Source: Thermoproteota archaeon (GTDB lineage: Archaea > Thermoproteota > Methanomethylicia > Methanomethylicales > Methanomethylicaceae). From it: 49,235 nucleotides of DNA. The notes under the pieces were generated by a model, which was given only the letters and a program-made list of their open reading frames with translations, searched no databases and was not told the DNA's origin. The stretch spans positions 1-49,235 of the forward strand of contig JASFYK010000001.1 of the NCBI GenBank assembly GCA_030055545.1, written 5' to 3'. Both the position numbers and the translations under genes were made by a program. Of this stretch, positions 1 to 49,235 are shown piece by piece; the first letter of the stretch is position 1, and the number at the start of each line of letters is the position of its first letter.

Positions 1-17
1 ACTGAGGGGATACGCCC

Positions 18-860
18 TTGAGGAAGAGTGCTGTCCTTGAGGCGGTCGAGGGGCTCGTCGGGGGCGAGGATCTGCGCAAGGCCCTCAAGGGAGTAGACAT
101 CATAGGCAGGATTGCAGTGATCAAGATACCAAGGGAGTGGCAGGGGATCAGGCACCAGGTTGGGGAGAGGATCCTCGCCAAGCTCGGAGTAGACTCAGTA
201 TATATGCAGACCGCGCCAGCCAGGCATGGCGACAGGGTGAGAGGGGTGGAGTGGTTGGCGGGAAAGAGGTCTACAGTGACGGTTTATTCAGAGCACGGTT
301 GCAAATTTTTTGTGGATATTGAGAAAGTATACTTCTCACCTAGGCTCTCGAATGAGAGGAGGAGGATTGCAGACCTCGTGGCGCATGGAGAGACCGTCGT
401 AAACATGTTCGCGGGGGTAGGCACTTTCTCGATAATCATAGCAAAATCCAAGGGTGCAAAGGTCTTCTCGATTGACAATAACCCGAATGCATTCGAACTG
501 ATGATTGAGAACGTGGCACAGAACAGGCTGAACGGTAAGGTCATACCTATACTTGCAGACGCCAGAGAGACTGTTGCAGAGCTGGAGGGCAGTGCGGAGA
601 GGATACTGATGCCCTTGCCGGAGCTTGCTGAAGCCTACCTTGGGGATGCGGTAAGAATGCTCAGGGGCGAGGGGTGGATCCATGTCTACGCCCATGAGAA
701 GGGCGGCAACGAGTTTGACGTCGTGGAAAGGGCAAAGGCCAGGATGCTCAAGTCAGCGGGGCAGTTCGCTGAGGTCATCAAATGTGAAGGGAAGGCCGTT
801 AGGAGCATAGGCAGGAAGAGCTACCAAGTGGTGCTCGATATGCAGGTGAAACCTCATTGA
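18..860 (+). CDS. Class I SAM-dependent tRNA methyltransferase, Trm5/Taw2 (TYW2) family
   Basis: 280-aa ORF. VNMFAGVGTFSI (SAM-binding loop) and DNNPNA...NRLN motifs are typical of Trm5/TYW2. TTG start lies just after an in-frame stop at 3-5. Overlaps the next gene by 4 nt. Confidence 0.75.
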   Translation: MRKSAVLEAVEGLVGGEDLRKALKGVDIIGRIAVIKIPREWQGIRHQVGERILAKLGVDSVYMQTAPARHGDRVRGVEWLAGKRSTVTVYSEHGCKFFVDIEKVYFSPRLSNERRRIADLVAHGETVVNMFAGVGTFSIIIAKSKGAKVFSIDNNPNAFELMIENVAQNRLNGKVIPILADARETVAELEGSAERILMPLPELAEAYLGDAVRMLRGEGWIHVYAHEKGGNEFDVVERAKARMLKSAGQFAEVIKCEGKAVRSIGRKSYQVVLDMQVKPH

Positions 861-1678
861 GCTGTAGATATGACTTTTTTGGTGGTAAGCTGAGGGAACT
901 TGAGCGGTGGTTCTCCGACAAGAATGGCGCAGTGGTCGCTTTTTCAGGCGGGGTGGACAGCACCTTGGTTGCAGCTGTAGCTGCTAAGACTCTTGGCGAC
1001 AGGGCGATCGCAGTTACGGTGAATACCGAGTTCACGGGTGAGGGGGACATTGAGAGGGCTAAGAGAAGCGCCAAAGAGGCGGGCGTAAGGCACGAGATAA
1101 TCGAGCTCAAGCTGCCTGAGCAAGTCTTGACGAACCCGCAGGAAAGATGCTACCTGTGCAAGGTCGCGATGATGAAAGGGCTGAGATATGAGGCGGAAAG
1201 TCTTGGGATTGGGCTGGTCATCGACGGTACGAATTCCGACGACGTCAAGGCAGGTCGTCCGGGGATTAGGGCTCTCAGAGAGATGGGGATAAGGAGCCCG
1301 CTCGCCGAAGTTGGGTTGAGCAAAAAGGATGTTTACGAAATCTCGGTCATGATTGGATTGAGCGTAGAAAAAGGCTCCAACTCATGCCTTGCGACTAGGT
1401 TTCCCTTCGGGCACCGGTTTAAGAGAGAAGAAGGCAGGATGGTAGAGAAGGGCGAGCAGTTCCTCAGGAGCAGGGGCTTCAGAACGGTAAGGGTCAGGGT
1501 CACCGACCTATCAGCCAAGATCGAGGTCGATCCTGCGGAGATCGATAAGGTGCTAGATCGAGAACTCAGGAAGGAGATCGTGGAGGAGTTCAAGATAATA
1601 GGATTCAGGAGCGTCAGCCTTGACCTGGAAGGCTACAGACAGGGGAGCATGGACTACTTCGAAAACAGCAGCGTCTGA
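857..1678 (+). CDS. PP-loop ATP pyrophosphatase, LarE-like sulfur transferase family
   Basis: 273-aa ORF with the PP-loop AFSGGVDSTLVA near the N-terminus. Length and layout match the LarE/TIGR00268-type family. TTG start overlaps the upstream stop. Confidence 0.7.
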   Translation: MSCRYDFFGGKLRELERWFSDKNGAVVAFSGGVDSTLVAAVAAKTLGDRAIAVTVNTEFTGEGDIERAKRSAKEAGVRHEIIELKLPEQVLTNPQERCYLCKVAMMKGLRYEAESLGIGLVIDGTNSDDVKAGRPGIRALREMGIRSPLAEVGLSKKDVYEISVMIGLSVEKGSNSCLATRFPFGHRFKREEGRMVEKGEQFLRSRGFRTVRVRVTDLSAKIEVDPAEIDKVLDRELRKEIVEEFKIIGFRSVSLDLEGYRQGSMDYFENSSV

Positions 1679-1733
1679 CGCAAAGGTGCTGAAAGGAACA
1701 CGATAAGCATGGGGATGGGGAATCAAATACAGG

Positions 1734-2837
1734 CTAATATTGATCGATATCAAGACTGGTCTCTTTCCAGCCGAACCTTAGCCTTTTCCTCCCTGAATGG
1801 ATTCCCTTCTGCAGGATGTACCCGACTATGAGAGGCAGGCCGATTGTGGACTCCGTGTATACTGTAGCGCGCGTTGCCTTGGCAGAAACTTTTCCCCAAG
1901 ACTTCGCCTCATCGAGCGTACTTCCAGTGAGGCCTCCCCAGTGGGGGGCATCGGCTGTGATCTGGAAGGCATAGGAGTGGCCGCGCGTGTAATCGAGCAT
2001 CACCGCGGCGTCGTTGATGTAGTTCTTCGGGACGCCTCCCCCAACGTAGATGGAGCCAGTCTTCTTTGACTTCAGCACGATCTGGGCGATCTCAAAGTTG
2101 TCCCGCATTACGTCTATAACGAATGTCGGGACACCGTTTTCCTTAGCCCACCTGTAGTAGCCAGCCAATCCGATGCCTATCGAGCTGTCCGCTATTGCAG
2201 GGCAGAAGACGGGGAGGCCGTACTTGTAGGCATTGTAAAGTATAGAGTCCTCATCCTTTATGGTTGATCCCAAGGCCTGGAGGAATTCCCTTGTTGAGTA
2301 GCGCCTTGGCTCGAGCGTGGTGCAGAACTCGGATATAGCATCATCGCACTTAACGAAACCTATCTCATCGACATAGGCATCATATATCCGGTCGATGTAC
2401 AGGTCATGCAGCACAGAGTCGTCAGCGTTCGGGGTACCCTTGTAGTGCCTGTAGCCCATTGCGGTATAGTAGTCCTGGTAGAGGATGGCGCCAGTGGAGA
2501 CAATCACATCGACAATGCCCTTCTTTATCATTGTACTGAGGACTTTGCGGAGACCCCCTGCTATGAGTGCTCCAGACAGCCCGATCATGACGGTCGGACG
2601 GTCCGGATCCGTCAGCATATTCTCGTAGACCATGGCGCATTCGGCAATGCTCCTAGACTGGATCCCGCAATCCTTCCAAGACTCGACGAGATCCTTTATC
2701 GTGACTGCCTTATCCAAATCCACGGGCTCGATGGGCTGGCTGAGGAGTGCTTTCCTTTCGGCAACAACCTCAGGAGTCAGGCGGATCTCTTCCTGTTTCT
2801 TGCTAAAGAACTTGAAATTTGTCTCCAACCAAGGCAC
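1734..2837 (-). CDS. dys: Deoxyhypusine synthase
   Basis: 367-aa ORF. MIGLSGALIAGGLR and YVGGGVPKNY segments are characteristic of deoxyhypusine synthase. A palindromic ATTTAAAT TATA-like element lies about 30 nt upstream. Confidence 0.8.
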   Translation of the reverse strand: MPWLETNFKFFSKKQEEIRLTPEVVAERKALLSQPIEPVDLDKAVTIKDLVESWKDCGIQSRSIAECAMVYENMLTDPDRPTVMIGLSGALIAGGLRKVLSTMIKKGIVDVIVSTGAILYQDYYTAMGYRHYKGTPNADDSVLHDLYIDRIYDAYVDEIGFVKCDDAISEFCTTLEPRRYSTREFLQALGSTIKDEDSILYNAYKYGLPVFCPAIADSSIGIGLAGYYRWAKENGVPTFVIDVMRDNFEIAQIVLKSKKTGSIYVGGGVPKNYINDAAVMLDYTRGHSYAFQITADAPHWGGLTGSTLDEAKSWGKVSAKATRATVYTESTIGLPLIVGYILQKGIHSGRKRLRFGWKETSLDIDQY

Positions 2838-2932
2838 CTTCGATAAAAACGAAGAAGGCTTGGATTTAAATCTATGTATTGGGTCGCATGAGGTTGATTA
2901 GAGTGGCATTAAAAAGAAAGTAAGAAAAAGAC

Positions 2933-3271
2933 TCACTCAGGCACTTCCACAATTATGTCGTCTCCCTCAACACGCACAGGGTAGGTCTTCAAGGGCGGAA
3001 TCTTATCCAAGGAGTACCCATCAGGGAGCTTCACAACCTCTCCAGTTGTCACATTGAAGGCGGCCCAGTGCATGTCGCACCAGATCGTATTTCCCTGGAG
3101 GCGCCCAGTGAAGAGTGGGTTGTTCAGGTGGCTGCAAACAGACTGCGTAGCGTAAAACTTGCCATCAACATTCGATACTAGCACTCTGGTCTTGGAGGCC
3201 CTTATGCTCTTTTTTGTTCCAGGAGGGATTTCAGAGACCTTGGCGACCTTTACTTCTGGCAAAAATTTCAC
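2933..3271 (-). CDS. Rieske [2Fe-2S] domain ferredoxin
   Basis: 112-aa ORF with CSH (x n) CDMH, i.e. the CxH...CxxH Rieske ligand pattern. Confidence 0.75.
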   Translation of the reverse strand: MKFLPEVKVAKVSEIPPGTKKSIRASKTRVLVSNVDGKFYATQSVCSHLNNPLFTGRLQGNTIWCDMHWAAFNVTTGEVVKLPDGYSLDKIPPLKTYPVRVEGDDIIVEVPE

Positions 3272-3437
3272 CTACAAATTATCTTTAGCAGGTCCTAATA
3301 TTATTTACGTGAAGGATAAAAATAATTTAAGGAATCCTCACCTTATGATCCTAATGCTGTCAAAAAACAATTGATTTACTTCGGATAAGAATGGCTAACC
3401 CTTAATTACCAGTAAAATCTAATCTGGAAAGGAGGTT

Positions 3438-4382
3438 TTGGCTGTGAGAACCGTGGAGGTATCTGCACCTGCCACAATAGCAAATCTTGGGCCTGGTTAC
3501 GATCTCATAGGGATGGCCTTGGACACTCCGAGGGATTTTCTTCGAGTCAGCCTAGTAAAGTCTGGCACTGACGAGATAGAGGTCGAAGGGATAGGTGGTG
3601 AAACGATATCAGCAGGACCTGATCAGAACTCCTCCATGGTGGCGGCAAGGGCGGTCTTGAGGAGGGCAGGCGTGACTGGTTATGGCCTCAGGATGCTCCT
3701 CAAGAAGGGAGTCCCCCCAAGAATGGGAATGGGCAGCTCAGGAGCCTCGTCAGCTGCTGGCGCTTTCGCCGCAAATATCCTTCTTGATAATCCCCTGGGC
3801 GAGACCGAGGTCCTCGAATGCGCAATGGAGGGAGAGAGGGCTGCCTGCGGTTCGGCGCACGCGGACAATGTAGCACCGTCCCTTCTAGGCGGGATCACCG
3901 CGATCCTTTGTTACGATCCCATCAGGGTAATGAAACTCCGCCCGCTGGGGGGAGTAGAAGTGGTGGAGACGACACCGGAATTGGAGATCGCTCAGGAGAA
4001 GACGAAACTCGCGAGGGAAGTCCTTCCACCATCGGTGACGCTGGCAACGGTTGTCTCACAGATGAGTTCCTTCGCCCTCCTTCTGTTGGGGATTATGAAG
4101 AATGATCCGAAAATTGCAGGGGAGGGGATCTCAGGCGATCAAATAGTTGAGCCCGCGAGGGCAAAACTCATCCCTGGCTTCTTTGAGGTTAAGAAGGCGG
4201 CTTTGAAGGCGGGAGCATACGGCTGCAGCATAAGCGGCGCAGGCCCCTCAGTCTTCGCGATTGTTCCGCAGGGCAGGGGGATAAAGGTTGGGGAAAGGAT
4301 GGTAGACCAATTCAGCGCAGCTGGTGTAAAATCAAAATTTTCGCTCCACAGGATAAGCGAAGAGGGTGCAAAGGTTGTCTGA
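3438..4382 (+). CDS. thrB: Homoserine kinase
   Basis: GHMP-kinase motif PRMGMGSSGASSAAGA and N-terminal APATIANLGPGYD. GGAGG at 3431-3435 precedes TTG 3438 / GTG 3444. Overlaps thrC. Confidence 0.85.
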   Translation: MAVRTVEVSAPATIANLGPGYDLIGMALDTPRDFLRVSLVKSGTDEIEVEGIGGETISAGPDQNSSMVAARAVLRRAGVTGYGLRMLLKKGVPPRMGMGSSGASSAAGAFAANILLDNPLGETEVLECAMEGERAACGSAHADNVAPSLLGGITAILCYDPIRVMKLRPLGGVEVVETTPELEIAQEKTKLAREVLPPSVTLATVVSQMSSFALLLLGIMKNDPKIAGEGISGDQIVEPARAKLIPGFFEVKKAALKAGAYGCSISGAGPSVFAIVPQGRGIKVGERMVDQFSAAGVKSKFSLHRISEEGAKVV

Positions 4383-5622
4383 CGTCATACTCAGGTGCAT
4401 AGAATGCAATGCGAACTTTGGTCCCGAGGAGATAATATACAGTTGCAGGGAATGCGGGGGGCTGCTCGAGGTGTGCATGCATCCCCCGAAGGTGACTTTT
4501 GATGACTTATCTAAAAGGGCATTCGGGGTATGGCGCTACAGGGAGTTCATTCCCATAGAGGAAGGGGCTGAAATAGTAACGCTGGACGAGGGGGGAACGC
4601 CCCTCTACAGGTGCGACAGGCTCGCGAAATGGGCGGGCGTCAGGAGCCTTTTCATAAAATATGAGGGGAGAAACCCCACCGGTAGCTTCAAGGACAGGGG
4701 AATGACCGTTGGCGTCACCAAGGCAAAGAGCTTAGGATCAAAGGCCGTGGCATGCGCGTCGACGGGCAATACTTCAGCTTCGCTGGCAGCGTATGCCGCC
4801 AGATCCGGGCTCACCTGCTATGTGATACTGCCCTCCGGCAAGGTGGCGATGGGCAAGCTCGCACAGGCGCTCATGCATGGTGCGAAGGTGATCTCAGTCA
4901 AAGGGAACTTCGATCAGGCACTCAAGCTGGTTATGGACATATCGAGGAGCATGGGAATATACCTCCTCAACAGCATAAACCCATGGAGGCTAGAGGGGCA
5001 GAAGACCCTCGCATTCGAGCTCGTAGACCAGCTTGGTCAAGTCCCTGAGTTTGTTGCGGTTCCCATGGGTAACTGCGGGAACATCTCGGCGATATGGAAA
5101 GGTTTCGTCGAGCTTGAAGGTGCGGGGCTGATCAAGGAGAAACCGAGGATGTTCGGCGTGCAGGCCGCTGGGGCGGCCCCGGTTGTGGAGATGCTCAAGA
5201 AGAACCTCAATAGGCTCAGCCCGGTGAAGTTACCTGAAACAGTTGCCACTGCGATAAGGATAGGAAATCCGGTTAACTGGCCGAAGGCCGTGAATGCCAT
5301 CAAGAGCTCAAATGGGCTCTACGACTCGGTAACAGATGATGAGATCATTGAGACTCAGAAGATGATAGCCTGCCTCGAGGGCATAGGGGTCGAGCCCGCG
5401 AGCGCCGCTTCCGTTGCAGGAGTCAGGAAGGCAGTGCTGTCCGGGTCGATGCCTAGGGACGCTGAGGTCGTGTGCGTGTGCACAGGGCACCTGCTCAAGG
5501 ATCCTGAGGAGGTCATCAGCGTCTGCGGCAAGCCTATCGAGATACCGCCAGACCTGAAGGCAGTATCAGAGATGATCAGACCAGAGCAGGCACCGCCCCT
5601 CCCAGTCCAAGGAATGCACTAG
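4366..5622 (+). CDS. thrC: Threonine synthase
   Basis: 418-aa ORF. N-terminal zinc-ribbon CIEC...CRECGG. PLP-lysine motif NPTGSFKDRG. Confidence 0.9.
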   Translation: MQRLSDVILRCIECNANFGPEEIIYSCRECGGLLEVCMHPPKVTFDDLSKRAFGVWRYREFIPIEEGAEIVTLDEGGTPLYRCDRLAKWAGVRSLFIKYEGRNPTGSFKDRGMTVGVTKAKSLGSKAVACASTGNTSASLAAYAARSGLTCYVILPSGKVAMGKLAQALMHGAKVISVKGNFDQALKLVMDISRSMGIYLLNSINPWRLEGQKTLAFELVDQLGQVPEFVAVPMGNCGNISAIWKGFVELEGAGLIKEKPRMFGVQAAGAAPVVEMLKKNLNRLSPVKLPETVATAIRIGNPVNWPKAVNAIKSSNGLYDSVTDDEIIETQKMIACLEGIGVEPASAASVAGVRKAVLSGSMPRDAEVVCVCTGHLLKDPEEVISVCGKPIEIPPDLKAVSEMIRPEQAPPLPVQGMH

Positions 5623-6539
5623 ATGGTTCGATTTTCAGGTTTCCTTGCCTCGGTCATTTCGAAGGGCTTCAGGATCCTGAGCAGGATGTCGGTCCGGGTG
5701 ATTATTCCGACCGGCCTCTCCTCTGCGTCGACGACGACGAGCCTACCGATGCTAGACCGCTGCATTTTCTCCATTGCTTGGAGAATGTCCTCCTCCAAAC
5801 CTATAAGCACGGGTTTACGGGTGGCTGCCTCGCGAACTGTCAGGTGCATCTTACCCTCGGTTACACATCTCGAGATATCGGAACTAGTGATCATCCCAAC
5901 CAGTTTGCCACCCTCAACTATGGGGGCCGCCCTTATCATCTCTTTGTAGAGCGTCTCTGCGGCTGTCCTTAGGGGAGCACCTGCGGGGACGGACACTATC
6001 CTCTTCGACATCACCTCGCTGACGGTGACACGCGGGATGCTGATCAGGGTTATCACGTCCAGAAGGATCTCCCCATGGAGGTCGTCCCTGCCTGCGATCT
6101 TCCCCTCAATCACCATTCTTCCGGATGGCGTAGGACCGATCACGATCTCCTCGCCTATATTGAACCTTGAGAGATTTCCAATAACCTTCAGTATGGCTTG
6201 GCAGAAGTCGGGACTGAAGACGCTCTTGAAGAGGATGTCAGTCACCGTGACCTCGGTTTTCTCCCCTTTCTTTGTGTAGATCGGAACAGAGAGTGATCTT
6301 GGTCCCCTGGGGACGTTGAAGCTCTCGTATGCCTTGCTTGTAGGCAGATATCCCCCCTTTGGCCCCGGAATGGCCTCGACCAGTCCTATGGCCCTCAGGA
6401 CTGGCATGATGTTCCTGACGGTGCCTTCGTCCCTGCCTGTCCTCGCTGCGATCTCCTTGCTCTTAACAAGTGACCGCTTCTTGTCATAAAGCTCGAGAAG
6501 TGCGACTACGATTTCTTTTTGCGGAGCAGAAAGAGACAT
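5619..6539 (-). CDS. Putative regulator: HrcA-like winged-helix N-domain plus C-terminal CBS pair
   Basis: 306 aa. N-terminus (KEIAARTGRDEGTVRNIMPVLRAIGLVEAIPGPKGGY) looks like the HrcA-type wHTH that occurs with CBS pairs. Two CBS-like repeats lie at the C-terminus (VMSKRIVSV..., ...RPVGIITRTDILLRIL). Confidence 0.65.
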   Translation of the reverse strand: MSLSAPQKEIVVALLELYDKKRSLVKSKEIAARTGRDEGTVRNIMPVLRAIGLVEAIPGPKGGYLPTSKAYESFNVPRGPRSLSVPIYTKKGEKTEVTVTDILFKSVFSPDFCQAILKVIGNLSRFNIGEEIVIGPTPSGRMVIEGKIAGRDDLHGEILLDVITLISIPRVTVSEVMSKRIVSVPAGAPLRTAAETLYKEMIRAAPIVEGGKLVGMITSSDISRCVTEGKMHLTVREAATRKPVLIGLEEDILQAMEKMQRSSIGRLVVVDAEERPVGIITRTDILLRILKPFEMTEARKPENRTI

Positions 6540-6550
6540 CAGTACTCCTC

Positions 6551-6594
6551 TATTGAATATTATATATAATTATAATTATAATTTTCGTTCAATA
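6551..6594. promoter_or_regulatory. Inverted repeat TATTGAA / TTCAATA bracketing a 30-bp pure A/T tract in a divergent promoter
   Basis: Arms at 6551-6557 and 6588-6594. AATTATAA motifs repeat between them and recur at 6632-6640. Confidence 0.4.
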
Positions 6595-6650
6595 TGAACC
6601 GGGGATCCAGTTGGGGCTCCATTATTATAAATAATTATAATCATCAAACC

Positions 6651-6686
6651 TTATAAAATTGGGAAAGGTTGGTTATGGAGGTGACA
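6651..6686 (+). promoter_or_regulatory. TATA-like box (TTATAAAAT) plus GGAGGTGA ribosome-binding site for the acyl-CoA synthetase gene
   Basis: TTATAAAAT at 6651-6659 and GGAGGTGA at 6679-6686, 4 nt before GTG 6691. Confidence 0.45.
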
Positions 6687-6690
6687 TTGG

Positions 6691-8589
6691 GTGAGCATTG
6701 ACTCGATGTTCTCTTCGACCGCTAAGAAGTTCCACGATAAGGTCGCACTGAAATGGAAAGGCAAGGATTATACCTTTGGGGAGCTGGACTCGCTCTCCAC
6801 CAGGTTCGCCAAGGCACTTTCTGCCTTGGGTGTTGGGAAGGGGGACAGGGTATGCATATTCATGCAGAATTCCCCGGAGTTCGCGATCGCCCACTTTGGG
6901 ATACTAAAATGCGGCGGGGTCACGGTCCCTCTTAACGTAATGTACAGGACGCATGAGCTCAGGCACATGATAAATGACTCCGGAGCGGCCGCAGTTGTGA
7001 CCTCGGGGGCAAACCTGCAGTTCGTGCAGGAGGTGATGAAGGATCTGAAGTCGGTAAGAGCGGTCATCGTTGCATCCGAGATGGTCCCTGAAGGCGTCAG
7101 GTCTTTTTACAGGATGGTGGAGGACTTTGACGACACCCCGCTCCCCAGCGTGAACGGGCAGGAAGACCTTGCGGTGATCTGCTACACTTCCGGGACGACC
7201 GGGCTGTCTAAGGGGGCAATGCTCACTCATAGGAATTTCCTGTCAAACATAGGCACGCTTGCAGAGATCTGGGAGCTCAACGAAAATGACAAGGTGCTGA
7301 TGGCTCTTCCAATGTTCCACATACACGGGCTAGGGATAGTCGTACACGGGATGGCATACTGCGGCTACACCGTTGTCCTACACGAGAGGTTCGACGCAGC
7401 CAAGGTGCTGGAAGAGATCAGGCGGGAGAGGTGTACGGTCTTCATGGGAGTCCCGACGATGTACATCAAGCTCCTTGAGGAAAAAAGCACATCTCATGAT
7501 GTTTCCTCGGTCAGGCTGTGGACGGTTGGTTCTGCACCGATGCCGGTTGAGGCTTTCAACAAGTTCAGGGAGAAGTTTGGTGTCGAGATACTCGAGCGAT
7601 ATGGCATGACCGAGACTGCTCCTGTAATAACCTCAAACCCCTACAGGGGGCGCAGGAAGCCCGGGTCAGTCGGGCCCCCCATTCCAGGCGTGGAGATTGC
7701 GATACTAGACGACGACGGGAAGGCACTGCCGCCTGGCGAAGTCGGGGAGATCGCGGTCAGGGGTCCTAATGTGATGAGGGGATACTGGAACCGCCCAGTG
7801 GAAACCGAGGAGGTCTTCTCTGGGGGGTGGTTCCACACAGGGGATCTCGGCAAATTAGATGGGGACGGTTACCTGACGATCGTGGGCAGGAAGAAGGAGA
7901 TGATAATCTCTGGAGGTTTTAAGATCTTCCCGAGGGAGGTCGAGGAGGTCATACACCAGCACCCGAAAGTAAAGGAGGTTGCTGTCGTTGGTATACCCGA
8001 CCCAGTGAGAGGCGAGAATGTCAAGGCATTCGTAGTGATCAAGGAAGGGGAAAACGCATCCGTCGAGGAGATCGAGGAGCACTGCAGGAAGAACTTGGCA
8101 GCATTCAAGGTCCCGAGGATCTTCGAATTCGTTGAGGCGATACCTAGGACTGCTAGCGGCAAAGCATTAAACAGGATGCTTGCGAAGGTCAAGGTCAAAG
8201 ACCTGATGGAGAAGTCTGTGAAGAGCATCGACAGGAGAACTTCAGCCTACGAGGCAGGGAAGTACATGAAAGAGGCTAACGTGGGCAGCCTGATCGTAAC
8301 CGACGGGGAGATGCCGATCGGGATCGTAACCCTGCGCGATATACTCTACAAGGTAATCTCTATAGGCAGCCTTGGCAAGGACGTCTCACTCAGCAGCATA
8401 ATGTCCACCCCGCTGGTCACGGTTGATGCAGAGGAGGACATTGCGAAGGCAGCGGCGATAATGCGTCAGTGGGGCGTCTGGAGGCTGCCTGTGAAAGACG
8501 GCAACGGGCAGATCGTAGGGGTCCTGAGCGGGACGGACATATTCAGGGCATTTGCGGGAAGGAAGATGGACGTGCCTACGAGCTTTTAG
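6691..8589 (+). CDS. AMP-forming acyl-CoA synthetase (fatty-acid-CoA ligase family) fused to a C-terminal CBS pair
   Basis: 632 aa. AMP-binding signature YTSGTTGLSKGA (nt about 7187-7222) and a complete adenylate-forming core ending ...ASGKALNRML. An extra ~125 aa (nt about 8206-8589) carry two CBS-like repeats. Confidence 0.85.
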   Translation: MSIDSMFSSTAKKFHDKVALKWKGKDYTFGELDSLSTRFAKALSALGVGKGDRVCIFMQNSPEFAIAHFGILKCGGVTVPLNVMYRTHELRHMINDSGAAAVVTSGANLQFVQEVMKDLKSVRAVIVASEMVPEGVRSFYRMVEDFDDTPLPSVNGQEDLAVICYTSGTTGLSKGAMLTHRNFLSNIGTLAEIWELNENDKVLMALPMFHIHGLGIVVHGMAYCGYTVVLHERFDAAKVLEEIRRERCTVFMGVPTMYIKLLEEKSTSHDVSSVRLWTVGSAPMPVEAFNKFREKFGVEILERYGMTETAPVITSNPYRGRRKPGSVGPPIPGVEIAILDDDGKALPPGEVGEIAVRGPNVMRGYWNRPVETEEVFSGGWFHTGDLGKLDGDGYLTIVGRKKEMIISGGFKIFPREVEEVIHQHPKVKEVAVVGIPDPVRGENVKAFVVIKEGENASVEEIEEHCRKNLAAFKVPRIFEFVEAIPRTASGKALNRMLAKVKVKDLMEKSVKSIDRRTSAYEAGKYMKEANVGSLIVTDGEMPIGIVTLRDILYKVISIGSLGKDVSLSSIMSTPLVTVDAEEDIAKAAAIMRQWGVWRLPVKDGNGQIVGVLSGTDIFRAFAGRKMDVPTSF

Positions 8590-8592
8590 GAT

Positions 8593-9330
8593 CTAGGTGA
8601 GGTCGCCGCATGAGCAGAACAGCTCGCCGATCGCCTTGTACAGATCTTCCATCCCCTCCCCGGTCTTAGAAGAAACCGGGATCAGCCTCCTTTTCTTCTC
8701 GAGCTCTCCCACGATGGAAGCCAAGCTCGAGGCAAGCTCACCGGAGAGACCCTCCACCTGCGCAATAGACACCCCTTCAAAAGAAGGCCATGACGGGACG
8801 GATCTATTGAGGTCTGATTTAGTTATGACTTCGAGCGTCGGTATCCCCAGCCTGAGCTCGATTATGAGTGCCAGCAGCTTTATCACGGGGACGTCAAGCC
8901 TAGTTGATGCCAAGTAAGGGTCGATTGTGAAAATGCACACGGATCTCCCTGTGATCTTTGAGACCAACGAGGGACCGAAGCTCCTGAATAGGAATATCTC
9001 CATCTGCCCCGGCGTGTCCAATATCCTGAAGTCGGCACTGCACGATCCTATTCTTTCGGATATCGCCTCCAGTTTAGCCTCAACAACCTCTGCAGCCCTA
9101 ATGAGTGCACCATTCGGACCAAGCTGCTCCCTCCGCATCAGCTCTGCTACAGTCACATATTCCCTGATGTCAAAGTCGACTGGATAACACACCAACTCTG
9201 CACCTGGATCCAAGTTGATCCTTGAAACAGTGTACCCTTGTGACTGCATCCAGCTACCCAAGGATTGCACCAAGGTGCTCTTTCCAGAGCCCGCTGGACC
9301 GACGATGTAGAGGTTAATCAGCTCCGACAC
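8593..9330 (-). CDS. GPN-loop GTPase
   Basis: 245 aa. Walker A GPAGSGKST, the diagnostic LGPNGAL (GPN) motif, and a DTPGQ switch motif. Confidence 0.8.
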   Translation of the reverse strand: MSELINLYIVGPAGSGKSTLVQSLGSWMQSQGYTVSRINLDPGAELVCYPVDFDIREYVTVAELMRREQLGPNGALIRAAEVVEAKLEAISERIGSCSADFRILDTPGQMEIFLFRSFGPSLVSKITGRSVCIFTIDPYLASTRLDVPVIKLLALIIELRLGIPTLEVITKSDLNRSVPSWPSFEGVSIAQVEGLSGELASSLASIVGELEKKRRLIPVSSKTGEGMEDLYKAIGELFCSCGDLT

Positions 9331-9406
9331 CTTTCCTTCAATTGAACGCTTGCGCGTATATTATTGAAGGGGATGCAATATATACTTCATCAGAACAGAG
9401 ATCCTG

Positions 9407-9934
9407 TTGGAGTTGCCAAACATGGTCAAGGTTTCATTCAGGTACAAGCCAGAACTCGTGCAGTGGATCAAGAGCTCAGGCTCAGGGAGCACATGGAACA
9501 GGGAAGAGAAGGTTTGGGAGGTCCCTCCGGAGATCTTGGACGAGCTGGGAGCCAAGGCAAAGGAGCTCGGTGTGGAGATCAAGGTGCAGCAAGAGCAAGC
9601 TGCGCCAAAAAGCATCGCTCCCCAGCCCGAGGCACAAGCAAGGCAACAGGCAGGCAAGATGGGGTACATCGAGTATGAGTCGAGGTTCGAACCGGGGAAG
9701 ACCGGGTCAGGAATTGGGATGAAGGCAGAGCCGGGAACGCCAACCCAACGCAGCAGCCCCATCAGGGAGGGGGAGATAAGGCTGAGGCGCTCCAAGGACG
9801 GGAGGTTTGTTCTGATCAACATTAACCTCATCGCGTTTGCATCAGACGTTGAGGACCTCATAAAAGGCACGAAGACGAGCGTCAAGTTCAGGGTGCTCCC
9901 GCCGCCTACATTCAGGCAAACAGGTTCGGATTAG
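9407..9934 (+). CDS. Hypothetical protein with N-terminal HARP-like motif (probable start ATG 9422)
   Basis: N-terminal VKVSFRYKPELVQWIKSSGSGSTWNREEKVWEVP resembles the HARP (HepA-related protein) pattern. A Q/A/P-rich linker and a C-terminal domain I cannot place follow. Good coding look, but no family call is possible by eye. Confidence 0.5.
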   Translation: MELPNMVKVSFRYKPELVQWIKSSGSGSTWNREEKVWEVPPEILDELGAKAKELGVEIKVQQEQAAPKSIAPQPEAQARQQAGKMGYIEYESRFEPGKTGSGIGMKAEPGTPTQRSSPIREGEIRLRRSKDGRFVLININLIAFASDVEDLIKGTKTSVKFRVLPPPTFRQTGSD

Positions 9935-9964
9935 TTCCATTATTTTGCTTAGTGATCCATACAT

Positions 9965-9996
9965 CATTTTAGTTTTTTCCATTTTATAAAAAAAAG
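9965..9996. terminator. Bidirectional oligo-T terminator region between convergent genes
   Basis: T-runs on the + strand (TTTTAGTTTTTTCCATTTT). An A8 run at 9988-9995 reads as T8 for the minus-strand symporter gene. Confidence 0.5.
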
Positions 9997-10006
9997 ATGA
10001 TGATAG

Positions 10007-11464
10007 TTAGGCTTGTTTTTGACCCAAGACCAAGACCCTGCTGACTAGGTAGGAAACTATCAAAGAAGAGGCGACTCCTGGGAAGAACGGGTAGATGGGT
10101 GTTATAGGAGGAGCAAGGAAGAAGTACCAGAGTTGCGCAGAAGCGAAACCGGCAACCATTCCAGCCAACGCACCGTATTTGTTCGCCCCTTTGTAGAATA
10201 GCGCCATGACCAGCGGACCCATGAACGAGCTCGCGAGAACCTGCCATGTGTAAGCGGTGAGCTGGTAAATTAGTCCAGGCGGGTAGATTGCGATGATGCA
10301 GCACCCCAGACTGAGGATAAGCGAAATGATCTTTGTCATCCTTAGCTGGGTCTTGTCAGATATGTTCTTCGAGGCAGGTCTGACCAAGTCCCTAGTGAGC
10401 GTCCCTGCGGTCATGTGGATCAGCGCATCGATCGTAGAGGTCGCCGCACACATTATCCCTGCCAAGAAAAGCACGGAGAGCCAAGCAGGGAATGCACTCT
10501 TCACAAAAAGGGGCACAATCAGATCGTCCTTAAGTGTCATCACATCGATTCCGAATGAGGCGAGGATGGGCCTGGAGAGGGCACCGTACGAGTAGGCGGC
10601 GAGGGGGAAAAGCAGTGATCCGAATGTTGCTATCAGAAGGGCACGCTTAATGTTCATCCTGCTGGATATTGTCGCGTACCTGAGCACCATCTGCGGCTGG
10701 ACGAGCATTCCGAAACCCATAACGGCAGTGAGTCCAATAATGACGCTCCATGTGGTAGTGCCAAAAGCAGGGAAAGTGACGCTTCGAATGTCTATCGCCG
10801 CCATCGCCTCATGTGCCTGAACGAATCCACCAAGCAGCATGTATGAGAAGATCCACACAGCCACAACAGCTATGGTCATCACAATGCCTTGGATAAATTC
10901 AGCAAGGGTGGCTGAGAAGAGCCCTCCGCTGAAAACGTAGACTGCTATGATCGCGCCAGCCACCAGCACACCCACCCAGAAGGGAGTGCCAACAATCGTC
11001 GAGATGGCAGAGCCCATAGCTATGAATGCAGACACGGTATAGGGAATTATGAAAATTGCAATGATGAGTGCTGAGGTGTAACCAAGTATCTTGCTACCGT
11101 ATCTGAGCGAAAGGAACTCTGAGAATGTCATAGCATTGAGCTCTTTGAATGCCTTGGAAAGCCGCGGGGCGAGCACTGCGAAGGCGATCACCGCTGAGAC
11201 GGCGTGCCACATGCCTATCACGGTCGCGCTCATGCCCCACTTGCTAGCCGAACCTGCGAATCCTATCATCAGGACGGCGCTGAAGTAGGTGGCGAAGAAG
11301 GCAACGCCCATGACTATGCCGCCTATCTTGAAGCCTCCAACATACCAGTCACTTATACTGCGAACCTTTTTCTTGCCAAGCCAGCCAACAACAGCCAAGA
11401 TAGCCATGTAGAATGCAATCACCACGATGTATAGAGCGCTGTCCATAAGGTCACTCATCGCCAT
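10007..11464 (-). CDS. Sodium:solute symporter (SSS) family transporter
   Basis: 485 aa and highly hydrophobic, with about 13 predicted helices. Contains the SSS signature-like YVFSGGLFSA. Confidence 0.85.
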   Translation of the reverse strand: MAMSDLMDSALYIVVIAFYMAILAVVGWLGKKKVRSISDWYVGGFKIGGIVMGVAFFATYFSAVLMIGFAGSASKWGMSATVIGMWHAVSAVIAFAVLAPRLSKAFKELNAMTFSEFLSLRYGSKILGYTSALIIAIFIIPYTVSAFIAMGSAISTIVGTPFWVGVLVAGAIIAVYVFSGGLFSATLAEFIQGIVMTIAVVAVWIFSYMLLGGFVQAHEAMAAIDIRSVTFPAFGTTTWSVIIGLTAVMGFGMLVQPQMVLRYATISSRMNIKRALLIATFGSLLFPLAAYSYGALSRPILASFGIDVMTLKDDLIVPLFVKSAFPAWLSVLFLAGIMCAATSTIDALIHMTAGTLTRDLVRPASKNISDKTQLRMTKIISLILSLGCCIIAIYPPGLIYQLTAYTWQVLASSFMGPLVMALFYKGANKYGALAGMVAGFASAQLWYFFLAPPITPIYPFFPGVASSLIVSYLVSRVLVLGQKQA

Positions 11465-11606
11465 CCCCCCTTGATCTCGCCCATATCACGAACGCCAGCG
11501 CAAGCCCGAGGAAGCCAGGAACCCATCCGCCAAGAATTATCCACCAGTCTATCCCTATCGGGCTAAGGTTGGAAGTCTGTGCAATCGATCCCAAAATCTC
11601 GAGCAT
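11451..11606 (-). CDS. Small membrane protein (51 aa), putative symporter accessory subunit
   Basis: Hand translation: MLEILGSIAQTSNLSPIGIDWWIILGGWVPGFLGLALAFVIWARSRGDGDE. The ATG at 11606 is 1 nt after the paaK stop (11608-11610). The 3' end overlaps the symporter ATG by 14 nt. One clear TM helix. Below the 60-aa cutoff of the ORF track. Confidence 0.5.
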   Translation of the reverse strand: MLEILGSIAQTSNLSPIGIDWWIILGGWVPGFLGLALAFVIWARSRGDGDE

Positions 11607-11607
11607 T

Positions 11608-12855
11608 TCAGAGCCTCCTTAGATCGACTACCCTCTTCGCCTTGCCTTCGCTCCTAGGTATGGACCCGGGCGGGCAGATCTCTACGTTCGAACGCAGAAG
11701 GGTTGCGTCCTTTATCTCCTCGAAGATCGATGTCCTCAACCTTTCCACTGCAGCCTGGTTCGAAATGACGGAGCTGTTTACCTCCAATTTTACAGTTATG
11801 TCATCGACACCGCTCAGCAAGATCTGGAAGTTCCCGTTGGACTCCGGGTGGGAGGCTATTATCTTTTCAACTGTAGACGGGTAAACACCTATGCCCCTGA
11901 TCTTCACCATGTCGTCTATCCTTCCCCGCATCCACTCTATTCTACGGTGTGTCCTCCCGCATTCGCACTTTCCGTCTATTATGCGAGTGAGGTCGCCCGT
12001 CCTGTACCTGAGGATTGGCATGGCTTCCCTGTCCAGCGGGGTGATCACGAGCTCACCCTCTTCCTCTTCCTCAAGCGGCTCACCCGTGTTGGGGTCCACC
12101 ACCTCGATAAGGAACCGGTCCTCCCAGACGTGGAGTCCAGACTTAAACGGGCATTCGATTGCTACGCCCGGTCCGCCGACCTCGGCGAGCCCGTAGTTGT
12201 TAAAGGCCCCAATGCCGAGCGCTCCCTCGATCTTGGTCCGCATCTCCTTTGTCCAAGGCTCTGCGCCAAGGATGCCGATGCGGATCTTCAGGGAATCCCT
12301 GAAACCGTTGGACGCCTCAAGCATCTCGATCATCCTCAGGGCGAATGAAGGTATCGCATGGAATACGGTGACCCCGAAGTCAGCCATTACCTCAAGCTGC
12401 TTTTCAGGGTTTGCCGAACCCAGCGGGACCACTGTCAGCCCTAGCTTCTCGGCCCCTTGGATGAGCCCGAGACCCCCGGTGAAGAAGCCTTGTGATGTGG
12501 TGTTCTGGAACACATCCCCTCGCCGAGCTCCAGCACATGCAAGTCCCCTTGCCATCAGCTCTGACCAAATTTCAAGGTCCTTCTTTGTATAGAACGTCGT
12601 TACAGGCTTGTTCGTGCTGCCGGAAGACGTGTGTATCCTGACGACGCGTTGGAGCGGCACAGCAAGGGCCCCGTAGGGGAAAGCATTCACCAGATCCTTC
12701 TTTATGGTAAAGGGTAGCTTTGCCGCGTCGCTGAGCTCTGAGACCTCAATGCGCTTTTCCCTAAGCCTTTCCCTAAGGAATGGTATCTTTTCGGCCCTTT
12801 TCACAGCGGCCTTAAGTTTCTTTTTCTGCAGTCTCTCAATCTCTTCCCTTTCCAT
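11608..12855 (-). CDS. paaK: Phenylacetate-CoA ligase (PaaK / coenzyme F390 synthetase family)
   Basis: 415 aa. HTSSGSTNKPVTTFYTKKD motif and overall PaaK-like layout. Confidence 0.85.
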   Translation of the reverse strand: MEREEIERLQKKKLKAAVKRAEKIPFLRERLREKRIEVSELSDAAKLPFTIKKDLVNAFPYGALAVPLQRVVRIHTSSGSTNKPVTTFYTKKDLEIWSELMARGLACAGARRGDVFQNTTSQGFFTGGLGLIQGAEKLGLTVVPLGSANPEKQLEVMADFGVTVFHAIPSFALRMIEMLEASNGFRDSLKIRIGILGAEPWTKEMRTKIEGALGIGAFNNYGLAEVGGPGVAIECPFKSGLHVWEDRFLIEVVDPNTGEPLEEEEEGELVITPLDREAMPILRYRTGDLTRIIDGKCECGRTHRRIEWMRGRIDDMVKIRGIGVYPSTVEKIIASHPESNGNFQILLSGVDDITVKLEVNSSVISNQAAVERLRTSIFEEIKDATLLRSNVEICPPGSIPRSEGKAKRVVDLRRL

Positions 12856-13111
12856 CCTCTCGATCTCTGGCTGGAAAAAACCATCAGAGGATGTAAAGGC
12901 TATCCCTTCTTCCCACTTTCATCTGCAAACTACCTCCGAAATCACAGTATGCCTGGCAGATAGGGGGTGCGCTAGCAGAACCTCAATAAACGCAAGCCCT
13001 CCGGAAATTAAGCACCCTTTCCTCCTCCAGACGTAGAGAAAAATTCGTGAAAGTTCTATTTAAATATTGTCAACAATCGCCTAAAGCCTTCGTAGCAAGA
13101 ATTACAAAAAA

Positions 13112-14224
13112 TTAAAAGGCTGGATTAGGGCGCGAATTGCTCCTTTCGAGCTCTGAGAGGCGCCTCAGTGCACCCTGCCGATCGCGTTCACCTATCCTTG
13201 CAGCCTCAATTGCGAGCCGCAGTATTTCGATCGCTTCATCCATCTCCTTGCGCCTGACCGGGAATGGGACTCCGTCCTTGCCTCCGAATGCAAAGGAGTA
13301 CTTCACAGGGTCCTTCCAGCTCGGTGCCTCGCCGTATACGAGCTCAGATATGAGAGCCAGCCCCTTTACTGTTGAGGGACCGACGCCCTCAAGACCGAGC
13401 AGTTCCTCATAGTTTTTTGGCTGGGAGTTGTAAGCAAGCTCCAGTGCCTTCCAGTTTACGTTCCAAGGCATCACAAGCATCCGCTCCCCAGTCCACTCTC
13501 CGAGCGTCTGCTGCAGCGGGTCTTTCAATGAAACAATGCTGTTCCTCAGCTTAGTAGGGGGCTCCCTTACCAGGTCTACCGATGTAACCCTGCAACCCTC
13601 CGATTCCATAGCGGTCATATTAAGAACTTCTCCCTCGTCCACTCCGACTATTGCCTTATGGGGTTCGAGAACAAAACTGCTGACGGATTCTGATGCCCAG
13701 TGGAACCGCCTTGCCGTTTTCTTCTCTGCATTAAGACCCTGCTGGACGATGATCCACTTTCCATCTTCGGTGAAGATGAAGCAGTGGTGGTAGAGCACGT
13801 AACCAGCCTGTATGGCAGCGGTGTCAACCTTGGCTCCCATCCTGCTTGCATATCTCAGACCGTCTATCTTGGCGGTGGAGAGGCCAAGCTTGTCTCCGAA
13901 CAAACATATCTCATCGAGGGTCTGCCTCGAGTGCCTGCCTTTCCCGCCGCAAATCGCTATGCCAGTCTCTTCAGGATCGACCGCGGACTTTAGAACTGAC
14001 GTGGTTACCGTTGTGACCCCAGAGGAGTGCCAATCAAAGCCGAGCACGCACCCAAATGACTGGAACCAGAATGGATCAGAAAGCCTCCTTAGCAGCTCAT
14101 CTTTTCCGAACTCGTCTATCATAATAAGCGCAATGCTGCGTGCGAGGGATTTCATTCGCTTCACTAACCAAGGCGGGGCCCAGCCGCCGTGGAGGGGTAG
14201 TTGGGCAGTACCTGTTCTAGGCAT
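13112..14224 (-). CDS. DUF763 family protein
   Basis: 370 aa. N-terminus LPLHGGWAPPWLVKRM and FGCVLGFDWHSSGVTT resemble the conserved DUF763 N-terminal region as I recall it. Confidence 0.65.
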   Translation of the reverse strand: MPRTGTAQLPLHGGWAPPWLVKRMKSLARSIALIMIDEFGKDELLRRLSDPFWFQSFGCVLGFDWHSSGVTTVTTSVLKSAVDPEETGIAICGGKGRHSRQTLDEICLFGDKLGLSTAKIDGLRYASRMGAKVDTAAIQAGYVLYHHCFIFTEDGKWIIVQQGLNAEKKTARRFHWASESVSSFVLEPHKAIVGVDEGEVLNMTAMESEGCRVTSVDLVREPPTKLRNSIVSLKDPLQQTLGEWTGERMLVMPWNVNWKALELAYNSQPKNYEELLGLEGVGPSTVKGLALISELVYGEAPSWKDPVKYSFAFGGKDGVPFPVRRKEMDEAIEILRLAIEAARIGERDRQGALRRLSELERSNSRPNPAF

Positions 14225-14323
14225 ATCAAAAACGATCTCACTGAAGTTGCTTATTTTACTATTGGAATGGCGTCGAGACTGCTATCCGATGAACAGGGCA
14301 TGATTTAAAGATATCCCAATGGA

Positions 14324-14848
14324 CTAGGAAAGACTTTCCCAACCCGAAGTAGTTAGGCATATTAAGATAACACCTACAATCACGCCTGCCACGAAAGGTT
14401 CTATTGGGGCTGGAACCAACAAAGACACTGCAGGCATTACTACGAGTAAGGTCGAGGCAAACAGGGCAAGTGCCCCACCAGTCCTAGAACGCCTCAATAG
14501 CATGTACCCTGCTATGATGAGTATGAAGCTCATGCCTATGATCCCTACACCAAACAGAGTGGCTTTGCCGGCAAATTCTTCAACAATGCGAGTCAGTACA
14601 GGCAACGCACCAAGGGATCCATTGAGATAGAGGATAACTACAGCCGCTGAGGAGGCAATGCCAACGAACCCCACAATTAAGCAGGTCATTGCCGCTAAAG
14701 TTATCTCTAATTTGCGGGGCGTTGTGTCAGAGGGGGCAGTCGACCCGGAATGGGGTTTCGCCAAGGGCTCGCCTCTTTCGTGGATTATTTTAAGATCACT
14801 TTTTTTGGCTCGGGTTGCCCATAAGGCGTTACCAATCATTTTTTCCAC
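14324..14848 (-). CDS. Hypothetical integral membrane protein (about 4 TM helices)
   Basis: 174 aa. Polar N-terminal ~50 aa followed by four hydrophobic stretches. No recognisable motif. Confidence 0.55.
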   Translation of the reverse strand: MEKMIGNALWATRAKKSDLKIIHERGEPLAKPHSGSTAPSDTTPRKLEITLAAMTCLIVGFVGIASSAAVVILYLNGSLGALPVLTRIVEEFAGKATLFGVGIIGMSFILIIAGYMLLRRSRTGGALALFASTLLVVMPAVSLLVPAPIEPFVAGVIVGVILICLTTSGWESLS

Positions 14849-14850
14849 GC

Positions 14851-14916
14851 GTGATTTTATAGTACTTTTTTATTATTTAAATTTTTACGGTGAAAAAGTG
14901 ATTTTATAGTACTTTT
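14851..14916. repeat. Perfect 19-bp direct repeat GTGATTTTATAGTACTTTT (x2) in a divergent promoter
   Basis: Copies at 14851-14869 and 14898-14916, 47 bp start to start. Each contains a TTTATA/TATAAA TATA-like core. Confidence 0.85.
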
Positions 14917-14993
14917 CACTAGATAATTTTACAAAGCAGCACAAAAAAGCATCATGCACAACCCATATTAAATCGGTTTCACTATTTTCAGGC

Positions 14994-15434
14994 ATGGATG
15001 ACAAGGAGAGAGCCAGATCCGAACTGAAGGGCACTACCCTTCGGGTCTACTGGATACTCCTTAAGCATGGGGAGAAAGGAGCAGGCCCGAGGGACATCGC
15101 GAGGGAGCTCGGGCTAAGCAGCCCAAGCGTCGCTGCCTACCATATAGAGAAATTGAGGAACCTGGGCATTGTTGAGAAGACAGGGGAGGGCGCATACGTC
15201 CCTAAGAAGGACGTAGACGTCGAGGTGGTCTCGGATTTTGTGAGGGTGCTCGGTATGATGCTCCCGAGGTTCTTCTTCTACTCGGTCTTTTTCACGACGA
15301 TGCTCATTACATTCTTGATCGTATACCCATTGAGGCCCGATCCGCAGACTGTTGTTGCACTGGTGTTTGGCCTCGCTGCCTCCATGATATTCTGGGCTGA
15401 GACGCTGAGGGTTATGAGGAGGAGACCGTTCTAA
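14994..15434 (+). CDS. Membrane-anchored winged-helix transcriptional regulator
   Basis: 146 aa. N-terminal wHTH (GPRDIARELGLSSPSVAAYHIEKLRNLGIVEK) followed by two hydrophobic helices. Confidence 0.65.
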   Translation: MDDKERARSELKGTTLRVYWILLKHGEKGAGPRDIARELGLSSPSVAAYHIEKLRNLGIVEKTGEGAYVPKKDVDVEVVSDFVRVLGMMLPRFFFYSVFFTTMLITFLIVYPLRPDPQTVVALVFGLAASMIFWAETLRVMRRRPF

Positions 15435-15487
15435 ATATGCTACTCTTGTTCTAAAAAATAGAATTAAATCGCAGGGGTGCGAATTTA

Positions 15488-15829
15488 ATGATAGTGTTTG
15501 GGTTGAGGATAACTTCGATTTTGCTGATTGCAGTTCTGCTTGGGTTTGCAGTAACGTATGCGCCGCTTTTTGCTTTCGGGATGACAGGGACCTGGAGCCA
15601 GACTCAAAACGGTTCTTTGGATTTCCAGACGTCGCAGCCGAAGGGCGAGCATGAGGTCAATGGTACCGAGAATTACGCAATAGATTACAACGACAGAATA
15701 TGCGAGGCGATCCCTGACTCTCCTGCTGCGCCTTTCCTCGGTCCGATCTTGGTAGTTTCCATAGGCCTCATCGTGTCCGCCACGGCATACATCTCTTTGA
15801 AAAGGAAACTCCGAGTCTTAGGAGGGTAG
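15488..15829 (+). CDS. Hypothetical small protein with N- and C-terminal hydrophobic helices
   Basis: 113 aa. Signal/anchor-like N-terminus, polar middle, C-terminal TM helix followed by a KRKLR stop-transfer. Confidence 0.45.
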   Translation: MIVFGLRITSILLIAVLLGFAVTYAPLFAFGMTGTWSQTQNGSLDFQTSQPKGEHEVNGTENYAIDYNDRICEAIPDSPAAPFLGPILVVSIGLIVSATAYISLKRKLRVLGG

Positions 15830-15859
15830 CGGAAGGTGAGACTTCCTTACCGCTTCTTG

Positions 15860-17332
15860 TCACTTACCCCTCAGTGAATTCACGAATCCTTTGACGCACC
15901 CTTTAATTGCCTCGATGAAGGTATGACGAACTCTTGTAGGATCCAACGACTCAAGGGTCCTTATACGGTAGTATAAAGGCGGGTGAGGGTCCCATTTTAA
16001 CCATTCCCCGACATTCACAATCTCGAAAACCCTCGACTGGTACTTCCAGAGACCGAGCTTCCTCAGAGAGGAGGCGAGGAGGCGCGGGTTACCGGTGATA
16101 ACAGCAGCATCGAGATCGGCCCTAGCCTCCAAGAACTTTGCCACGAAGAACAGCAATGTGAATGAAAGGAAGAGGTATGCCAAGTCAATAATTAGGCCGA
16201 ATTGGAGCAGAAGTGGCCACATAAGATAGACCCGGGTCAAGTACTCAGTCGTCGCGAGAGTGAGGAGTACTAGAGGATCCCTTGCCTTGATATGGCTGAA
16301 TTCATGCGCCAGCACAGCCCTGATCTCAGGCTCCTCCATAGTGGCTATTAGTCCGGTTGTTATGAGCACGGTAGCACGCCTAGGCGAGACGCCAGTGGCA
16401 GCAGCATTCGGAGGGAGCACGTTCAGCAGGGTGGTGCGCGGCTCGTTGAACCCAAATCGGCGTGCAAGATCCCTGACTATATCGTAGATGTTGACGGTCT
16501 TTATCCTCACAAGCTGGGGGGTACAGACGGTGCCGTATTCGTTGAGCGCCTTGACCACGACATTTTCGTCGAGAGGCATGCCTACGGCCAATGTGGAATC
16601 ATATATCTTCTTCTTTATTTCAGAGATCCTTGGGAGGCAAATCCTCATCACCTGGTCAAATTCGGTCCGCTTCATTCGGAGCTCTGCAATGTGGATCGAG
16701 TGGTTCTCAGGTGTGATCTCGAACTCCCCCCTGGCGGCGATCAGGCTGTTTGCAAAGAACACTATTATGAACTGCATTGCCACCAGCAGAAGGGGGGTAT
16801 ATTCCAAGAAGAACTGGTAGAGCACGATGCCGAACAGCAGAATTATCATGAAAAGGTAGAGCATGTTTCCGAAGACGACGGATGCGAGTATTTTCTTGAT
16901 CCCCTTTTCCTTTGCGCCAGGGACTATGTTCATCTTCGGGGAGAAGACCAAGTAGAGTGAAGAGCTACTTTGTTCTTGGAAGTAGGTGCGCACTATTGTT
17001 TCGAACTCCATGTCTAGGCCCAGCAAGTCCTTTTCAGTGACTGAGTCGAGCGGGTATGGGGCATAGAACAAGTAGATCCTTTCAGCGGTGAACCTGGCAG
17101 CAATGTCAAGGATGCTCCCGTCGGTTGCAACGAGCCTGTACTGAAGGAGCACACCGTTTGGCTCTGGTGACTTTGTCAGCTGGCTCAGGTACGGGTTGCG
17201 TTCGAGCACGCTCATCACGTATGCGACCACGGGCTCGAATTGGGCGGGATCAATTTTGATTTCGATTGTGGAGGTCCGTGCCCAAGTGTGGGCGGCGGTA
17301 CTGCTCGCGTTAGGGTATTCCAAAAGATCCAT
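15860..17332 (-). CDS. M48 (HtpX-like) zinc metalloprotease with an extra ~150-aa N-terminal domain
   Basis: 490 aa. HEFSH (HExxH) motif followed by a downstream EARAD motif and flanking TM helices, as in HtpX/Ste24-type peptidases. Confidence 0.75.
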   Translation of the reverse strand: MDLLEYPNASSTAAHTWARTSTIEIKIDPAQFEPVVAYVMSVLERNPYLSQLTKSPEPNGVLLQYRLVATDGSILDIAARFTAERIYLFYAPYPLDSVTEKDLLGLDMEFETIVRTYFQEQSSSSLYLVFSPKMNIVPGAKEKGIKKILASVVFGNMLYLFMIILLFGIVLYQFFLEYTPLLLVAMQFIIVFFANSLIAARGEFEITPENHSIHIAELRMKRTEFDQVMRICLPRISEIKKKIYDSTLAVGMPLDENVVVKALNEYGTVCTPQLVRIKTVNIYDIVRDLARRFGFNEPRTTLLNVLPPNAAATGVSPRRATVLITTGLIATMEEPEIRAVLAHEFSHIKARDPLVLLTLATTEYLTRVYLMWPLLLQFGLIIDLAYLFLSFTLLFFVAKFLEARADLDAAVITGNPRLLASSLRKLGLWKYQSRVFEIVNVGEWLKWDPHPPLYYRIRTLESLDPTRVRHTFIEAIKGCVKGFVNSLRGK

Positions 17333-17450
17333 CTCCAGACAAAATCAGGTAGCTTTGCCCGATGAATCTATCAACGTAAGCATATTTGTTTTTTGCCGTC
17401 TTTTTTTATGACTGCAATTATTTCTGGATCAATAATCAAAAAGAACATAT

Positions 17451-17951
17451 TTGGTGGCGAACATATTGAAGACAGCTCAGACCCAAGAAATGAAGGTCAT
17501 TATGGGCGCGCAAAAGGAAGGGGAAATGATGTACCAGATGGACGAGGTAGACAGGAAGATCCTTGCCCTCCTAAAGGAGAATTCCAGGCTTGCCTTCACA
17601 AAGATCGCTGAGGAGGTAGGGCTCTCCGAGGCAGCCGTCAGGAAGAGGGTGGAGAGGCTCCAGCAAGAAGGAGTGATAAAGAGGTTCACGATAGATGTCG
17701 AGACCGGGGAGAAGGTCAAGGCAATAATACTAGTATCGGTCCAGCCGTCGAGACCCAATCCCCTCGTCGCGCAGCAGATAAAGAAGATCGAAGGGGTAGA
17801 CCTCGTCCTCGAGGTTGCAGGCGAGGTCGACATAGTCGCCCTCATATCTGGGGCGTCAATGCAGGAGGTCAACAAGAACATTGATGAGGTAAGGAAGATA
17901 GAGGGGCTGACAAAGACAAACTCGATGATAGTCCTCCGCTCTTGGGTTTGA
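17451..17951 (+). CDS. Lrp/AsnC-family transcriptional regulator (LysM-like position; true start probably the internal MYQMDEVDRKIL)
   Basis: HTH DRKILALLKENSRLAFTKIAEEVGLSEAAVRKRVERL plus a C-terminal RAM-like domain. Lies directly upstream of the lysX cluster. Confidence 0.8.
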   Translation: MVANILKTAQTQEMKVIMGAQKEGEMMYQMDEVDRKILALLKENSRLAFTKIAEEVGLSEAAVRKRVERLQQEGVIKRFTIDVETGEKVKAIILVSVQPSRPNPLVAQQIKKIEGVDLVLEVAGEVDIVALISGASMQEVNKNIDEVRKIEGLTKTNSMIVLRSWV

Positions 17952-17958
17952 TTTTCGA

Positions 17959-17986
17959 AGCACTAAGTGCTAAAAACGAAATTTTT
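17959..17986 (+). terminator. Hairpin AGCAC-TAA-GTGCT followed by a T-run
   Basis: 5-bp stem at 17959-17971 and ATTTTT at 17981-17986, just after the lrp stop. Confidence 0.35.
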
Positions 17987-18057
17987 CCACCGAAAACAAT
18001 TATCGAAATGCTTAAATAACTTCGCCTTTCGAATCTACTCGTCTGAGGTTACGAGAG

Positions 18058-18912
18058 ATGACTAAGCTCAACATACTATTTGACCACATGCGCTGGGAAG
18101 AGAAGGCGCTCCATGAAGCGTGCGTGAAGAAGGGAGTGGACTTCAGCTTGGTCAGCGCTGAGAAAGTCTACTTCGAACTCACCTCCAAGGACAGGCCATC
18201 CTGGCTGGGTGATGTCGTCCTCCAGAGGTGCGTCAGCCACTTCCGCGGGCTCCACGCGACAGCAGCTCTCGAGAGCTTCGGCGTCAGGGTGATAAACAGG
18301 TACCAGACCTCCGAGCTCTGCGGTAACAAGGTGCTGAACACCATCACTTTCAAGAAGGCAGGGATACCTACGCCAAGGACGTACCTGGCATTCACACCAG
18401 AGGCCACCATTGATGCACTAGATAGGCTAGGCTACCCCGCAATACTCAAGCCGGTCATCGGGAGTTGGGGGAGGCTTGTCTCCCTTCTGAAGGACAAGAC
18501 GGCAGCTACCGTGGCGCTGGAGCACCGGGAGATGATGTTCCCGCTGTACCAGATCTATTATGCACAAGAAATGGTGAAAAGACCCCCGAGGGACCTCAGG
18601 GTCTTCGTGATAGGCGAAGATGTCCCAGTAGCAATATACAGGGTGAACAACACAGACGACTGGAGGACCAACACCGCCCGGGGTGGGAAGGTAGAGAACT
18701 GCCCCATAACGCCAGAGATAAGGGAGCTGGCACTCAAGGCAGCAGCCGCGGTTGGAGGAGGGGTGTTCGGCGTGGATATGATGGAAGACGACGGTAGGCT
18801 AGTCGTGCATGAGATAAACAGCACCGTCGAGTTTAAGAACACTGTCCCAGCTACAGGTATCGACATACCAGGAATGATTGTGGATTACGCGCTCAGGGAG
18901 GCTAAGAGATGA
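18058..18912 (+). CDS. lysX: ATP-grasp ligase LysX/ArgX (RimK family)
   Basis: 284 aa. RimK/LysX-type ATP-grasp layout. First gene of a 4-nt-overlap chain with argC/B/D/E-like genes. Confidence 0.85.
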   Translation: MTKLNILFDHMRWEEKALHEACVKKGVDFSLVSAEKVYFELTSKDRPSWLGDVVLQRCVSHFRGLHATAALESFGVRVINRYQTSELCGNKVLNTITFKKAGIPTPRTYLAFTPEATIDALDRLGYPAILKPVIGSWGRLVSLLKDKTAATVALEHREMMFPLYQIYYAQEMVKRPPRDLRVFVIGEDVPVAIYRVNNTDDWRTNTARGGKVENCPITPEIRELALKAAAAVGGGVFGVDMMEDDGRLVVHEINSTVEFKNTVPATGIDIPGMIVDYALREAKR

Positions 18913-19961
18913 GAACTGTAGGAATAGTTGGGGCTTCAGGCTACACCGGAGGGGAGCTGCTAAGGCTGCTCGTTGACCATCCGGAGGTCGAAATTAAGAT
19001 CGCGACATCAAGGGAGAATGCGGGTGAGCCTGTCTTCAGGGTGCACCCTCAGCTCAGGAAGAAGACGGACCTAAAATTCGTGGAGCCGGATCTGGAAAAA
19101 GTCGCAGCTGAGTGCGAATTCGTGTTCCTGGCATTGCCACACGGCTCCTCGGCTCCGGCGGCAAAGAGGCTGCTCGAGTCAGGAGTGAGGGTAATTGACC
19201 TCAGCGCGGACTTCAGGCTCAAGAAGGACGACTATCCAAAGTGGTACGGTTGGGAGCACCCGTTCCCTGATCTCCTCGATCTTGCAGTCTACGGTCTTCC
19301 GGAATTCCACAGGGAGGAGATCAAGGAGGCTAAGCTGGTCGCCAACCCGGGGTGTATAGCGACAGCCAGCATACTGAGCGTCGCGCCGGCGATAAAGACC
19401 GGGGCGGTTGAGAAGAACAGGGTGGTCGTGGACGCCAAGATAGGCTCCTCAGGAGCGGGTACATCCGTGAGCATCGCAAGCCACCATCCGGAGCACTCGG
19501 GATTGGTGAGGCCCTACAAGCCATCGATGCACAGGCATACAGCAGAGATCGAGCAGGAGTTGGCTCCCCTGGCAGGCGGCGAGGTGAAGGTAGCGCTCAC
19601 TCCGCATGCTGTGGACATGGTCAGGGGCATCATGGCGACAGGGCACTCTTTCCTCACCAGGCAGGTGACGAACCAGGAGCTCTGGAAGATATACAGGGAG
19701 ATGTACCAGAGCGAGCCGTTCGTGAGGATAGTCAAGGACCAGCGCGGGCTGCACATGCTTCCAGACCCTAAGAACGTGGTGGGATCGAACTTCTGTGATG
19801 TTGGTTTCGAGCTCGATCCCCATGTCAACAGGATGATAACATTCGGCGCTATCGACAACCTGATCAAGGGGGCGGCAGGCCAGGCGATCCAGAACTTCAA
19901 CATCATGATAGGCGTGGACGAGCGGACAGGCATCGACCATGCCGGGGTGAGGCCGATATGA
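18909..19961 (+). CDS. lysY: N-acetyl-gamma-glutamyl-phosphate / LysW-aminoadipyl-phosphate reductase
   Basis: 350 aa. GASGYTGGEL NAD(P) loop and catalytic-Cys motif ANPGCIATA. ATGA overlap with lysX. Confidence 0.9.
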   Translation: MRTVGIVGASGYTGGELLRLLVDHPEVEIKIATSRENAGEPVFRVHPQLRKKTDLKFVEPDLEKVAAECEFVFLALPHGSSAPAAKRLLESGVRVIDLSADFRLKKDDYPKWYGWEHPFPDLLDLAVYGLPEFHREEIKEAKLVANPGCIATASILSVAPAIKTGAVEKNRVVVDAKIGSSGAGTSVSIASHHPEHSGLVRPYKPSMHRHTAEIEQELAPLAGGEVKVALTPHAVDMVRGIMATGHSFLTRQVTNQELWKIYREMYQSEPFVRIVKDQRGLHMLPDPKNVVGSNFCDVGFELDPHVNRMITFGAIDNLIKGAAGQAIQNFNIMIGVDERTGIDHAGVRPI

Positions 19962-20776
19962 GCCCTGGCACGATCACCGTGAAGATCGGAGGGGACCTCA
20001 TCAAGGGCGAGGAGCTGAACAGACCCCTCCTCGAAGATCTCTGCACACTATCCAAGCAGGGCGGGCTAGTAGTAGTCCACGGTGGGGGCGACATAGTGAC
20101 AGATTTCGCTAAGAGGCTTGGCAAGGAGCAGGTCTTCGTCGTCTCGCCAGAGGGCTTCAAGAGCAGGTACACCGACAAGGAGACGGCAGAGATCTACGCA
20201 ATGGTTATGGCAGGCATGATAAACACGAAAATTGTAGGCGTCTTGCAGCAGTTCGGAATAAACGCTGTCGGGCTATCCGGGTTCGACGGCGGGCTCCTTA
20301 GGGCCGAGAGGAAGAAGAGGCTCGTGATAGTCGACGACCAGGGCAGGAAGAGGGCTATAGAGGGAGGCTATACTGGAAAGATCTCATCGGTCAACAGCGC
20401 GCTGATAGAGACGCTCCTCTCCAGCGGCTACGTACCGGTGATATCGCCTCTCGCCATGGGTCTTGAATTCGAGCCACTGAATGTTGACGGAGACAGGACC
20501 ACGGCGAGTGTTGCGAAGGCTATACAAGCCGATGCAGTGGTATATCTCACCGACGTTGAGGGGGTAATGGACGGCGACAAAGTGATCAGGAAGATTGCAG
20601 CCCTCGAGGTGGAGGGGCTGCTTGAGAAGATAGGTCCCGGGATGAGCACCAAGATCCATGCGGCGGTGGAAGCGGTAAAGGGCGGGGTCAAGAAAGCAGT
20701 AATAACATCAGGGTTTGTCGAGAGACCGATTTCCTCGGCCTTGGAGGGCAACACGGGCACAGTGATCTCGCTATGA
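19958..20776 (+). CDS. lysZ: Acetylglutamate / LysW-aminoadipate kinase
   Basis: 272 aa. Amino-acid kinase motifs VKIGG and VVVHGGG. ATGA overlap on both sides. Confidence 0.85.
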   Translation: MSPGTITVKIGGDLIKGEELNRPLLEDLCTLSKQGGLVVVHGGGDIVTDFAKRLGKEQVFVVSPEGFKSRYTDKETAEIYAMVMAGMINTKIVGVLQQFGINAVGLSGFDGGLLRAERKKRLVIVDDQGRKRAIEGGYTGKISSVNSALIETLLSSGYVPVISPLAMGLEFEPLNVDGDRTTASVAKAIQADAVVYLTDVEGVMDGDKVIRKIAALEVEGLLEKIGPGMSTKIHAAVEAVKGGVKKAVITSGFVERPISSALEGNTGTVISL

Positions 20777-21948
20777 CCTTCGAAGACACATTCCTTGCAG
20801 ACACTTTCTGGAAGAGACCCATCACGCTCGTGAGGGGGAGGGGCTCCAGAGTCTGGGACAGCAATGGTAAGGAGTACATAGACTGCAGCTGCGGATACGG
20901 CGTTGCCCTGCTCGGGCACTGCCACCCCAAGGTCGTCGAGGCGATCAGCAGGCAGGCATCCCGGCTCCTGACTTGCCACGGATCATTTTACAATGATGCC
21001 AGGGAGGAGTGCCTCTCGAGGCTCCACAAGATCAGGCCGGAGGGGACGGAAAGGGTTTTCCTCTCTAGCACAGGGGCTGAGGCGGTTGAGGCAGCGATTA
21101 AGCTATCGAGGAGATTCACCAAGAAGAAGGGGTTCATAGCCGCTGTCAATGCCTACCACGGGAAGACGATGGGCGCACTGTCGCTTACCTGGGCATCAAA
21201 GTACAGGGAGCCGTTCATGCCGCTATTGGACGGGGTTAAGTTTGCGCCTTATGGGAAAGCCGAGAAGGTTAGGAGTCTCATAGATCAGGATACCGCAGCC
21301 GTCTTCGTCGAGCCAGTCCAAGGCGAGGGCGGCATAAATGTTCCTCCCCAAGAGTACCTCAGGGAGCTTAGGGAGATTTGCGATGAGAAGGGCGTTCTTC
21401 TTGTGCTCGACGAGGTCCAGAGCGGCTTCGGTAGGACAGGTAAGATCTGGGCGCACCAGCACTTTGGGGTCAAGCCAGACATCCTCTGCTCAAGCAAGGC
21501 CCTGGGGGGCGGCGTGCCGATAGCCGCGACGTTCGCAAGGGAAGACATAATGGGATCGATTAAGAGGGGCGAGCATTCAAACACGTTCGGGGGCAATCCG
21601 CTTGCCTGCGCAGCCTGCACGGCAGCCGTTGACGCGCTCATTGGGGAGGGGCTCGTCGAGAACGCAAGGGAAGTGGGGGAGGAACTGAAGAGGGGGCTCT
21701 CCAGCATCGGGAGCAGCTTGGTCAGGGAGGTCCGCGGGCTCGGGCTCATGATCGGGGTGGATATGCGGTTCGAGACCATGGGAATGATACTTCGCTGCCT
21801 TGAAGGAGGGGTCATCGTCCTCGAGGCTGGAAAGACTGTCCTGAGGCTTTTACCTCCGCTAGTCTTGAGCAAAGAAGACGCCAAGACAGTGGTTGAAACG
21901 GTTTCCAATGCTGTGCTGGAGGAAGAGAAGAGGAGAAAAGGTGCATAA
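20773..21948 (+). CDS. lysJ: Acetylornithine / LysW-lysine aminotransferase (class III PLP)
   Basis: 391 aa. LDEVQSGFGRTGK motif and PLP-lysine context SSKALGGG. Confidence 0.9.
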   Translation: MTFEDTFLADTFWKRPITLVRGRGSRVWDSNGKEYIDCSCGYGVALLGHCHPKVVEAISRQASRLLTCHGSFYNDAREECLSRLHKIRPEGTERVFLSSTGAEAVEAAIKLSRRFTKKKGFIAAVNAYHGKTMGALSLTWASKYREPFMPLLDGVKFAPYGKAEKVRSLIDQDTAAVFVEPVQGEGGINVPPQEYLRELREICDEKGVLLVLDEVQSGFGRTGKIWAHQHFGVKPDILCSSKALGGGVPIAATFAREDIMGSIKRGEHSNTFGGNPLACAACTAAVDALIGEGLVENAREVGEELKRGLSSIGSSLVREVRGLGLMIGVDMRFETMGMILRCLEGGVIVLEAGKTVLRLLPPLVLSKEDAKTVVETVSNAVLEEEKRRKGA

Positions 21949-21949
21949 G

Positions 21950-23053
21950 ATGGAAGAAGGGTACCCGGAGAGGCTCCTGCTGCGGATGCTGGAGATATAC
22001 AGCCCGAGCGGTCATGAAAGGGAGATCGGCAGCTTCTTGGCAGAAGAGATGGAAAGTCTAGGTTACAAGGTGACGACTGACAGCGTCGGCAATGTTGAGG
22101 GCAGAGTCGGGTCAGGGAGACCAAAGTTCCTCCTTTGCGGGCACATGGACACTGTGGAAGGTTTCTTGGAGGTCAAGAGAAGGGGCAAGGTCGTATTTGG
22201 CAGGGGGGCAGTCGACGCAAAATCACCCTTGGCAGCCCTAATCTGCGCAGGAAAGCGTTATGTCGAAGATGGCGGAAAGGGCGAGGTGGTTGCACTCGCA
22301 GTCGTGGACGAGGAGGGAAAGAGCAGGGGGATGAGGCATTTCCTCTCCAACCTTAATGAAGAATTCGATTTTGCGGTTTTTGGGGAGCCAAGCAGCGCTT
22401 ATGGGGTAACAGTTGGATACAAAGGAAGGCTCGTCTTCACCGTCACGATCCGAACCTCCCCCGGACACGCCAGCGCCCCCAGGTTCTTTGAAAACGCGGT
22501 TTACATAGGCACAGATCTCGTGAGCATGTTAAGGAGCCTTGATGAAGAATGGGAGGGGTCAGGGGAGGACCTTTTCAAGTCACCTTCGCTGTGCGTCACG
22601 CTATTTCGCGGGGGGGCACAGGATAACACCGTCCCAGGCATCTGTGAGGTCACGGCCGACGTCAGGGTCCCGCCAGGCATGTCGTCAAAGCTGCTAAAAG
22701 ACAAGATCCGGCTGCTCGTTGATGAGTTCAAGAAGGGGAGAGATAAGGCAGAGATCTCTGTGGAATTCAAGGACGAGAATGAGCCCTTCGAGGAGGATCC
22801 GGAATCGCCGCTTGTGAATGCTTTCCTCGAGGCGATAAGGGAGGTCAGCGGCAGAGAGGGCAAGCTCCTCAGGAAGAGCGGCACAAGCGATGTCAATGAC
22901 TTCGTCAGGGCATCGGGCACTCACTCCGTTGTGTATGGGCCCGGCAACTCCAAGCTGGATCACACGCCGATGGAGAACGTCTCCATCGAGGAGTTCTACC
23001 ACAGCATCGAGATCATAAAGAGTGCGATGAAGCGCCTTGACAGTCTCTTCTGA
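21950..23053 (+). CDS. lysK: M20 deacylase LysK/ArgE
   Basis: ATG 21950 lies 2 nt after the lysJ TAA; the 21893 start in the ORF track is an upstream read-through. Motifs CGHMDTV and GRGAVDAKS. Confidence 0.8.
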   Translation: MEEGYPERLLLRMLEIYSPSGHEREIGSFLAEEMESLGYKVTTDSVGNVEGRVGSGRPKFLLCGHMDTVEGFLEVKRRGKVVFGRGAVDAKSPLAALICAGKRYVEDGGKGEVVALAVVDEEGKSRGMRHFLSNLNEEFDFAVFGEPSSAYGVTVGYKGRLVFTVTIRTSPGHASAPRFFENAVYIGTDLVSMLRSLDEEWEGSGEDLFKSPSLCVTLFRGGAQDNTVPGICEVTADVRVPPGMSSKLLKDKIRLLVDEFKKGRDKAEISVEFKDENEPFEEDPESPLVNAFLEAIREVSGREGKLLRKSGTSDVNDFVRASGTHSVVYGPGNSKLDHTPMENVSIEEFYHSIEIIKSAMKRLDSLF

Positions 23054-23057
23054 GGAT

Positions 23058-23474
23058 TTACTGTATCTCTATTTTGAAGACCTTCCCCTTCTTCGGGAGG
23101 CGGAGCTCTAGGACATTCTTGACGAACCTGGCCTTGGCTCGCTCAGGGTCAATTTTTGTCGGCAGCGTGAAGGTCTTTGAGTATTTGAAGAACCGCATGC
23201 CCCTCTGGAATGTCCCCCAACGCTCGTACTGCACAGCCTTCTCCATCTTTGCCTCAATGCTTACAGTGTCCTCAGTCACGTTCACTGTGATCTCGTCTTT
23301 GCTCCTGACGCATGGCATATCGACCCTTACTATAAGCTCGTTATCGGTTTCCTGTATCTCGGTCAGGGGTTCAAGACAGCCGTCCATGTATCCACGAAGC
23401 CTCGCCTGGATGTCAAAATAATCTGCAGGGAACGTCTTGACGCACCTCCTACACATACATGAGCGGCAGCTCAT
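23058..23474 (-). CDS. Hsp20/alpha-crystallin-domain small heat-shock protein
   Basis: ACD-like core EIQETDNELIVRVDMPC...FTLPTKIDPERAKARFVKNVLELRLPK. Start uncertain: ATG 23474 overlaps the PAC2 gene by 26 nt, and ATG 23387 is the alternative. Confidence 0.65.
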   Translation of the reverse strand: MSCRSCMCRRCVKTFPADYFDIQARLRGYMDGCLEPLTEIQETDNELIVRVDMPCVRSKDEITVNVTEDTVSIEAKMEKAVQYERWGTFQRGMRFFKYSKTFTLPTKIDPERAKARFVKNVLELRLPKKGKVFKIEIQ

Positions 23475-24201
23475 ACTCCTGTGACTTTCCCATCCTCTGC
23501 ATATTCTCTGCAGTCTTGCGCATCAGCTCCCTCGCATTCATCCTTATCTCGTCGGATCGGTCTTTGAGCGACTTTATGTCTACGGAGATCGGCACGAATT
23601 TTTTCAGTGCCTCTAAAGCACTAGCAGCTGCACCGGGGTCAGGGTAGTTCGGGAAGGATTCTGCAAGGAGTATCAAGTTGGGGACATCTAGGGACTTGGA
23701 GTGCTTGGCTATCAGCCCGTAAGGCCCCACCAAGAAGCCCTCCTCCATCAAGCTGATTCCGTTCTGCAGGATCATGTCCCTCAGCTTCTGGGAGGAAGAG
23801 GCGCCGTAAACCTTTGGCTCTTCGATGTCTATGCGGTTTGGAACCCCTATCCCTCCAAGCGAAATTACCATTGGAAGCTTCTTCTCCTTCGACCAATTCA
23901 CAATGAGGCGGGTAAGAGGGTAGAGCGATTCTGGTGGGAGGGCGGTCTCCGAGAATACTGCTAACAGGTTATCCTTCCTGAATATCCTGATCGGGTAAGT
24001 CGGTTCCCCCTGGTGGAAGACAACAAGTGGAGGAAAGAGCTCAGAATCTATGTATCCCACCTCTTTCATGCCAAGTTCCTTGATTATGTGTGACACGGAT
24101 ATGATTCCGACAAGCCCGACATCTGGAAGACCGCATAAGAGGGCGGAATGCTCCCCATCGATCTTCTCAAGCTCGTATATTGAAACTTCATTTGGCTTCA
24201 A
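23449..24201 (-). CDS. PAC2-family proteasome assembly chaperone (PbaB-like)
   Basis: 250 aa. N-terminal LLCGLPDVGLVGIISVSHII pattern typical of the PAC2/DUF75 family. Confidence 0.65.
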   Translation of the reverse strand: MKPNEVSIYELEKIDGEHSALLCGLPDVGLVGIISVSHIIKELGMKEVGYIDSELFPPLVVFHQGEPTYPIRIFRKDNLLAVFSETALPPESLYPLTRLIVNWSKEKKLPMVISLGGIGVPNRIDIEEPKVYGASSSQKLRDMILQNGISLMEEGFLVGPYGLIAKHSKSLDVPNLILLAESFPNYPDPGAAASALEALKKFVPISVDIKSLKDRSDEIRMNARELMRKTAENMQRMGKSQEYELPLMYV

Positions 24202-24302
24202 AAAGCATCCCTAATCTATTAGCCCAATCCGATTTTTTAACCCTGTCGGAAGCTTTGGGCAGGAGAGGCGGGAAAGATGGTGGTTGAATAGGAGGAAGGT
24301 TG

Positions 24303-25628
24303 TCAGGGGCGGGGCTCCTCAAGGACTAGCACGGCCCCTTCCTTGCCGGATATTCTGTACTTCTTGCCCGCGACTATCCCTTCGGCAGATTTCGCCTGCC
24401 AGTATTCTCCCCTGTACATCACGAAGATAACCTCACCTGGCTTCGCGTTCTCCGTTGGTATGACAATATCGCCTATCATCGTCCCCACGATTGGTGGCCT
24501 GCGCCTGACTTGCAATACCTTTATCGCTGCAAAGAGGAAGAGCGCGGCGACGCAGACCCCTACGGCGACGATCATGTAGGTGAACGTGGAGTACCAGTCA
24601 CCGGAGACCGCCCATTTCTCTGGGCTGAAGGGAACAAGGAATAGTGCCCCGAATGTCAGTATTATCACGCCGCTGATTCCCAGGACACCGAATCCCGGGG
24701 TTGCGAGCTCGTATATCAGCAGTATCGCCCCAACTACCATCATTACAGCGGATACAACATTGATGTCAAATCCCATCCCTATGAGGGCAAGGAGGATCGC
24801 TATTCCTCCGAGTATTTCCCCTCCATGACCGGGGGCAGAGAAGCCGTATATCAGGGCGAAAAGCCCCACAAGGAAGAGGATGCTCGAGACAGTAGGATCT
24901 GATATTGCATTGAGTATTGCTTCCCTAGGCCTCATCGAATAAACGTCTACTGCTGCGCCGCGAGTGTCCAAGGTAACCACGCCTGATGCCAAAAGGACGG
25001 ACCTTCCATCAATCACCTCGAGCAGTCTGGCTATGCTGTCCGCACGGTACTCGATTACACCGTACTCGTAAGCCTCAAGGTCGTTAACGTTGGTGTTTTT
25101 TATGACGAAATCCCGGGCAAGGGTCAGGTTCCTGTCTCTAGACTCAGCGTGGGTCGACATCACCGCTACCAAGGCGTTTATGATTTTGTCATCCTCGACA
25201 GGGGTGCTGCCCAGAGGCGAATAAGATATCGGCTGGCAAGATCCGATTACCGTGTTCGGGGCCATTGCTGCAACATGGGAAGCCATAAGAATGTAGGTCC
25301 CTGCTGACCAGGCGGTCGTCCCAGCAGGATAAACGTAGGCGACAACTGGTATTGGCGAGTTGTCTATGCGCTCAATTATCCTTAGCATAGCGTCAACGCT
25401 CCCCCCAGGGGTCGATAGCACAACCAGCACTGCGCTGTATCTCTCCCTAGATGCTATCTCGAGCGCGTCTGCAAAGGCGTCAGCATGCGCTATGGTGATT
25501 GTCCCCGTTATCGGCACCTGGAGGACCTTCGGCGCAGCAGAGACTGCGCTACCGGACAAAGCACCAAGAATGAACAGAAAAAGGAAAAATGTCAGGGTTC
25601 GAGTTCGAAGACGGCTTATTTGAACCAC
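24303..25628 (-). CDS. NfeD-type membrane-bound serine protease (stomatin operon partner)
   Basis: 441 aa. Signal/TM helix, ClpP-fold region with WSAGTYI (active-site Ser context), multi-TM middle, C-terminal OB-like NfeD domain. Lies immediately downstream of the stomatin gene. Confidence 0.8.
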   Translation of the reverse strand: MVQISRLRTRTLTFFLFLFILGALSGSAVSAAPKVLQVPITGTITIAHADAFADALEIASRERYSAVLVVLSTPGGSVDAMLRIIERIDNSPIPVVAYVYPAGTTAWSAGTYILMASHVAAMAPNTVIGSCQPISYSPLGSTPVEDDKIINALVAVMSTHAESRDRNLTLARDFVIKNTNVNDLEAYEYGVIEYRADSIARLLEVIDGRSVLLASGVVTLDTRGAAVDVYSMRPREAILNAISDPTVSSILFLVGLFALIYGFSAPGHGGEILGGIAILLALIGMGFDINVVSAVMMVVGAILLIYELATPGFGVLGISGVIILTFGALFLVPFSPEKWAVSGDWYSTFTYMIVAVGVCVAALFLFAAIKVLQVRRRPPIVGTMIGDIVIPTENAKPGEVIFVMYRGEYWQAKSAEGIVAGKKYRISGKEGAVLVLEEPRP

Positions 25629-25638
25629 CCACTAAGGC

Positions 25639-26448
25639 TCATTTCCTCTCCTGGACTGCCTTGGCGATCCCAGCTATGCTGCCTATGTCGCTCGATGCAG
25701 AGCTTGAGATGACTATCAGGTTCTTCTCCCTTGCGACCTCGGTTATCATTTGGAACTCCCTGAGCTTCATTGCTATTGGAGCCTTGTTGTAGAACTCCGC
25801 TGCCTCGAACATCTTCTGCGCAGCCTGCTGCTCGCCCTCAGCTATGATTATCCTCGACCGCCTCTCGCGCTCCGCCTCTGCCTGCTTAGCGATTGCCCGC
25901 TGGAGGCTCTCCGGGATTGTGACGTCCTTTATCACGACAGCGGTGACTTTTATTCCCCATGGGTCTGTAGCCAGGTCCAGCGATTGCTGTAGCCTCTTGT
26001 TCAATTCTTCACGCCTAGCCAATATCTCATCAAGCTCGACCTGCCCAAGAACGTCCCTCAGCATGGTCTGGGCCAATAGGTTTGTCGATAGGACGTAGTT
26101 CTCCACCTGGGTTATCGCCTTGTTCGGATCGAAGACCCTGTAGTAAACAACGGCATCCACGCTTATCGTAATGTTGTCCCTTGTGATAACGACTTGCTTG
26201 GGTACGTCGAATGTCAGCACCCTGAGATCGACCTTCCTAAACGCATCGACGAACGGGATGATCAGAAAGAGCCCTGGTCCCTTCGCCCCCAAGAGCCTCC
26301 CCAACCTGAATATAACTGCCCGCTCGTACTCCTTTACGATTTTGATCGATGATGAGAGTATCCAGACGATTATCACCAGCACTACGAAAGCAACGATCAG
26401 CGTATTTATTGACTCAAATATTCCGCCTATCTGCAACGCTAAATTCAA
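25639..26448 (-). CDS. Stomatin/prohibitin (SPFH) family protein
   Basis: 269 aa. N-terminal TM helix then KEYERAVIFRLGR, the classic SPFH start. Coiled-coil AKQAEAERERR. Confidence 0.9.
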   Translation of the reverse strand: MNLALQIGGIFESINTLIVAFVVLVIIVWILSSSIKIVKEYERAVIFRLGRLLGAKGPGLFLIIPFVDAFRKVDLRVLTFDVPKQVVITRDNITISVDAVVYYRVFDPNKAITQVENYVLSTNLLAQTMLRDVLGQVELDEILARREELNKRLQQSLDLATDPWGIKVTAVVIKDVTIPESLQRAIAKQAEAERERRSRIIIAEGEQQAAQKMFEAAEFYNKAPIAMKLREFQMITEVAREKNLIVISSSASSDIGSIAGIAKAVQERK

Positions 26449-26506
26449 AAATATACCCCCTTAATATTAGGGGGAATCTCGGATATTAGCATAACTATGG
26501 GTTCGA

Positions 26507-27610
26507 TCAGGGCTGCTGCCAAATGAGGCGCCTCATAGCCTCCGCGACTATCTGGTAAGTCCTGTCTACCTTTCCGGACCGTTCGCTCCCTGCATTGTAT
26601 ATGTCGAATTCCATAAAATCCAATCCCACGAGCTTCGAGGTTTTGAGCGACTTCTTTACGGAGGCGACGAGCCCGTAGAGGTCGGAATGATCTATGCCGT
26701 AGTAGTCCAAGAATCGTGCGCCTTTGATCGAGGTGTTCGAGCATACATCCACATCAACAGAAACGTAGGTATACGGCATGGCAGTGCTTGAGAGCACCTC
26801 CCTGACCTCCCCCATGCTTCGCTGGACCCTCTCCTTTGTAATCACGTGCACACCCGATTCTTCAAGATCCTTGTAAAATTCGACGTATCTCTTTACCCGG
26901 TCATCCTCTATTTCATGAGCGGCCTGCGGAGGGTAGTCTGAGACACCAACAACGAATATGTTCTCTCTTGGGATTTTATCAAGGATGTAGTAGAGGAACG
27001 AGTCTGCGTTGTAGCTGTTAGGCCTGTTGAATATGAAAGGGTCGTTAGGCGAGAACTTTGTCTCTGGGTTCGTCTCCAAGTCGTACTGTATCAGCCCGCA
27101 CCTGATGCTGGGGATTATGAAGTCGAAGTGACTGTCAAAGACGATCAGCCGAATCGACTCGCCCCCCAGCTCCTTAGAAAGGACCTCGACTGCGCCGCCT
27201 GTGAGCGAGTGATCGACGCCAAACATCACTGGGACGGCAGGCAGCCCTCCTTCGACTAGTCCGCCCAGCTTCCTAGCATACTCGAGGCAGCCATTCGAGT
27301 CAATGAAAGCTACAAAGTTCTCCACGGTCAGCATGAAGGACATCGACTTTGGGGGCGCTGGCAGTAGCCAAGGCTCGACATCTATCTTTGACTCCTGACC
27401 CGGTATCTTTACGAGCTCCCTGGCAACACCGTCGTAAGGGTCTTTGAATGGGATGCCCTCGTAGCCCTTCTCCAGCATCTCGATCTTTCTGAGGACGCTC
27501 GATTCCCGCTCATCAGGGTCTAAAGGGCCTCTGATGAAGAACATATCCATACCACGAAAAAGGCAAGTGGAGCTTTTTTTCTCTATCGGTGAATTTTGGC
27601 TCTTAGGCAA
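26507..27610 (-). CDS. Divergent arginase/agmatinase (ureohydrolase) fold protein (probable start ATG 27550)
   Basis: Metal-ligand-like motifs GVDHSLTGG, FDSHFD and SVDVDV are present. The usual DP..APG substrate loop after SxDxD is absent, and there is an extra ~110-aa N-terminal region. Confidence 0.55.
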   Translation of the reverse strand: MPKSQNSPIEKKSSTCLFRGMDMFFIRGPLDPDERESSVLRKIEMLEKGYEGIPFKDPYDGVARELVKIPGQESKIDVEPWLLPAPPKSMSFMLTVENFVAFIDSNGCLEYARKLGGLVEGGLPAVPVMFGVDHSLTGGAVEVLSKELGGESIRLIVFDSHFDFIIPSIRCGLIQYDLETNPETKFSPNDPFIFNRPNSYNADSFLYYILDKIPRENIFVVGVSDYPPQAAHEIEDDRVKRYVEFYKDLEESGVHVITKERVQRSMGEVREVLSSTAMPYTYVSVDVDVCSNTSIKGARFLDYYGIDHSDLYGLVASVKKSLKTSKLVGLDFMEFDIYNAGSERSGKVDRTYQIVAEAMRRLIWQQP

Positions 27611-27658
27611 CGAAGTCTAGATCTCAAGAAAATTTAAGATAATTGATTGAAAACAGGT

Positions 27659-27680
27659 AATAAAAATAAAAAACGGAAAA
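27659..27680 (-). terminator. Oligo-T terminator downstream of the CCG Fe-S protein gene
   Basis: + strand AATAAAAATAAAAAAC reads GTTTTTTATTTTTATT on the minus strand, 20-35 nt after the stop at 27696. Confidence 0.45.
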
Positions 27681-27695
27681 GGAAGAGGGTTGAGC

Positions 27696-28937
27696 CTACT
27701 TCCTTCTCACTATTGGCTCGATGATTTCGACGATGTCCTCCATCTTCAATGGGGACTTGTTCAGTTCTATCGCGTCCGCAAGGTTGGTGTAGCAGAACGG
27801 GCATGCGCTGGTCACGAGCTCTGCGCCAGTAGCCTCGGCTTCCTTGACACGCTTGCCTGCAGTCTCTAGCGAGTAGTCAGCGAATCCGCCCCTGACGCCG
27901 CCGCCTGCACCGCAGCAGAACGAGAACTTCCGGTTCCGGTACATCTCAACGAGCTGCAGACCCGGCACCGCCTTCAGCACATTCCTCGGGGTCTCGTAGA
28001 CCTCAGCGTGCCTTCCGAGGTGGCACGGGTCGTGGTAGGTCACCTTCTTGTTGAAGCTGCCCGTGAACTCGATCTCGCCCTTCTTCAGCATCTCTTCGAG
28101 CAGGTGTGTGGTGTGCAGGACCTTGACGCCGGTCATCTTGCCGTACTTGTCAGCGTAGCCTTCTGGGGCGTCCATCGTGTAGTCCCTGCCGAGCGTCCTG
28201 TAGCAGCCCGAACAGGTGGTGATGAATGCGGATGCGCCGTACTTCTCCGGTAGTGCCTTGTTGTGCTCGACGAACTTGGCAGCCAAGTCGTACTGACCGG
28301 TCCTGAGCAGAGGCGATGCACAGCACCACTCGTCCTCGACGACAGTGAAGTCAACCTTGAGCTTCTGCAGCAGGCTAACAGTGGCCCTCGCAAGCTGCTT
28401 CCTCCTGTAGGAGGCTGTGCACCCTGCGAAGTAGATGTACTCCGCCTTGCTCGGCATCGAGTACCTAAGGTCGCTTGGCAGCCAGTCTAGCCTCTTCTCG
28501 TGCGGCTCCTTGTACGGGTTGTAGAGCGTTCCGATCGTTGAGCTCCAGGCCTTGATGTTCTCAGGGATTGCTACGTTCTGCTTCCAAGCCTCGTACCTGA
28601 GGGTCTCGAACATCCTCAGGATCCACGGCTTGATGTCGGTCTCGCACATCTGCTGGCAAGCGCCGCACGATGTGCAGGTGAAGAGCACGTGTGCGACCTT
28701 GTCTGACCAGCCGATGCGGTTGTGAAGCAGCGACCTAGCAAGCGAGACCTTGCCCCTGCTGCCCCTGTAGGAGTCGAAGTTGAATTTGTCTCCCTGGACG
28801 CACAGCATCGCGGCGAAGTTTGCTGTCGGACCGTACTCGTAGCCGTACTTGCAGTTGCCGCAGTGCGTGCACATCGAGACCCAGTCGTATATCTTCGCAA
28901 GTTCTTTAAGGTTCTTGTTCTTTAGTAGGTGGGACAT
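27696..28937 (-). CDS. HdrD/GlcF/GlpC-like iron-sulfur protein (2x[4Fe-4S] plus two CCG domains)
   Basis: 413 aa. CTHCGNC and CTSCGACQQMC ferredoxin motifs. CCG-type domains with WCCAS...CSGC and FCCGAGGG...CPFC. Confidence 0.8.
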   Translation of the reverse strand: MSHLLKNKNLKELAKIYDWVSMCTHCGNCKYGYEYGPTANFAAMLCVQGDKFNFDSYRGSRGKVSLARSLLHNRIGWSDKVAHVLFTCTSCGACQQMCETDIKPWILRMFETLRYEAWKQNVAIPENIKAWSSTIGTLYNPYKEPHEKRLDWLPSDLRYSMPSKAEYIYFAGCTASYRRKQLARATVSLLQKLKVDFTVVEDEWCCASPLLRTGQYDLAAKFVEHNKALPEKYGASAFITTCSGCYRTLGRDYTMDAPEGYADKYGKMTGVKVLHTTHLLEEMLKKGEIEFTGSFNKKVTYHDPCHLGRHAEVYETPRNVLKAVPGLQLVEMYRNRKFSFCCGAGGGVRGGFADYSLETAGKRVKEAEATGAELVTSACPFCYTNLADAIELNKSPLKMEDIVEIIEPIVRRK

Positions 28938-28950
28938 CTCTTTCGCCTCC

Positions 28951-30411
28951 TTAACGGATACCCAGCTTACCCGGGTTCATTATGTTGTTTGGATCAAGCA
29001 TATCCTTGATCTTGGCCATCAGGTACAGGTAGCCAGCGTCCGCGACTGCGTTGAGCTCGTTCTGGTACTCAACTGGCGGCTTGTACGGGAGCATGCCCTC
29101 CGGGAGCCCTGCCCTGACGCACTCGACCATTGCGTCCCTCGCAGCCTGGACTGAGGCCGGGTCGCGCTTGTTGAATGGCGTCATGCACCTGAGCATTCCG
29201 TAGTGCGCACCCTGATAGTCAGTGAATCTTGTCGCAGGGGACAGTCCGTGCCTGATGTAGATCTCCTTCCATTTCTCGTAGAGGATGGGCCAGCTCTTGC
29301 ACGGGGCGAAGGTGCCAGGCCATGCGATGCCTCCACCGCAGGACTTGGAGTAGTTCTTGGTCGAACCTACGATCCTGCTCGGGAGCTCGGTCCTTCCCTT
29401 CTTCGCCTCTGGCGGGTACTCGAAGTCATATAGCTTCGTTCCCTTAGCCCTCTCCTTCTCGACCACTTCCTTCCACATCTTCCTCTTGTATGCAAGTTCC
29501 TCCTCGCTCCAACCGGATATCACGGTGTAGCTGAAGAACTCCGGCGCATCAGCAGGCTTCGGGCTGTACGGGAAGACGATCGGTATCTGAGCGAGCCACC
29601 AGCTCACAGCGGTCACTTCGTCGCAGAGCGAATAGTGGCGCCACCTCACCATGTACTTGGTGATGTCCTCTGCGCTTGCGGCAGCGATCGTAAGGACATC
29701 CTTGTACGGGCGGATCGGGAAGATCCAGACACCCAGCTTTGTCACGATGCCGGTTGTCCCGAGCCATCCGGTGAAGAGACCGTCCATGCGGGGCAGCGGC
29801 AGGAACGAGTGCCATGAGTCAGAGTAAGCGCAGGACCCGATCTTTGCCACCTCTCCAGTCGGGAGGACTACCTCCATGCTGCTCATCAGTTGGCTGTTTA
29901 TTCCAATCCTGCCGTTGAGGTGCCCGATTCCGTGGTTAATTGCCATTGCGAGTACAGATGCCGACGGTGGGTGAACGCCCCACCCGAACTCGAATCCCTT
30001 GCTGAATTCCTCTCCTTTCCACTGCGGGTTTGTAGCCTTTAGGGCAGCCGAGAATGCAGCGTGGCTGACACCGGGCTCGATCACAGCGTAACATGTCTCA
30101 GGGTCGATCTTCAGGATCCTGTCCATCTTCTTGAGATCCATTATGATTCCGCCTTCCTCTGGTACGCAGAGGCCGCCGATGTTTGTGCCGTTGCAGTAGG
30201 GAATTACGGGTATCTTGCGATGGTTCGCGAGTCTCACAACGCGCTGGATTTCTGTCACTGTCTTCGGCATGACGACGTAGTCAGGCATCCTTGGTTCGGC
30301 CCAAGTCATGTCCCAAGTGTATGGCTGCAGGTCGGCTTCTTCATTGCTCACATACTCTGGACCAACTATCTGTTCCAGATTTGCAAGTATTTCGTTGTTT
30401 CCTCTAGCCAT
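28951..30411 (-). CDS. FAD-linked oxidase (GlcD / D-lactate dehydrogenase-like, PCMH FAD-binding fold)
   Basis: 486 aa. FAD-binding region VIPYCNGTNIGG...IIMDLKKMDRILKIDPETCYAVIEPGV. GGTGG RBS 6 nt before the ATG. Lies 13 nt upstream of the CCG protein gene. Confidence 0.85.
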   Translation of the reverse strand: MARGNNEILANLEQIVGPEYVSNEEADLQPYTWDMTWAEPRMPDYVVMPKTVTEIQRVVRLANHRKIPVIPYCNGTNIGGLCVPEEGGIIMDLKKMDRILKIDPETCYAVIEPGVSHAAFSAALKATNPQWKGEEFSKGFEFGWGVHPPSASVLAMAINHGIGHLNGRIGINSQLMSSMEVVLPTGEVAKIGSCAYSDSWHSFLPLPRMDGLFTGWLGTTGIVTKLGVWIFPIRPYKDVLTIAAASAEDITKYMVRWRHYSLCDEVTAVSWWLAQIPIVFPYSPKPADAPEFFSYTVISGWSEEELAYKRKMWKEVVEKERAKGTKLYDFEYPPEAKKGRTELPSRIVGSTKNYSKSCGGGIAWPGTFAPCKSWPILYEKWKEIYIRHGLSPATRFTDYQGAHYGMLRCMTPFNKRDPASVQAARDAMVECVRAGLPEGMLPYKPPVEYQNELNAVADAGYLYLMAKIKDMLDPNNIMNPGKLGIR

Positions 30412-30618
30412 TTTTCCACCTTCGAAAACTGCTTAAAGAATGAGTGCAGGGATATATAAGATTTAACTCACTTCTAAAAAAGGGCTATATACTGATTAAT
30501 ACTCGATGTATATCCAGAAAAGGGCGATAAATCCCCTAAAGGTTTTTTATTTTAATAACTTTACAAAATTAAACAATACCTTTTTAAATGGAAATATGTG
30601 CCTTAATTGTAGTTTTAG

Positions 30619-32037
30619 GTGTTGGTATTGCTCAACGTGATCGACACTACCCTCCGCGACGCGCAACAGTCGCTCTTCGCCACCCGGCTCAGGATTGAAG
30701 ACGTGATTCCGGTGGTGGAGAAGATGGATGATATAGGCTTTTACGGCCTGGAGGCGTGGGGCGGAGCAACTTTCGACTCCTGTATAAGGTACCTAAACGA
30801 GGACCCTTGGGAGAGGCTCCGCAGGATCAAGAGGGGTCTGAAGAAGACCAACGTGGTGATGCTACTCAGGGGCAAGAACCTCGTGGGGTACAGGCACTAC
30901 TCGGAGGATGTCATTGAGGCATTTGTGAAGAAGGCATACGAGAATGGGGTAGACGTGTTCAGGATATTTGACGCCCTGAACGACGTGGAGAACCTAAGGG
31001 TAGCCGTGAGGGTAGCCAAGCAGATAGGGGCTACGGTCCACGGAGATGTCGTATACACGACAAGCCCAATACACACCGTGGATTACTTCATTGATGTGGC
31101 GAAGCAGATAAGTGAGCTTGGCGTCGACGCAATCAGGATAAAGGACATGGCAGGGCTGCTTGCCCCGAGACCGGCATACGACATAGTCAAGGGGATAAGG
31201 AAGGAGACGGGGCTTCCTGTCGCCCTCCACTGCCATTATACTTGCGGACTCGCCTCGCTTGCGTACCTCAAGGGGATCGAGGCTGGAGCGGAATACATTG
31301 ACACTGCGCTATTCCCGTTCGCTTTCGGCGCCTCGCAGCCGGCAATCGAAACCATATACGAGGTCTTCCGCGGCACGAACATGCTATCACATCTCAACAT
31401 AGAGCTCATAAACGACTGTGCGGACTACTTCGAAAAGATTAGAGAGAACTACAAGGGTTATTGCTCGGAGATGACCGAGAGGATCGACCCGAGGGCGCTC
31501 AGGCACCAGATCCCAGGAGGGATGATTTCGAACCTGGTCTACCAGCTCAAAGAGTACAACGCGCTCTCAAAGATGGACGCTGTCCTGAGCGAGGTGCCAG
31601 TGGTCAGGAGGGACCTCGGCTACCCGCCGCTCGTGACCCCGATGAGCCAGATCGTTGGCACCCAGGCAGTGATGAATGTAATAACCGGCAAGAGGTACGA
31701 GCCGGTGATAAAGGAGCTGGAGGACTATGTCAGGGGCTTGTACGGCAGGCCCCCTGGGGAGATAAGCAGGCAACTTGTGGAGTCGGTGAAAAAAGTTAAC
31801 CCCCCCAAGCTGCCTACCTTGAAGGACATCCCCGAGGATGTCAAGCGCCTAGCAAAGAAAGAGGAAGACCTGCTGACATACTTGCTCTTCCCGCAGCTTG
31901 CAATCGCATTCTTCAGGGGAGAGCTGAAGTCCTTCAGTTCTAATGACCAAGCAAAGAGGAAAGAGGTCAAGTGGTTCAGGATAAAGATCGGAGAGGAAGA
32001 GATCGAGGTCAAAATTGAAGGACAGGAAGGGGCATGA
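30619..32037 (+). CDS. Carboxyltransferase subunit (pyruvate carboxylase B / oxaloacetate decarboxylase alpha / transcarboxylase 5S-like) without a biotinyl domain
   Basis: N-terminal VIDTTLRDAQQS motif and TIM-barrel carboxyltransferase layout. The protein ends at 472 aa with no A/E-MKM biotin-attachment motif. Likely start TTG 30628. Confidence 0.8.
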   Translation: MLVLLNVIDTTLRDAQQSLFATRLRIEDVIPVVEKMDDIGFYGLEAWGGATFDSCIRYLNEDPWERLRRIKRGLKKTNVVMLLRGKNLVGYRHYSEDVIEAFVKKAYENGVDVFRIFDALNDVENLRVAVRVAKQIGATVHGDVVYTTSPIHTVDYFIDVAKQISELGVDAIRIKDMAGLLAPRPAYDIVKGIRKETGLPVALHCHYTCGLASLAYLKGIEAGAEYIDTALFPFAFGASQPAIETIYEVFRGTNMLSHLNIELINDCADYFEKIRENYKGYCSEMTERIDPRALRHQIPGGMISNLVYQLKEYNALSKMDAVLSEVPVVRRDLGYPPLVTPMSQIVGTQAVMNVITGKRYEPVIKELEDYVRGLYGRPPGEISRQLVESVKKVNPPKLPTLKDIPEDVKRLAKKEEDLLTYLLFPQLAIAFFRGELKSFSSNDQAKRKEVKWFRIKIGEEEIEVKIEGQEGA

Positions 32038-32061
32038 CTCATTGAATGCAGATAGGAGCGT

Positions 32062-33201
32062 ATGGAATGCCTCTCCCTATGGCAAGGTGCTCCTGCCGAC
32101 AAAGTTAAAAACGCAGGGCAGGATCAGGAGTTAAGTCAAGGGAAGGGGACAGGATTGGATCTAGAATTGTTGCGCAGGTTGAGTGAAACTCACGGGGTTA
32201 CAGGTTCGGAGTACGGGGTAGCTTCCGTGATCAGGGAAGAGCTCCGCGGGTCTGGGGTCAGAACTTACGAGGATAAATTCGGGAACCTCTTCGCCGAGAA
32301 GGGCAGTGGCGAACGGACGCTGATGGTAGCGGCGCACACCGACGAGATTGGGCTGATCGTGAAGCATATCGATGAGAAGGGGTTCATCAGGTTCGCCAAG
32401 CTCGGGGGGATAGCCGACCAGATCTTGCCTGCCCAGAGGGTGCTGATCCATGGCATGAAGAAGAAGGTGCATGGAGTGATAGGCTGCAAGGCAATCCATG
32501 TGATGAAGGATGAGGAGAGGAAGCAGCTCCTGACATATGACAAGATGTTCATAGACACAGGTGCGACCAAGGAGCAGCTTGAAGGATACGGCATAAGGGT
32601 CGGAACACCCATTACCTTGATAAGGGGGCTGACTGAGCTTGAGAACGATCTTGTTGTTGGGAAAGCCATGGATGACAGGGCAGGCTGTTATGTACTTATC
32701 GAGGCCCTGAAAAAGGCGAATCCAAAGAACAAGGTTGTTGCAGTCTTCACAGTCCAAGAAGAGGTGGGGCTTAGGGGCGCTACAATGAGTGCGTACGCAG
32801 TAAAGCCGGACGTTGGCATCGCGATTGACACCACTATTGCAGGGGATCACCCCGAGCTCTCTGAGCAGGATGCGCCTGTGAAGCTGGGTAAAGGGCCAAC
32901 GATAGTGGTCGCAGATGGGAGGAAAGATTCGCTCGGTGGAGGTATGATCGCGAACCCAATTGTCAGGGGTTGGCTCATGGAACTAGCAGATTCCAGCGGG
33001 ATACCGTACCAGCTCGAAGTTCTGGAAGGGGGGACAACAGACGCAGCAGCAATCCAGATGTCACAGTCAGGCATCCCATCTGCATGCATATCGATCCCCT
33101 CGAGGTATGTCCACAGCTTCAGCGAGGTAATATCAAAGAAAGACCTTGAGAACTGTGTCGAACTCCTCGTCAAAGCAATGGAAAGCAAAACACCTTTCTA
33201 G
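32062..33201 (+). CDS. M42 family aminopeptidase (TET/FrvX type); likely start TTG 32155
   Basis: Motifs AAHTDEIG, MDDRAG and VQEEVGLRGA. The first ~30 codons of the tracked ORF look like non-coding read-through. Confidence 0.85.
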   Translation: MECLSLWQGAPADKVKNAGQDQELSQGKGTGLDLELLRRLSETHGVTGSEYGVASVIREELRGSGVRTYEDKFGNLFAEKGSGERTLMVAAHTDEIGLIVKHIDEKGFIRFAKLGGIADQILPAQRVLIHGMKKKVHGVIGCKAIHVMKDEERKQLLTYDKMFIDTGATKEQLEGYGIRVGTPITLIRGLTELENDLVVGKAMDDRAGCYVLIEALKKANPKNKVVAVFTVQEEVGLRGATMSAYAVKPDVGIAIDTTIAGDHPELSEQDAPVKLGKGPTIVVADGRKDSLGGGMIANPIVRGWLMELADSSGIPYQLEVLEGGTTDAAAIQMSQSGIPSACISIPSRYVHSFSEVISKKDLENCVELLVKAMESKTPF

Positions 33202-33896
33202 TGTGCAAGATGTCTCTCGAAAGGAGGATAAACTTCGACAAGGTTTACGAATACGGGGAGAAGGGGATAATAGGCAAAGAGGAGTTCACCTCCTTCTTCG
33301 AGAGAATGCCTTTGCTTGAGAAGGCACTACGGGAAACTGAAGAAGCGTCGGGGTTGCAGTATCCGCCTGTACTCTTCGAACCTGCCCTCACGATAATCAG
33401 GTACCCTTCATCGACTTTCTCTGGTGCCGTCATATATGCTTCATGCAAACTGATGGAGTACAAGGGTGAGCTCCAGCCTTGCGTTGTGTTCTCTGTACCC
33501 TTCGTAATACTATCAAGCGAGGACGTGCTGAGGGCATGCGCGGTCCACGAGTTCTTGCATTACATTTACATCACAAAAGTCCTTTCCAAGGGTAACTACA
33601 TGGACTTGGCAGGCGAGAGGCTGGACTCGATCGAGGTCCACCAAGCATATGACGAAACCCACACGGTCCCCCCTGGCGAATGGATCCGAAACGCAGAATT
33701 GGTCGAGCTCGTGAAGAAAATATTCAACCCAAATATAGATGACCCAGATCTTGAGGCGGCGATAAGGGAGAAGTGGATCGAGAAGGGCTTGCCTGTGAAA
33801 TACACGACCGCAGAGGAAGCCAAGTTGAAGATCCCAATAGAAGAGATTCAGAGAGTCAGGCTTGACATGAAGGTTCTGCAAAGGCTGGCGCCCTGA
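33201..33896 (+). CDS. Hypothetical protein with HExxH zincin motif (probable start ATG 33210)
   Basis: About 228 aa. Single AVHEFLHY (HExxH) motif. Abuts the M42 peptidase stop. No family recognised. Confidence 0.5.
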   Translation: MCKMSLERRINFDKVYEYGEKGIIGKEEFTSFFERMPLLEKALRETEEASGLQYPPVLFEPALTIIRYPSSTFSGAVIYASCKLMEYKGELQPCVVFSVPFVILSSEDVLRACAVHEFLHYIYITKVLSKGNYMDLAGERLDSIEVHQAYDETHTVPPGEWIRNAELVELVKKIFNPNIDDPDLEAAIREKWIEKGLPVKYTTAEEAKLKIPIEEIQRVRLDMKVLQRLAP

Positions 33897-33957
33897 GCTG
33901 GGCTCATGATTTTTATATGTCTTGAGGCATATTGCCCTCGTTTGGTTGGTGTAGATC

Positions 33958-35211
33958 TTGGAGTCTAAGGTTAAGGATCGTGGCCTTGCGGAAAGCGGCA
34001 AGAGCCTCCTAAGGTGGGCAGAGGACCATATGCCGGTCCTGATGAGCATAAGGAGGAGGTTCTCCGAAGAAAAACCTCTCAGAGGTATAACAATCGCGGC
34101 TTGCCTGCACGTCACGAAGGAAACCGGAGTCCTCATCAGGACTCTCGTCGAGGGGGGCGCCAAGGTTGCGCTCGCTGGATCCAACCCGCTCTCCACTCAG
34201 GACGAGGTGGCTGCAGCACTGGCAGAGGAGGGGATCAGCGTCTTCGCCTGGAGGGGGCAGACCAAAGAAGAGTACTACAGTTGCTTGAGGGAGGTGCTCA
34301 GCAAGGAGCCCCAGATAACTATGGACGACGGGGCAGATCTTATCACGATCCTCCACTCCGGAGAAGGCAATATCTCGAAGGTGGCCGGGGGGACTGAAGA
34401 GACTACCACCGGGGTGGTCAGGCTCAAGGCTATGGCGGAGCATGGGGTTCTGAAGTACCCAGTAATAGCGGTCAACAATGCCGAGACAAAGTGGGACTTT
34501 GATAACGTCTATGGGACAGGCCAGAGCACCCTAGATGGGATAATGAGGGCCACCAACGTGCTGCTGGCTGGCAAGAATTTTGTGGTCGCAGGATACGGCC
34601 ACTGCGGCAGAGGGCTGGCCAACAGGGCGAGGGGCATGGGGGCTAAGGTGATCGTCACTGAGATCGACCCGATGAAGGCGCTTAAGGCAACGATGGACGG
34701 ATTTGCCGTGATGCCCATGGAGGAAGCCTCCAAAATAGGGGATATATTCGTCACTGCCACAGGCAATAAAAGCGTAATCAGGAGAGAACACTTCAGGCTA
34801 ATGAAGGGCGGGGCGATTTTGGCAAACACAGGTCACTTCAACGTGGAGATTGACATAAGTGCGCTTGGGGAAGAGGCCTTGGAGAAAAGGCGCCTCAGGC
34901 AGAATGTCGATGAGTATCTGATGAAGGACGGGAGGAAGATCTACCTTCTGGCAGAGGGGAGGCTCGTCAACCTAGCCGCTGCAGAGGGTCACCCGAGCGA
35001 GGTTATGGACATGAGTTTTGCAAACCAGGCACTGTCTGTTGAATACATAATCAAAGAAGGAAAACGTCTGAAGCCGGACGTATATGACGTGCCCAATGAA
35101 ATCGACAGAACCGTAGCAAAGCTGAAGCTGGATACAATGGGAGTGAGAATCGACACGATGACCAGAGAACAGGAGGCTTACGTAAAGGGATGGAGCGAAG
35201 GCACAGAGTGA
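33958..35211 (+). CDS. ahcY: S-adenosyl-L-homocysteine hydrolase
   Basis: 417 aa. [16 protein letters not shown] and NAD loop [10 protein letters not shown]. Classic AhcY architecture. Confidence 0.92.
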
Positions 35212-35239
35212 CCCCTGCGTTCGCTTTTTTGAAGAGGGG
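35212..35239 (+). terminator. Hairpin (CCCCT...AGGGG) enclosing a T6 run after ahcY
   Basis: CCCCTGCGTTCGCTTTTTTGAAGAGGGG lies between the convergent ahcY and endA genes. Confidence 0.5.
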
Positions 35240-35242
35240 TCG

Positions 35243-35803
35243 CTAGGCCTTCCACCACATGAACATGAAGTAAAGCACCTTGTTTCTGGACCTGTCAAGA
35301 GTGGCAAGTATGAACTTCTTCCTCACGGTGTGTGAAAGGCGACCTGCCCTGACTATCTCAATGGGGTCGACCTCTGCCGAGCTCGGGAGCACATGTATGA
35401 CAAATGGGGCATGATCAATGCCTGGACCGTACTCGTAGACTGCAAAATCAGATCCGAATTTCATGCCAGGCCTAACTACATACCCCTTCTCCCGCAGGTC
35501 TTTGTATACGGCATAGAGCTCGTCAAAGAGCCTGAAGTTTTCCCTTGAGAACTGGGAAAGTTCCTCCAATGTAATCGTACGACCGCCCGATTCGACTGAT
35601 ATTCGCCCTTTCTCGAGGAGGTAGTTCGCTTCGAACAAGGACAGCTCGAGTGGAGTGTCGACCTCTGTGTCCTTTGGCTTGTGGACATTTACAGGCTTGC
35701 CGAAAAAGCCCTCTTTGTAGAGCTTTGCCCCCTGAGCTTTTGACAGGATGATGATCCGGGATCCGATGATTGTTGCCACCGGCAGGGAGGATGCCATCGC
35801 CAC
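35243..35803 (-). CDS. endA: tRNA-splicing endonuclease (catalytic subunit)
   Basis: 186 aa. GFFGK, LSLFEANYLLEKGRI, YKDLREKGYVVRPGMKFGSDFAVY and the HAPFVIHV catalytic-His context. Confidence 0.85.
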   Translation of the reverse strand: MAMASSLPVATIIGSRIIILSKAQGAKLYKEGFFGKPVNVHKPKDTEVDTPLELSLFEANYLLEKGRISVESGGRTITLEELSQFSRENFRLFDELYAVYKDLREKGYVVRPGMKFGSDFAVYEYGPGIDHAPFVIHVLPSSAEVDPIEIVRAGRLSHTVRKKFILATLDRSRNKVLYFMFMWWKA

Positions 35804-36093
35804 GCACCAGGAAACGGAGAATAGCTTTTTAGAGTATATCGGACTACCAATTATAAAGTTTGCCAGTTAAGGGATCAACTTCAAGAGACCGCCCTTCGCC
35901 AAGCTCATGATAAAAGTTGGAGATATGGTCTTCATGGCCTACCTATACCTCCTATTTTGAGTCACTAAAACAATAGGCTCCATTATGAGGAGCGCGAAGA
36001 TTTCAATGGTGTAGATCTGCTCAGCGCTCATTTAACCTCATTAATCTGCGCGAGTAACTCGCTTCAAGAAAGGGATTGGAGATCGGATTGAGC

Positions 36094-36774
36094 TCAGAGC
36101 ACGCGGTGCAGCGCGAGCACTCTTACATCGTCCGAGGCGTCCCGCATGGTGTCTACCATGAGCTCGAGGTTTGCCACCAAGTCCCTGCAGATCAGAACAC
36201 AGCCCTGATCCTTTACGTCCATTATGATCCGGAGGTCGAGATCCTGCTGCATGAGGTCAACCTTGTTTTCTGCGGAGTGGACGTCGCTTACTAGCTTCAG
36301 AGCATACATCGGGTTCATCGCCAATGCCATAATGCAACTCCTGAGCTTTTCGTACGCAGACAAGGATTCGCTTGCAAGCGAGATCAGACCCTCGGCTATC
36401 TTCGGGTCAACCCCCAGGTTGCTCTTGGAAAGCTTGAGTATGAGCCTTGAAATAGTCTGGGCGATCTCGGCGATCTTCTCAACATTGAACATAAGCCTGA
36501 GGAAGTCCTCCCTGTACAGAAGACCAGGAGCCGACTTTGTCAGCGTATCGATCAACTCTATCTTTATCTCGTCTGCTTCCTCCTCTAGTTTTGTAACTTC
36601 CTCGTAGTACTCCTCCATGTTGCCCCTTGATGAAGCATAATCGTCAATCATCAGTACCAAAGATCTCATGACATCCTGAACTTTCCTCGCGTGGTCAGTG
36701 AGGAGATCAAGCGACTTTCGGTAGGCTTTGTTTTCAAGATCGCTCAGCTCTTTCTGATAGGTCAAACCAGACAT
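36094..36774 (-). CDS. DUF47 / PhoU-like helical protein
   Basis: 226 aa, all-helical. KLEEEADEIK and REDFLRL segments are typical of the DUF47 (TIGR00153-like) family. Confidence 0.7.
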   Translation of the reverse strand: MSGLTYQKELSDLENKAYRKSLDLLTDHARKVQDVMRSLVLMIDDYASSRGNMEEYYEEVTKLEEEADEIKIELIDTLTKSAPGLLYREDFLRLMFNVEKIAEIAQTISRLILKLSKSNLGVDPKIAEGLISLASESLSAYEKLRSCIMALAMNPMYALKLVSDVHSAENKVDLMQQDLDLRIIMDVKDQGCVLICRDLVANLELMVDTMRDASDDVRVLALHRVL

Positions 36775-36895
36775 CCCCTGAAGGACGCGCTAAAAGAAGC
36801 TAAAGGCTTTAATAAAGTTTTAGCTATAAAAGCACCTATTTAAATAAAAATACGAGAACAGCACAAAAAAATAATGTTGCGACTATCTGACCCAA

Positions 36896-36939
36896 TGAAA
36901 CGGGGCGTCACATTCGTGAAACGGGAACTTGAATCGGGA
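36896..36939. repeat. Three direct copies of TGAA(A/T)CGGG(A/G) upstream of trxB
   Basis: TGAAACGGGG at 36896-36905, TGAAACGGGA at 36917-36926, TGAATCGGGA at 36930-39. They lie 65-110 nt upstream of ATG 37005. Confidence 0.6.
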
Positions 36940-37004
36940 AGAGATTTTAGGCTAAAGGCACAATCTATAGTTTGAGATCCAGACTTCTGGAAAGGTGTAA
37001 AAAT

Positions 37005-37928
37005 ATGGAGTGCGACGTGCTTATAATCGGCGCAGGTCCTGCGGGTCTTGCAGCTGCGATCTATTCCTCAAGGCAGGGTCTCAGGACGGTCGTTTTGGAG
37101 GAGGCAGTTATAGGCGGCAGGGCCACTTATGCCCATATGATCGACAATTATCCGGGATTCCCAGAAGGGATCTCTGGGGCAGAACTGATATCAAGGTTTG
37201 CAAAGCAGGCGGAGAAATTCGGCTCGATAATAAAACCAGGGGAGGGGGCTAAGGAAATCAAGGTCTTGGGAGAGGCTAAGGAAGTCATTACCGCCAACGA
37301 GCGCTACATCTCCAAGGCGCTGGTGATTGCAACAGGGCTCAGGCAGAAGAAGTTGCAGATACCAGGGGAGGAAAAGCTGCTTGGCAGAGGGGTCTCATAC
37401 TGCGCCACCTGTGACGGTTTCTTCTTCAGGAAAAAGAAGGTGGCGGTGATCGGGGGCGGTAACGAGGCTGCAAGCGATCTCCTGTACCTCTCGTCGCTTG
37501 CTGGGAAGATAGTTTGGCTAGTAGGGGAGGAGGGGATCACCGCGGACGACAGCTATTTGGCAAAGATCAGTGAGATCGGGATTGAGCCGCTAACTGGAGT
37601 TAGGGTTGTGGAATTGCAGGGCAAGGAGAGGTTGGAGGGCATCGTGATTGAGAAAGGGGGCGCTCAGGAAAAGCTGGAGGTGGACGGAGCATTCATAGCT
37701 GTGGGATCGGTCCCCACGGTTGAGATCCTGAGGAGGGCAGGGGTTGAAGTAGACGAAAAGGGATTCATAAAAACCGGAGGCGAAATGGAAACCAACATAG
37801 CCGGCGTTTTTGCCGCGGGCGATTGCACGGGCAAGAGCCACCAAGTGGTACTGGCAGCAGGACAGGGTGCGATGGCTGGGATCAAGGCTTCAGCTTATGC
37901 AAAAATGAAGGGTCTAAAAACCGGCTAG
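37005..37928 (+). CDS. trxB: Thioredoxin-disulfide reductase
   Basis: GAGPAGLAAA FAD loop at residue 8 counting from ATG 37005. Redox-active CATCDG. Second nucleotide loop GGGNEA. Confidence 0.88.
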   Translation: MECDVLIIGAGPAGLAAAIYSSRQGLRTVVLEEAVIGGRATYAHMIDNYPGFPEGISGAELISRFAKQAEKFGSIIKPGEGAKEIKVLGEAKEVITANERYISKALVIATGLRQKKLQIPGEEKLLGRGVSYCATCDGFFFRKKKVAVIGGGNEAASDLLYLSSLAGKIVWLVGEEGITADDSYLAKISEIGIEPLTGVRVVELQGKERLEGIVIEKGGAQEKLEVDGAFIAVGSVPTVEILRRAGVEVDEKGFIKTGGEMETNIAGVFAAGDCTGKSHQVVLAAGQGAMAGIKASAYAKMKGLKTG

Positions 37929-38200
37929 ATCTTCCTTATTGTTGCTATCGAGTTGTCAGCTAAACCCTGTATCCTCATCTCCTCAGCATTAGCCCAGACC
38001 TCATTTTCAGGGATGTCAGGCAAGGGAAGAGCCCTGAGCTCCATCTTCTTTTTCCCGGCAACAACTACCTCGAATTTCTCATTTATCTGGAGGTATTTCA
38101 TGGTCGACGGGTTCAGCTTTCCTATCCCCTTGTCTGTGTCTTCTTTTCTCCTCAGACGGAGGCGCTTTTCAGGAGGCTTTGACATGCATGTCACCACCAT
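37925..38200 (-). CDS. Stand-alone CDC48/VAT N-terminal-like (double-psi beta-barrel) small protein
   Basis: 91 aa. GIGKLNPSTMKYLQI...VVVAGKKKMELRAL...EMRIQGLADNSIATIRK parallels the VAT-N pattern G-I-V-R-L-D-P-x-x-M...V-x-I-x-G-K-R...G-D-x-V-x-V-R-K. Confidence 0.45.
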   Translation of the reverse strand: MVVTCMSKPPEKRLRLRRKEDTDKGIGKLNPSTMKYLQINEKFEVVVAGKKKMELRALPLPDIPENEVWANAEEMRIQGLADNSIATIRKI

Positions 38201-38230
38201 TGAAGGATATGGTTCAATGCCATTTTAAGG

Positions 38231-39937
38231 CTAACGCATTGAGAAGAATCCTTTGAGGAATCCCTTAAGCTCACCGATAGGAACCCTTTGTTGCTCCCAA
38301 GTATCACGGTGTCTGATTGTGACGGTGTCGTTTTGCAGGCTCTCGTAATCGACAGTGATCGCGAGTGGGCAACCTATCTCGTCTGCCCTAGCATACCTCC
38401 TCCCGATCGAGCCTGAGTCGTCGAATTCGGCAATAAGACCTGCGTCTTTTAGGTCGCGGTATATGCAATAGGCCTTCTCCCTTATTCCGTCACGGTTAAC
38501 GAGCGGGAAGACCGAAACGGAGACCGGCGCAATAGATGGGGGGAGCCTAAGCACGACCCTGTCCTCGCGCTCGGAGTATGCGCACTCGAGGGCTAGGTAA
38601 GTGAGCCTGTCGGCACCGAAGGAAGGCTCTGCGACGTGCGGAATGAAACGCTCACCAGTCTGTGCCTCTTCCTTCTCGTAGAACTCCACATACTCAGGCT
38701 TAATCAGCACGCCTTCGATCTCAACAGGGCCAGAGGAGAGTTTCGACCGAAGCATTGAAACATCAGCGCCCTTGATCACCGAAAGCACCTTCCCCGTATT
38801 CTTACCGTGATCCGCACTTATTGCGTCTACCTTTGGCTTGGCAGCAAACACCTTCACTTTCCTAGGAGCATCGAACTTCCTGAATACAGACATGTCCTGG
38901 CCGCTGTATTGCATATGGCGCGAGAGGTCGTAGTCAGTGCGATAAGCATGGCCTGATACCTCCACCCAGCCCCATCGCTCAAGTTTAACCAGCTGGTCGA
39001 AGGTCTGGGCAGAGTAGTGGGCTCTCTCTTCAGGAGGCTTCCCGATGAACATCTGCGACTCGACAGGGGCTCCAAGTTCGGAAATGAACTTCGTTGAGAG
39101 TGCCATGAAATAGGCGAGCCACTCGGTCTTAATGTAGCCCTCCTTCAGTGCCTCGGACACGGACACCTGTACGGGTTCCAACGCCTTGGACTTTACCATT
39201 TCCTCGGTTAGGAGCCTCAGCTTCACATCCGCCACATCATCAATTATCGTACATTCAGGGGATCTTGGGTCAAAGAAGAACTCGACCTCCATTATTGTAA
39301 ACTCCCTTAGCCTGATTGGACCCTGCCTAGGCGAGATCTCATTCCTTGCAACCTTTCCTATCTGGGCCAATCCCATGGGGAGACGCTCCCTCATCGAGTT
39401 GAATATCCCCTTAAAATTGACAAACATGCCTTGGGCAGCCTCGGGCCTCAGATAGGCGACATTCTCCGAGTAGGGGCCGATGTTTGTCCTGAACAGGAGG
39501 TTAAACTTCGAAATCTTGCTCAGCTGACCTTGGCATTCAGAGCACCTCACGCCCCTTTCCAAGATCAGGGCATCGAGTTCCTCAGTCGTCATCCCTTCTA
39601 TGCCCTGGACGTCGCCGATCTGCTCCAGTATCAGGTGATCCGCCCTGAACCGTTTGTGGCACTGCATACACTCCACAATTACGTCAGTAAAATTCTCCAC
39701 ATGGCCCGATGCCTCGAACACTTTGGCGGGCATTATCACTGGGGTCTCAATCTCATAGACCAGCCCATGGTGCCGGTGTATGAAAACCTCCCTCCATCGC
39801 CTCTCAATATTCCGTTTGAGCATCGCACCCATGGGGCCGAAGTCCAGAAAACCTGCGACCCCGCCGTAGATCTCTGAAGAAGGCCAGAAGAAACCCCTTC
39901 TCCTCCCAAGCTCCACTATTTTATCGTATTTGTCCAT
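38231..39937 (-). CDS. glyS: Glycine-tRNA ligase (archaeal/eukaryotic type)
   Basis: 568 aa. N-terminal RRGFFWPSSEIYGG, class II core, C-terminal anticodon-binding domain. Confidence 0.92.
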   Translation of the reverse strand: MDKYDKIVELGRRRGFFWPSSEIYGGVAGFLDFGPMGAMLKRNIERRWREVFIHRHHGLVYEIETPVIMPAKVFEASGHVENFTDVIVECMQCHKRFRADHLILEQIGDVQGIEGMTTEELDALILERGVRCSECQGQLSKISKFNLLFRTNIGPYSENVAYLRPEAAQGMFVNFKGIFNSMRERLPMGLAQIGKVARNEISPRQGPIRLREFTIMEVEFFFDPRSPECTIIDDVADVKLRLLTEEMVKSKALEPVQVSVSEALKEGYIKTEWLAYFMALSTKFISELGAPVESQMFIGKPPEERAHYSAQTFDQLVKLERWGWVEVSGHAYRTDYDLSRHMQYSGQDMSVFRKFDAPRKVKVFAAKPKVDAISADHGKNTGKVLSVIKGADVSMLRSKLSSGPVEIEGVLIKPEYVEFYEKEEAQTGERFIPHVAEPSFGADRLTYLALECAYSEREDRVVLRLPPSIAPVSVSVFPLVNRDGIREKAYCIYRDLKDAGLIAEFDDSGSIGRRYARADEIGCPLAITVDYESLQNDTVTIRHRDTWEQQRVPIGELKGFLKGFFSMR

Positions 39938-40105
39938 TGGTATGCCCTCGCGAGTCAGTCCAGATTGATTATCTACAGGGATATATGCATATTCGTGCCT
40001 ATCCCTGGAAGGATGAGAAAACCGCCCTTACTCAGTTGGGTATATATAAGACCCCAGTAAGGCATAGGGTAGTTGCTTTGGACGAAAATCAGAGGTCGGT
40101 TGAGA

Positions 40106-40996
40106 ATGCCCAATACCCCATTCTACCTTGACTCTCAGCCAGTATATTTTGGGGGCTTCAAGCGGGAATACGCGGATGCCGATTTTGCGCTTTTTGGAGT
40201 CCCCTTCGACTGCACGTCAAGCTACAGGCCGGGTTCCAGGTTCGGTCCTGACGCGATAAGGGAGGCGTCTGCCAACATCGAAACTTGGTCTTGGAGGACA
40301 GGCATTGATTTTGAGGACATGAAGGTCCATGACTTGGGCAACGTTGCAGTTGTGCACGGTGACGCTGCTGAGACCATCAGGAGGGTCGCAGACACGGTCG
40401 AGGACATAAACTCGACAAGGAAAGTCCCCGTGATGTTGGGAGGGGAGCACCTTGTGACCCTTGGCTCTGCGAAGGCCATAAAGGATTGCACATTCATCTC
40501 CTTTGACGCGCACTTCGATCTCAGGGACGAATACCTGTCAAACAAGCTATCACATGCATGTGTGATGAGGCGCATCATGGAAGAGGAAGGTAAGGAAAGG
40601 ATCCTCCTCTGCGGGGTAAGGGCAACCTTCGGAGAAGAGGTAAGATGGGTCAAGGAGAACGGAATAAGGTACATGACTTCAAGGGACTTGTTGAGGGAAG
40701 GGGCGAATTCCTCGTCTTTATGGCTGAAGGAGCAGCTCAAGAACGCTGAAAAAATTTACATCAGCATCGACATGGATGTGATTGACCCGGCTTATGCGCC
40801 GGGGGTTGGAAACCCCGAGCCTGAAGGGATTGCCCCTAGTCTGCTGCTCGATATCTTGGCTGAGACCATAGATGACAGGGTCGTTGGCTTTGATCTGGTC
40901 GAAGTCGCGCCACATTATGACAACGGAAGGACGGCCATACTAGCGTCCAAGATGATCTTCGAGATCTGTGCGATGATAAAACAGGCGCGTCACTGA
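40106..40996 (+). CDS. speB: Agmatinase
   Basis: Canonical ureohydrolase motifs GGEHLVT, DAHFDLRD, SIDMDVIDPAYAPGVG and DLVEVAP. ATG 40106 is in frame with the tracked ORF that begins at 40073. Confidence 0.88.
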   Translation: MPNTPFYLDSQPVYFGGFKREYADADFALFGVPFDCTSSYRPGSRFGPDAIREASANIETWSWRTGIDFEDMKVHDLGNVAVVHGDAAETIRRVADTVEDINSTRKVPVMLGGEHLVTLGSAKAIKDCTFISFDAHFDLRDEYLSNKLSHACVMRRIMEEEGKERILLCGVRATFGEEVRWVKENGIRYMTSRDLLREGANSSSLWLKEQLKNAEKIYISIDMDVIDPAYAPGVGNPEPEGIAPSLLLDILAETIDDRVVGFDLVEVAPHYDNGRTAILASKMIFEICAMIKQARH

Positions 40997-40997
40997 A

Positions 40998-41144
40998 TCA
41001 GCGCGCCTTTATCTCCATTATGATTGGAGATCTAGACTTGTAGAGGATCCTGTGACCGCACACGGGGCACCTGATCCCTGGCAGACCCATGAGTTCGTTG
41101 CTGTCAATCGTCTTTCCGCATTTTTCACAGAGATAGGTTGCCAT
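40998..41144 (-). CDS. rpoP: DNA-directed RNA polymerase subunit P (Rpo12)
   Basis: Hand-translated 48 aa: MATYLCEKCGKTIDSNELMGLPGIRCPVCGHRILYKSRSPIIMEIKAR. This is the CxxC...CxxC zinc ribbon ending RILYK typical of RpoP/RPABC4. A TTTTAAA TATA-like box lies about 40 nt upstream. Missing from the ORF track (under 60 aa). Confidence 0.75.
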   Translation of the reverse strand: MATYLCEKCGKTIDSNELMGLPGIRCPVCGHRILYKSRSPIIMEIKAR

Positions 41145-41361
41145 ATCCAGATACCTAGGCAATAGAGAATGCTACATGTTTAAAAGTATTGCGTAAAGTT
41201 AAGCCATCAAACCGAAAAAACGTTTCAGAATGTAGATCTGGTAGTTTGTCACATAATAAGCGGCATCTACTTGAAGGGGGAAGGCAAGAGGCAAGTGAGC
41301 GGGAGCTTCCATACTTGCAGAGGCTTACCATCCTGAAGGCACCGGGTTAAAAATAAAAAAG

Positions 41362-43038
41362 ATGAAGCCAAATAGGTCAATACCGCCAGGGGTGATGATG
41401 ATCCTAACGATGAATTTCGCATACGTGAGGTTCAAGGACGGCATGAGTAGAGCACTATCTCCAGATCAGTACGATGTTATAGCTATACTCGAAGCATCAG
41501 ACTCCCTGAGGAAGAAGTGGAGGAGTGTGCTCAAGCTCTTCAGGGAGGAAAAGAAGAGGATAGACTTCATTTTCAGGATTTATTACCCAGTTTATCTCGT
41601 CAGGCTTGAGGGCAGAATTGTAGCGGTCGATGGGCTGGGGGTTCAGGAGAGCCACTTCAACGAAGATAGCCTTGCAGACGGAATGATACTGAGCTCAAAA
41701 ACAGTCTTCGAGCCAGTTTTCGGAACCGATTTGTGCAATTGGCTCGGGGAATGGCATGAGATGGCATCAGAAGCCGAAGAAATAAGGAACGGTTTCGCGC
41801 TCCCTCCCACGATTTCAAAGGAAGGTGCCAAGAAGGCAGCAACCGAGTTAATAAGGATCCATGATTTCAACTTGGAGACGGTCAAGAAGATCGAAGACAA
41901 AATTTCTGAGCTGAACGAAGAATACAATAAAGCCCTACTCGGGCTGGTCGAGGAACAGAAGGCGCTCCTTGAGAACTTCGACAAAAAAATTTCGTTGAAG
42001 AGCACTGAGATAGAGGGGCTTGAAACTTACAGCGAGATGAAGATGATCAGGGAGCTTAAGACAAACTTCAGCAAGAAGCTCGAATCGATAAAAAAACAGA
42101 AGGCTGAGGTCGAGCAGACTAGGCACAAGACTGCAGAGAGGATATCGGAGCTGGAAGGTGAGAAGGCAAAGCTGCTCTCGCTGAAGAATTCACTTTCCAG
42201 CAAAATAGCTTCTTTGAGCCTCAGGCTTGAGAGGCTCCGTGACGAGAAGCAGAGACTGAATTCGCAAGGGAACGACCCTAAGATGATCAGCGAGAACCTT
42301 ATCAATTCGGAGAAGATCAGAAGGGAAATCGACAATCTCCAGAGAGAGCTCGAAAGCTGCGTCTCAAAATTCAACCAGATCTCTGGCGAAATCAGTACGC
42401 TGACTGAAAGTTTGAACGGGCTTGACAAGCAGTTGGAGACTCTCAAAGAAAAGGAGAGATTACTGCCGTCAAAAGAGGAGGAGGAGGTAAACAAAGTCCG
42501 CTTGTGTTTTGCAGGAAGGCGCGAAAATCTCGTGAAAGAACTGATGGAGTTGACTGAAGAGAAGGAAAGAAGACTGACAGAAATAAAGACCAGAGAGAGG
42601 CAGGAAAGAGCAAAACACAACAACGAACTCCGAAGGCTGCAGTTCTTGCTCGCCAAGTCAAAAAATGACTTCCAGGCAGTGGAATCAATCATGCTACAAG
42701 ATGAGGGGGAGGCGAGGTGGGAACTGGAGATTTTGTACATACCGTTTTATGTTTACTCAATCGAGGGTGATTTCAGGATCCTTGAGCCCCAGATTCTCAT
42801 TGAAGAGGGAGGGAAGATAGCGAAGTCGGGAGGCACCTGCTTGGTGAGCGGGGGTCTCGAACACTTGCAGGGGAACTGGGATGCGCTGTCGCTGCTGCTC
42901 TTCAAAGCGAAAGACAGCTTCAACCTCCTATCCCTCCAGAACCGGAGGAGGATAATCTCGGCTGCAGAGTCACTCAGGTCTATGCGGGTCATAAATGACT
43001 TCCAGCTCTCCTACATCAGGGCGGTTGAGACGAAATGA
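41362..43038 (+). CDS. Long coiled-coil protein of unknown function with similar N- and C-terminal beta-modules
   Basis: 558 aa. About 280 central residues are E/K/L-rich heptad-like sequence (nt about 41855-42696). The N-terminal IFRIYYPVYLVRLEGR and C-terminal EILYIPFYVYSIEGDF motifs resemble each other. An A/T box directly abuts ATG 41362, so ATG 41395 is an alternative start. Confidence 0.7.
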   Translation: MKPNRSIPPGVMMILTMNFAYVRFKDGMSRALSPDQYDVIAILEASDSLRKKWRSVLKLFREEKKRIDFIFRIYYPVYLVRLEGRIVAVDGLGVQESHFNEDSLADGMILSSKTVFEPVFGTDLCNWLGEWHEMASEAEEIRNGFALPPTISKEGAKKAATELIRIHDFNLETVKKIEDKISELNEEYNKALLGLVEEQKALLENFDKKISLKSTEIEGLETYSEMKMIRELKTNFSKKLESIKKQKAEVEQTRHKTAERISELEGEKAKLLSLKNSLSSKIASLSLRLERLRDEKQRLNSQGNDPKMISENLINSEKIRREIDNLQRELESCVSKFNQISGEISTLTESLNGLDKQLETLKEKERLLPSKEEEEVNKVRLCFAGRRENLVKELMELTEEKERRLTEIKTRERQERAKHNNELRRLQFLLAKSKNDFQAVESIMLQDEGEARWELEILYIPFYVYSIEGDFRILEPQILIEEGGKIAKSGGTCLVSGGLEHLQGNWDALSLLLFKAKDSFNLLSLQNRRRIISAAESLRSMRVINDFQLSYIRAVETK

Positions 43039-44291
43039 GGATCCTATATGCAAGCCAGTCTTTCCTACCTAGCACTGGCGGGGTTTCATATTATCTCATG
43101 TGGCTCGGGAGAAAGTTGAAGGAAGCCAAACACGAAGTTGTATTCGTTAATATGAAGCCTCCTAAAGGAAAAGCCAAGGAAGAGATATCCGGGTTCAAAG
43201 TGTTCAGGGTTCCCGCCGAGGGGGAGTTTGACCAAGACACCCTGCGTGGCTACTCGAAGTTCAAAGAGCTCATTCTAAGGGTCTTCCACAACAGGGAGGT
43301 TCCGGTTGATATGCTCTATAATAAACACCTCTACGGTTACAACGAATACCTGAAGGTCAATGAATCGTTCCAGAGGGCTATTTCAGAAGCCGCAGATCGG
43401 GAGCATCCGGACATAGTCCATGTGCATGACTTCCAACTACTCCCCTGCCTGACCGGCCTCAAAAAAAATACTTGGCCCCTTGTCTTCACTTGGCATATAC
43501 CATTCACAGAAGAGGTGCACCCTGCCTGGAGGGAGGCAATGGTGGAGTACATGAAAGAAGGCTCGGCGTCGATATTTTCGACAAAGGGGTATGCGAGCGC
43601 AGCCATAAAGTCCGGAATTCCGTTCAATAAGGTTAGCGTCATACCTCCATTCATTGATGTGGAGCAGCCCAAAGCAAAGTTCAGGGAGAGATTCGGCATA
43701 AGGAATGACGAAAAGCTGATAATCTGCGTGGCAAGGATGGACAGATTCAAGGGACAAAGCACCCTCCTAGACGCTGCAGCTACGCTTGATCTCGATTACA
43801 GGCTCGTTTTCATCGGGAATGGCTCCTTCAGCAAAGACATCCTCAAGGTCAAGGACAAGGAAAGCTACGGCAAAGAACTAAAGGAGAAGGCAAAAAACAA
43901 TGTTTACTCGGGCAGGGTGATCTTCGCAGGCGCAGTCGACAGAGACCTGCTCATGGCTGCCTATAATGAATGTGACCTCGTCGTATTGCCGTCTGTGCAC
44001 GAAGGCTTCGGTCTAGCAATCACAGAGGGGATGGCATTTGGGAAGCCTGTGATTGGAACTGCTGTCGGCGGGATACCGTCGCAGATCTGGCCAGGAGTGA
44101 ATGGATACTTGGTCAAACCCAACGATCCTAGGTCACTCGCAGATGCGATTCGCCACATCCTGAAGAACGGCGAATTGGCTGAGGAAATGGGAAGGAACGG
44201 CAAGGCGATCTTTGAGAGATACTTTTCCTCAAGGCGAGGGGCTGAAGATCATATAGGACTTTATAATAGACTCCTCAAATTCGGGGGTTGA
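43035..44291 (+). CDS. GT4-family (GT-B fold) glycosyltransferase
   Basis: 418 aa. N-terminal LPSTGGVSYY and C-terminal EGFGLAITEGMAFGKPVI (E-x7-E) motif. ATGA overlap with the upstream gene. Confidence 0.85.
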   Translation: MRILYASQSFLPSTGGVSYYLMWLGRKLKEAKHEVVFVNMKPPKGKAKEEISGFKVFRVPAEGEFDQDTLRGYSKFKELILRVFHNREVPVDMLYNKHLYGYNEYLKVNESFQRAISEAADREHPDIVHVHDFQLLPCLTGLKKNTWPLVFTWHIPFTEEVHPAWREAMVEYMKEGSASIFSTKGYASAAIKSGIPFNKVSVIPPFIDVEQPKAKFRERFGIRNDEKLIICVARMDRFKGQSTLLDAAATLDLDYRLVFIGNGSFSKDILKVKDKESYGKELKEKAKNNVYSGRVIFAGAVDRDLLMAAYNECDLVVLPSVHEGFGLAITEGMAFGKPVIGTAVGGIPSQIWPGVNGYLVKPNDPRSLADAIRHILKNGELAEEMGRNGKAIFERYFSSRRGAEDHIGLYNRLLKFGG

Positions 44292-45571
44292 GGTGGCGAT
44301 TTTCTTTGAATGATAGGAGTGCTTTCAGCGGTTTCTACAAGAAGAGTGTCGATGAGAGGATAGAAATACTGAGGAAGAGTGCGGGTCTCGGGGAAGAGGA
44401 TCTCAAGAGGCTCAAAGATGGACTGCCAATCGAGCTTGCCAACATCATGGTCGAGAACGTAGTGGGGACGTTCCAGCTTCCGCTAGGAATCGCCACGAAC
44501 CTCAGGGTTAACGGCAAAGATTACCTCGTACCCATGGCAACTGAGGAGGCGTCTGTAATAGCGGCTGCGAGCCACGCAGCCAAGCTTGCCCTTCCGGAGG
44601 GGTTCAGGGCGACCAGCACAAGGCCAGTGGTCCGTGGACAGGTCCAGATAATCGGGCTTAGTGATCTTGCGTCACCCGCCCAGAGAATAATGTCAGCCAA
44701 GGAAGAACTGATTGAGGAGGCGAACAGGTTCGCAGGATCGTTACCCAAGATGGGTGGGGGGGTGATTGATCTCAAGGTCAAGGCATTTGAAGAGCCGAGG
44801 AGGATGCTCATCGCAGAATTTTATGTTGACTGCAGGGACGCGATGGGCGCAAACGCGGTGAACACTGTTGTAGAGGGGATCGCTCCAAGGCTAGAGGATC
44901 TCACCGGGGGGAGATGCCTTCTCAGGATCCTGTCAAACCTCGCTACCGAAAGGGTGTCCCGATCCAGCGTGGTTTTCAGGCGGGACGTTATTGGGGATGA
45001 GGTCGTAGATGGGATAATCGCTGCTTATGACTTTGCTTATGCCGATCCGTACCGTGCAGCAACGCACAACAAGGGGATTATGAATGGGATATCAGCGGTC
45101 ACCATAGCCACCGGAAATGACTCTAGGGCGGTAGAGGCAGGGGCGCATGCCTACGCTGCGCTCTCCGGGAGGTATCTCCCGTTATCCAAGTGGTGGAAGG
45201 ACGGGAAAGGGAACCTAGTGGGAGAGCTTGAGCTTCCGCTGGCACTAGGCATTGTCGGAGGCGCTACAAAGATCCACCCCGTGGCTCAGACCGTACTTAA
45301 GATAATAGGCGCTAAGAGCGCGAATGAACTAGCTGAAGTGATATGCTCGGTAGGGCTCGCCCAAAATTTCGCTGCCCTGAGGGCGCTAGTGAGCGAGGGC
45401 ATCCAGAGGGGGCACATGCGGCTCCATTCGAGGAATGTTGCGATCATGGCAGGAGCGGTGGGAGCGGAGATCGAGAGGGTTGCCAGCACGATGGTCGCTG
45501 AAGGCAATATCAGGGTTTCGAGGGCAAAGGAAATATTGGAGGGTTTGAGGGGGAGCTGCTCAGAGCAGTGA
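44288..45571 (+). CDS. hmgA: Hydroxymethylglutaryl-CoA reductase, class II type
   Basis: 427 aa. ENVVGTFQLPLGIA, PMATEEASVIAAAS, DAMGAN and GATKIHP motifs and an N-terminus (FSGFYKKSVDERIE) as in class II (Pseudomonas mevalonii/Archaeoglobus-type) enzymes. The TTG start overlaps the GT stop. Confidence 0.88.
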   Translation: MRWRFSLNDRSAFSGFYKKSVDERIEILRKSAGLGEEDLKRLKDGLPIELANIMVENVVGTFQLPLGIATNLRVNGKDYLVPMATEEASVIAAASHAAKLALPEGFRATSTRPVVRGQVQIIGLSDLASPAQRIMSAKEELIEEANRFAGSLPKMGGGVIDLKVKAFEEPRRMLIAEFYVDCRDAMGANAVNTVVEGIAPRLEDLTGGRCLLRILSNLATERVSRSSVVFRRDVIGDEVVDGIIAAYDFAYADPYRAATHNKGIMNGISAVTIATGNDSRAVEAGAHAYAALSGRYLPLSKWWKDGKGNLVGELELPLALGIVGGATKIHPVAQTVLKIIGAKSANELAEVICSVGLAQNFAALRALVSEGIQRGHMRLHSRNVAIMAGAVGAEIERVASTMVAEGNIRVSRAKEILEGLRGSCSEQ

Positions 45572-45742
45572 AATCGCACCCACTGGGCATGAAGACACGG
45601 CATACTCAAGATCGCATTTCCCCATCTCGTTGACGACTTGAGACTTGCCCTCATGGTCGAGTTCAAAGACCTCAGGACAAACAACAGTACAGTTGCCGCA
45701 TCCGATGCAGAGATCCCTGTCGACCCGCGGTACTTTTGCCAA
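45560..45742 (-). CDS. Single-cluster [4Fe-4S]/[3Fe-4S] ferredoxin (about 60 aa)
   Basis: MAKVPRVDRDLCIGCGNCTVVCPEVFELD...SSCPVGAI, a Pyrococcus-type ferredoxin pattern. TTG 45742 is chosen as the start; the longer tracked ORF (to 45931) adds a non-ferredoxin-like extension. Confidence 0.7.
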   Translation of the reverse strand: MAKVPRVDRDLCIGCGNCTVVCPEVFELDHEGKSQVVNEMGKCDLEYAVSSCPVGAISLL

Positions 45743-45803
45743 ACTGTGCACCAACAAAGAGAGGGGCGGATTAGTTATATAGAATTGACGTTCAGTATTC
45801 GTC

Positions 45804-46379
45804 GTGGTTGGATTGGGTTTCGAGAAGCTTGCCAAGGCAGCCGCAGTTCTCAAGAACGTGCCCAGGACGGGCTGGATCCAGAGGGGAGTGCCTAGGGGAG
45901 AGGCCGAAACAGTTGCGGAGCACACATTCATGGTTACGGCGATCCTAGGCTACATATCGACCAGCTCCAGGGAACCGCACCTAAACCGGGAGAGGATGAT
46001 CCTCATGGGGATAATACACGACATTGGGGAGGCCGTCTCAGGCGATATCCCCAGAGGGCTCACCGAGAGGCTAGGGAAGAAGCTCAAGGAGGGGATCGAG
46101 ACCGAAATAATCAAGGGTATCTTTGACGACCCCGACGACGGCAGTCTAGCTGAGCTCTTCCTAGAGTACTTGGAGAGGGAGACGACCGAGGCCAAGGTAG
46201 TCAAAATCGCAGATCTTCTGGCCACGCTCTGGCAGGCTGAGGCATATCTCAAGAGGGGCTTCCCAGTCGGAGATATAATCGAATCCTGCAAAGAGGAGGC
46301 GCAGGGCATGATCGAGGAAATACGAGAGGAGGATCTCAGCCTTCTTTTGAAGGCGATCCTTGGGTCGAAAGGCAGATAA
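45804..46379 (+). CDS. HD-domain phosphohydrolase (YfbR-like 5'-deoxynucleotidase family)
   Basis: 191 aa. LKNVPRTGW, AEHTF and IIHDIGEAVSGD (HD) motifs. Confidence 0.8.
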   Translation: MVGLGFEKLAKAAAVLKNVPRTGWIQRGVPRGEAETVAEHTFMVTAILGYISTSSREPHLNRERMILMGIIHDIGEAVSGDIPRGLTERLGKKLKEGIETEIIKGIFDDPDDGSLAELFLEYLERETTEAKVVKIADLLATLWQAEAYLKRGFPVGDIIESCKEEAQGMIEEIREEDLSLLLKAILGSKGR

Positions 46380-46393
46380 ATCGATCTGGGTGT

Positions 46394-46684
46394 TTGATAA
46401 CCATGGCAAAAGATGGAGAAGGACAGCAGGAGAAAGCGCCTGGAAACGGGGAAGAGAAGCAATACTACATGCCGATCCCAGCGGGGACGCCATACTCTGT
46501 TATTGCAGAAGCCGTCAACAGGTTTGGGGTCGAGCTGACGGAAAAAGAAGTGATCGTTCCTGGGATAGGGGAGAACGAGACAGCACCACTCACATGGGTG
46601 CTAGTCGGAAGCAGAGAGAGCCTTGAGAAAGCCCACGAATTCATTGTTAGAAAAATGACGGAGATGCTGGAGAGGTTTAGGTAG
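46394..46684 (+). CDS. Hypothetical small protein
   Basis: 96 aa, 14 nt downstream of the HD gene. Charged/low-complexity N-terminus followed by a plausible alpha/beta core. No motif recognised. Confidence 0.4.
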   Translation: MITMAKDGEGQQEKAPGNGEEKQYYMPIPAGTPYSVIAEAVNRFGVELTEKEVIVPGIGENETAPLTWVLVGSRESLEKAHEFIVRKMTEMLERFR

Positions 46685-47192
46685 GCGCTTCGCCGCCTAG
46701 GTGAGCGCTCATACGCTTGTCCTCTTCTAGCATCTCGCTCTGGAGGTCTTTCACGATCTTCGCGATTGCGCTCAGGAAGATCTGCTCTACTGCTCTACCG
46801 AGCGAGGCCCCGAGCTCGTCGCAGAGATCCGATACCTTCTCGGAATTCCTGTCCAAGAATGAGTAAAAGGACTCTGCCACGACCTGGTATAGGTCTTCTT
46901 CCAACTCGGAGTCGCTTCCCTCACCGATCCCGATCGAGAACTCGAGCGCATAAAGGTCAGGCCCTTTCCCTTTTCCTGGGATCCGCCTGACCAATCTTGC
47001 GTTTACCAATTTATCCAGCCGGTCTGATGCATCCTTCTTGCTGATCAGGAGTACCTCCGACATCCGATCCATCGTCAGCGGACCCTTCTGAAGGGACAGG
47101 AGGGCTTCACGCGACTTGTCATCAAGTAGGGCGCTGCAGACCTCTGCAAGTTTTTCGTCAGGAACCACTAGGCATGCCATTGTTATCACCAA
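46677..47192 (-). CDS. Putative winged-helix DNA-binding protein, last gene of the mcrD-like/mcrC/mmp5 operon
   Basis: About 167-171 aa (ATG 47180 or TTG 47192). wHTH-like LSLQKGPLTMDRMSEVLLISKKDASDRLDKLVNARLVRR plus a helical C-terminal half. The start overlaps the mmp5 3' end by about 23 nt. Confidence 0.55.
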   Translation of the reverse strand: MVITMACLVVPDEKLAEVCSALLDDKSREALLSLQKGPLTMDRMSEVLLISKKDASDRLDKLVNARLVRRIPGKGKGPDLYALEFSIGIGEGSDSELEEDLYQVVAESFYSFLDRNSEKVSDLCDELGASLGRAVEQIFLSAIAKIVKDLQSEMLEEDKRMSAHLGGEAPT

Positions 47193-47622
47193 GAGACTTG
47201 AGGAATGACCTTATCTTTGAGACCATTATCCTAGCATCGTCCTCTGTGCGCGGGTAAGGGACCACTACAACCGGAATTTCCCTACGCTTTAGTATGTATC
47301 GGATGAATTCGTTAGTTCTGCCACAGCTGGCGCACCCGAAAAGGGCCTCTGGATCCTCTACCACGATTGCTGCGTCTGCCTCTTCTATGAGCGGGCCGAT
47401 CAGTGCCAGGCGGCCCCTCACACCGGACGGGACCTCTATCGCAGCGTACTTCAACCCCCTCCTGGGGAACTCTGGGGTGATGTTCATCGGCGGAGAGTCT
47501 ATCTCCGGCTTCGAGAGGTTCTTCGCGACCTCCTCGCCGAGACCGAGCGGCGTATGCCCCTCACGCGTGACGAGGTCGTACAGGATTAGACTGTTGGGCG
47601 GAAATATGAACACTTTAGCCAA
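47158..47622 (-). CDS. Methanogenesis marker protein 5 (Mmp5)
   Basis: 154 aa. FIFPPNSLILYDLV, GLKYAAIEVPSGVRGR and FGCASCGRTNE segments match my recollection of marker-5 proteins. GGAGG lies 9 nt before the TTG start. 8-nt overlap with mcrC. Confidence 0.7.
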   Translation of the reverse strand: MAKVFIFPPNSLILYDLVTREGHTPLGLGEEVAKNLSKPEIDSPPMNITPEFPRRGLKYAAIEVPSGVRGRLALIGPLIEEADAAIVVEDPEALFGCASCGRTNEFIRYILKRREIPVVVVPYPRTEDDARIMVSKIRSFLKSLGDNNGMPSGS

Positions 47623-48283
47623 TATTATTCCTCCCGAGTATCACTTCTCTGCGGTCTATCTTGCTCAACCAGAACTTCACTTTTATCACTATCTCATTCA
47701 GCTTGTCCCTTGGGCAGCTGACTCCCCGGACGACGCCTGTGACTAGGTCCACTATCACCCCGGCGCATTCGACCTTGCCAGGAGGCGGCCGAACCAGCCT
47801 AGTGATTATCCCGACCTTCGCAAAGTCCTCATAGTCCACAGGGGCCTCGCAGACAATTATCGCAGGTATGTCGACATACCTCAGGAACGACTTTGCTTTG
47901 TGAACCACATGACCGCTGATCCCGCCCAAGTGTATGAGTGCAAGCTTGAAACGCCTTATCTGGAATACCTCTTTTTCGTTCATGCCAGCCATCGATCCGC
48001 CAGGCGCGCCGCCATACGGCGAGTCGGGAGGGACGCCGGCCCCGGACTCGAGAACAAGTACGCTCGTCCGTATCCCCTGCTCCCTGAGGCCATATGTGAT
48101 CTCGCAGATCGGCTTGGTTATGTGTCGCTTCGAAGGTGACATCGCAATTGCGACTACCTCGAAGCTCTCGGATTCTGAAATTGTCCCCCGCTGGGCCAGA
48201 CCGCCGCCCTCTCCGATGCCCATCGACTCCCTGCAGTCGACAATCTGCACATCCCTGCCAATCGAATCCTGCAATCGGTTCAC
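47615..48283 (-). CDS. mcrC: Methyl-coenzyme M reductase operon protein C
   Basis: 222 aa. QIVDCRESMGIGEGGGLAQRGT and VAIAMSPSKRHITKPICEITYGLREQGI are hallmark McrC segments. GTGA overlap with the upstream gene. Confidence 0.85.
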   Translation of the reverse strand: MNRLQDSIGRDVQIVDCRESMGIGEGGGLAQRGTISESESFEVVAIAMSPSKRHITKPICEITYGLREQGIRTSVLVLESGAGVPPDSPYGGAPGGSMAGMNEKEVFQIRRFKLALIHLGGISGHVVHKAKSFLRYVDIPAIIVCEAPVDYEDFAKVGIITRLVRPPPGKVECAGVIVDLVTGVVRGVSCPRDKLNEIVIKVKFWLSKIDRREVILGRNNIG

Positions 48284-48606
48284 CTTTCCAACCCGCGGAG
48301 GTAGTCCTTGACGGTCGGCCTCGGCTTGGTGAACTGCCCTACTCTCACATCGTAGCCATAGGGCATGGTCTGGTCGCAGACAGGCTTCAGCTTTGCAATG
48401 ACATCTTCAGGCGCGAAGCCAGTTTTCACTACAATTATGAACCTGCCCGTGAGTCGCCCTCCTCCGGAAAACCTAGGACCGTGGGTCAGAACCTCCTCGA
48501 CCCCCTCGGTATCGCGAATTATCGCGGCTAAATCTTTTGCCTTCTTGTCGCTCATCAATCGCCTTGGCATGACCTCGATTTCCCTGAATTGAGCTTGCTG
48601 AGACAT
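48280..48606 (-). CDS. mcrD: Compact McrD-like protein
   Basis: 108 aa. The N-terminus EIEVMPRRLMSDKKAKDLAAIIRDTEGVEEVLTHGP and C-terminus YDVRVGQFTKPRPTVKDY parallel McrD (IEIFP.R.L...HGP ... VG.FTK...TV.DY). The central segment of canonical ~150-aa McrD proteins is missing. Confidence 0.6.
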   Translation of the reverse strand: MSQQAQFREIEVMPRRLMSDKKAKDLAAIIRDTEGVEEVLTHGPRFSGGGRLTGRFIIVVKTGFAPEDVIAKLKPVCDQTMPYGYDVRVGQFTKPRPTVKDYLRGLER

Positions 48607-48675
48607 CCCGGATCACTAACCTATAAATTAATCAGGGATTTAATAATGTAGTGCTACCGCTGGAGTGAGGCCCCA

Positions 48676-49235
48676 TTGAAAATCGTTGTTGACGGGAATG
48701 AGTATGAGGCAGTAGAGGGAGAACGCCTGGGCGCGATGCTTGTAAAGCTGGGCATAAGGGGCAAAGAGGGGTGCATAATCGCGGTCAAGAAGAAGGTCAG
48801 AGAGGAGAGTGTCGAAACAAATCTATTTGAAATTGAAACAACTAGGGGCCGAATGATACTGAGAATAGAGTGCGACGAACTCCTCGAGAGATGGAGGGAG
48901 TCCTGCCACGGCTACGAAGGAGCAGGTGTGAGGTGGACCACGAAGGATGCTGTAGTTTTTGGATCCACCATATTCGACGCCCAGCCCTCAATGGAACCGG
49001 TCAGTCTCGGGAGATATGAGGTGACGCTTAGCCTGTCCGGGCTCAGCAAAGAGAACACTCTCCTTGTCTTCTCGAAGCGACCGCATTCTGCTTCCTATTA
49101 CCCGCCCAAGGGATGCGCTGTCCTGGGGAGGGTGGTCTATGGCAGACACCTAGTCGGGCTGCTCAAGATGGGGGACAGGATCCTTTCGATTAAACCGGTA
49201 CTCGAGACCAAGGAGCTGGCAAAGTCACTGCTCAA
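48676..49235 (+). CDS. Methanogenesis marker protein 3 (UPF0288-like), 3'-truncated by the window edge
   Basis: Open frame from TTG 48676 (in-frame TAG at 48649) to the window end; absent from the ORF track. LKIVVDGNEYEAVEGERLGAML..., VRWTTKDAVVFG and LSLSGLSKENTLLVFSKRPHSASY resemble Mmp3 N-terminal regions as I recall them. Confidence 0.65.
   Translation, partial: MKIVVDGNEYEAVEGERLGAMLVKLGIRGKEGCIIAVKKKVREESVETNLFEIETTRGRMILRIECDELLERWRESCHGYEGAGVRWTTKDAVVFGSTIFDAQPSMEPVSLGRYEVTLSLSGLSKENTLLVFSKRPHSASYYPPKGCAVLGRVVYGRHLVGLLKMGDRILSIKPVLETKELAKSLL

Follow-up and report, generated by a model that had tools for sequence, protein, structure and literature searches.

An orphan coiled-coil protein of the Methanomethylicia with a predicted hairpin fold, encoded in overlap with a GT4 glycosyltransferase

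The locus and its reading frame

The window, as we call the whole 49,235-nucleotide (49-kb) stretch of archaeal DNA analysed here, contains on its forward strand an uninterrupted open frame of 558 codons plus stop at positions 41362–43038, which encodes a coiled-coil protein. A retaining, GT-B-type glycosyltransferase of family GT4 (43035–44291) starts over the stop codon of this frame at an ATGA junction (43035–43038), and its own stop is overlapped by 4 nt by the start of an HMG-CoA reductase gene (44288–45571). All features described below lie on the same strand, and residues are numbered from position 41362.

The initial annotation had read the frame as a 558-aa protein starting at 41362. 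The open frame stands, but the start is likelier at 41395 or 41398, where most homologues begin. The homologues are 542–549 aa long, and their alignment starts at this point. Moreover, the ATG at 41362 is absent from L006 and from L001/L009, and a conserved TATA-like box, GGTTAAAAATAAAAAAG, lies directly against it, while a GGGGTGA Shine–Dalgarno-like element lies immediately 5′ of the probable start. Comparison of the sequences thus indicates that the gene probably begins at 41395/41398, leaving the first 11–12 codons of the longer frame probably untranslated and giving a probable coding sequence of 41398–43038 (546 aa, or 547 aa if counted from 41395). The A/T-rich TATA-like box TTAAAAATAAAAAA (41347–41360) is a candidate promoter of the coiled-coil/GT4 operon. 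The GGTTAAAAATAAAAAAG box is kept 5′ of the gene in all loci of the Methanosuratincola clade (the window, L003–L008 and L001/L009), and its location, some 40 nt ahead of the start codon shared by the homologues, suggests that it acts as the promoter.

Predicted arm and heads

The AF2 model calculated with a 22-sequence alignment has a pLDDT of 87 and contains two long helices, residues 153–301 and 306–441, with heads at pLDDT 80–93; an earlier AF2 model shows this hairpin too. According to these models, a single chain would double back into a coiled coil of two antiparallel helices, with a length of about 20 nm and both termini at its base, and the N- and C-terminal domains would jointly build a composite α/β head, to which each contributes one YxPxY β-hairpin. 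The ascending helix (residues 153–301; 41818–42264) is predicted mostly at pLDDT above 85 and shows heptad periodicity, and the descending helix (residues 306–441; 42277–42684) is likewise an AF2 assignment with pLDDT mostly above 85. Between them lies the hairpin apex, a Gly-rich loop of residues 302–305 (QGND; 42265–42276), at which the helix is broken in both models and which is the indel hot spot of the alignment. The central part comprises 17% Glu, 15% Leu, 12% Lys and 9% Ser with heptad periodicity, and 117 of the 291 residues of the antiparallel arm are charged. The initial annotation had described roughly residues 165–445 as one continuous heptad-like stretch rich in these four residues; its composition and heptads are confirmed, but the continuity is not, as two helices are split at 302–305. 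The further suggestion of a long antiparallel coil pairing both ends, SMC/Rad50-like without ATPase heads, is borne out in the AF2 prediction.

Two conserved islands are located in the arm. The first (residues 203–225, DKKISLKSTEIEGLETYSE; 41968–42036) has low column entropy amid variable coil, with K213 and E218 invariant and E216 and E225 nearly so. The second (residues 363–412, EKERLLPSKE...FAGRRENLVKEL...EEKER; 42448–42597) is a conserved block in which R387 and L394 are invariant and P369 nearly invariant; at 1.03 bits, its residues 363–372 have the lowest entropy of the whole protein. From the antiparallel register of the helices, we infer that the two islands face each other. The maximum of the 19-residue Kyte–Doolittle profile is 1.05, and the protein therefore has no TM segment; it is a cytoplasmic protein of 546–547 aa.

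The N-terminal head (residues 13–152; 41398–41817) is predicted as mainly β with three helices, at pLDDT of about 80–93, and terminates in a conserved EEIxDGFAxPP motif; F19, L32, D38, E62, Y74, P76, D90 and G144 are invariant. The C-terminal head (residues 442–558; 42685–43035) is predicted as a β-hairpin and short strands that lead into a helical bundle, with P461, Y463, P476, F520, R530 and L538 invariant and W506, N527, R528 and Q548 nearly invariant. Each head carries a similar hairpin: a YYPxYLV...VDG motif in the N-terminal one (residues 67–90; 41560–41631), with strands 67–82 and 85–90 in both AF2 models, and a LYIPFYLxS...IEPP motif in the C-terminal one (residues 455–474; 42724–42783), with predicted strands 455–467 and 470–474. 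The motifs themselves map to residues 72–89 (41575–41628) and 456–474 (42727–42783). Among the 63,215 residues of the long ORFs in the window and six loci, the pattern Y.P.[YF][LVIMF] occurs 13 times, and ten of these occurrences come from five family members, in each of which they form the motif pair; both YxPxY motifs are kept in all members, down to 24% identity.

The repeated hairpin motif had thus been correctly noted at both ends, close to where we find it: it is conserved and predicted to form β-hairpins. The accompanying idea that the two ends are equivalent modules fails, since one is predicted as mainly β with three helices and the other as a hairpin and strands with a helical bundle. 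A profile–profile self-comparison bears this out. With a shallow alignment, hhalign did not pair the motifs of the N- and C-terminal ends (probability 1.6%); with a diverse alignment the pairing was exact but spanned just 17 columns (P = 0.0017, probability 15%). The similarity holds for the 17-residue hairpin motif, and not for the remainder of the domains.

Comparison with SMC-type proteins and extent of the family

The predicted model resembles SMC, Rad50, RecN and MukB in having an intramolecular antiparallel coil that would bring the terminal globular parts together at one end. Foldseek searches of PDB and BFVD with both full-length models gave Rad50, SMC, MukB, JetC, LmuB and phage gp46-like proteins as top matches, and these were coil-dominated, with TM values of 0.1–0.3. 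The arm measures about 140 residues per strand, and the Rad50/SMC arms are ranked first. With the improved model, alignments extended over 460–690 columns, and the E-value to Rad50 (5.5e-5 against 6.1e-5) showed no gain once the heads were well modelled.

These matches raise the question of whether the protein is a degenerate, ATPase-dead descendant of SMC, Rad50 or RecN whose heads lost the P-loop, Walker B and signature motif and which took on a new use as a passive clamp or tether. The modelled layout of N-terminal half-head, antiparallel coil and C-terminal half-head would be shared, the top Foldseek matches are of Rad50/SMC type, and the N terminus (hxhxNF, FKDG, DVIAIL, IDFIF) looks SMC-like by eye, which we treat as a lead only. 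The heads argue otherwise. A regular-expression scan for Walker A (GxxxxGK[ST]) gave no matches, and the motif is also absent from the family alignments; neither Walker B (hhhhDE), LSGGQ/E, HExxH nor CxxC was found in the protein, and the SGG of the VSGGLE sequence in Methanosuratincola is not kept in divergent members. These scans and the Kyte–Doolittle profile agree with the initial annotation, which had seen neither a catalytic nor a TM signature. The apex has neither a hinge domain nor a CxxC zinc hook, but a 4-residue Gly-rich loop instead. In hmmsearch --max runs, HMMs of the N- and C-terminal heads matched SbcC, RecN, RecF, MukB and three Rad50-like proteins in coil regions only, at no more than 5 bits. 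Alignment of the head profiles by hhalign with reference heads, comprising only seven sequences, gave P values of 0.5–0.8, equal to the cross-wise controls; a metagenome scan for a deeper Rad50 reference profile yielded only three partial loci. The head profile retrieved no SMC or Rad50 chain among the PDB sequences at E ≤ 10, and a Pfam scan of 16 members gave no match to SMC_N or AAA_23. In addition, the predicted C-terminal head has no alternating β–α core.

The protein therefore differs from the SMC superfamily in lacking Walker A, Walker B, the signature motif, the hinge and the zinc hook, in heads (140 and about 115 aa) without sequence or profile similarity, and in having a glycosyltransferase rather than a nuclease or kleisin as its genomic partner. 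Given the absence of signal in the profile tests, the low TM values and the unimproved Rad50 E-value, we consider descent from an SMC-type ATPase very unlikely; a degenerate SMC/Rad50 head was rejected on the hmmsearch --max and hhalign results against these seven reference proteins.

Searched exhaustively with HMMER, 1.84 billion representatives yielded about ten full-length clusters of the coiled-coil family. Among the matches listed, true members scored 105–961 bits, and the next matches, at no more than 58 bits, were coiled-coil noise. Every named member belongs to the Methanomethylicia (Verstraetearchaeota), and so do all seven GTDB species that carry the gene. Full-length ORFs are kept across more than 20 lineages at 24–98% identity, and the family occurs in LWZ-6 and LCB70, the two Methanosuratincola strains in culture. 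An indexed search with a diverse alignment returned close relatives only, coil words having filled its candidate list. By sequence, the protein is thus a small orphan family with a sharp boundary, confined to the Methanomethylicia, which are methane-producing archaea.

Scans of the full protein against Pfam, NCBIfam, PADLOC, PHROGs and PDB sequences gave only coil-composition matches far under the cut-offs (SMC coil, LmuB, JetC and tape measure), and for the heads there was no match at all in Pfam, in NCBIfam or among PDB sequences, which bears out the earlier statement that no known family could be assigned. A literature search on Methanosuratincola coiled-coil proteins and Verstraetearchaeota trehalose found nothing about this gene. 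In Methanomethylicia genomes the gene is currently annotated as hypothetical or, wrongly, as PspA or SbcC: database labels on homologues include “PspA/IM30/ESCRT-III” (JGI, P0004) and, on a fragment, “SbcC” (P0021). PspA/IM30/ESCRT-III proteins and SbcC are likewise helical-hairpin, coiled-coil-rich proteins. The arms of the present protein, however, are more than twice the length of the PspA hairpin, and PspA has no such α/β heads. The PspA_IM30, Snf7 and SMC_N profiles gave no Pfam/NCBIfam match even at E ≤ 1, and we rejected both labels as artefacts of coiled-coil composition.

Linkage to GT4 and possible function

The 4-nt [A/T]TGA overlap between the coiled-coil stop and the GT4 start, a signature of translational coupling, is present in all ten GT4-linked loci, across coiled-coil identities of 27–100%, although the upstream context varies among them. 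In most lineages the order is ArsR-type HTH, coiled-coil gene, GT4 and HAD-IIB phosphatase. The HAD-IIB gene lies directly 3′ of GT4 in L010 and L012–L018, and in relatives it separates GT4 from HMG-CoA reductase; the window, L001 and L003 lack it, and no homologue occurs elsewhere within the 49 kb. The HAD genes encode DxDxT and GDxxND motifs and match best to the SPP subfamily of HAD-IIB and to archaeal phosphoglycolate phosphatase. An MscS gene lies divergently upstream in three loci (L010, L017 and L018), and a TreT-like glycosyltransferase (452–456 bits to NF041139) adjoins in L012 and L016. The HAD, HTH and MscS genes of this cluster are all missing from the window. The GT4 overlap and the MscS/HTH/HAD context had gone unnoticed in the initial annotation; they are the sole functional evidence on the coiled-coil protein.

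The GT4 protein matches Pfam Glycos_transf_1 at 3e-41, with Glyco_transf_20 and TreT_GT1 at its N-terminal domain. It resembles TreT, sucrose-phosphate synthase and BshA, and its best PDB sequence matches are 6kih (4e-23), BshA and TreT (7e-18, over residues 106–412). The EX7E motif (EGFGLAITE) is conserved. By sequence comparison, its best matches are small-molecule sugar synthases, and its motif marks it as catalytically intact. A weak Pfam match to GT4-conflict was also recorded; we rejected a reading as a defence system, PADLOC having returned nothing for GT4 and SMC-like coil matches only for the coiled-coil protein.

We considered whether the coiled-coil protein could be the acceptor substrate of GT4, in a dedicated protein O-glycosylation pair like SdgA/SdgB or GtfA/B. 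Such a pair would account for the tight gene coupling; the Methanosuratincola coil is Ser-rich (9%), and GT4 does match SdgA/SdgB models, weakly. However, the Ser richness is not kept in divergent members, the stronger GT4 matches are the sugar synthases, and the neighbouring HAD sugar-phosphatase and MscS genes suggest an intermediate that is a soluble sugar phosphate, making this arrangement highly improbable.

Two systems from Thermoproteota offer analogies. In S. acidocaldarius, the GT4-type trehalose-6-phosphate synthase Saci_1249 and the HAD phosphatase Saci_0016 are required for salt tolerance, and Saci_1249 is active alone, as a homodimer (PMC7688234). By analogy, this member of the TACK superphylum may parallel the cluster found in relatives of the window, in that a GT4 distantly similar to TreT is functionally paired with an HAD phosphatase; a coiled-coil protein is not mentioned with Saci_1249 (PMC7688234). 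T. tenax has an msc-gt-tpsp operon in which GT activates the synthase through complex formation (PMC3634074). This, too, is a Thermoproteota operon that combines a mechanosensitive channel, GT4 and sugar-phosphate synthase/phosphatase functions, and the analogy would extend to a non-obvious accessory subunit that controls the synthase by complex formation. In contrast to T. tenax, the coiled-coil/GT4 cluster has neither a GT20 TPS domain nor a TPS–TPP fusion, its phosphatase is a separate HAD-IIB gene that is missing from the window, and its MscS gene is divergent and not co-transcribed; the 546-aa coiled-coil protein has no T. tenax counterpart. Our literature search found no coiled-coil subunit of a GT4 sugar synthase. 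To our knowledge, regulation by complex formation is so far known only in the T. tenax GT–TPSP pair and the yeast trehalose synthase complex.

Since the linked loci with the GT4 overlap belong to a likely salt-stress cluster, the coiled-coil protein is most plausibly the non-catalytic partner of GT4, and we tentatively favour, as a possibility, that it scaffolds or regulates a compatible-solute synthase. Among classes of function, the structural or scaffolding role initially proposed remains the most reasonable. The protein would be made in step with GT4 and bind it as a non-catalytic subunit, through the head or the conserved mid-arm patch. It would scaffold or regulate a two-step pathway of sugar-phosphate synthase and phosphatase, or offer it a platform for oligomerisation; the product of that pathway may be a trehalose-like compatible solute made under osmotic stress. 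The genus of the window would have lost HAD, HTH and MscS from the locus and kept the coiled-coil/GT4 pair, which for that reason may be the functional core. What the adjacent genes and overlapping codons show is co-expression rather than binding, and the position of GT4 beside HMG-CoA reductase may instead point to a lipid or envelope role.

Where the two were compared, the coiled-coil protein shares 27–30% identity and GT4 57–62%, so that the former evolves about twice as fast. Such a rate would fit a structural protein under loose constraint, and it bears on the alternative that the protein is an autonomous structural or cytoskeletal coil (an envelope strut, a filament former or part of a cell–cell bridge) merely co-transcribed with GT4 and HMG-CoA reductase. 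The predicted shape, a hairpin that is long and rigid and bears a small head, is typical of structural proteins. A second, solo paralogue in GCA_038801785.1 (L011) has no glycosyltransferase nearby, so the family can act without an adjacent GT4. Furthermore, synteny of the surrounding order GlyRS, agmatinase ... HMG-CoA reductase, HD and mcr-associated genes extends broadly through the class, and the coiled-coil/GT4 adjacency could therefore be partly inherited. Against this, the exact 4-nt overlap persists in ten of ten loci despite reshuffling of the genes on the coiled-coil side (RpoP, HTH, MscS and ACS) and, beyond GT4, a HAD gene that is present or absent, and the islands of conserved polar residues in arm and heads suggest binding of a specific partner. 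We regard the autonomous coil as somewhat unlikely; if the protein were only a lineage-specific structural coil, its interest would be local and concern the annotation of Methanomethylicia genomes.

Should the protein instead be a GT4 subunit, it would represent a new type of accessory component for archaeal compatible-solute synthesis and a use of an SMC-like hairpin architecture without any ATPase. A more specific version of this partner role, which we think improbable, is that of a dedicated osmosensor subunit for compatible-solute synthesis in the Methanomethylicia: the SMC-shaped, ATPase-less hairpin would respond through its highly charged arm to cytoplasmic ionic strength or temperature and, by way of its composite head or of the patch conserved in mid-arm, switch GT4 on at osmotic upshift. 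M. petrocarbonis LWZ-6 carries the coiled-coil gene (L005) and grows at 0–60 g/l NaCl (PMC12244365); with cultured strains that include one of this salt tolerance, the partner hypothesis is directly testable.

A class-restricted orphan family

The 558-codon reading frame at 41362–43038 (+) encodes a coiled-coil protein whose E/K/L/S-rich middle shows heptad periodicity. A motif scan of the sequence detected neither Walker A/B nor signature, HExxH or CxxC motifs, and its hydrophobic stretches are too short to span a membrane. These features agree with the initial annotation. The reading frame it described is real, but its start at 41362 is doubtful: the majority of homologues start 11–12 codons downstream, this ATG is absent from two related lineages (loci L006, and L001/L009), and a TATA-like box kept across the genus, GGTTAAAAATAAAAAAG, immediately adjoins it. 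Based on these comparisons, the true start is most likely 41395/41398, giving a protein of 546–547 aa.

The block AAATAGGTCAATACC (41369–41385, +), located after the TATA-like box and before the start codon, is nearly invariant across Methanosuratincola species (the window's own locus and L003–L008) and partially kept in L001/L009. Candidate roles are an initiator, a 5'-UTR element or a regulator-binding site standing in for a lost upstream HTH gene. Antisense to the coiled-coil region are a 237-aa Ser/Leu-rich ORF (42027–42740, −) and several shorter ones within 41643–42992, which look like shadow ORFs arising from sense-strand E/K/L codon bias, not genes.

Searches of Pfam, NCBIfam, PADLOC, PHROGs and PDB sequences returned only coiled-coil composition matches, far under family cut-offs, so the protein is still without a family placement. 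The labels "phage shock protein" and "SbcCD ATPase subunit" on two members are composition artefacts. An exhaustive HMMER search of 1.84 billion representatives with the family profile recovered about 10 full-length clusters (527–548 aa) and fragments; the true members listed ahead of the gap score 105–961 bits, followed by an abrupt drop to generic coiled-coil matches at ≤58 bits. All source-named members come from Methanomethylicia/Verstraetearchaeota, and a phyletic survey of one genome per GTDB species placed the family in seven species, all Methanomethylicia; the cultured strains LWZ-6 and LCB70 are both carriers. The window derives from Candidatus Methanosuratincola, its closest homologue is 98% identical, and archaeal genes (GlyRS, agmatinase, RpoP, HMG-CoA reductase) surround it. 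Judged from these searches, the family is an orphan restricted to one class, and the coiled-coil protein is well supported as a real and conserved member of it.

Predicted architecture and relation to SMC/Rad50

With a shallow first alignment, AlphaFold returned a confident helical hairpin with disordered ends; with a 22-sequence alignment reaching down to 24% identity, mean pLDDT was 87, and 80–93 at the ends. In this model, the N-terminal globular domain, or N head (residues 13–152, numbered from ATG 41362), comprises three short strands, two helices, two long hairpins (67–82/85–90 and 97–105/109–117), a helix and a strand. The first arm helix (153–301) leads through a four-residue loop (302–305), coinciding with a Gly-rich indel hot spot of the alignment, into the second (306–441), and the C head (442–558) consists of a long hairpin (455–467/470–474), two short strands and a helical bundle. 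The arms measure about 140 residues each, or about 20 nm by our own arithmetic at 0.15 nm per residue. Such a headed coiled-coil hairpin is well supported as the predicted shape. Conservation clusters in both heads and in two arm islands, 203–225 (EIEGLETYSE) and 363–412 (EKERLLPSKE...FAGRRENLVKEL), which, given the antiparallel register, should face one another roughly one third of the arm's length above the heads.

A motif is repeated in the two heads, as initially noted. The N motif (residues 72–89, nt 41575–41628; consensus YKxYYPIYLV...VDG) and the C motif (residues 456–474, nt 42727–42783; consensus LYIPFYLxS...IEPP) are retained in all members, and in the model each supplies the opening strand and the turn of its own long beta-hairpin. 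The core pattern is scarce, with 13 occurrences in 63,215 residues of background ORFs, ten of them the family's own pairs. A profile–profile comparison of the N and C ends from the diverse alignment paired exactly these motifs (P=0.0017). The repeat is real and constrained, but this pairing spans only 17 columns at 15% probability, and the shallow alignment yielded no match between the ends; the initial proposal that they form equivalent modules is not supported, and neither is domain duplication.

The initial description of an SMC/Rad50-like coil lacking ATPase heads fairly captures the predicted shape, which has the same overall architecture. The top-ranked Foldseek matches were Rad50, SMC, MukB, JetC, LmuB and phage gp46-like proteins; their TM scores were 0.1–0.3, and well-modeled heads brought no gain in the E-value to Rad50, which indicates that the coil drives these matches. 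An SMC-like N-terminal pattern seen by eye had no profile signal in the heads. In an unfiltered search of E. coli K-12 SbcC, RecN, RecF and MukB and three Rad50-like proteins (one of which, P0112, was verified as Rad50 against the PDB), head HMMs matched coil regions only, at ≤5 bits, and head profiles compared by hhalign with alignments of the reference heads scored P=0.5–0.8, no better than cross-wise controls. Since the heads show no profile signal and the protein lacks Walker A/B, signature motif, hinge and zinc hook, SMC/Rad50 membership fails at the level of sequence, and a degenerate SMC-like protein is decidedly improbable despite the shared architecture.

Genomic context and a putative osmolyte module

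Genomic context is the sole functional evidence for the coiled-coil protein. Its stop codon overlaps, within ATGA, the start of the downstream glycosyltransferase gene GT4 (43035..44291, +), and our survey of conserved neighbors found an [A/T]TGA overlap in 10/10 GT4-linked loci examined, across coiled-coil identities of 27–100%. Co-translation with this sugar synthase is well supported.

In the window's clade, RpoP lies upstream of the coiled-coil gene and HMG-CoA reductase (HMGR) directly 3' of GT4, its start overlapping the GT4 stop by 4 nt (44288–44291). Other lineages carry an ArsR-type HTH gene before the coiled-coil gene (overlapping in L017) and an HAD-IIB phosphatase gene after GT4; this 225–234-aa gene occupies the same position, the GT4–HMGR gap, in L010 and L012–L018. 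In three loci, the upstream neighbor is a divergent MscS channel gene. HAD, HTH and MscS genes are absent from the locus in the window's genus, with no homologue in the 49 kb. Gene order suggests a clean loss or relocation of the phosphatase in the Methanosuratincola clade, after which the coiled-coil, GT4 and HMGR genes remained as three translationally coupled neighbors. TreT-like trehalose synthase genes (452–456 bits to NF041139) adjoin in two lineages, directly upstream of the coiled-coil operon (L012, 4613–5902, +; L016, 5678–6889, −, and 6886–7746, −); the window has no TreT orthologue. In L016, it forms a pair with a CBS-domain protein.

GT4 has an intact EX7E catalytic motif and, among PDB sequences, is nearest to small-molecule sugar synthases: first 6kih, a sucrose-phosphate synthase from a cyanobacterium, then BshA and TreT. 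That the coiled-coil protein is instead a glycosylation substrate of GT4 is highly improbable. The HADs are nearest to sucrose-phosphate-phosphatase subfamily and archaeal phosphoglycolate phosphatase models, just under cut-offs. The gene set resembles a pathway that would make a compatible solute in two steps, synthase then phosphatase, beside a mechanosensitive channel. Thermoproteota offer precedents: in S. acidocaldarius, a GT4-type trehalose-6-P synthase and an HAD phosphatase are needed for salt tolerance (PMC7688234), and in T. tenax the synthase of the msc-gt-tpsp operon becomes active through complex formation with an accessory GT (PMC3634074). M. petrocarbonis LWZ-6 grows at 0 to 60 g/l NaCl (PMC12244365).

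We tentatively favor, at somewhat less than even chances, a role for the coiled-coil protein as a non-catalytic partner of the GT4 synthase, which would act as scaffold or regulator in an osmolyte module. The reading in which a charged antiparallel arm gates the synthase in response to ionic strength is improbable, and a new mechanism is not demonstrated. One Methanomethylicia genome, GCA_038801785.1, encodes two paralogues 34% identical to each other (L011, 8001–9629, and L016, 8001–9611, both on contig JAULTD010000004.1), one GT4-linked and the other a solo copy with no GT nearby, flanked by B12-radical-SAM and sodium:solute symporter genes. An autonomous structural protein is a doubtful reading that keeps an appreciable share of the probability; the remainder falls to something else. 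The family is genuine and uncharacterized, and the context-based partner hypothesis is testable in cultivable organisms.

Regarding the surroundings, a small zinc-ribbon ORF (40998–41162, −) matches RpoP/Rpo12 (PF03604, 1.2e-7); this 54-aa ORF probably begins at an internal Met, as homologues are called as 48 aa, and RpoP lies between agmatinase and the coiled-coil gene in some lineages only. Downstream of an HD-domain gene is a conserved methanogenesis-associated block (46677–48283, −), with equivalents in L001, L003 and L012–L018 that contain MCR_C-like, MCR_D, DUF2112, DUF2102/DUF2113 and DUF8179 genes; this places the coiled-coil locus within core genome of broad synteny rather than on a mobile element.

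What the first reader, a model, noticed from the sequence alone, without database searches (positions are those of the whole stretch)
46677..49235. MCR-accessory gene cluster (mcrD-like, mcrC, mmp5, wHTH; divergent mmp3) with no mcrABG in the 47 kb to its left
Four genes on the minus strand are chained by start/stop overlaps (GTGA at 48280-48283, 8 nt at 47615-47622, about 23 nt at 47158-47180). They encode a McrD-like protein, McrC, methanogenesis marker 5 and a winged-helix protein.

A marker-3-like gene diverges from the same 69-bp A/T-rich spacer. McrC and Mmp3/5 are known components or partners of the machinery that activates methyl-coenzyme M reductase.

In classical methanogens mcrC and mcrD sit inside mcrBDCGA. 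Here they are detached from any catalytic subunit within this window and re-wired to marker genes. That organisation is what one expects in non-classical MCR or alkyl-CoM reductase lineages, so the contig to the right deserves attention.
Basis: partly seen in the sequence, partly recalled or inferred. Interest (0 to 1): 0.7.

Follow-up and report, generated by a model that had tools for sequence, protein, structure and literature searches.

The report
Methane-enzyme helper genes, standard Methanosuratincola layout
This is the set of helper genes that assemble and switch on the methane-forming enzyme in a non-classical methanogen (Methanosuratincola); the genes are real, but their separation from the enzyme genes is the normal, already catalogued layout for this whole group of archaea.

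Summary
On the minus strand lie a short McrD (108 aa), McrC, methanogenesis marker 5 and a winged-helix protein. They are chained by overlaps or 1-5 nt gaps, and Mmp3 diverges across a 69-bp spacer. No mcrA/B/G is in the window.

The window is 99.4% identical to a Methanosuratincola MAG (Thermoproteota, class Methanomethylicia) and about 85% identical to the isolated methanogen M. petrocarbonis.

All 27 Methanomethylicia loci I fetched, including two closed genomes, share the same order: Mmp3-Mmp6-Mmp17-Mmp7, an A2-like ATPase and a RACo-like protein on one side, and McrD-McrC-Mmp5 on the other. None has mcrBGA within 10 kb.

Shao et al. 2022 already list this class as "BGA // DC".

Residual points:
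- The short McrD form is shared by TACK lineages and ANME-1.
- A 49-bp promoter core is nearly invariant.
- Mmp5 has a weak fold resemblance to double-cubane-cluster proteins.
- The neighbouring ABC ATPase is the zinc-motif-less A2 paralogue, not A2 itself.

The parts
48676..49235 (+). mmp3 (methyl-coenzyme M reductase-associated protein Mmp3). This is the N-terminal 186 codons, cut by the window end. It is the first gene of the divergent operon mmp3-mmp6-mmp17-mmp7-A2-like-RACo-like.
   Evidence: TIGR03268 scores 122 bits over profile positions 1-182 of 503. The full-length orthologue in L001 scores 488 bits against a cut-off of 234. It matches the M. maripaludis Mmp3 chain 8S7V_J at E 9e-9. 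The TTG start is conserved in orthologues.
48607..48675 (.). 69-bp divergent intergenic region with two TATA-like boxes (CTATAAATTAAT and ATTTAATAAT on the + strand) and the short palindrome GTAGTGCTAC. I infer it is a bidirectional promoter and operator.
   Evidence: Read from the sequence. The 49-bp core is 94-98% identical across Methanosuratincola-like loci, whereas the flanking coding DNA is 67-91% identical. Promoter function is inferred, not shown.
48280..48606 (-). Short-form mcrD (108 aa), inferred to be the MCR assembly and F430-insertion chaperone.
   Evidence: Pfam MCR_D scores 51 bits (gathering score 25), while TIGR03260 scores 53.5 bits, below its cut-off of 100. It matches PDB McrD 8GF5_X (E 1e-8) and 8W33_A. 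The AlphaFold2 model has pLDDT 80, and the top four Foldseek hits are McrD structures with TM 0.65-0.67. Orthologues of 105-130 aa occur in TACK lineages and ANME-1.
47615..48283 (-). mcrC, the electron-transfer subunit of the MCR activation complex. The start is GTG 48283 (222 aa) or TTG 48274 (219 aa).
   Evidence: TIGR03264 scores 284 bits against a cut-off of 213.5. It matches M. maripaludis McrC 8S7V_I at E 7.7e-69. The four [8Fe-9S-C] cluster ligands C12, H49, C55 and H118 (PMC12176620) align to C17, H54, C60 and H125 here.
47158..47622 (-). mmp5 (methanogenesis marker 5, DUF2112), 154 aa, with an invariant CxxC motif (C97, C100).
   Evidence: TIGR03271 scores 209 bits against a cut-off of 140; Pfam DUF2112 scores 200 bits. 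There are 1356 homologues, 55-64% identical even to Methanocaldococcus and Methanopyrus. Invariant columns are listed. No solved relative is found by sequence. The fold resemblance to DCCP and 2-hydroxyacyl-CoA dehydratase is weak.
46677..47180 (-). Winged-helix (ArsR/MarR-type) protein, 167 aa, with an uncharacterised C-terminal half. It is the last gene of the operon and I infer it is an autoregulator.
   Evidence: Pfam HTH_5 scores 25 bits (gathering score 22) and MarR_2 23 bits. It overlaps mmp5 by 23 nt, and GGTGAT precedes its ATG. By tblastn it is present in the Methanosuratincola and Methanomethylicus loci and several other Methanomethylicia loci, but is not detected in nine loci: L016-L019, L021-L024 and L026.
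46394..46684 (+). MJ0093-like small protein, convergent with the HTH gene; their 3' ends overlap by 8 bp. It is a conserved neighbour of the cluster.
   Evidence: Public gene tables carry a precomputed Pfam PF27275 (MJ0093) hit for it. It is retained next to the cluster in nearly all Methanomethylicia loci. It sits next to the short mcrD in two other arrangements, L084 and L099. Its function is unknown.
45804..46379 (+). HD-domain phosphohydrolase (YfbR-like), a conserved neighbour. It is probably not part of the system.
   Evidence: Pfam HD_3 scores 78 bits. Its position is conserved in most Methanomethylicales loci.

Best explanation
**What it is**
The window ends inside the MCR assembly and activation gene cluster of an uncultured Methanosuratincola species. 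This is a methyl-reducing methanogen of class Methanomethylicia, phylum Thermoproteota.

**Layout**
- One operon runs leftward: short mcrD, mcrC, mmp5 and a winged-helix gene. It appears translationally coupled, with overlaps or 1-5 nt gaps and Shine-Dalgarno-like motifs inside the preceding gene.
- A second operon runs rightward out of the window: mmp3, mmp6, mmp17, mmp7, a zinc-motif-less A2-like double-ABC ATPase, and a RACo/AcsV-like corrinoid reductive activase.
- The two share a 69-bp bidirectional promoter region.

**How it works (by homology to M. maripaludis and M. acetivorans)**
- McrD binds apo-MCR at the McrA N-terminal latch and helps F430 enter.
- McrC, Mmp7 and Mmp17 carry three [8Fe-9S-C] clusters that pass very low-potential electrons to Ni(II)-F430, making the active Ni(I) form. 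Mmp3 and component A2 hold the McrA latch open in an ATP-dependent way.
- Mmp5 is an essential-looking but biochemically unassigned member of the same operon elsewhere. I infer it belongs to an Fe-S or electron-input module that works with the HgdC-like ATPase Mmp15.
- I infer the winged-helix protein regulates the shared promoter.

**Where the catalytic genes are**
mcrBGA, bona fide A2, mmp15 and ycaO-tfuA lie elsewhere in the genome, as in all relatives.

**Shown versus inferred**
- Shown here: gene identities, conserved cluster ligands in McrC, class-wide synteny, and absence of mcrABG nearby.
- Inferred: co-transcription, regulation, the Mmp5 role, and complex formation in this organism.
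For: - **Gene identities:**
- **McrC:** matches the solved activation-complex chain at E 7.7e-69, with all four cluster ligands conserved.
- **McrD fold:**
- **Organism:** the window is 99.4% identical to GCA_038825825.1 and about 85% to the M. petrocarbonis and M. verstraetei genomes.
- **Synteny:** identical in 27 of 27 Methanomethylicia loci, including two complete genomes. There is no McrA/B/G within 10 kb, while 55 of 56 euryarchaeal loci have mcrC inside or cut from mcrBDCGA.
- **Published 'BGA // DC' pattern** for every Methanomethylicales genome in the table, including two Methanosuratus (now Methanosuratincola) genomes: PMC9584954 supplement.
- **Activation complex and operon:** PMC12176620 and bioRxiv 10.64898/2026.03.18.712670.
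- **McrC acts in trans:** PMC9584954.
- **mcrBGA, A2 and Mmp15-YcaO-TfuA** lie about 18 kb beyond mmp3 in a related Methanomethylicaceae contig.
- **Operon junctions and Shine-Dalgarno-like motifs:**
- **Promoter-core conservation:**
Against: - mcrBGA of this particular organism was not located. Its presence rests on congeners.
- The ABC ATPase in the neighbouring operon is not bona fide A2: TIGR03269 scores 318 bits against a cut-off of 517, it has a single Cys and no CxxC motif. The cluster therefore does not hold the complete known complex.
- Mmp15 is not in the cluster.
- The short McrD fails the NCBIfam equivalog cut-off, and no short McrD has been tested biochemically.
- There are no transcript or binding data for the promoter or the wHTH protein.
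- The Mmp5 fold match is below significance (E 0.03-0.08).
Confidence: 0.88

Rival explanations
1. The cluster serves an alkyl-coenzyme M reductase (ACR), and the organism is an anaerobic alkane oxidiser rather than a methanogen.
For: A detached 'DC' or 'C' locus is also typical of ACR-bearing lineages such as Helarchaeales, Hadarchaeia, Syntropharchaeum and Ethanoperedens in the PMC9584954 supplement.
Against: - The window is a Methanosuratincola, and the isolate of that genus makes methane from methanol or monomethylamine plus H2.
- Methanomethylicales McrA loci carry single mcrBGA operons whose McrA is 63-72% identical to euryarchaeal methanogen McrA. They sit beside ycaO-tfuA and bona fide A2.
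- McrC here is 55-60% identical to Methanocella-type and Bog-38-type McrC.
Confidence: 0.03
2. The genes are remnants in a lineage that has lost mcrABG, kept for another role or decaying.
For: No mcrABG lies in the 49-kb window or in 10 kb to its right. Remnant methanogenesis markers in non-methanogens are documented in PMC9635834.
Against: - All ORFs are intact, score at or above family cut-offs and keep the cluster ligands.
- The promoter core is under strong constraint.
- Congeners carry mcrBGA on other contigs or on the same contig, and one is a cultured methanogen.
Confidence: 0.03
3. The 108-aa gene is not a McrD at all. It would be an unrelated small ferredoxin-like (beta-alpha-beta) protein that only superficially matches the McrD profile.
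For: It is below the NCBIfam equivalog cut-off (53.5 bits against 100) and about 40-60 aa shorter than canonical McrD. Lower Foldseek hits are generic alpha/beta sandwiches such as CutA and S6.
Against: - It passes the Pfam gathering score.
- Both its N- and C-terminal segments align to McrD of 8GF5.
- The four best structural matches are all McrD, with probability 1.00 and TM 0.65-0.67. They cover the whole 118-residue ordered core of 8GF5_X.
- It is always next to mcrC or mcrA in TACK genomes, and in Korarchaeia the 130-aa form sits in mcrBDCGA.
- No other mcrD is listed for these genomes.
Confidence: 0.05

Closest known systems
'mcrBGA // mcrDC' arrangement catalogued for Methanomethylicia, Bathyarchaeia BA2, Hadarchaeia, Helarchaeales and Methanolliviera (Shao et al. 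2022, Commun Biol, PMC9584954, Supplementary Data)
   Same: An adjacent mcrD-mcrC pair detached from mcrBGA. The same genus is listed: Methanosuratus petracarbonis GCA_001717015.1 and M. subterraneum GCA_004028775.1.
   Different: Nothing differs in arrangement. This window comes from a different species, about 85% nucleotide identity to the isolates. The table does not record the linkage to mmp5, the wHTH gene or the divergent mmp3 operon. I find that linkage to be class-wide.
MCR activation complex of Methanococcus maripaludis (McrC, Mmp7, Mmp17, Mmp3, A2; PDB 8S7V, 8S7X, 9H1L; Ramirez-Amador et al. 2025, PMC12176620)
   Same: McrC matches at E 7.7e-69 with all four L-cluster ligands conserved. 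Mmp3, Mmp7 and Mmp17 orthologues score above family cut-offs next door.
   Different: In M. maripaludis, mcrC is inside mcrBDCGA and the marker genes are scattered. Here mcrC sits with the marker genes and away from mcrBGA. The adjacent ABC ATPase is the zinc-motif-less paralogue, not A2.
'MCR activation operon' of Methanosarcina acetivorans (A2 plus Mmp5, Mmp6, Mmp17, Mmp7, Mmp3, Mmp15; Adler & Nayak, bioRxiv 10.64898/2026.03.18.712670)
   Same: Mmp5, Mmp6, Mmp17, Mmp7 and Mmp3 are clustered with a double-ABC ATPase.
   Different: - Here the genes are split into two divergent operons.
- mcrC and mcrD are added.
- Mmp15 and bona fide A2 are placed elsewhere: beside ycaO-tfuA and mcrBGA in the related family.
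- An A2 paralogue, a RACo-like activase and a wHTH gene are added.
Methanomassiliicoccales 16-kb methanogenesis-marker cluster (Borrel et al. 2014, PMC4153887)
   Same: McrC is encoded with AtwA and the marker genes rather than inside the mcr operon (mcrBDGA).
   Different: There mcrD stays in mcrBDGA and the whole set lies within about 16 kb of mcr. Here mcrD has moved with mcrC, and mcrBGA is more than 10 kb away.
McrD of Methanosarcina acetivorans (PDB 8GF5, 8GF6; Chadwick et al. 2023) and of Methanomassiliicoccus luminyensis (PDB 8W33)
   Same: The same fold (TM 0.65-0.67, probability 1.00), with conserved N- and C-terminal sequence segments.
   Different: The protein is 108 aa, against 134-184 aa for canonical-length McrD relatives in the exhaustive search. 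It lacks about 24 residues in the middle and has shorter termini. It falls below the TIGR03260 cut-off. It belongs to a short form shared by TACK lineages and ANME-1.

Membership tests
McrC (TIGR03264, methyl-coenzyme M reductase operon protein C) | Full-length match above the curated equivalog cut-off | tested here: met
   284.1 bits against a cut-off of 213.5, covering profile positions 1-192 of 194.
McrC (TIGR03264, methyl-coenzyme M reductase operon protein C) | Ligands of the two [8Fe-9S-C] clusters held by McrC (C12, H49, C55, H118 in M. maripaludis) | tested here: met
   They align to C17, H54, C60 and H125 of the window protein.
McrC (TIGR03264, methyl-coenzyme M reductase operon protein C) | Location inside the mcr operon (mcrBDCGA) | tested here: not met
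   No mcrA/B/G lies within 47 kb to the left or 10 kb to the right. Operon position is known to be dispensable, because McrC acts in trans (PMC9584954).
McrC (TIGR03264, methyl-coenzyme M reductase operon protein C) | Physical association with MCR, Mmp7, Mmp17, Mmp3 and A2 | not testable with these tools
   This needs a pull-down or cryo-EM from Methanosuratincola.
McrD (Pfam PF02505 / TIGR03260) | Profile match above the family threshold | tested here: inconclusive
   Pfam scores 51.1 bits, above the gathering score of 25. NCBIfam equivalog scores 53.5 bits, below its cut-off of 100.
McrD (Pfam PF02505 / TIGR03260) | McrD fold | tested here: met
   The AlphaFold2 model has pLDDT 80. The top four Foldseek PDB hits are McrD (8W33, 8GF5, 8GF6), with E 6e-6 to 4e-5 and TM 0.65-0.67.
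McrD (Pfam PF02505 / TIGR03260) | Binding to apo-MCR and a role in F430 insertion | not testable with these tools
   No short-form McrD has been studied biochemically, to my knowledge.
Methanogenesis marker 5 (TIGR03271 / DUF2112) | Full-length match above the curated cut-off | tested here: met
   209.1 bits against a cut-off of 140.25, covering profile positions 1-142 of 142.
Mmp3 (TIGR03268) | Full-length match above the curated cut-off | tested here: met
   The window fragment scores 122 bits over 182 of 503 positions. The complete orthologue, 99% identical over the shared part, scores 487.9 bits against a cut-off of 234.
'MCR activation operon' (A2, Mmp3, Mmp5, Mmp6, Mmp7, Mmp15, Mmp17) | Mmp3, Mmp5, Mmp6, Mmp7 and Mmp17 clustered | tested here: met
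   All five lie within 6 kb, each above its NCBIfam cut-off.
'MCR activation operon' (A2, Mmp3, Mmp5, Mmp6, Mmp7, Mmp15, Mmp17) | Bona fide component A2 (TIGR03269, with the zinc-binding motif) in the cluster | tested here: not met
   The cluster ATPase scores 318 bits against a cut-off of 517, has one Cys and no CxxC. A protein scoring 754 bits with two CxxC motifs lies near mcrBGA in the related contig L086.
'MCR activation operon' (A2, Mmp3, Mmp5, Mmp6, Mmp7, Mmp15, Mmp17) | Mmp15 in the cluster | tested here: not met
   No Mmp15 lies within 10 kb of the cluster in any Methanomethylicales locus. It lies beside ycaO-tfuA in the mcrBGA block.
ArsR/MarR-type winged-helix transcription factor | wHTH domain match | tested here: met
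   Pfam HTH_5 scores 25.1 bits (gathering score 22). MarR_2 scores 22.9 bits, below its score of 27. NCBIfam HTH_metalloreg scores 22 bits, below 55. The support is marginal.
ArsR/MarR-type winged-helix transcription factor | Sequence-specific DNA binding at its own promoter | not tested
   The only evidence is a constrained 49-bp promoter core with a 4+4 palindrome. The repeat finder reports no inverted repeat of 8 nt or more.
Alkyl-coenzyme M reductase (ACR) lineage accessory cluster | The host genome encodes ACR-type McrA | tested here: not met
   The host genus is a cultured methyl-reducing methanogen. Methanomethylicales mcrBGA loci are of the canonical type, with ycaO-tfuA and A2 alongside.

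The most novel reading that the evidence does not exclude
In Methanomethylicales the two divergent operons would form one separately regulated 'cofactor re-reduction' regulon. It would be driven from an almost invariant 49-bp bidirectional promoter under the operon's own winged-helix protein.

The regulon would couple three things:
- MCR Ni(II) to Ni(I) reactivation: McrC, Mmp7, Mmp17, Mmp3 and the zinc-motif-less A2 paralogue.
- Co(II) to Co(I) reactivation of methyltransferase corrinoid proteins, by the RACo-like activase.
- F430 loading, by the short McrD.

In addition, Mmp5 would be a single-domain relative of the double-cubane-cluster protein / 2-hydroxyacyl-CoA dehydratase family. Together with the HgdC-like ATPase Mmp15 it would inject the low-potential electrons.
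Probability: 0.15. Interest if true: 0.55.

Novelty: already known. Interest (0 to 1): 0.2.

Why it matters
MCR makes nearly all biogenic methane, and how it is assembled and reduced to the active Ni(I) state was only resolved structurally in 2025. This window adds no new kind of system. It is the orthologous accessory cluster of a further Methanosuratincola species, in the layout already tabulated for the class.

Its practical value is modest:
- It confirms that the activation machinery, including the McrC cluster ligands, is conserved outside Euryarchaeota.
- It gives a compact natural operon (short McrD, McrC, Mmp5) that could be useful for heterologous MCR expression.
- It yields three small leads worth a specialist's glance: the short McrD form, Mmp5 as a possible DCCP-like partner of Mmp15, and the A2 paralogue plus RACo linkage.

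Tried and rejected
1. **Does the RACo-like activase replace Mmp15?** Rejected. Mmp15 exists in Methanomethylicales, beside ycaO-tfuA near mcrBGA.
2. **Is the ABC ATPase next to mmp7 component A2?** Rejected. It scores below the TIGR03269 cut-off and has no zinc-binding CxxC pairs. The real A2 is elsewhere.
3. **Locating mcrBGA of this very organism.** This failed.
   - The exact look-up of my 222-aa McrC model found nothing, because gene callers use the 219-aa start.
   - Protein searches list only the best 120 hits, so a euryarchaeal McrA query would not reach this genus.
   - A metagenome scan with a Methanomethylicales McrA gave 12 class-level mcrBGA loci (L087-L098). Only the WYZ-LMO11-like lineage overlaps a cluster locus. 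None of the contigs carrying the 93%-identical short-McrD orthologue P0001 is among the McrA contigs.
4. **The Nature papers on the two cultured strains** are not held in the library.
5. **Sequence search of Mmp5 and its profile against PDB.** Nothing significant.
6. **Rfam scan of the window.** Nothing.
7. **Inverted-repeat search of the spacer.** Nothing of 8 nt or more.
8. **L052 as a source of a TACK-like McrA or Mmp15.** Its mcrA is frame-shifted, and its downstream genes are HdrE/HdrD-like and radical SAM.

Full report
**1. Observation**

On the minus strand:
- A 108-aa ORF lies at 48280-48606 with an ATG start.
- A 222-aa ORF lies at 47615-48283. Its GTG start overlaps the preceding TGA as GTGA. 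An alternative TTG at 48274, preceded by GGTGA, is the start chosen by public gene callers (219 aa).
- A 154-aa ORF lies at 47158-47622. Its TTG start is preceded by GGAGG and overlaps the preceding gene by 8 nt.
- A 167-aa ORF lies at 46677-47180. Its ATG start is preceded by GGTGAT and overlaps the preceding gene by 23 nt.

On the plus strand, an ORF starts at TTG 48676 and runs off the window. The spacer 48607-48675 is 69 bp. It is 55% A+T overall and holds two A/T-rich boxes.

**2. Gene identities**

Profile searches give:
- McrC: TIGR03264, 284 bits against a cut-off of 213.5.
- Methanogenesis marker 5: TIGR03271, 209 bits against 140.
- Mmp3 N-terminus: TIGR03268, 122 bits over positions 1-182 of 503.
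- An ArsR/MarR-type winged helix: Pfam HTH_5, 25 bits against a gathering score of 22.
- A McrD-like protein: Pfam MCR_D, 51 bits against 25, but TIGR03260 only 53.5 bits against 100.

McrC matches the McrC chain of the solved M. maripaludis activation complex (8S7V_I) at E 7.7e-69. The four residues that ligate its two [8Fe-9S-C] clusters are C12, H49, C55 and H118 (PMC12176620). They align to C17, H54, C60 and H125 here.

The McrD-like protein aligns to the McrD of 8GF5 in an N-terminal and a C-terminal segment. Its AlphaFold2 model has pLDDT 80. The model's four best PDB matches are the McrD structures 8W33, 8GF5 and 8GF6, with probability 1.00 and TM 0.65-0.67. It is therefore a compact McrD, roughly the ordered core of the canonical protein.

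**3. Organism**

The window is 99.4% identical over 11 kb to contig JAWBOU010000002.1 of GCA_038825825.1. It is about 85% identical to the complete genomes of Methanosuratincola petrocarbonis LWZ-6 and M. verstraetei LCB70. It is thus a further species of a genus that has an isolated methyl-reducing methanogen and a known mcrA (PMC12244365).

**4. Surroundings**

tblastn with McrA, McrB and McrG finds nothing in the window. The rest of the window is housekeeping: TYW2, deoxyhypusine synthase, a LysX/ArgCBDE cluster, a class II aminoacyl-tRNA synthetase, agmatinase, HMG-CoA reductase and others. It also holds a GlcD-like plus HdrD-like gene pair.

To the right, the near-identical contig continues as follows:
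- Mmp3 (488 bits), Mmp6 (133 bits), Mmp17 (123 bits) and Mmp7 (392 bits), all above their cut-offs.
- A double-ABC ATPase.
- A RACo/AcsV-like corrinoid activase with a [2Fe-2S] domain.
- An unknown 181-aa gene.
- A TrpY-family regulator.

The ABC ATPase is not component A2. It scores 318 bits against a cut-off of 517, has one cysteine and no CxxC motif. A protein scoring 754 bits with two CxxC motifs lies elsewhere in a relative. It corresponds to the 'A2 homolog lacking the zinc-binding motif' described by Adler & Nayak.

**5. Is the arrangement unusual?**

I mapped 18 marker proteins onto 83 loci.
- All 27 Methanomethylicia loci carry the same order. These include the 2016 'Verstraetearchaeota' genomes V1 and V3 and both closed genomes. 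The order is: (TrpY, unknown 181-aa gene), RACo, A2-like, Mmp7, Mmp17, Mmp6, Mmp3, then the divergent McrD, McrC, Mmp5, (HTH), MJ0093-like, (HD). Brackets mark genes present in most but not all loci.
- None of them has McrA, McrB or McrG within 10 kb.
- All euryarchaeal loci have mcrC inside mcrBDCGA. One (L052) is mcrBDGA with mcrC nearby.

The literature already records this.
- The supplementary table of Shao et al. 2022 lists every Methanomethylicales genome as 'BGA // DC'. That includes Methanosuratus petracarbonis and M. subterraneum. 'DC' also appears for Bathyarchaeia BA2, Hadarchaeia, Helarchaeales and Methanolliviera.
- Detached mcrC is described for ANME-1, Methanoperedens and Methanomassiliicoccales.
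- The 'MCR activation operon' is named and shown to be co-transcribed in M. acetivorans.

**6. Where is mcrBGA?**

In a 650-kb Methanomethylicaceae contig (L086, the lineage of L019 and L024), the RACo-like gene is followed by five housekeeping genes. After those come Mmp15, YcaO, TfuA, bona fide A2, an AIRS-domain gene, DUF2098, a HAD hydrolase, DUF483 and, on the opposite strand, mcrA-mcrG-mcrB. That places mcrBGA about 18 kb from the mmp3 start.

The block from mcrBGA to Mmp15 is conserved in the other Methanomethylicales McrA loci long enough to show it. For Methanosuratincola itself I could only show two things:
- mcrBGA is more than 10 kb away on both sides.
- In M. subterraneum, mcrBGA and the DC pair share a 371-kb contig.

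In Nezhaarchaeales everything, including mcrBGA, lies within about 15 kb.

**7. Mechanism**

By homology, the functions are:
- McrD chaperones apo-MCR and F430 insertion at the McrA N-terminal latch.
- McrC, Mmp7 and Mmp17 relay electrons through three L-cluster-like cofactors to Ni(II)-F430.
- Mmp3 and A2 hold the latch in an ATP-dependent step.

Co-transcription and translational coupling of mcrD-mcrC-mmp5-HTH are inferred from the junctions and the internal Shine-Dalgarno-like motifs.

The shared promoter region is strongly constrained. Its 49-bp core is 94-98% identical between genomes whose flanking coding DNA is 67-91% identical. I infer that the operon's wHTH protein acts there, but nothing tests this.

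**8. Residual leads**

(a) The short McrD (105-130 aa) is a recognisable form. It occurs in Methanomethylicia, Bathyarchaeota and Korarchaeia. ANME-1 also carries it, although that group is often said to lack mcrD.

(b) Mmp5 is very conserved, at 55-64% identity to Methanococcales and Methanopyrus. C97 and C100 are invariant, and it has no solved relative by sequence. The five best Foldseek hits of its model are all double-cubane-cluster protein or 2-hydroxyacyl-CoA dehydratase chains. These are below significance (E 0.03-0.08, TM 0.37-0.47). A non-significant profile hit lands on the same protein. Those enzymes are reduced by HgdC-type ATPases, which is the family of Mmp15. mmp5 and mmp15 are adjacent in Nezhaarchaeales and in L099. 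This is a lead, not a result.

(c) An MJ0093-like small gene accompanies the short mcrD in three different arrangements.

**9. Verdict**

The system is the known MCR assembly and activation gene set, in the layout that is standard and already tabulated for this class. Interest is low.

Noticed in passing
window 48607-48675, compared with L004-L007, L027 and L029: The 49-bp core of the divergent spacer is 94-98% identical across Methanosuratincola-like genomes, whereas the flanking coding DNA is only 67-91% identical. The core holds two TATA-like boxes and the 4+4 palindrome GTAGTGCTAC. In other Methanomethylicia the spacer is 44-826 bp long and differs in sequence.
   Followed up: partly
window 48280-48606; proteins P0010-P0026: The 108-aa McrD belongs to a short form (105-130 aa). 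It occurs in Methanomethylicia, Bathyarchaeota, Korarchaeia (130 aa, inside mcrBDCGA) and ANME-1/Methanophagales (103-147 aa). ANME-1 is often described as lacking mcrD.
   Followed up: partly
L001 4832-6511 and 2944-4842 (just right of the window); L086 13088-14686: The double-ABC ATPase that follows mmp7 is the zinc-motif-less A2 paralogue (318 bits against a cut-off of 517; one Cys). The RACo/AcsV-like corrinoid reductive activase that follows overlaps it by 11 nt. Bona fide A2 (754 bits, two CxxC motifs) sits near mcrBGA in a relative. What the paralogue does next to the activation genes is unknown.
   Followed up: partly
window 47158-47622 (Mmp5); model ma53950fb37fd: The five best structural matches of the Mmp5 model are all double-cubane-cluster protein (6ENO, 7YYL, 7YZM) or 2-hydroxyisocaproyl-CoA dehydratase beta (3O3M_B). 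All are below significance (E 0.03-0.08). The partners of those enzymes are HgdC-type ATPases, the family of Mmp15. mmp5 and mmp15 are adjacent in Nezhaarchaeales (L084) and in L099.
   Followed up: partly
window 46394-46684; L084 7819-8112; L099 about 11773: An MJ0093-like small gene (Pfam PF27275 in public tables) accompanies the short mcrD in three different gene arrangements. In the window its 3' end overlaps the HTH gene's 3' end by 8 bp, in convergent orientation. Its function is unknown.
   Followed up: no
window 27696-28937 (-) and 28951-30411 (-): An adjacent HdrD-like gene (two CCG domains) and a GlcD-like FAD-binding gene. HdrD has been proposed to regenerate CoM and CoB in Verstraetearchaeota, which lack hdrABC (Hua et al. 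2019, PMC6783470).
   Followed up: no
L021 8950-9667 and L022 7965-8792: In two Methanomethylicaceae MAGs the divergent spacer is expanded to 716 and 826 bp. The L021 insert encodes what looks like the C-terminal zinc-ribbon part of a TnpB/OrfB-type transposon protein (read by eye: ...CPNCKYTCNADYNGAMNILKRA...).
   Followed up: no
L086 10001-21045; L087-L098: Methanomethylicales keep a conserved block: mcrB-mcrG-mcrA, DUF483, a HAD hydrolase, DUF2098, an AIRS-domain gene, A2, TfuA, YcaO and Mmp15. This places the thioglycine-modification genes and the DUF2098 small protein next to MCR. DUF2098 is mentioned as a McrC contact in the 2025 structure paper.
   Followed up: partly
window 41362-43038 (+), 33201-33896 (+), 14324-14848 (-), 9361-9885 (-): Four sizeable ORFs (558, 231, 174 and 174 aa) have no Pfam match at E <= 1e-4 or 1e-5. 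The 558-aa ORF overlaps the start of a GT4 glycosyltransferase gene and is conserved in L001-L003.
   Followed up: no
window 18058-23053 (+): A LysX, ArgC, ArgB, ArgD and M20-peptidase gene row, the LysW-type lysine/arginine biosynthesis layout. It is preceded by an Lrp/AsnC regulator and is ordinary.
   Followed up: no
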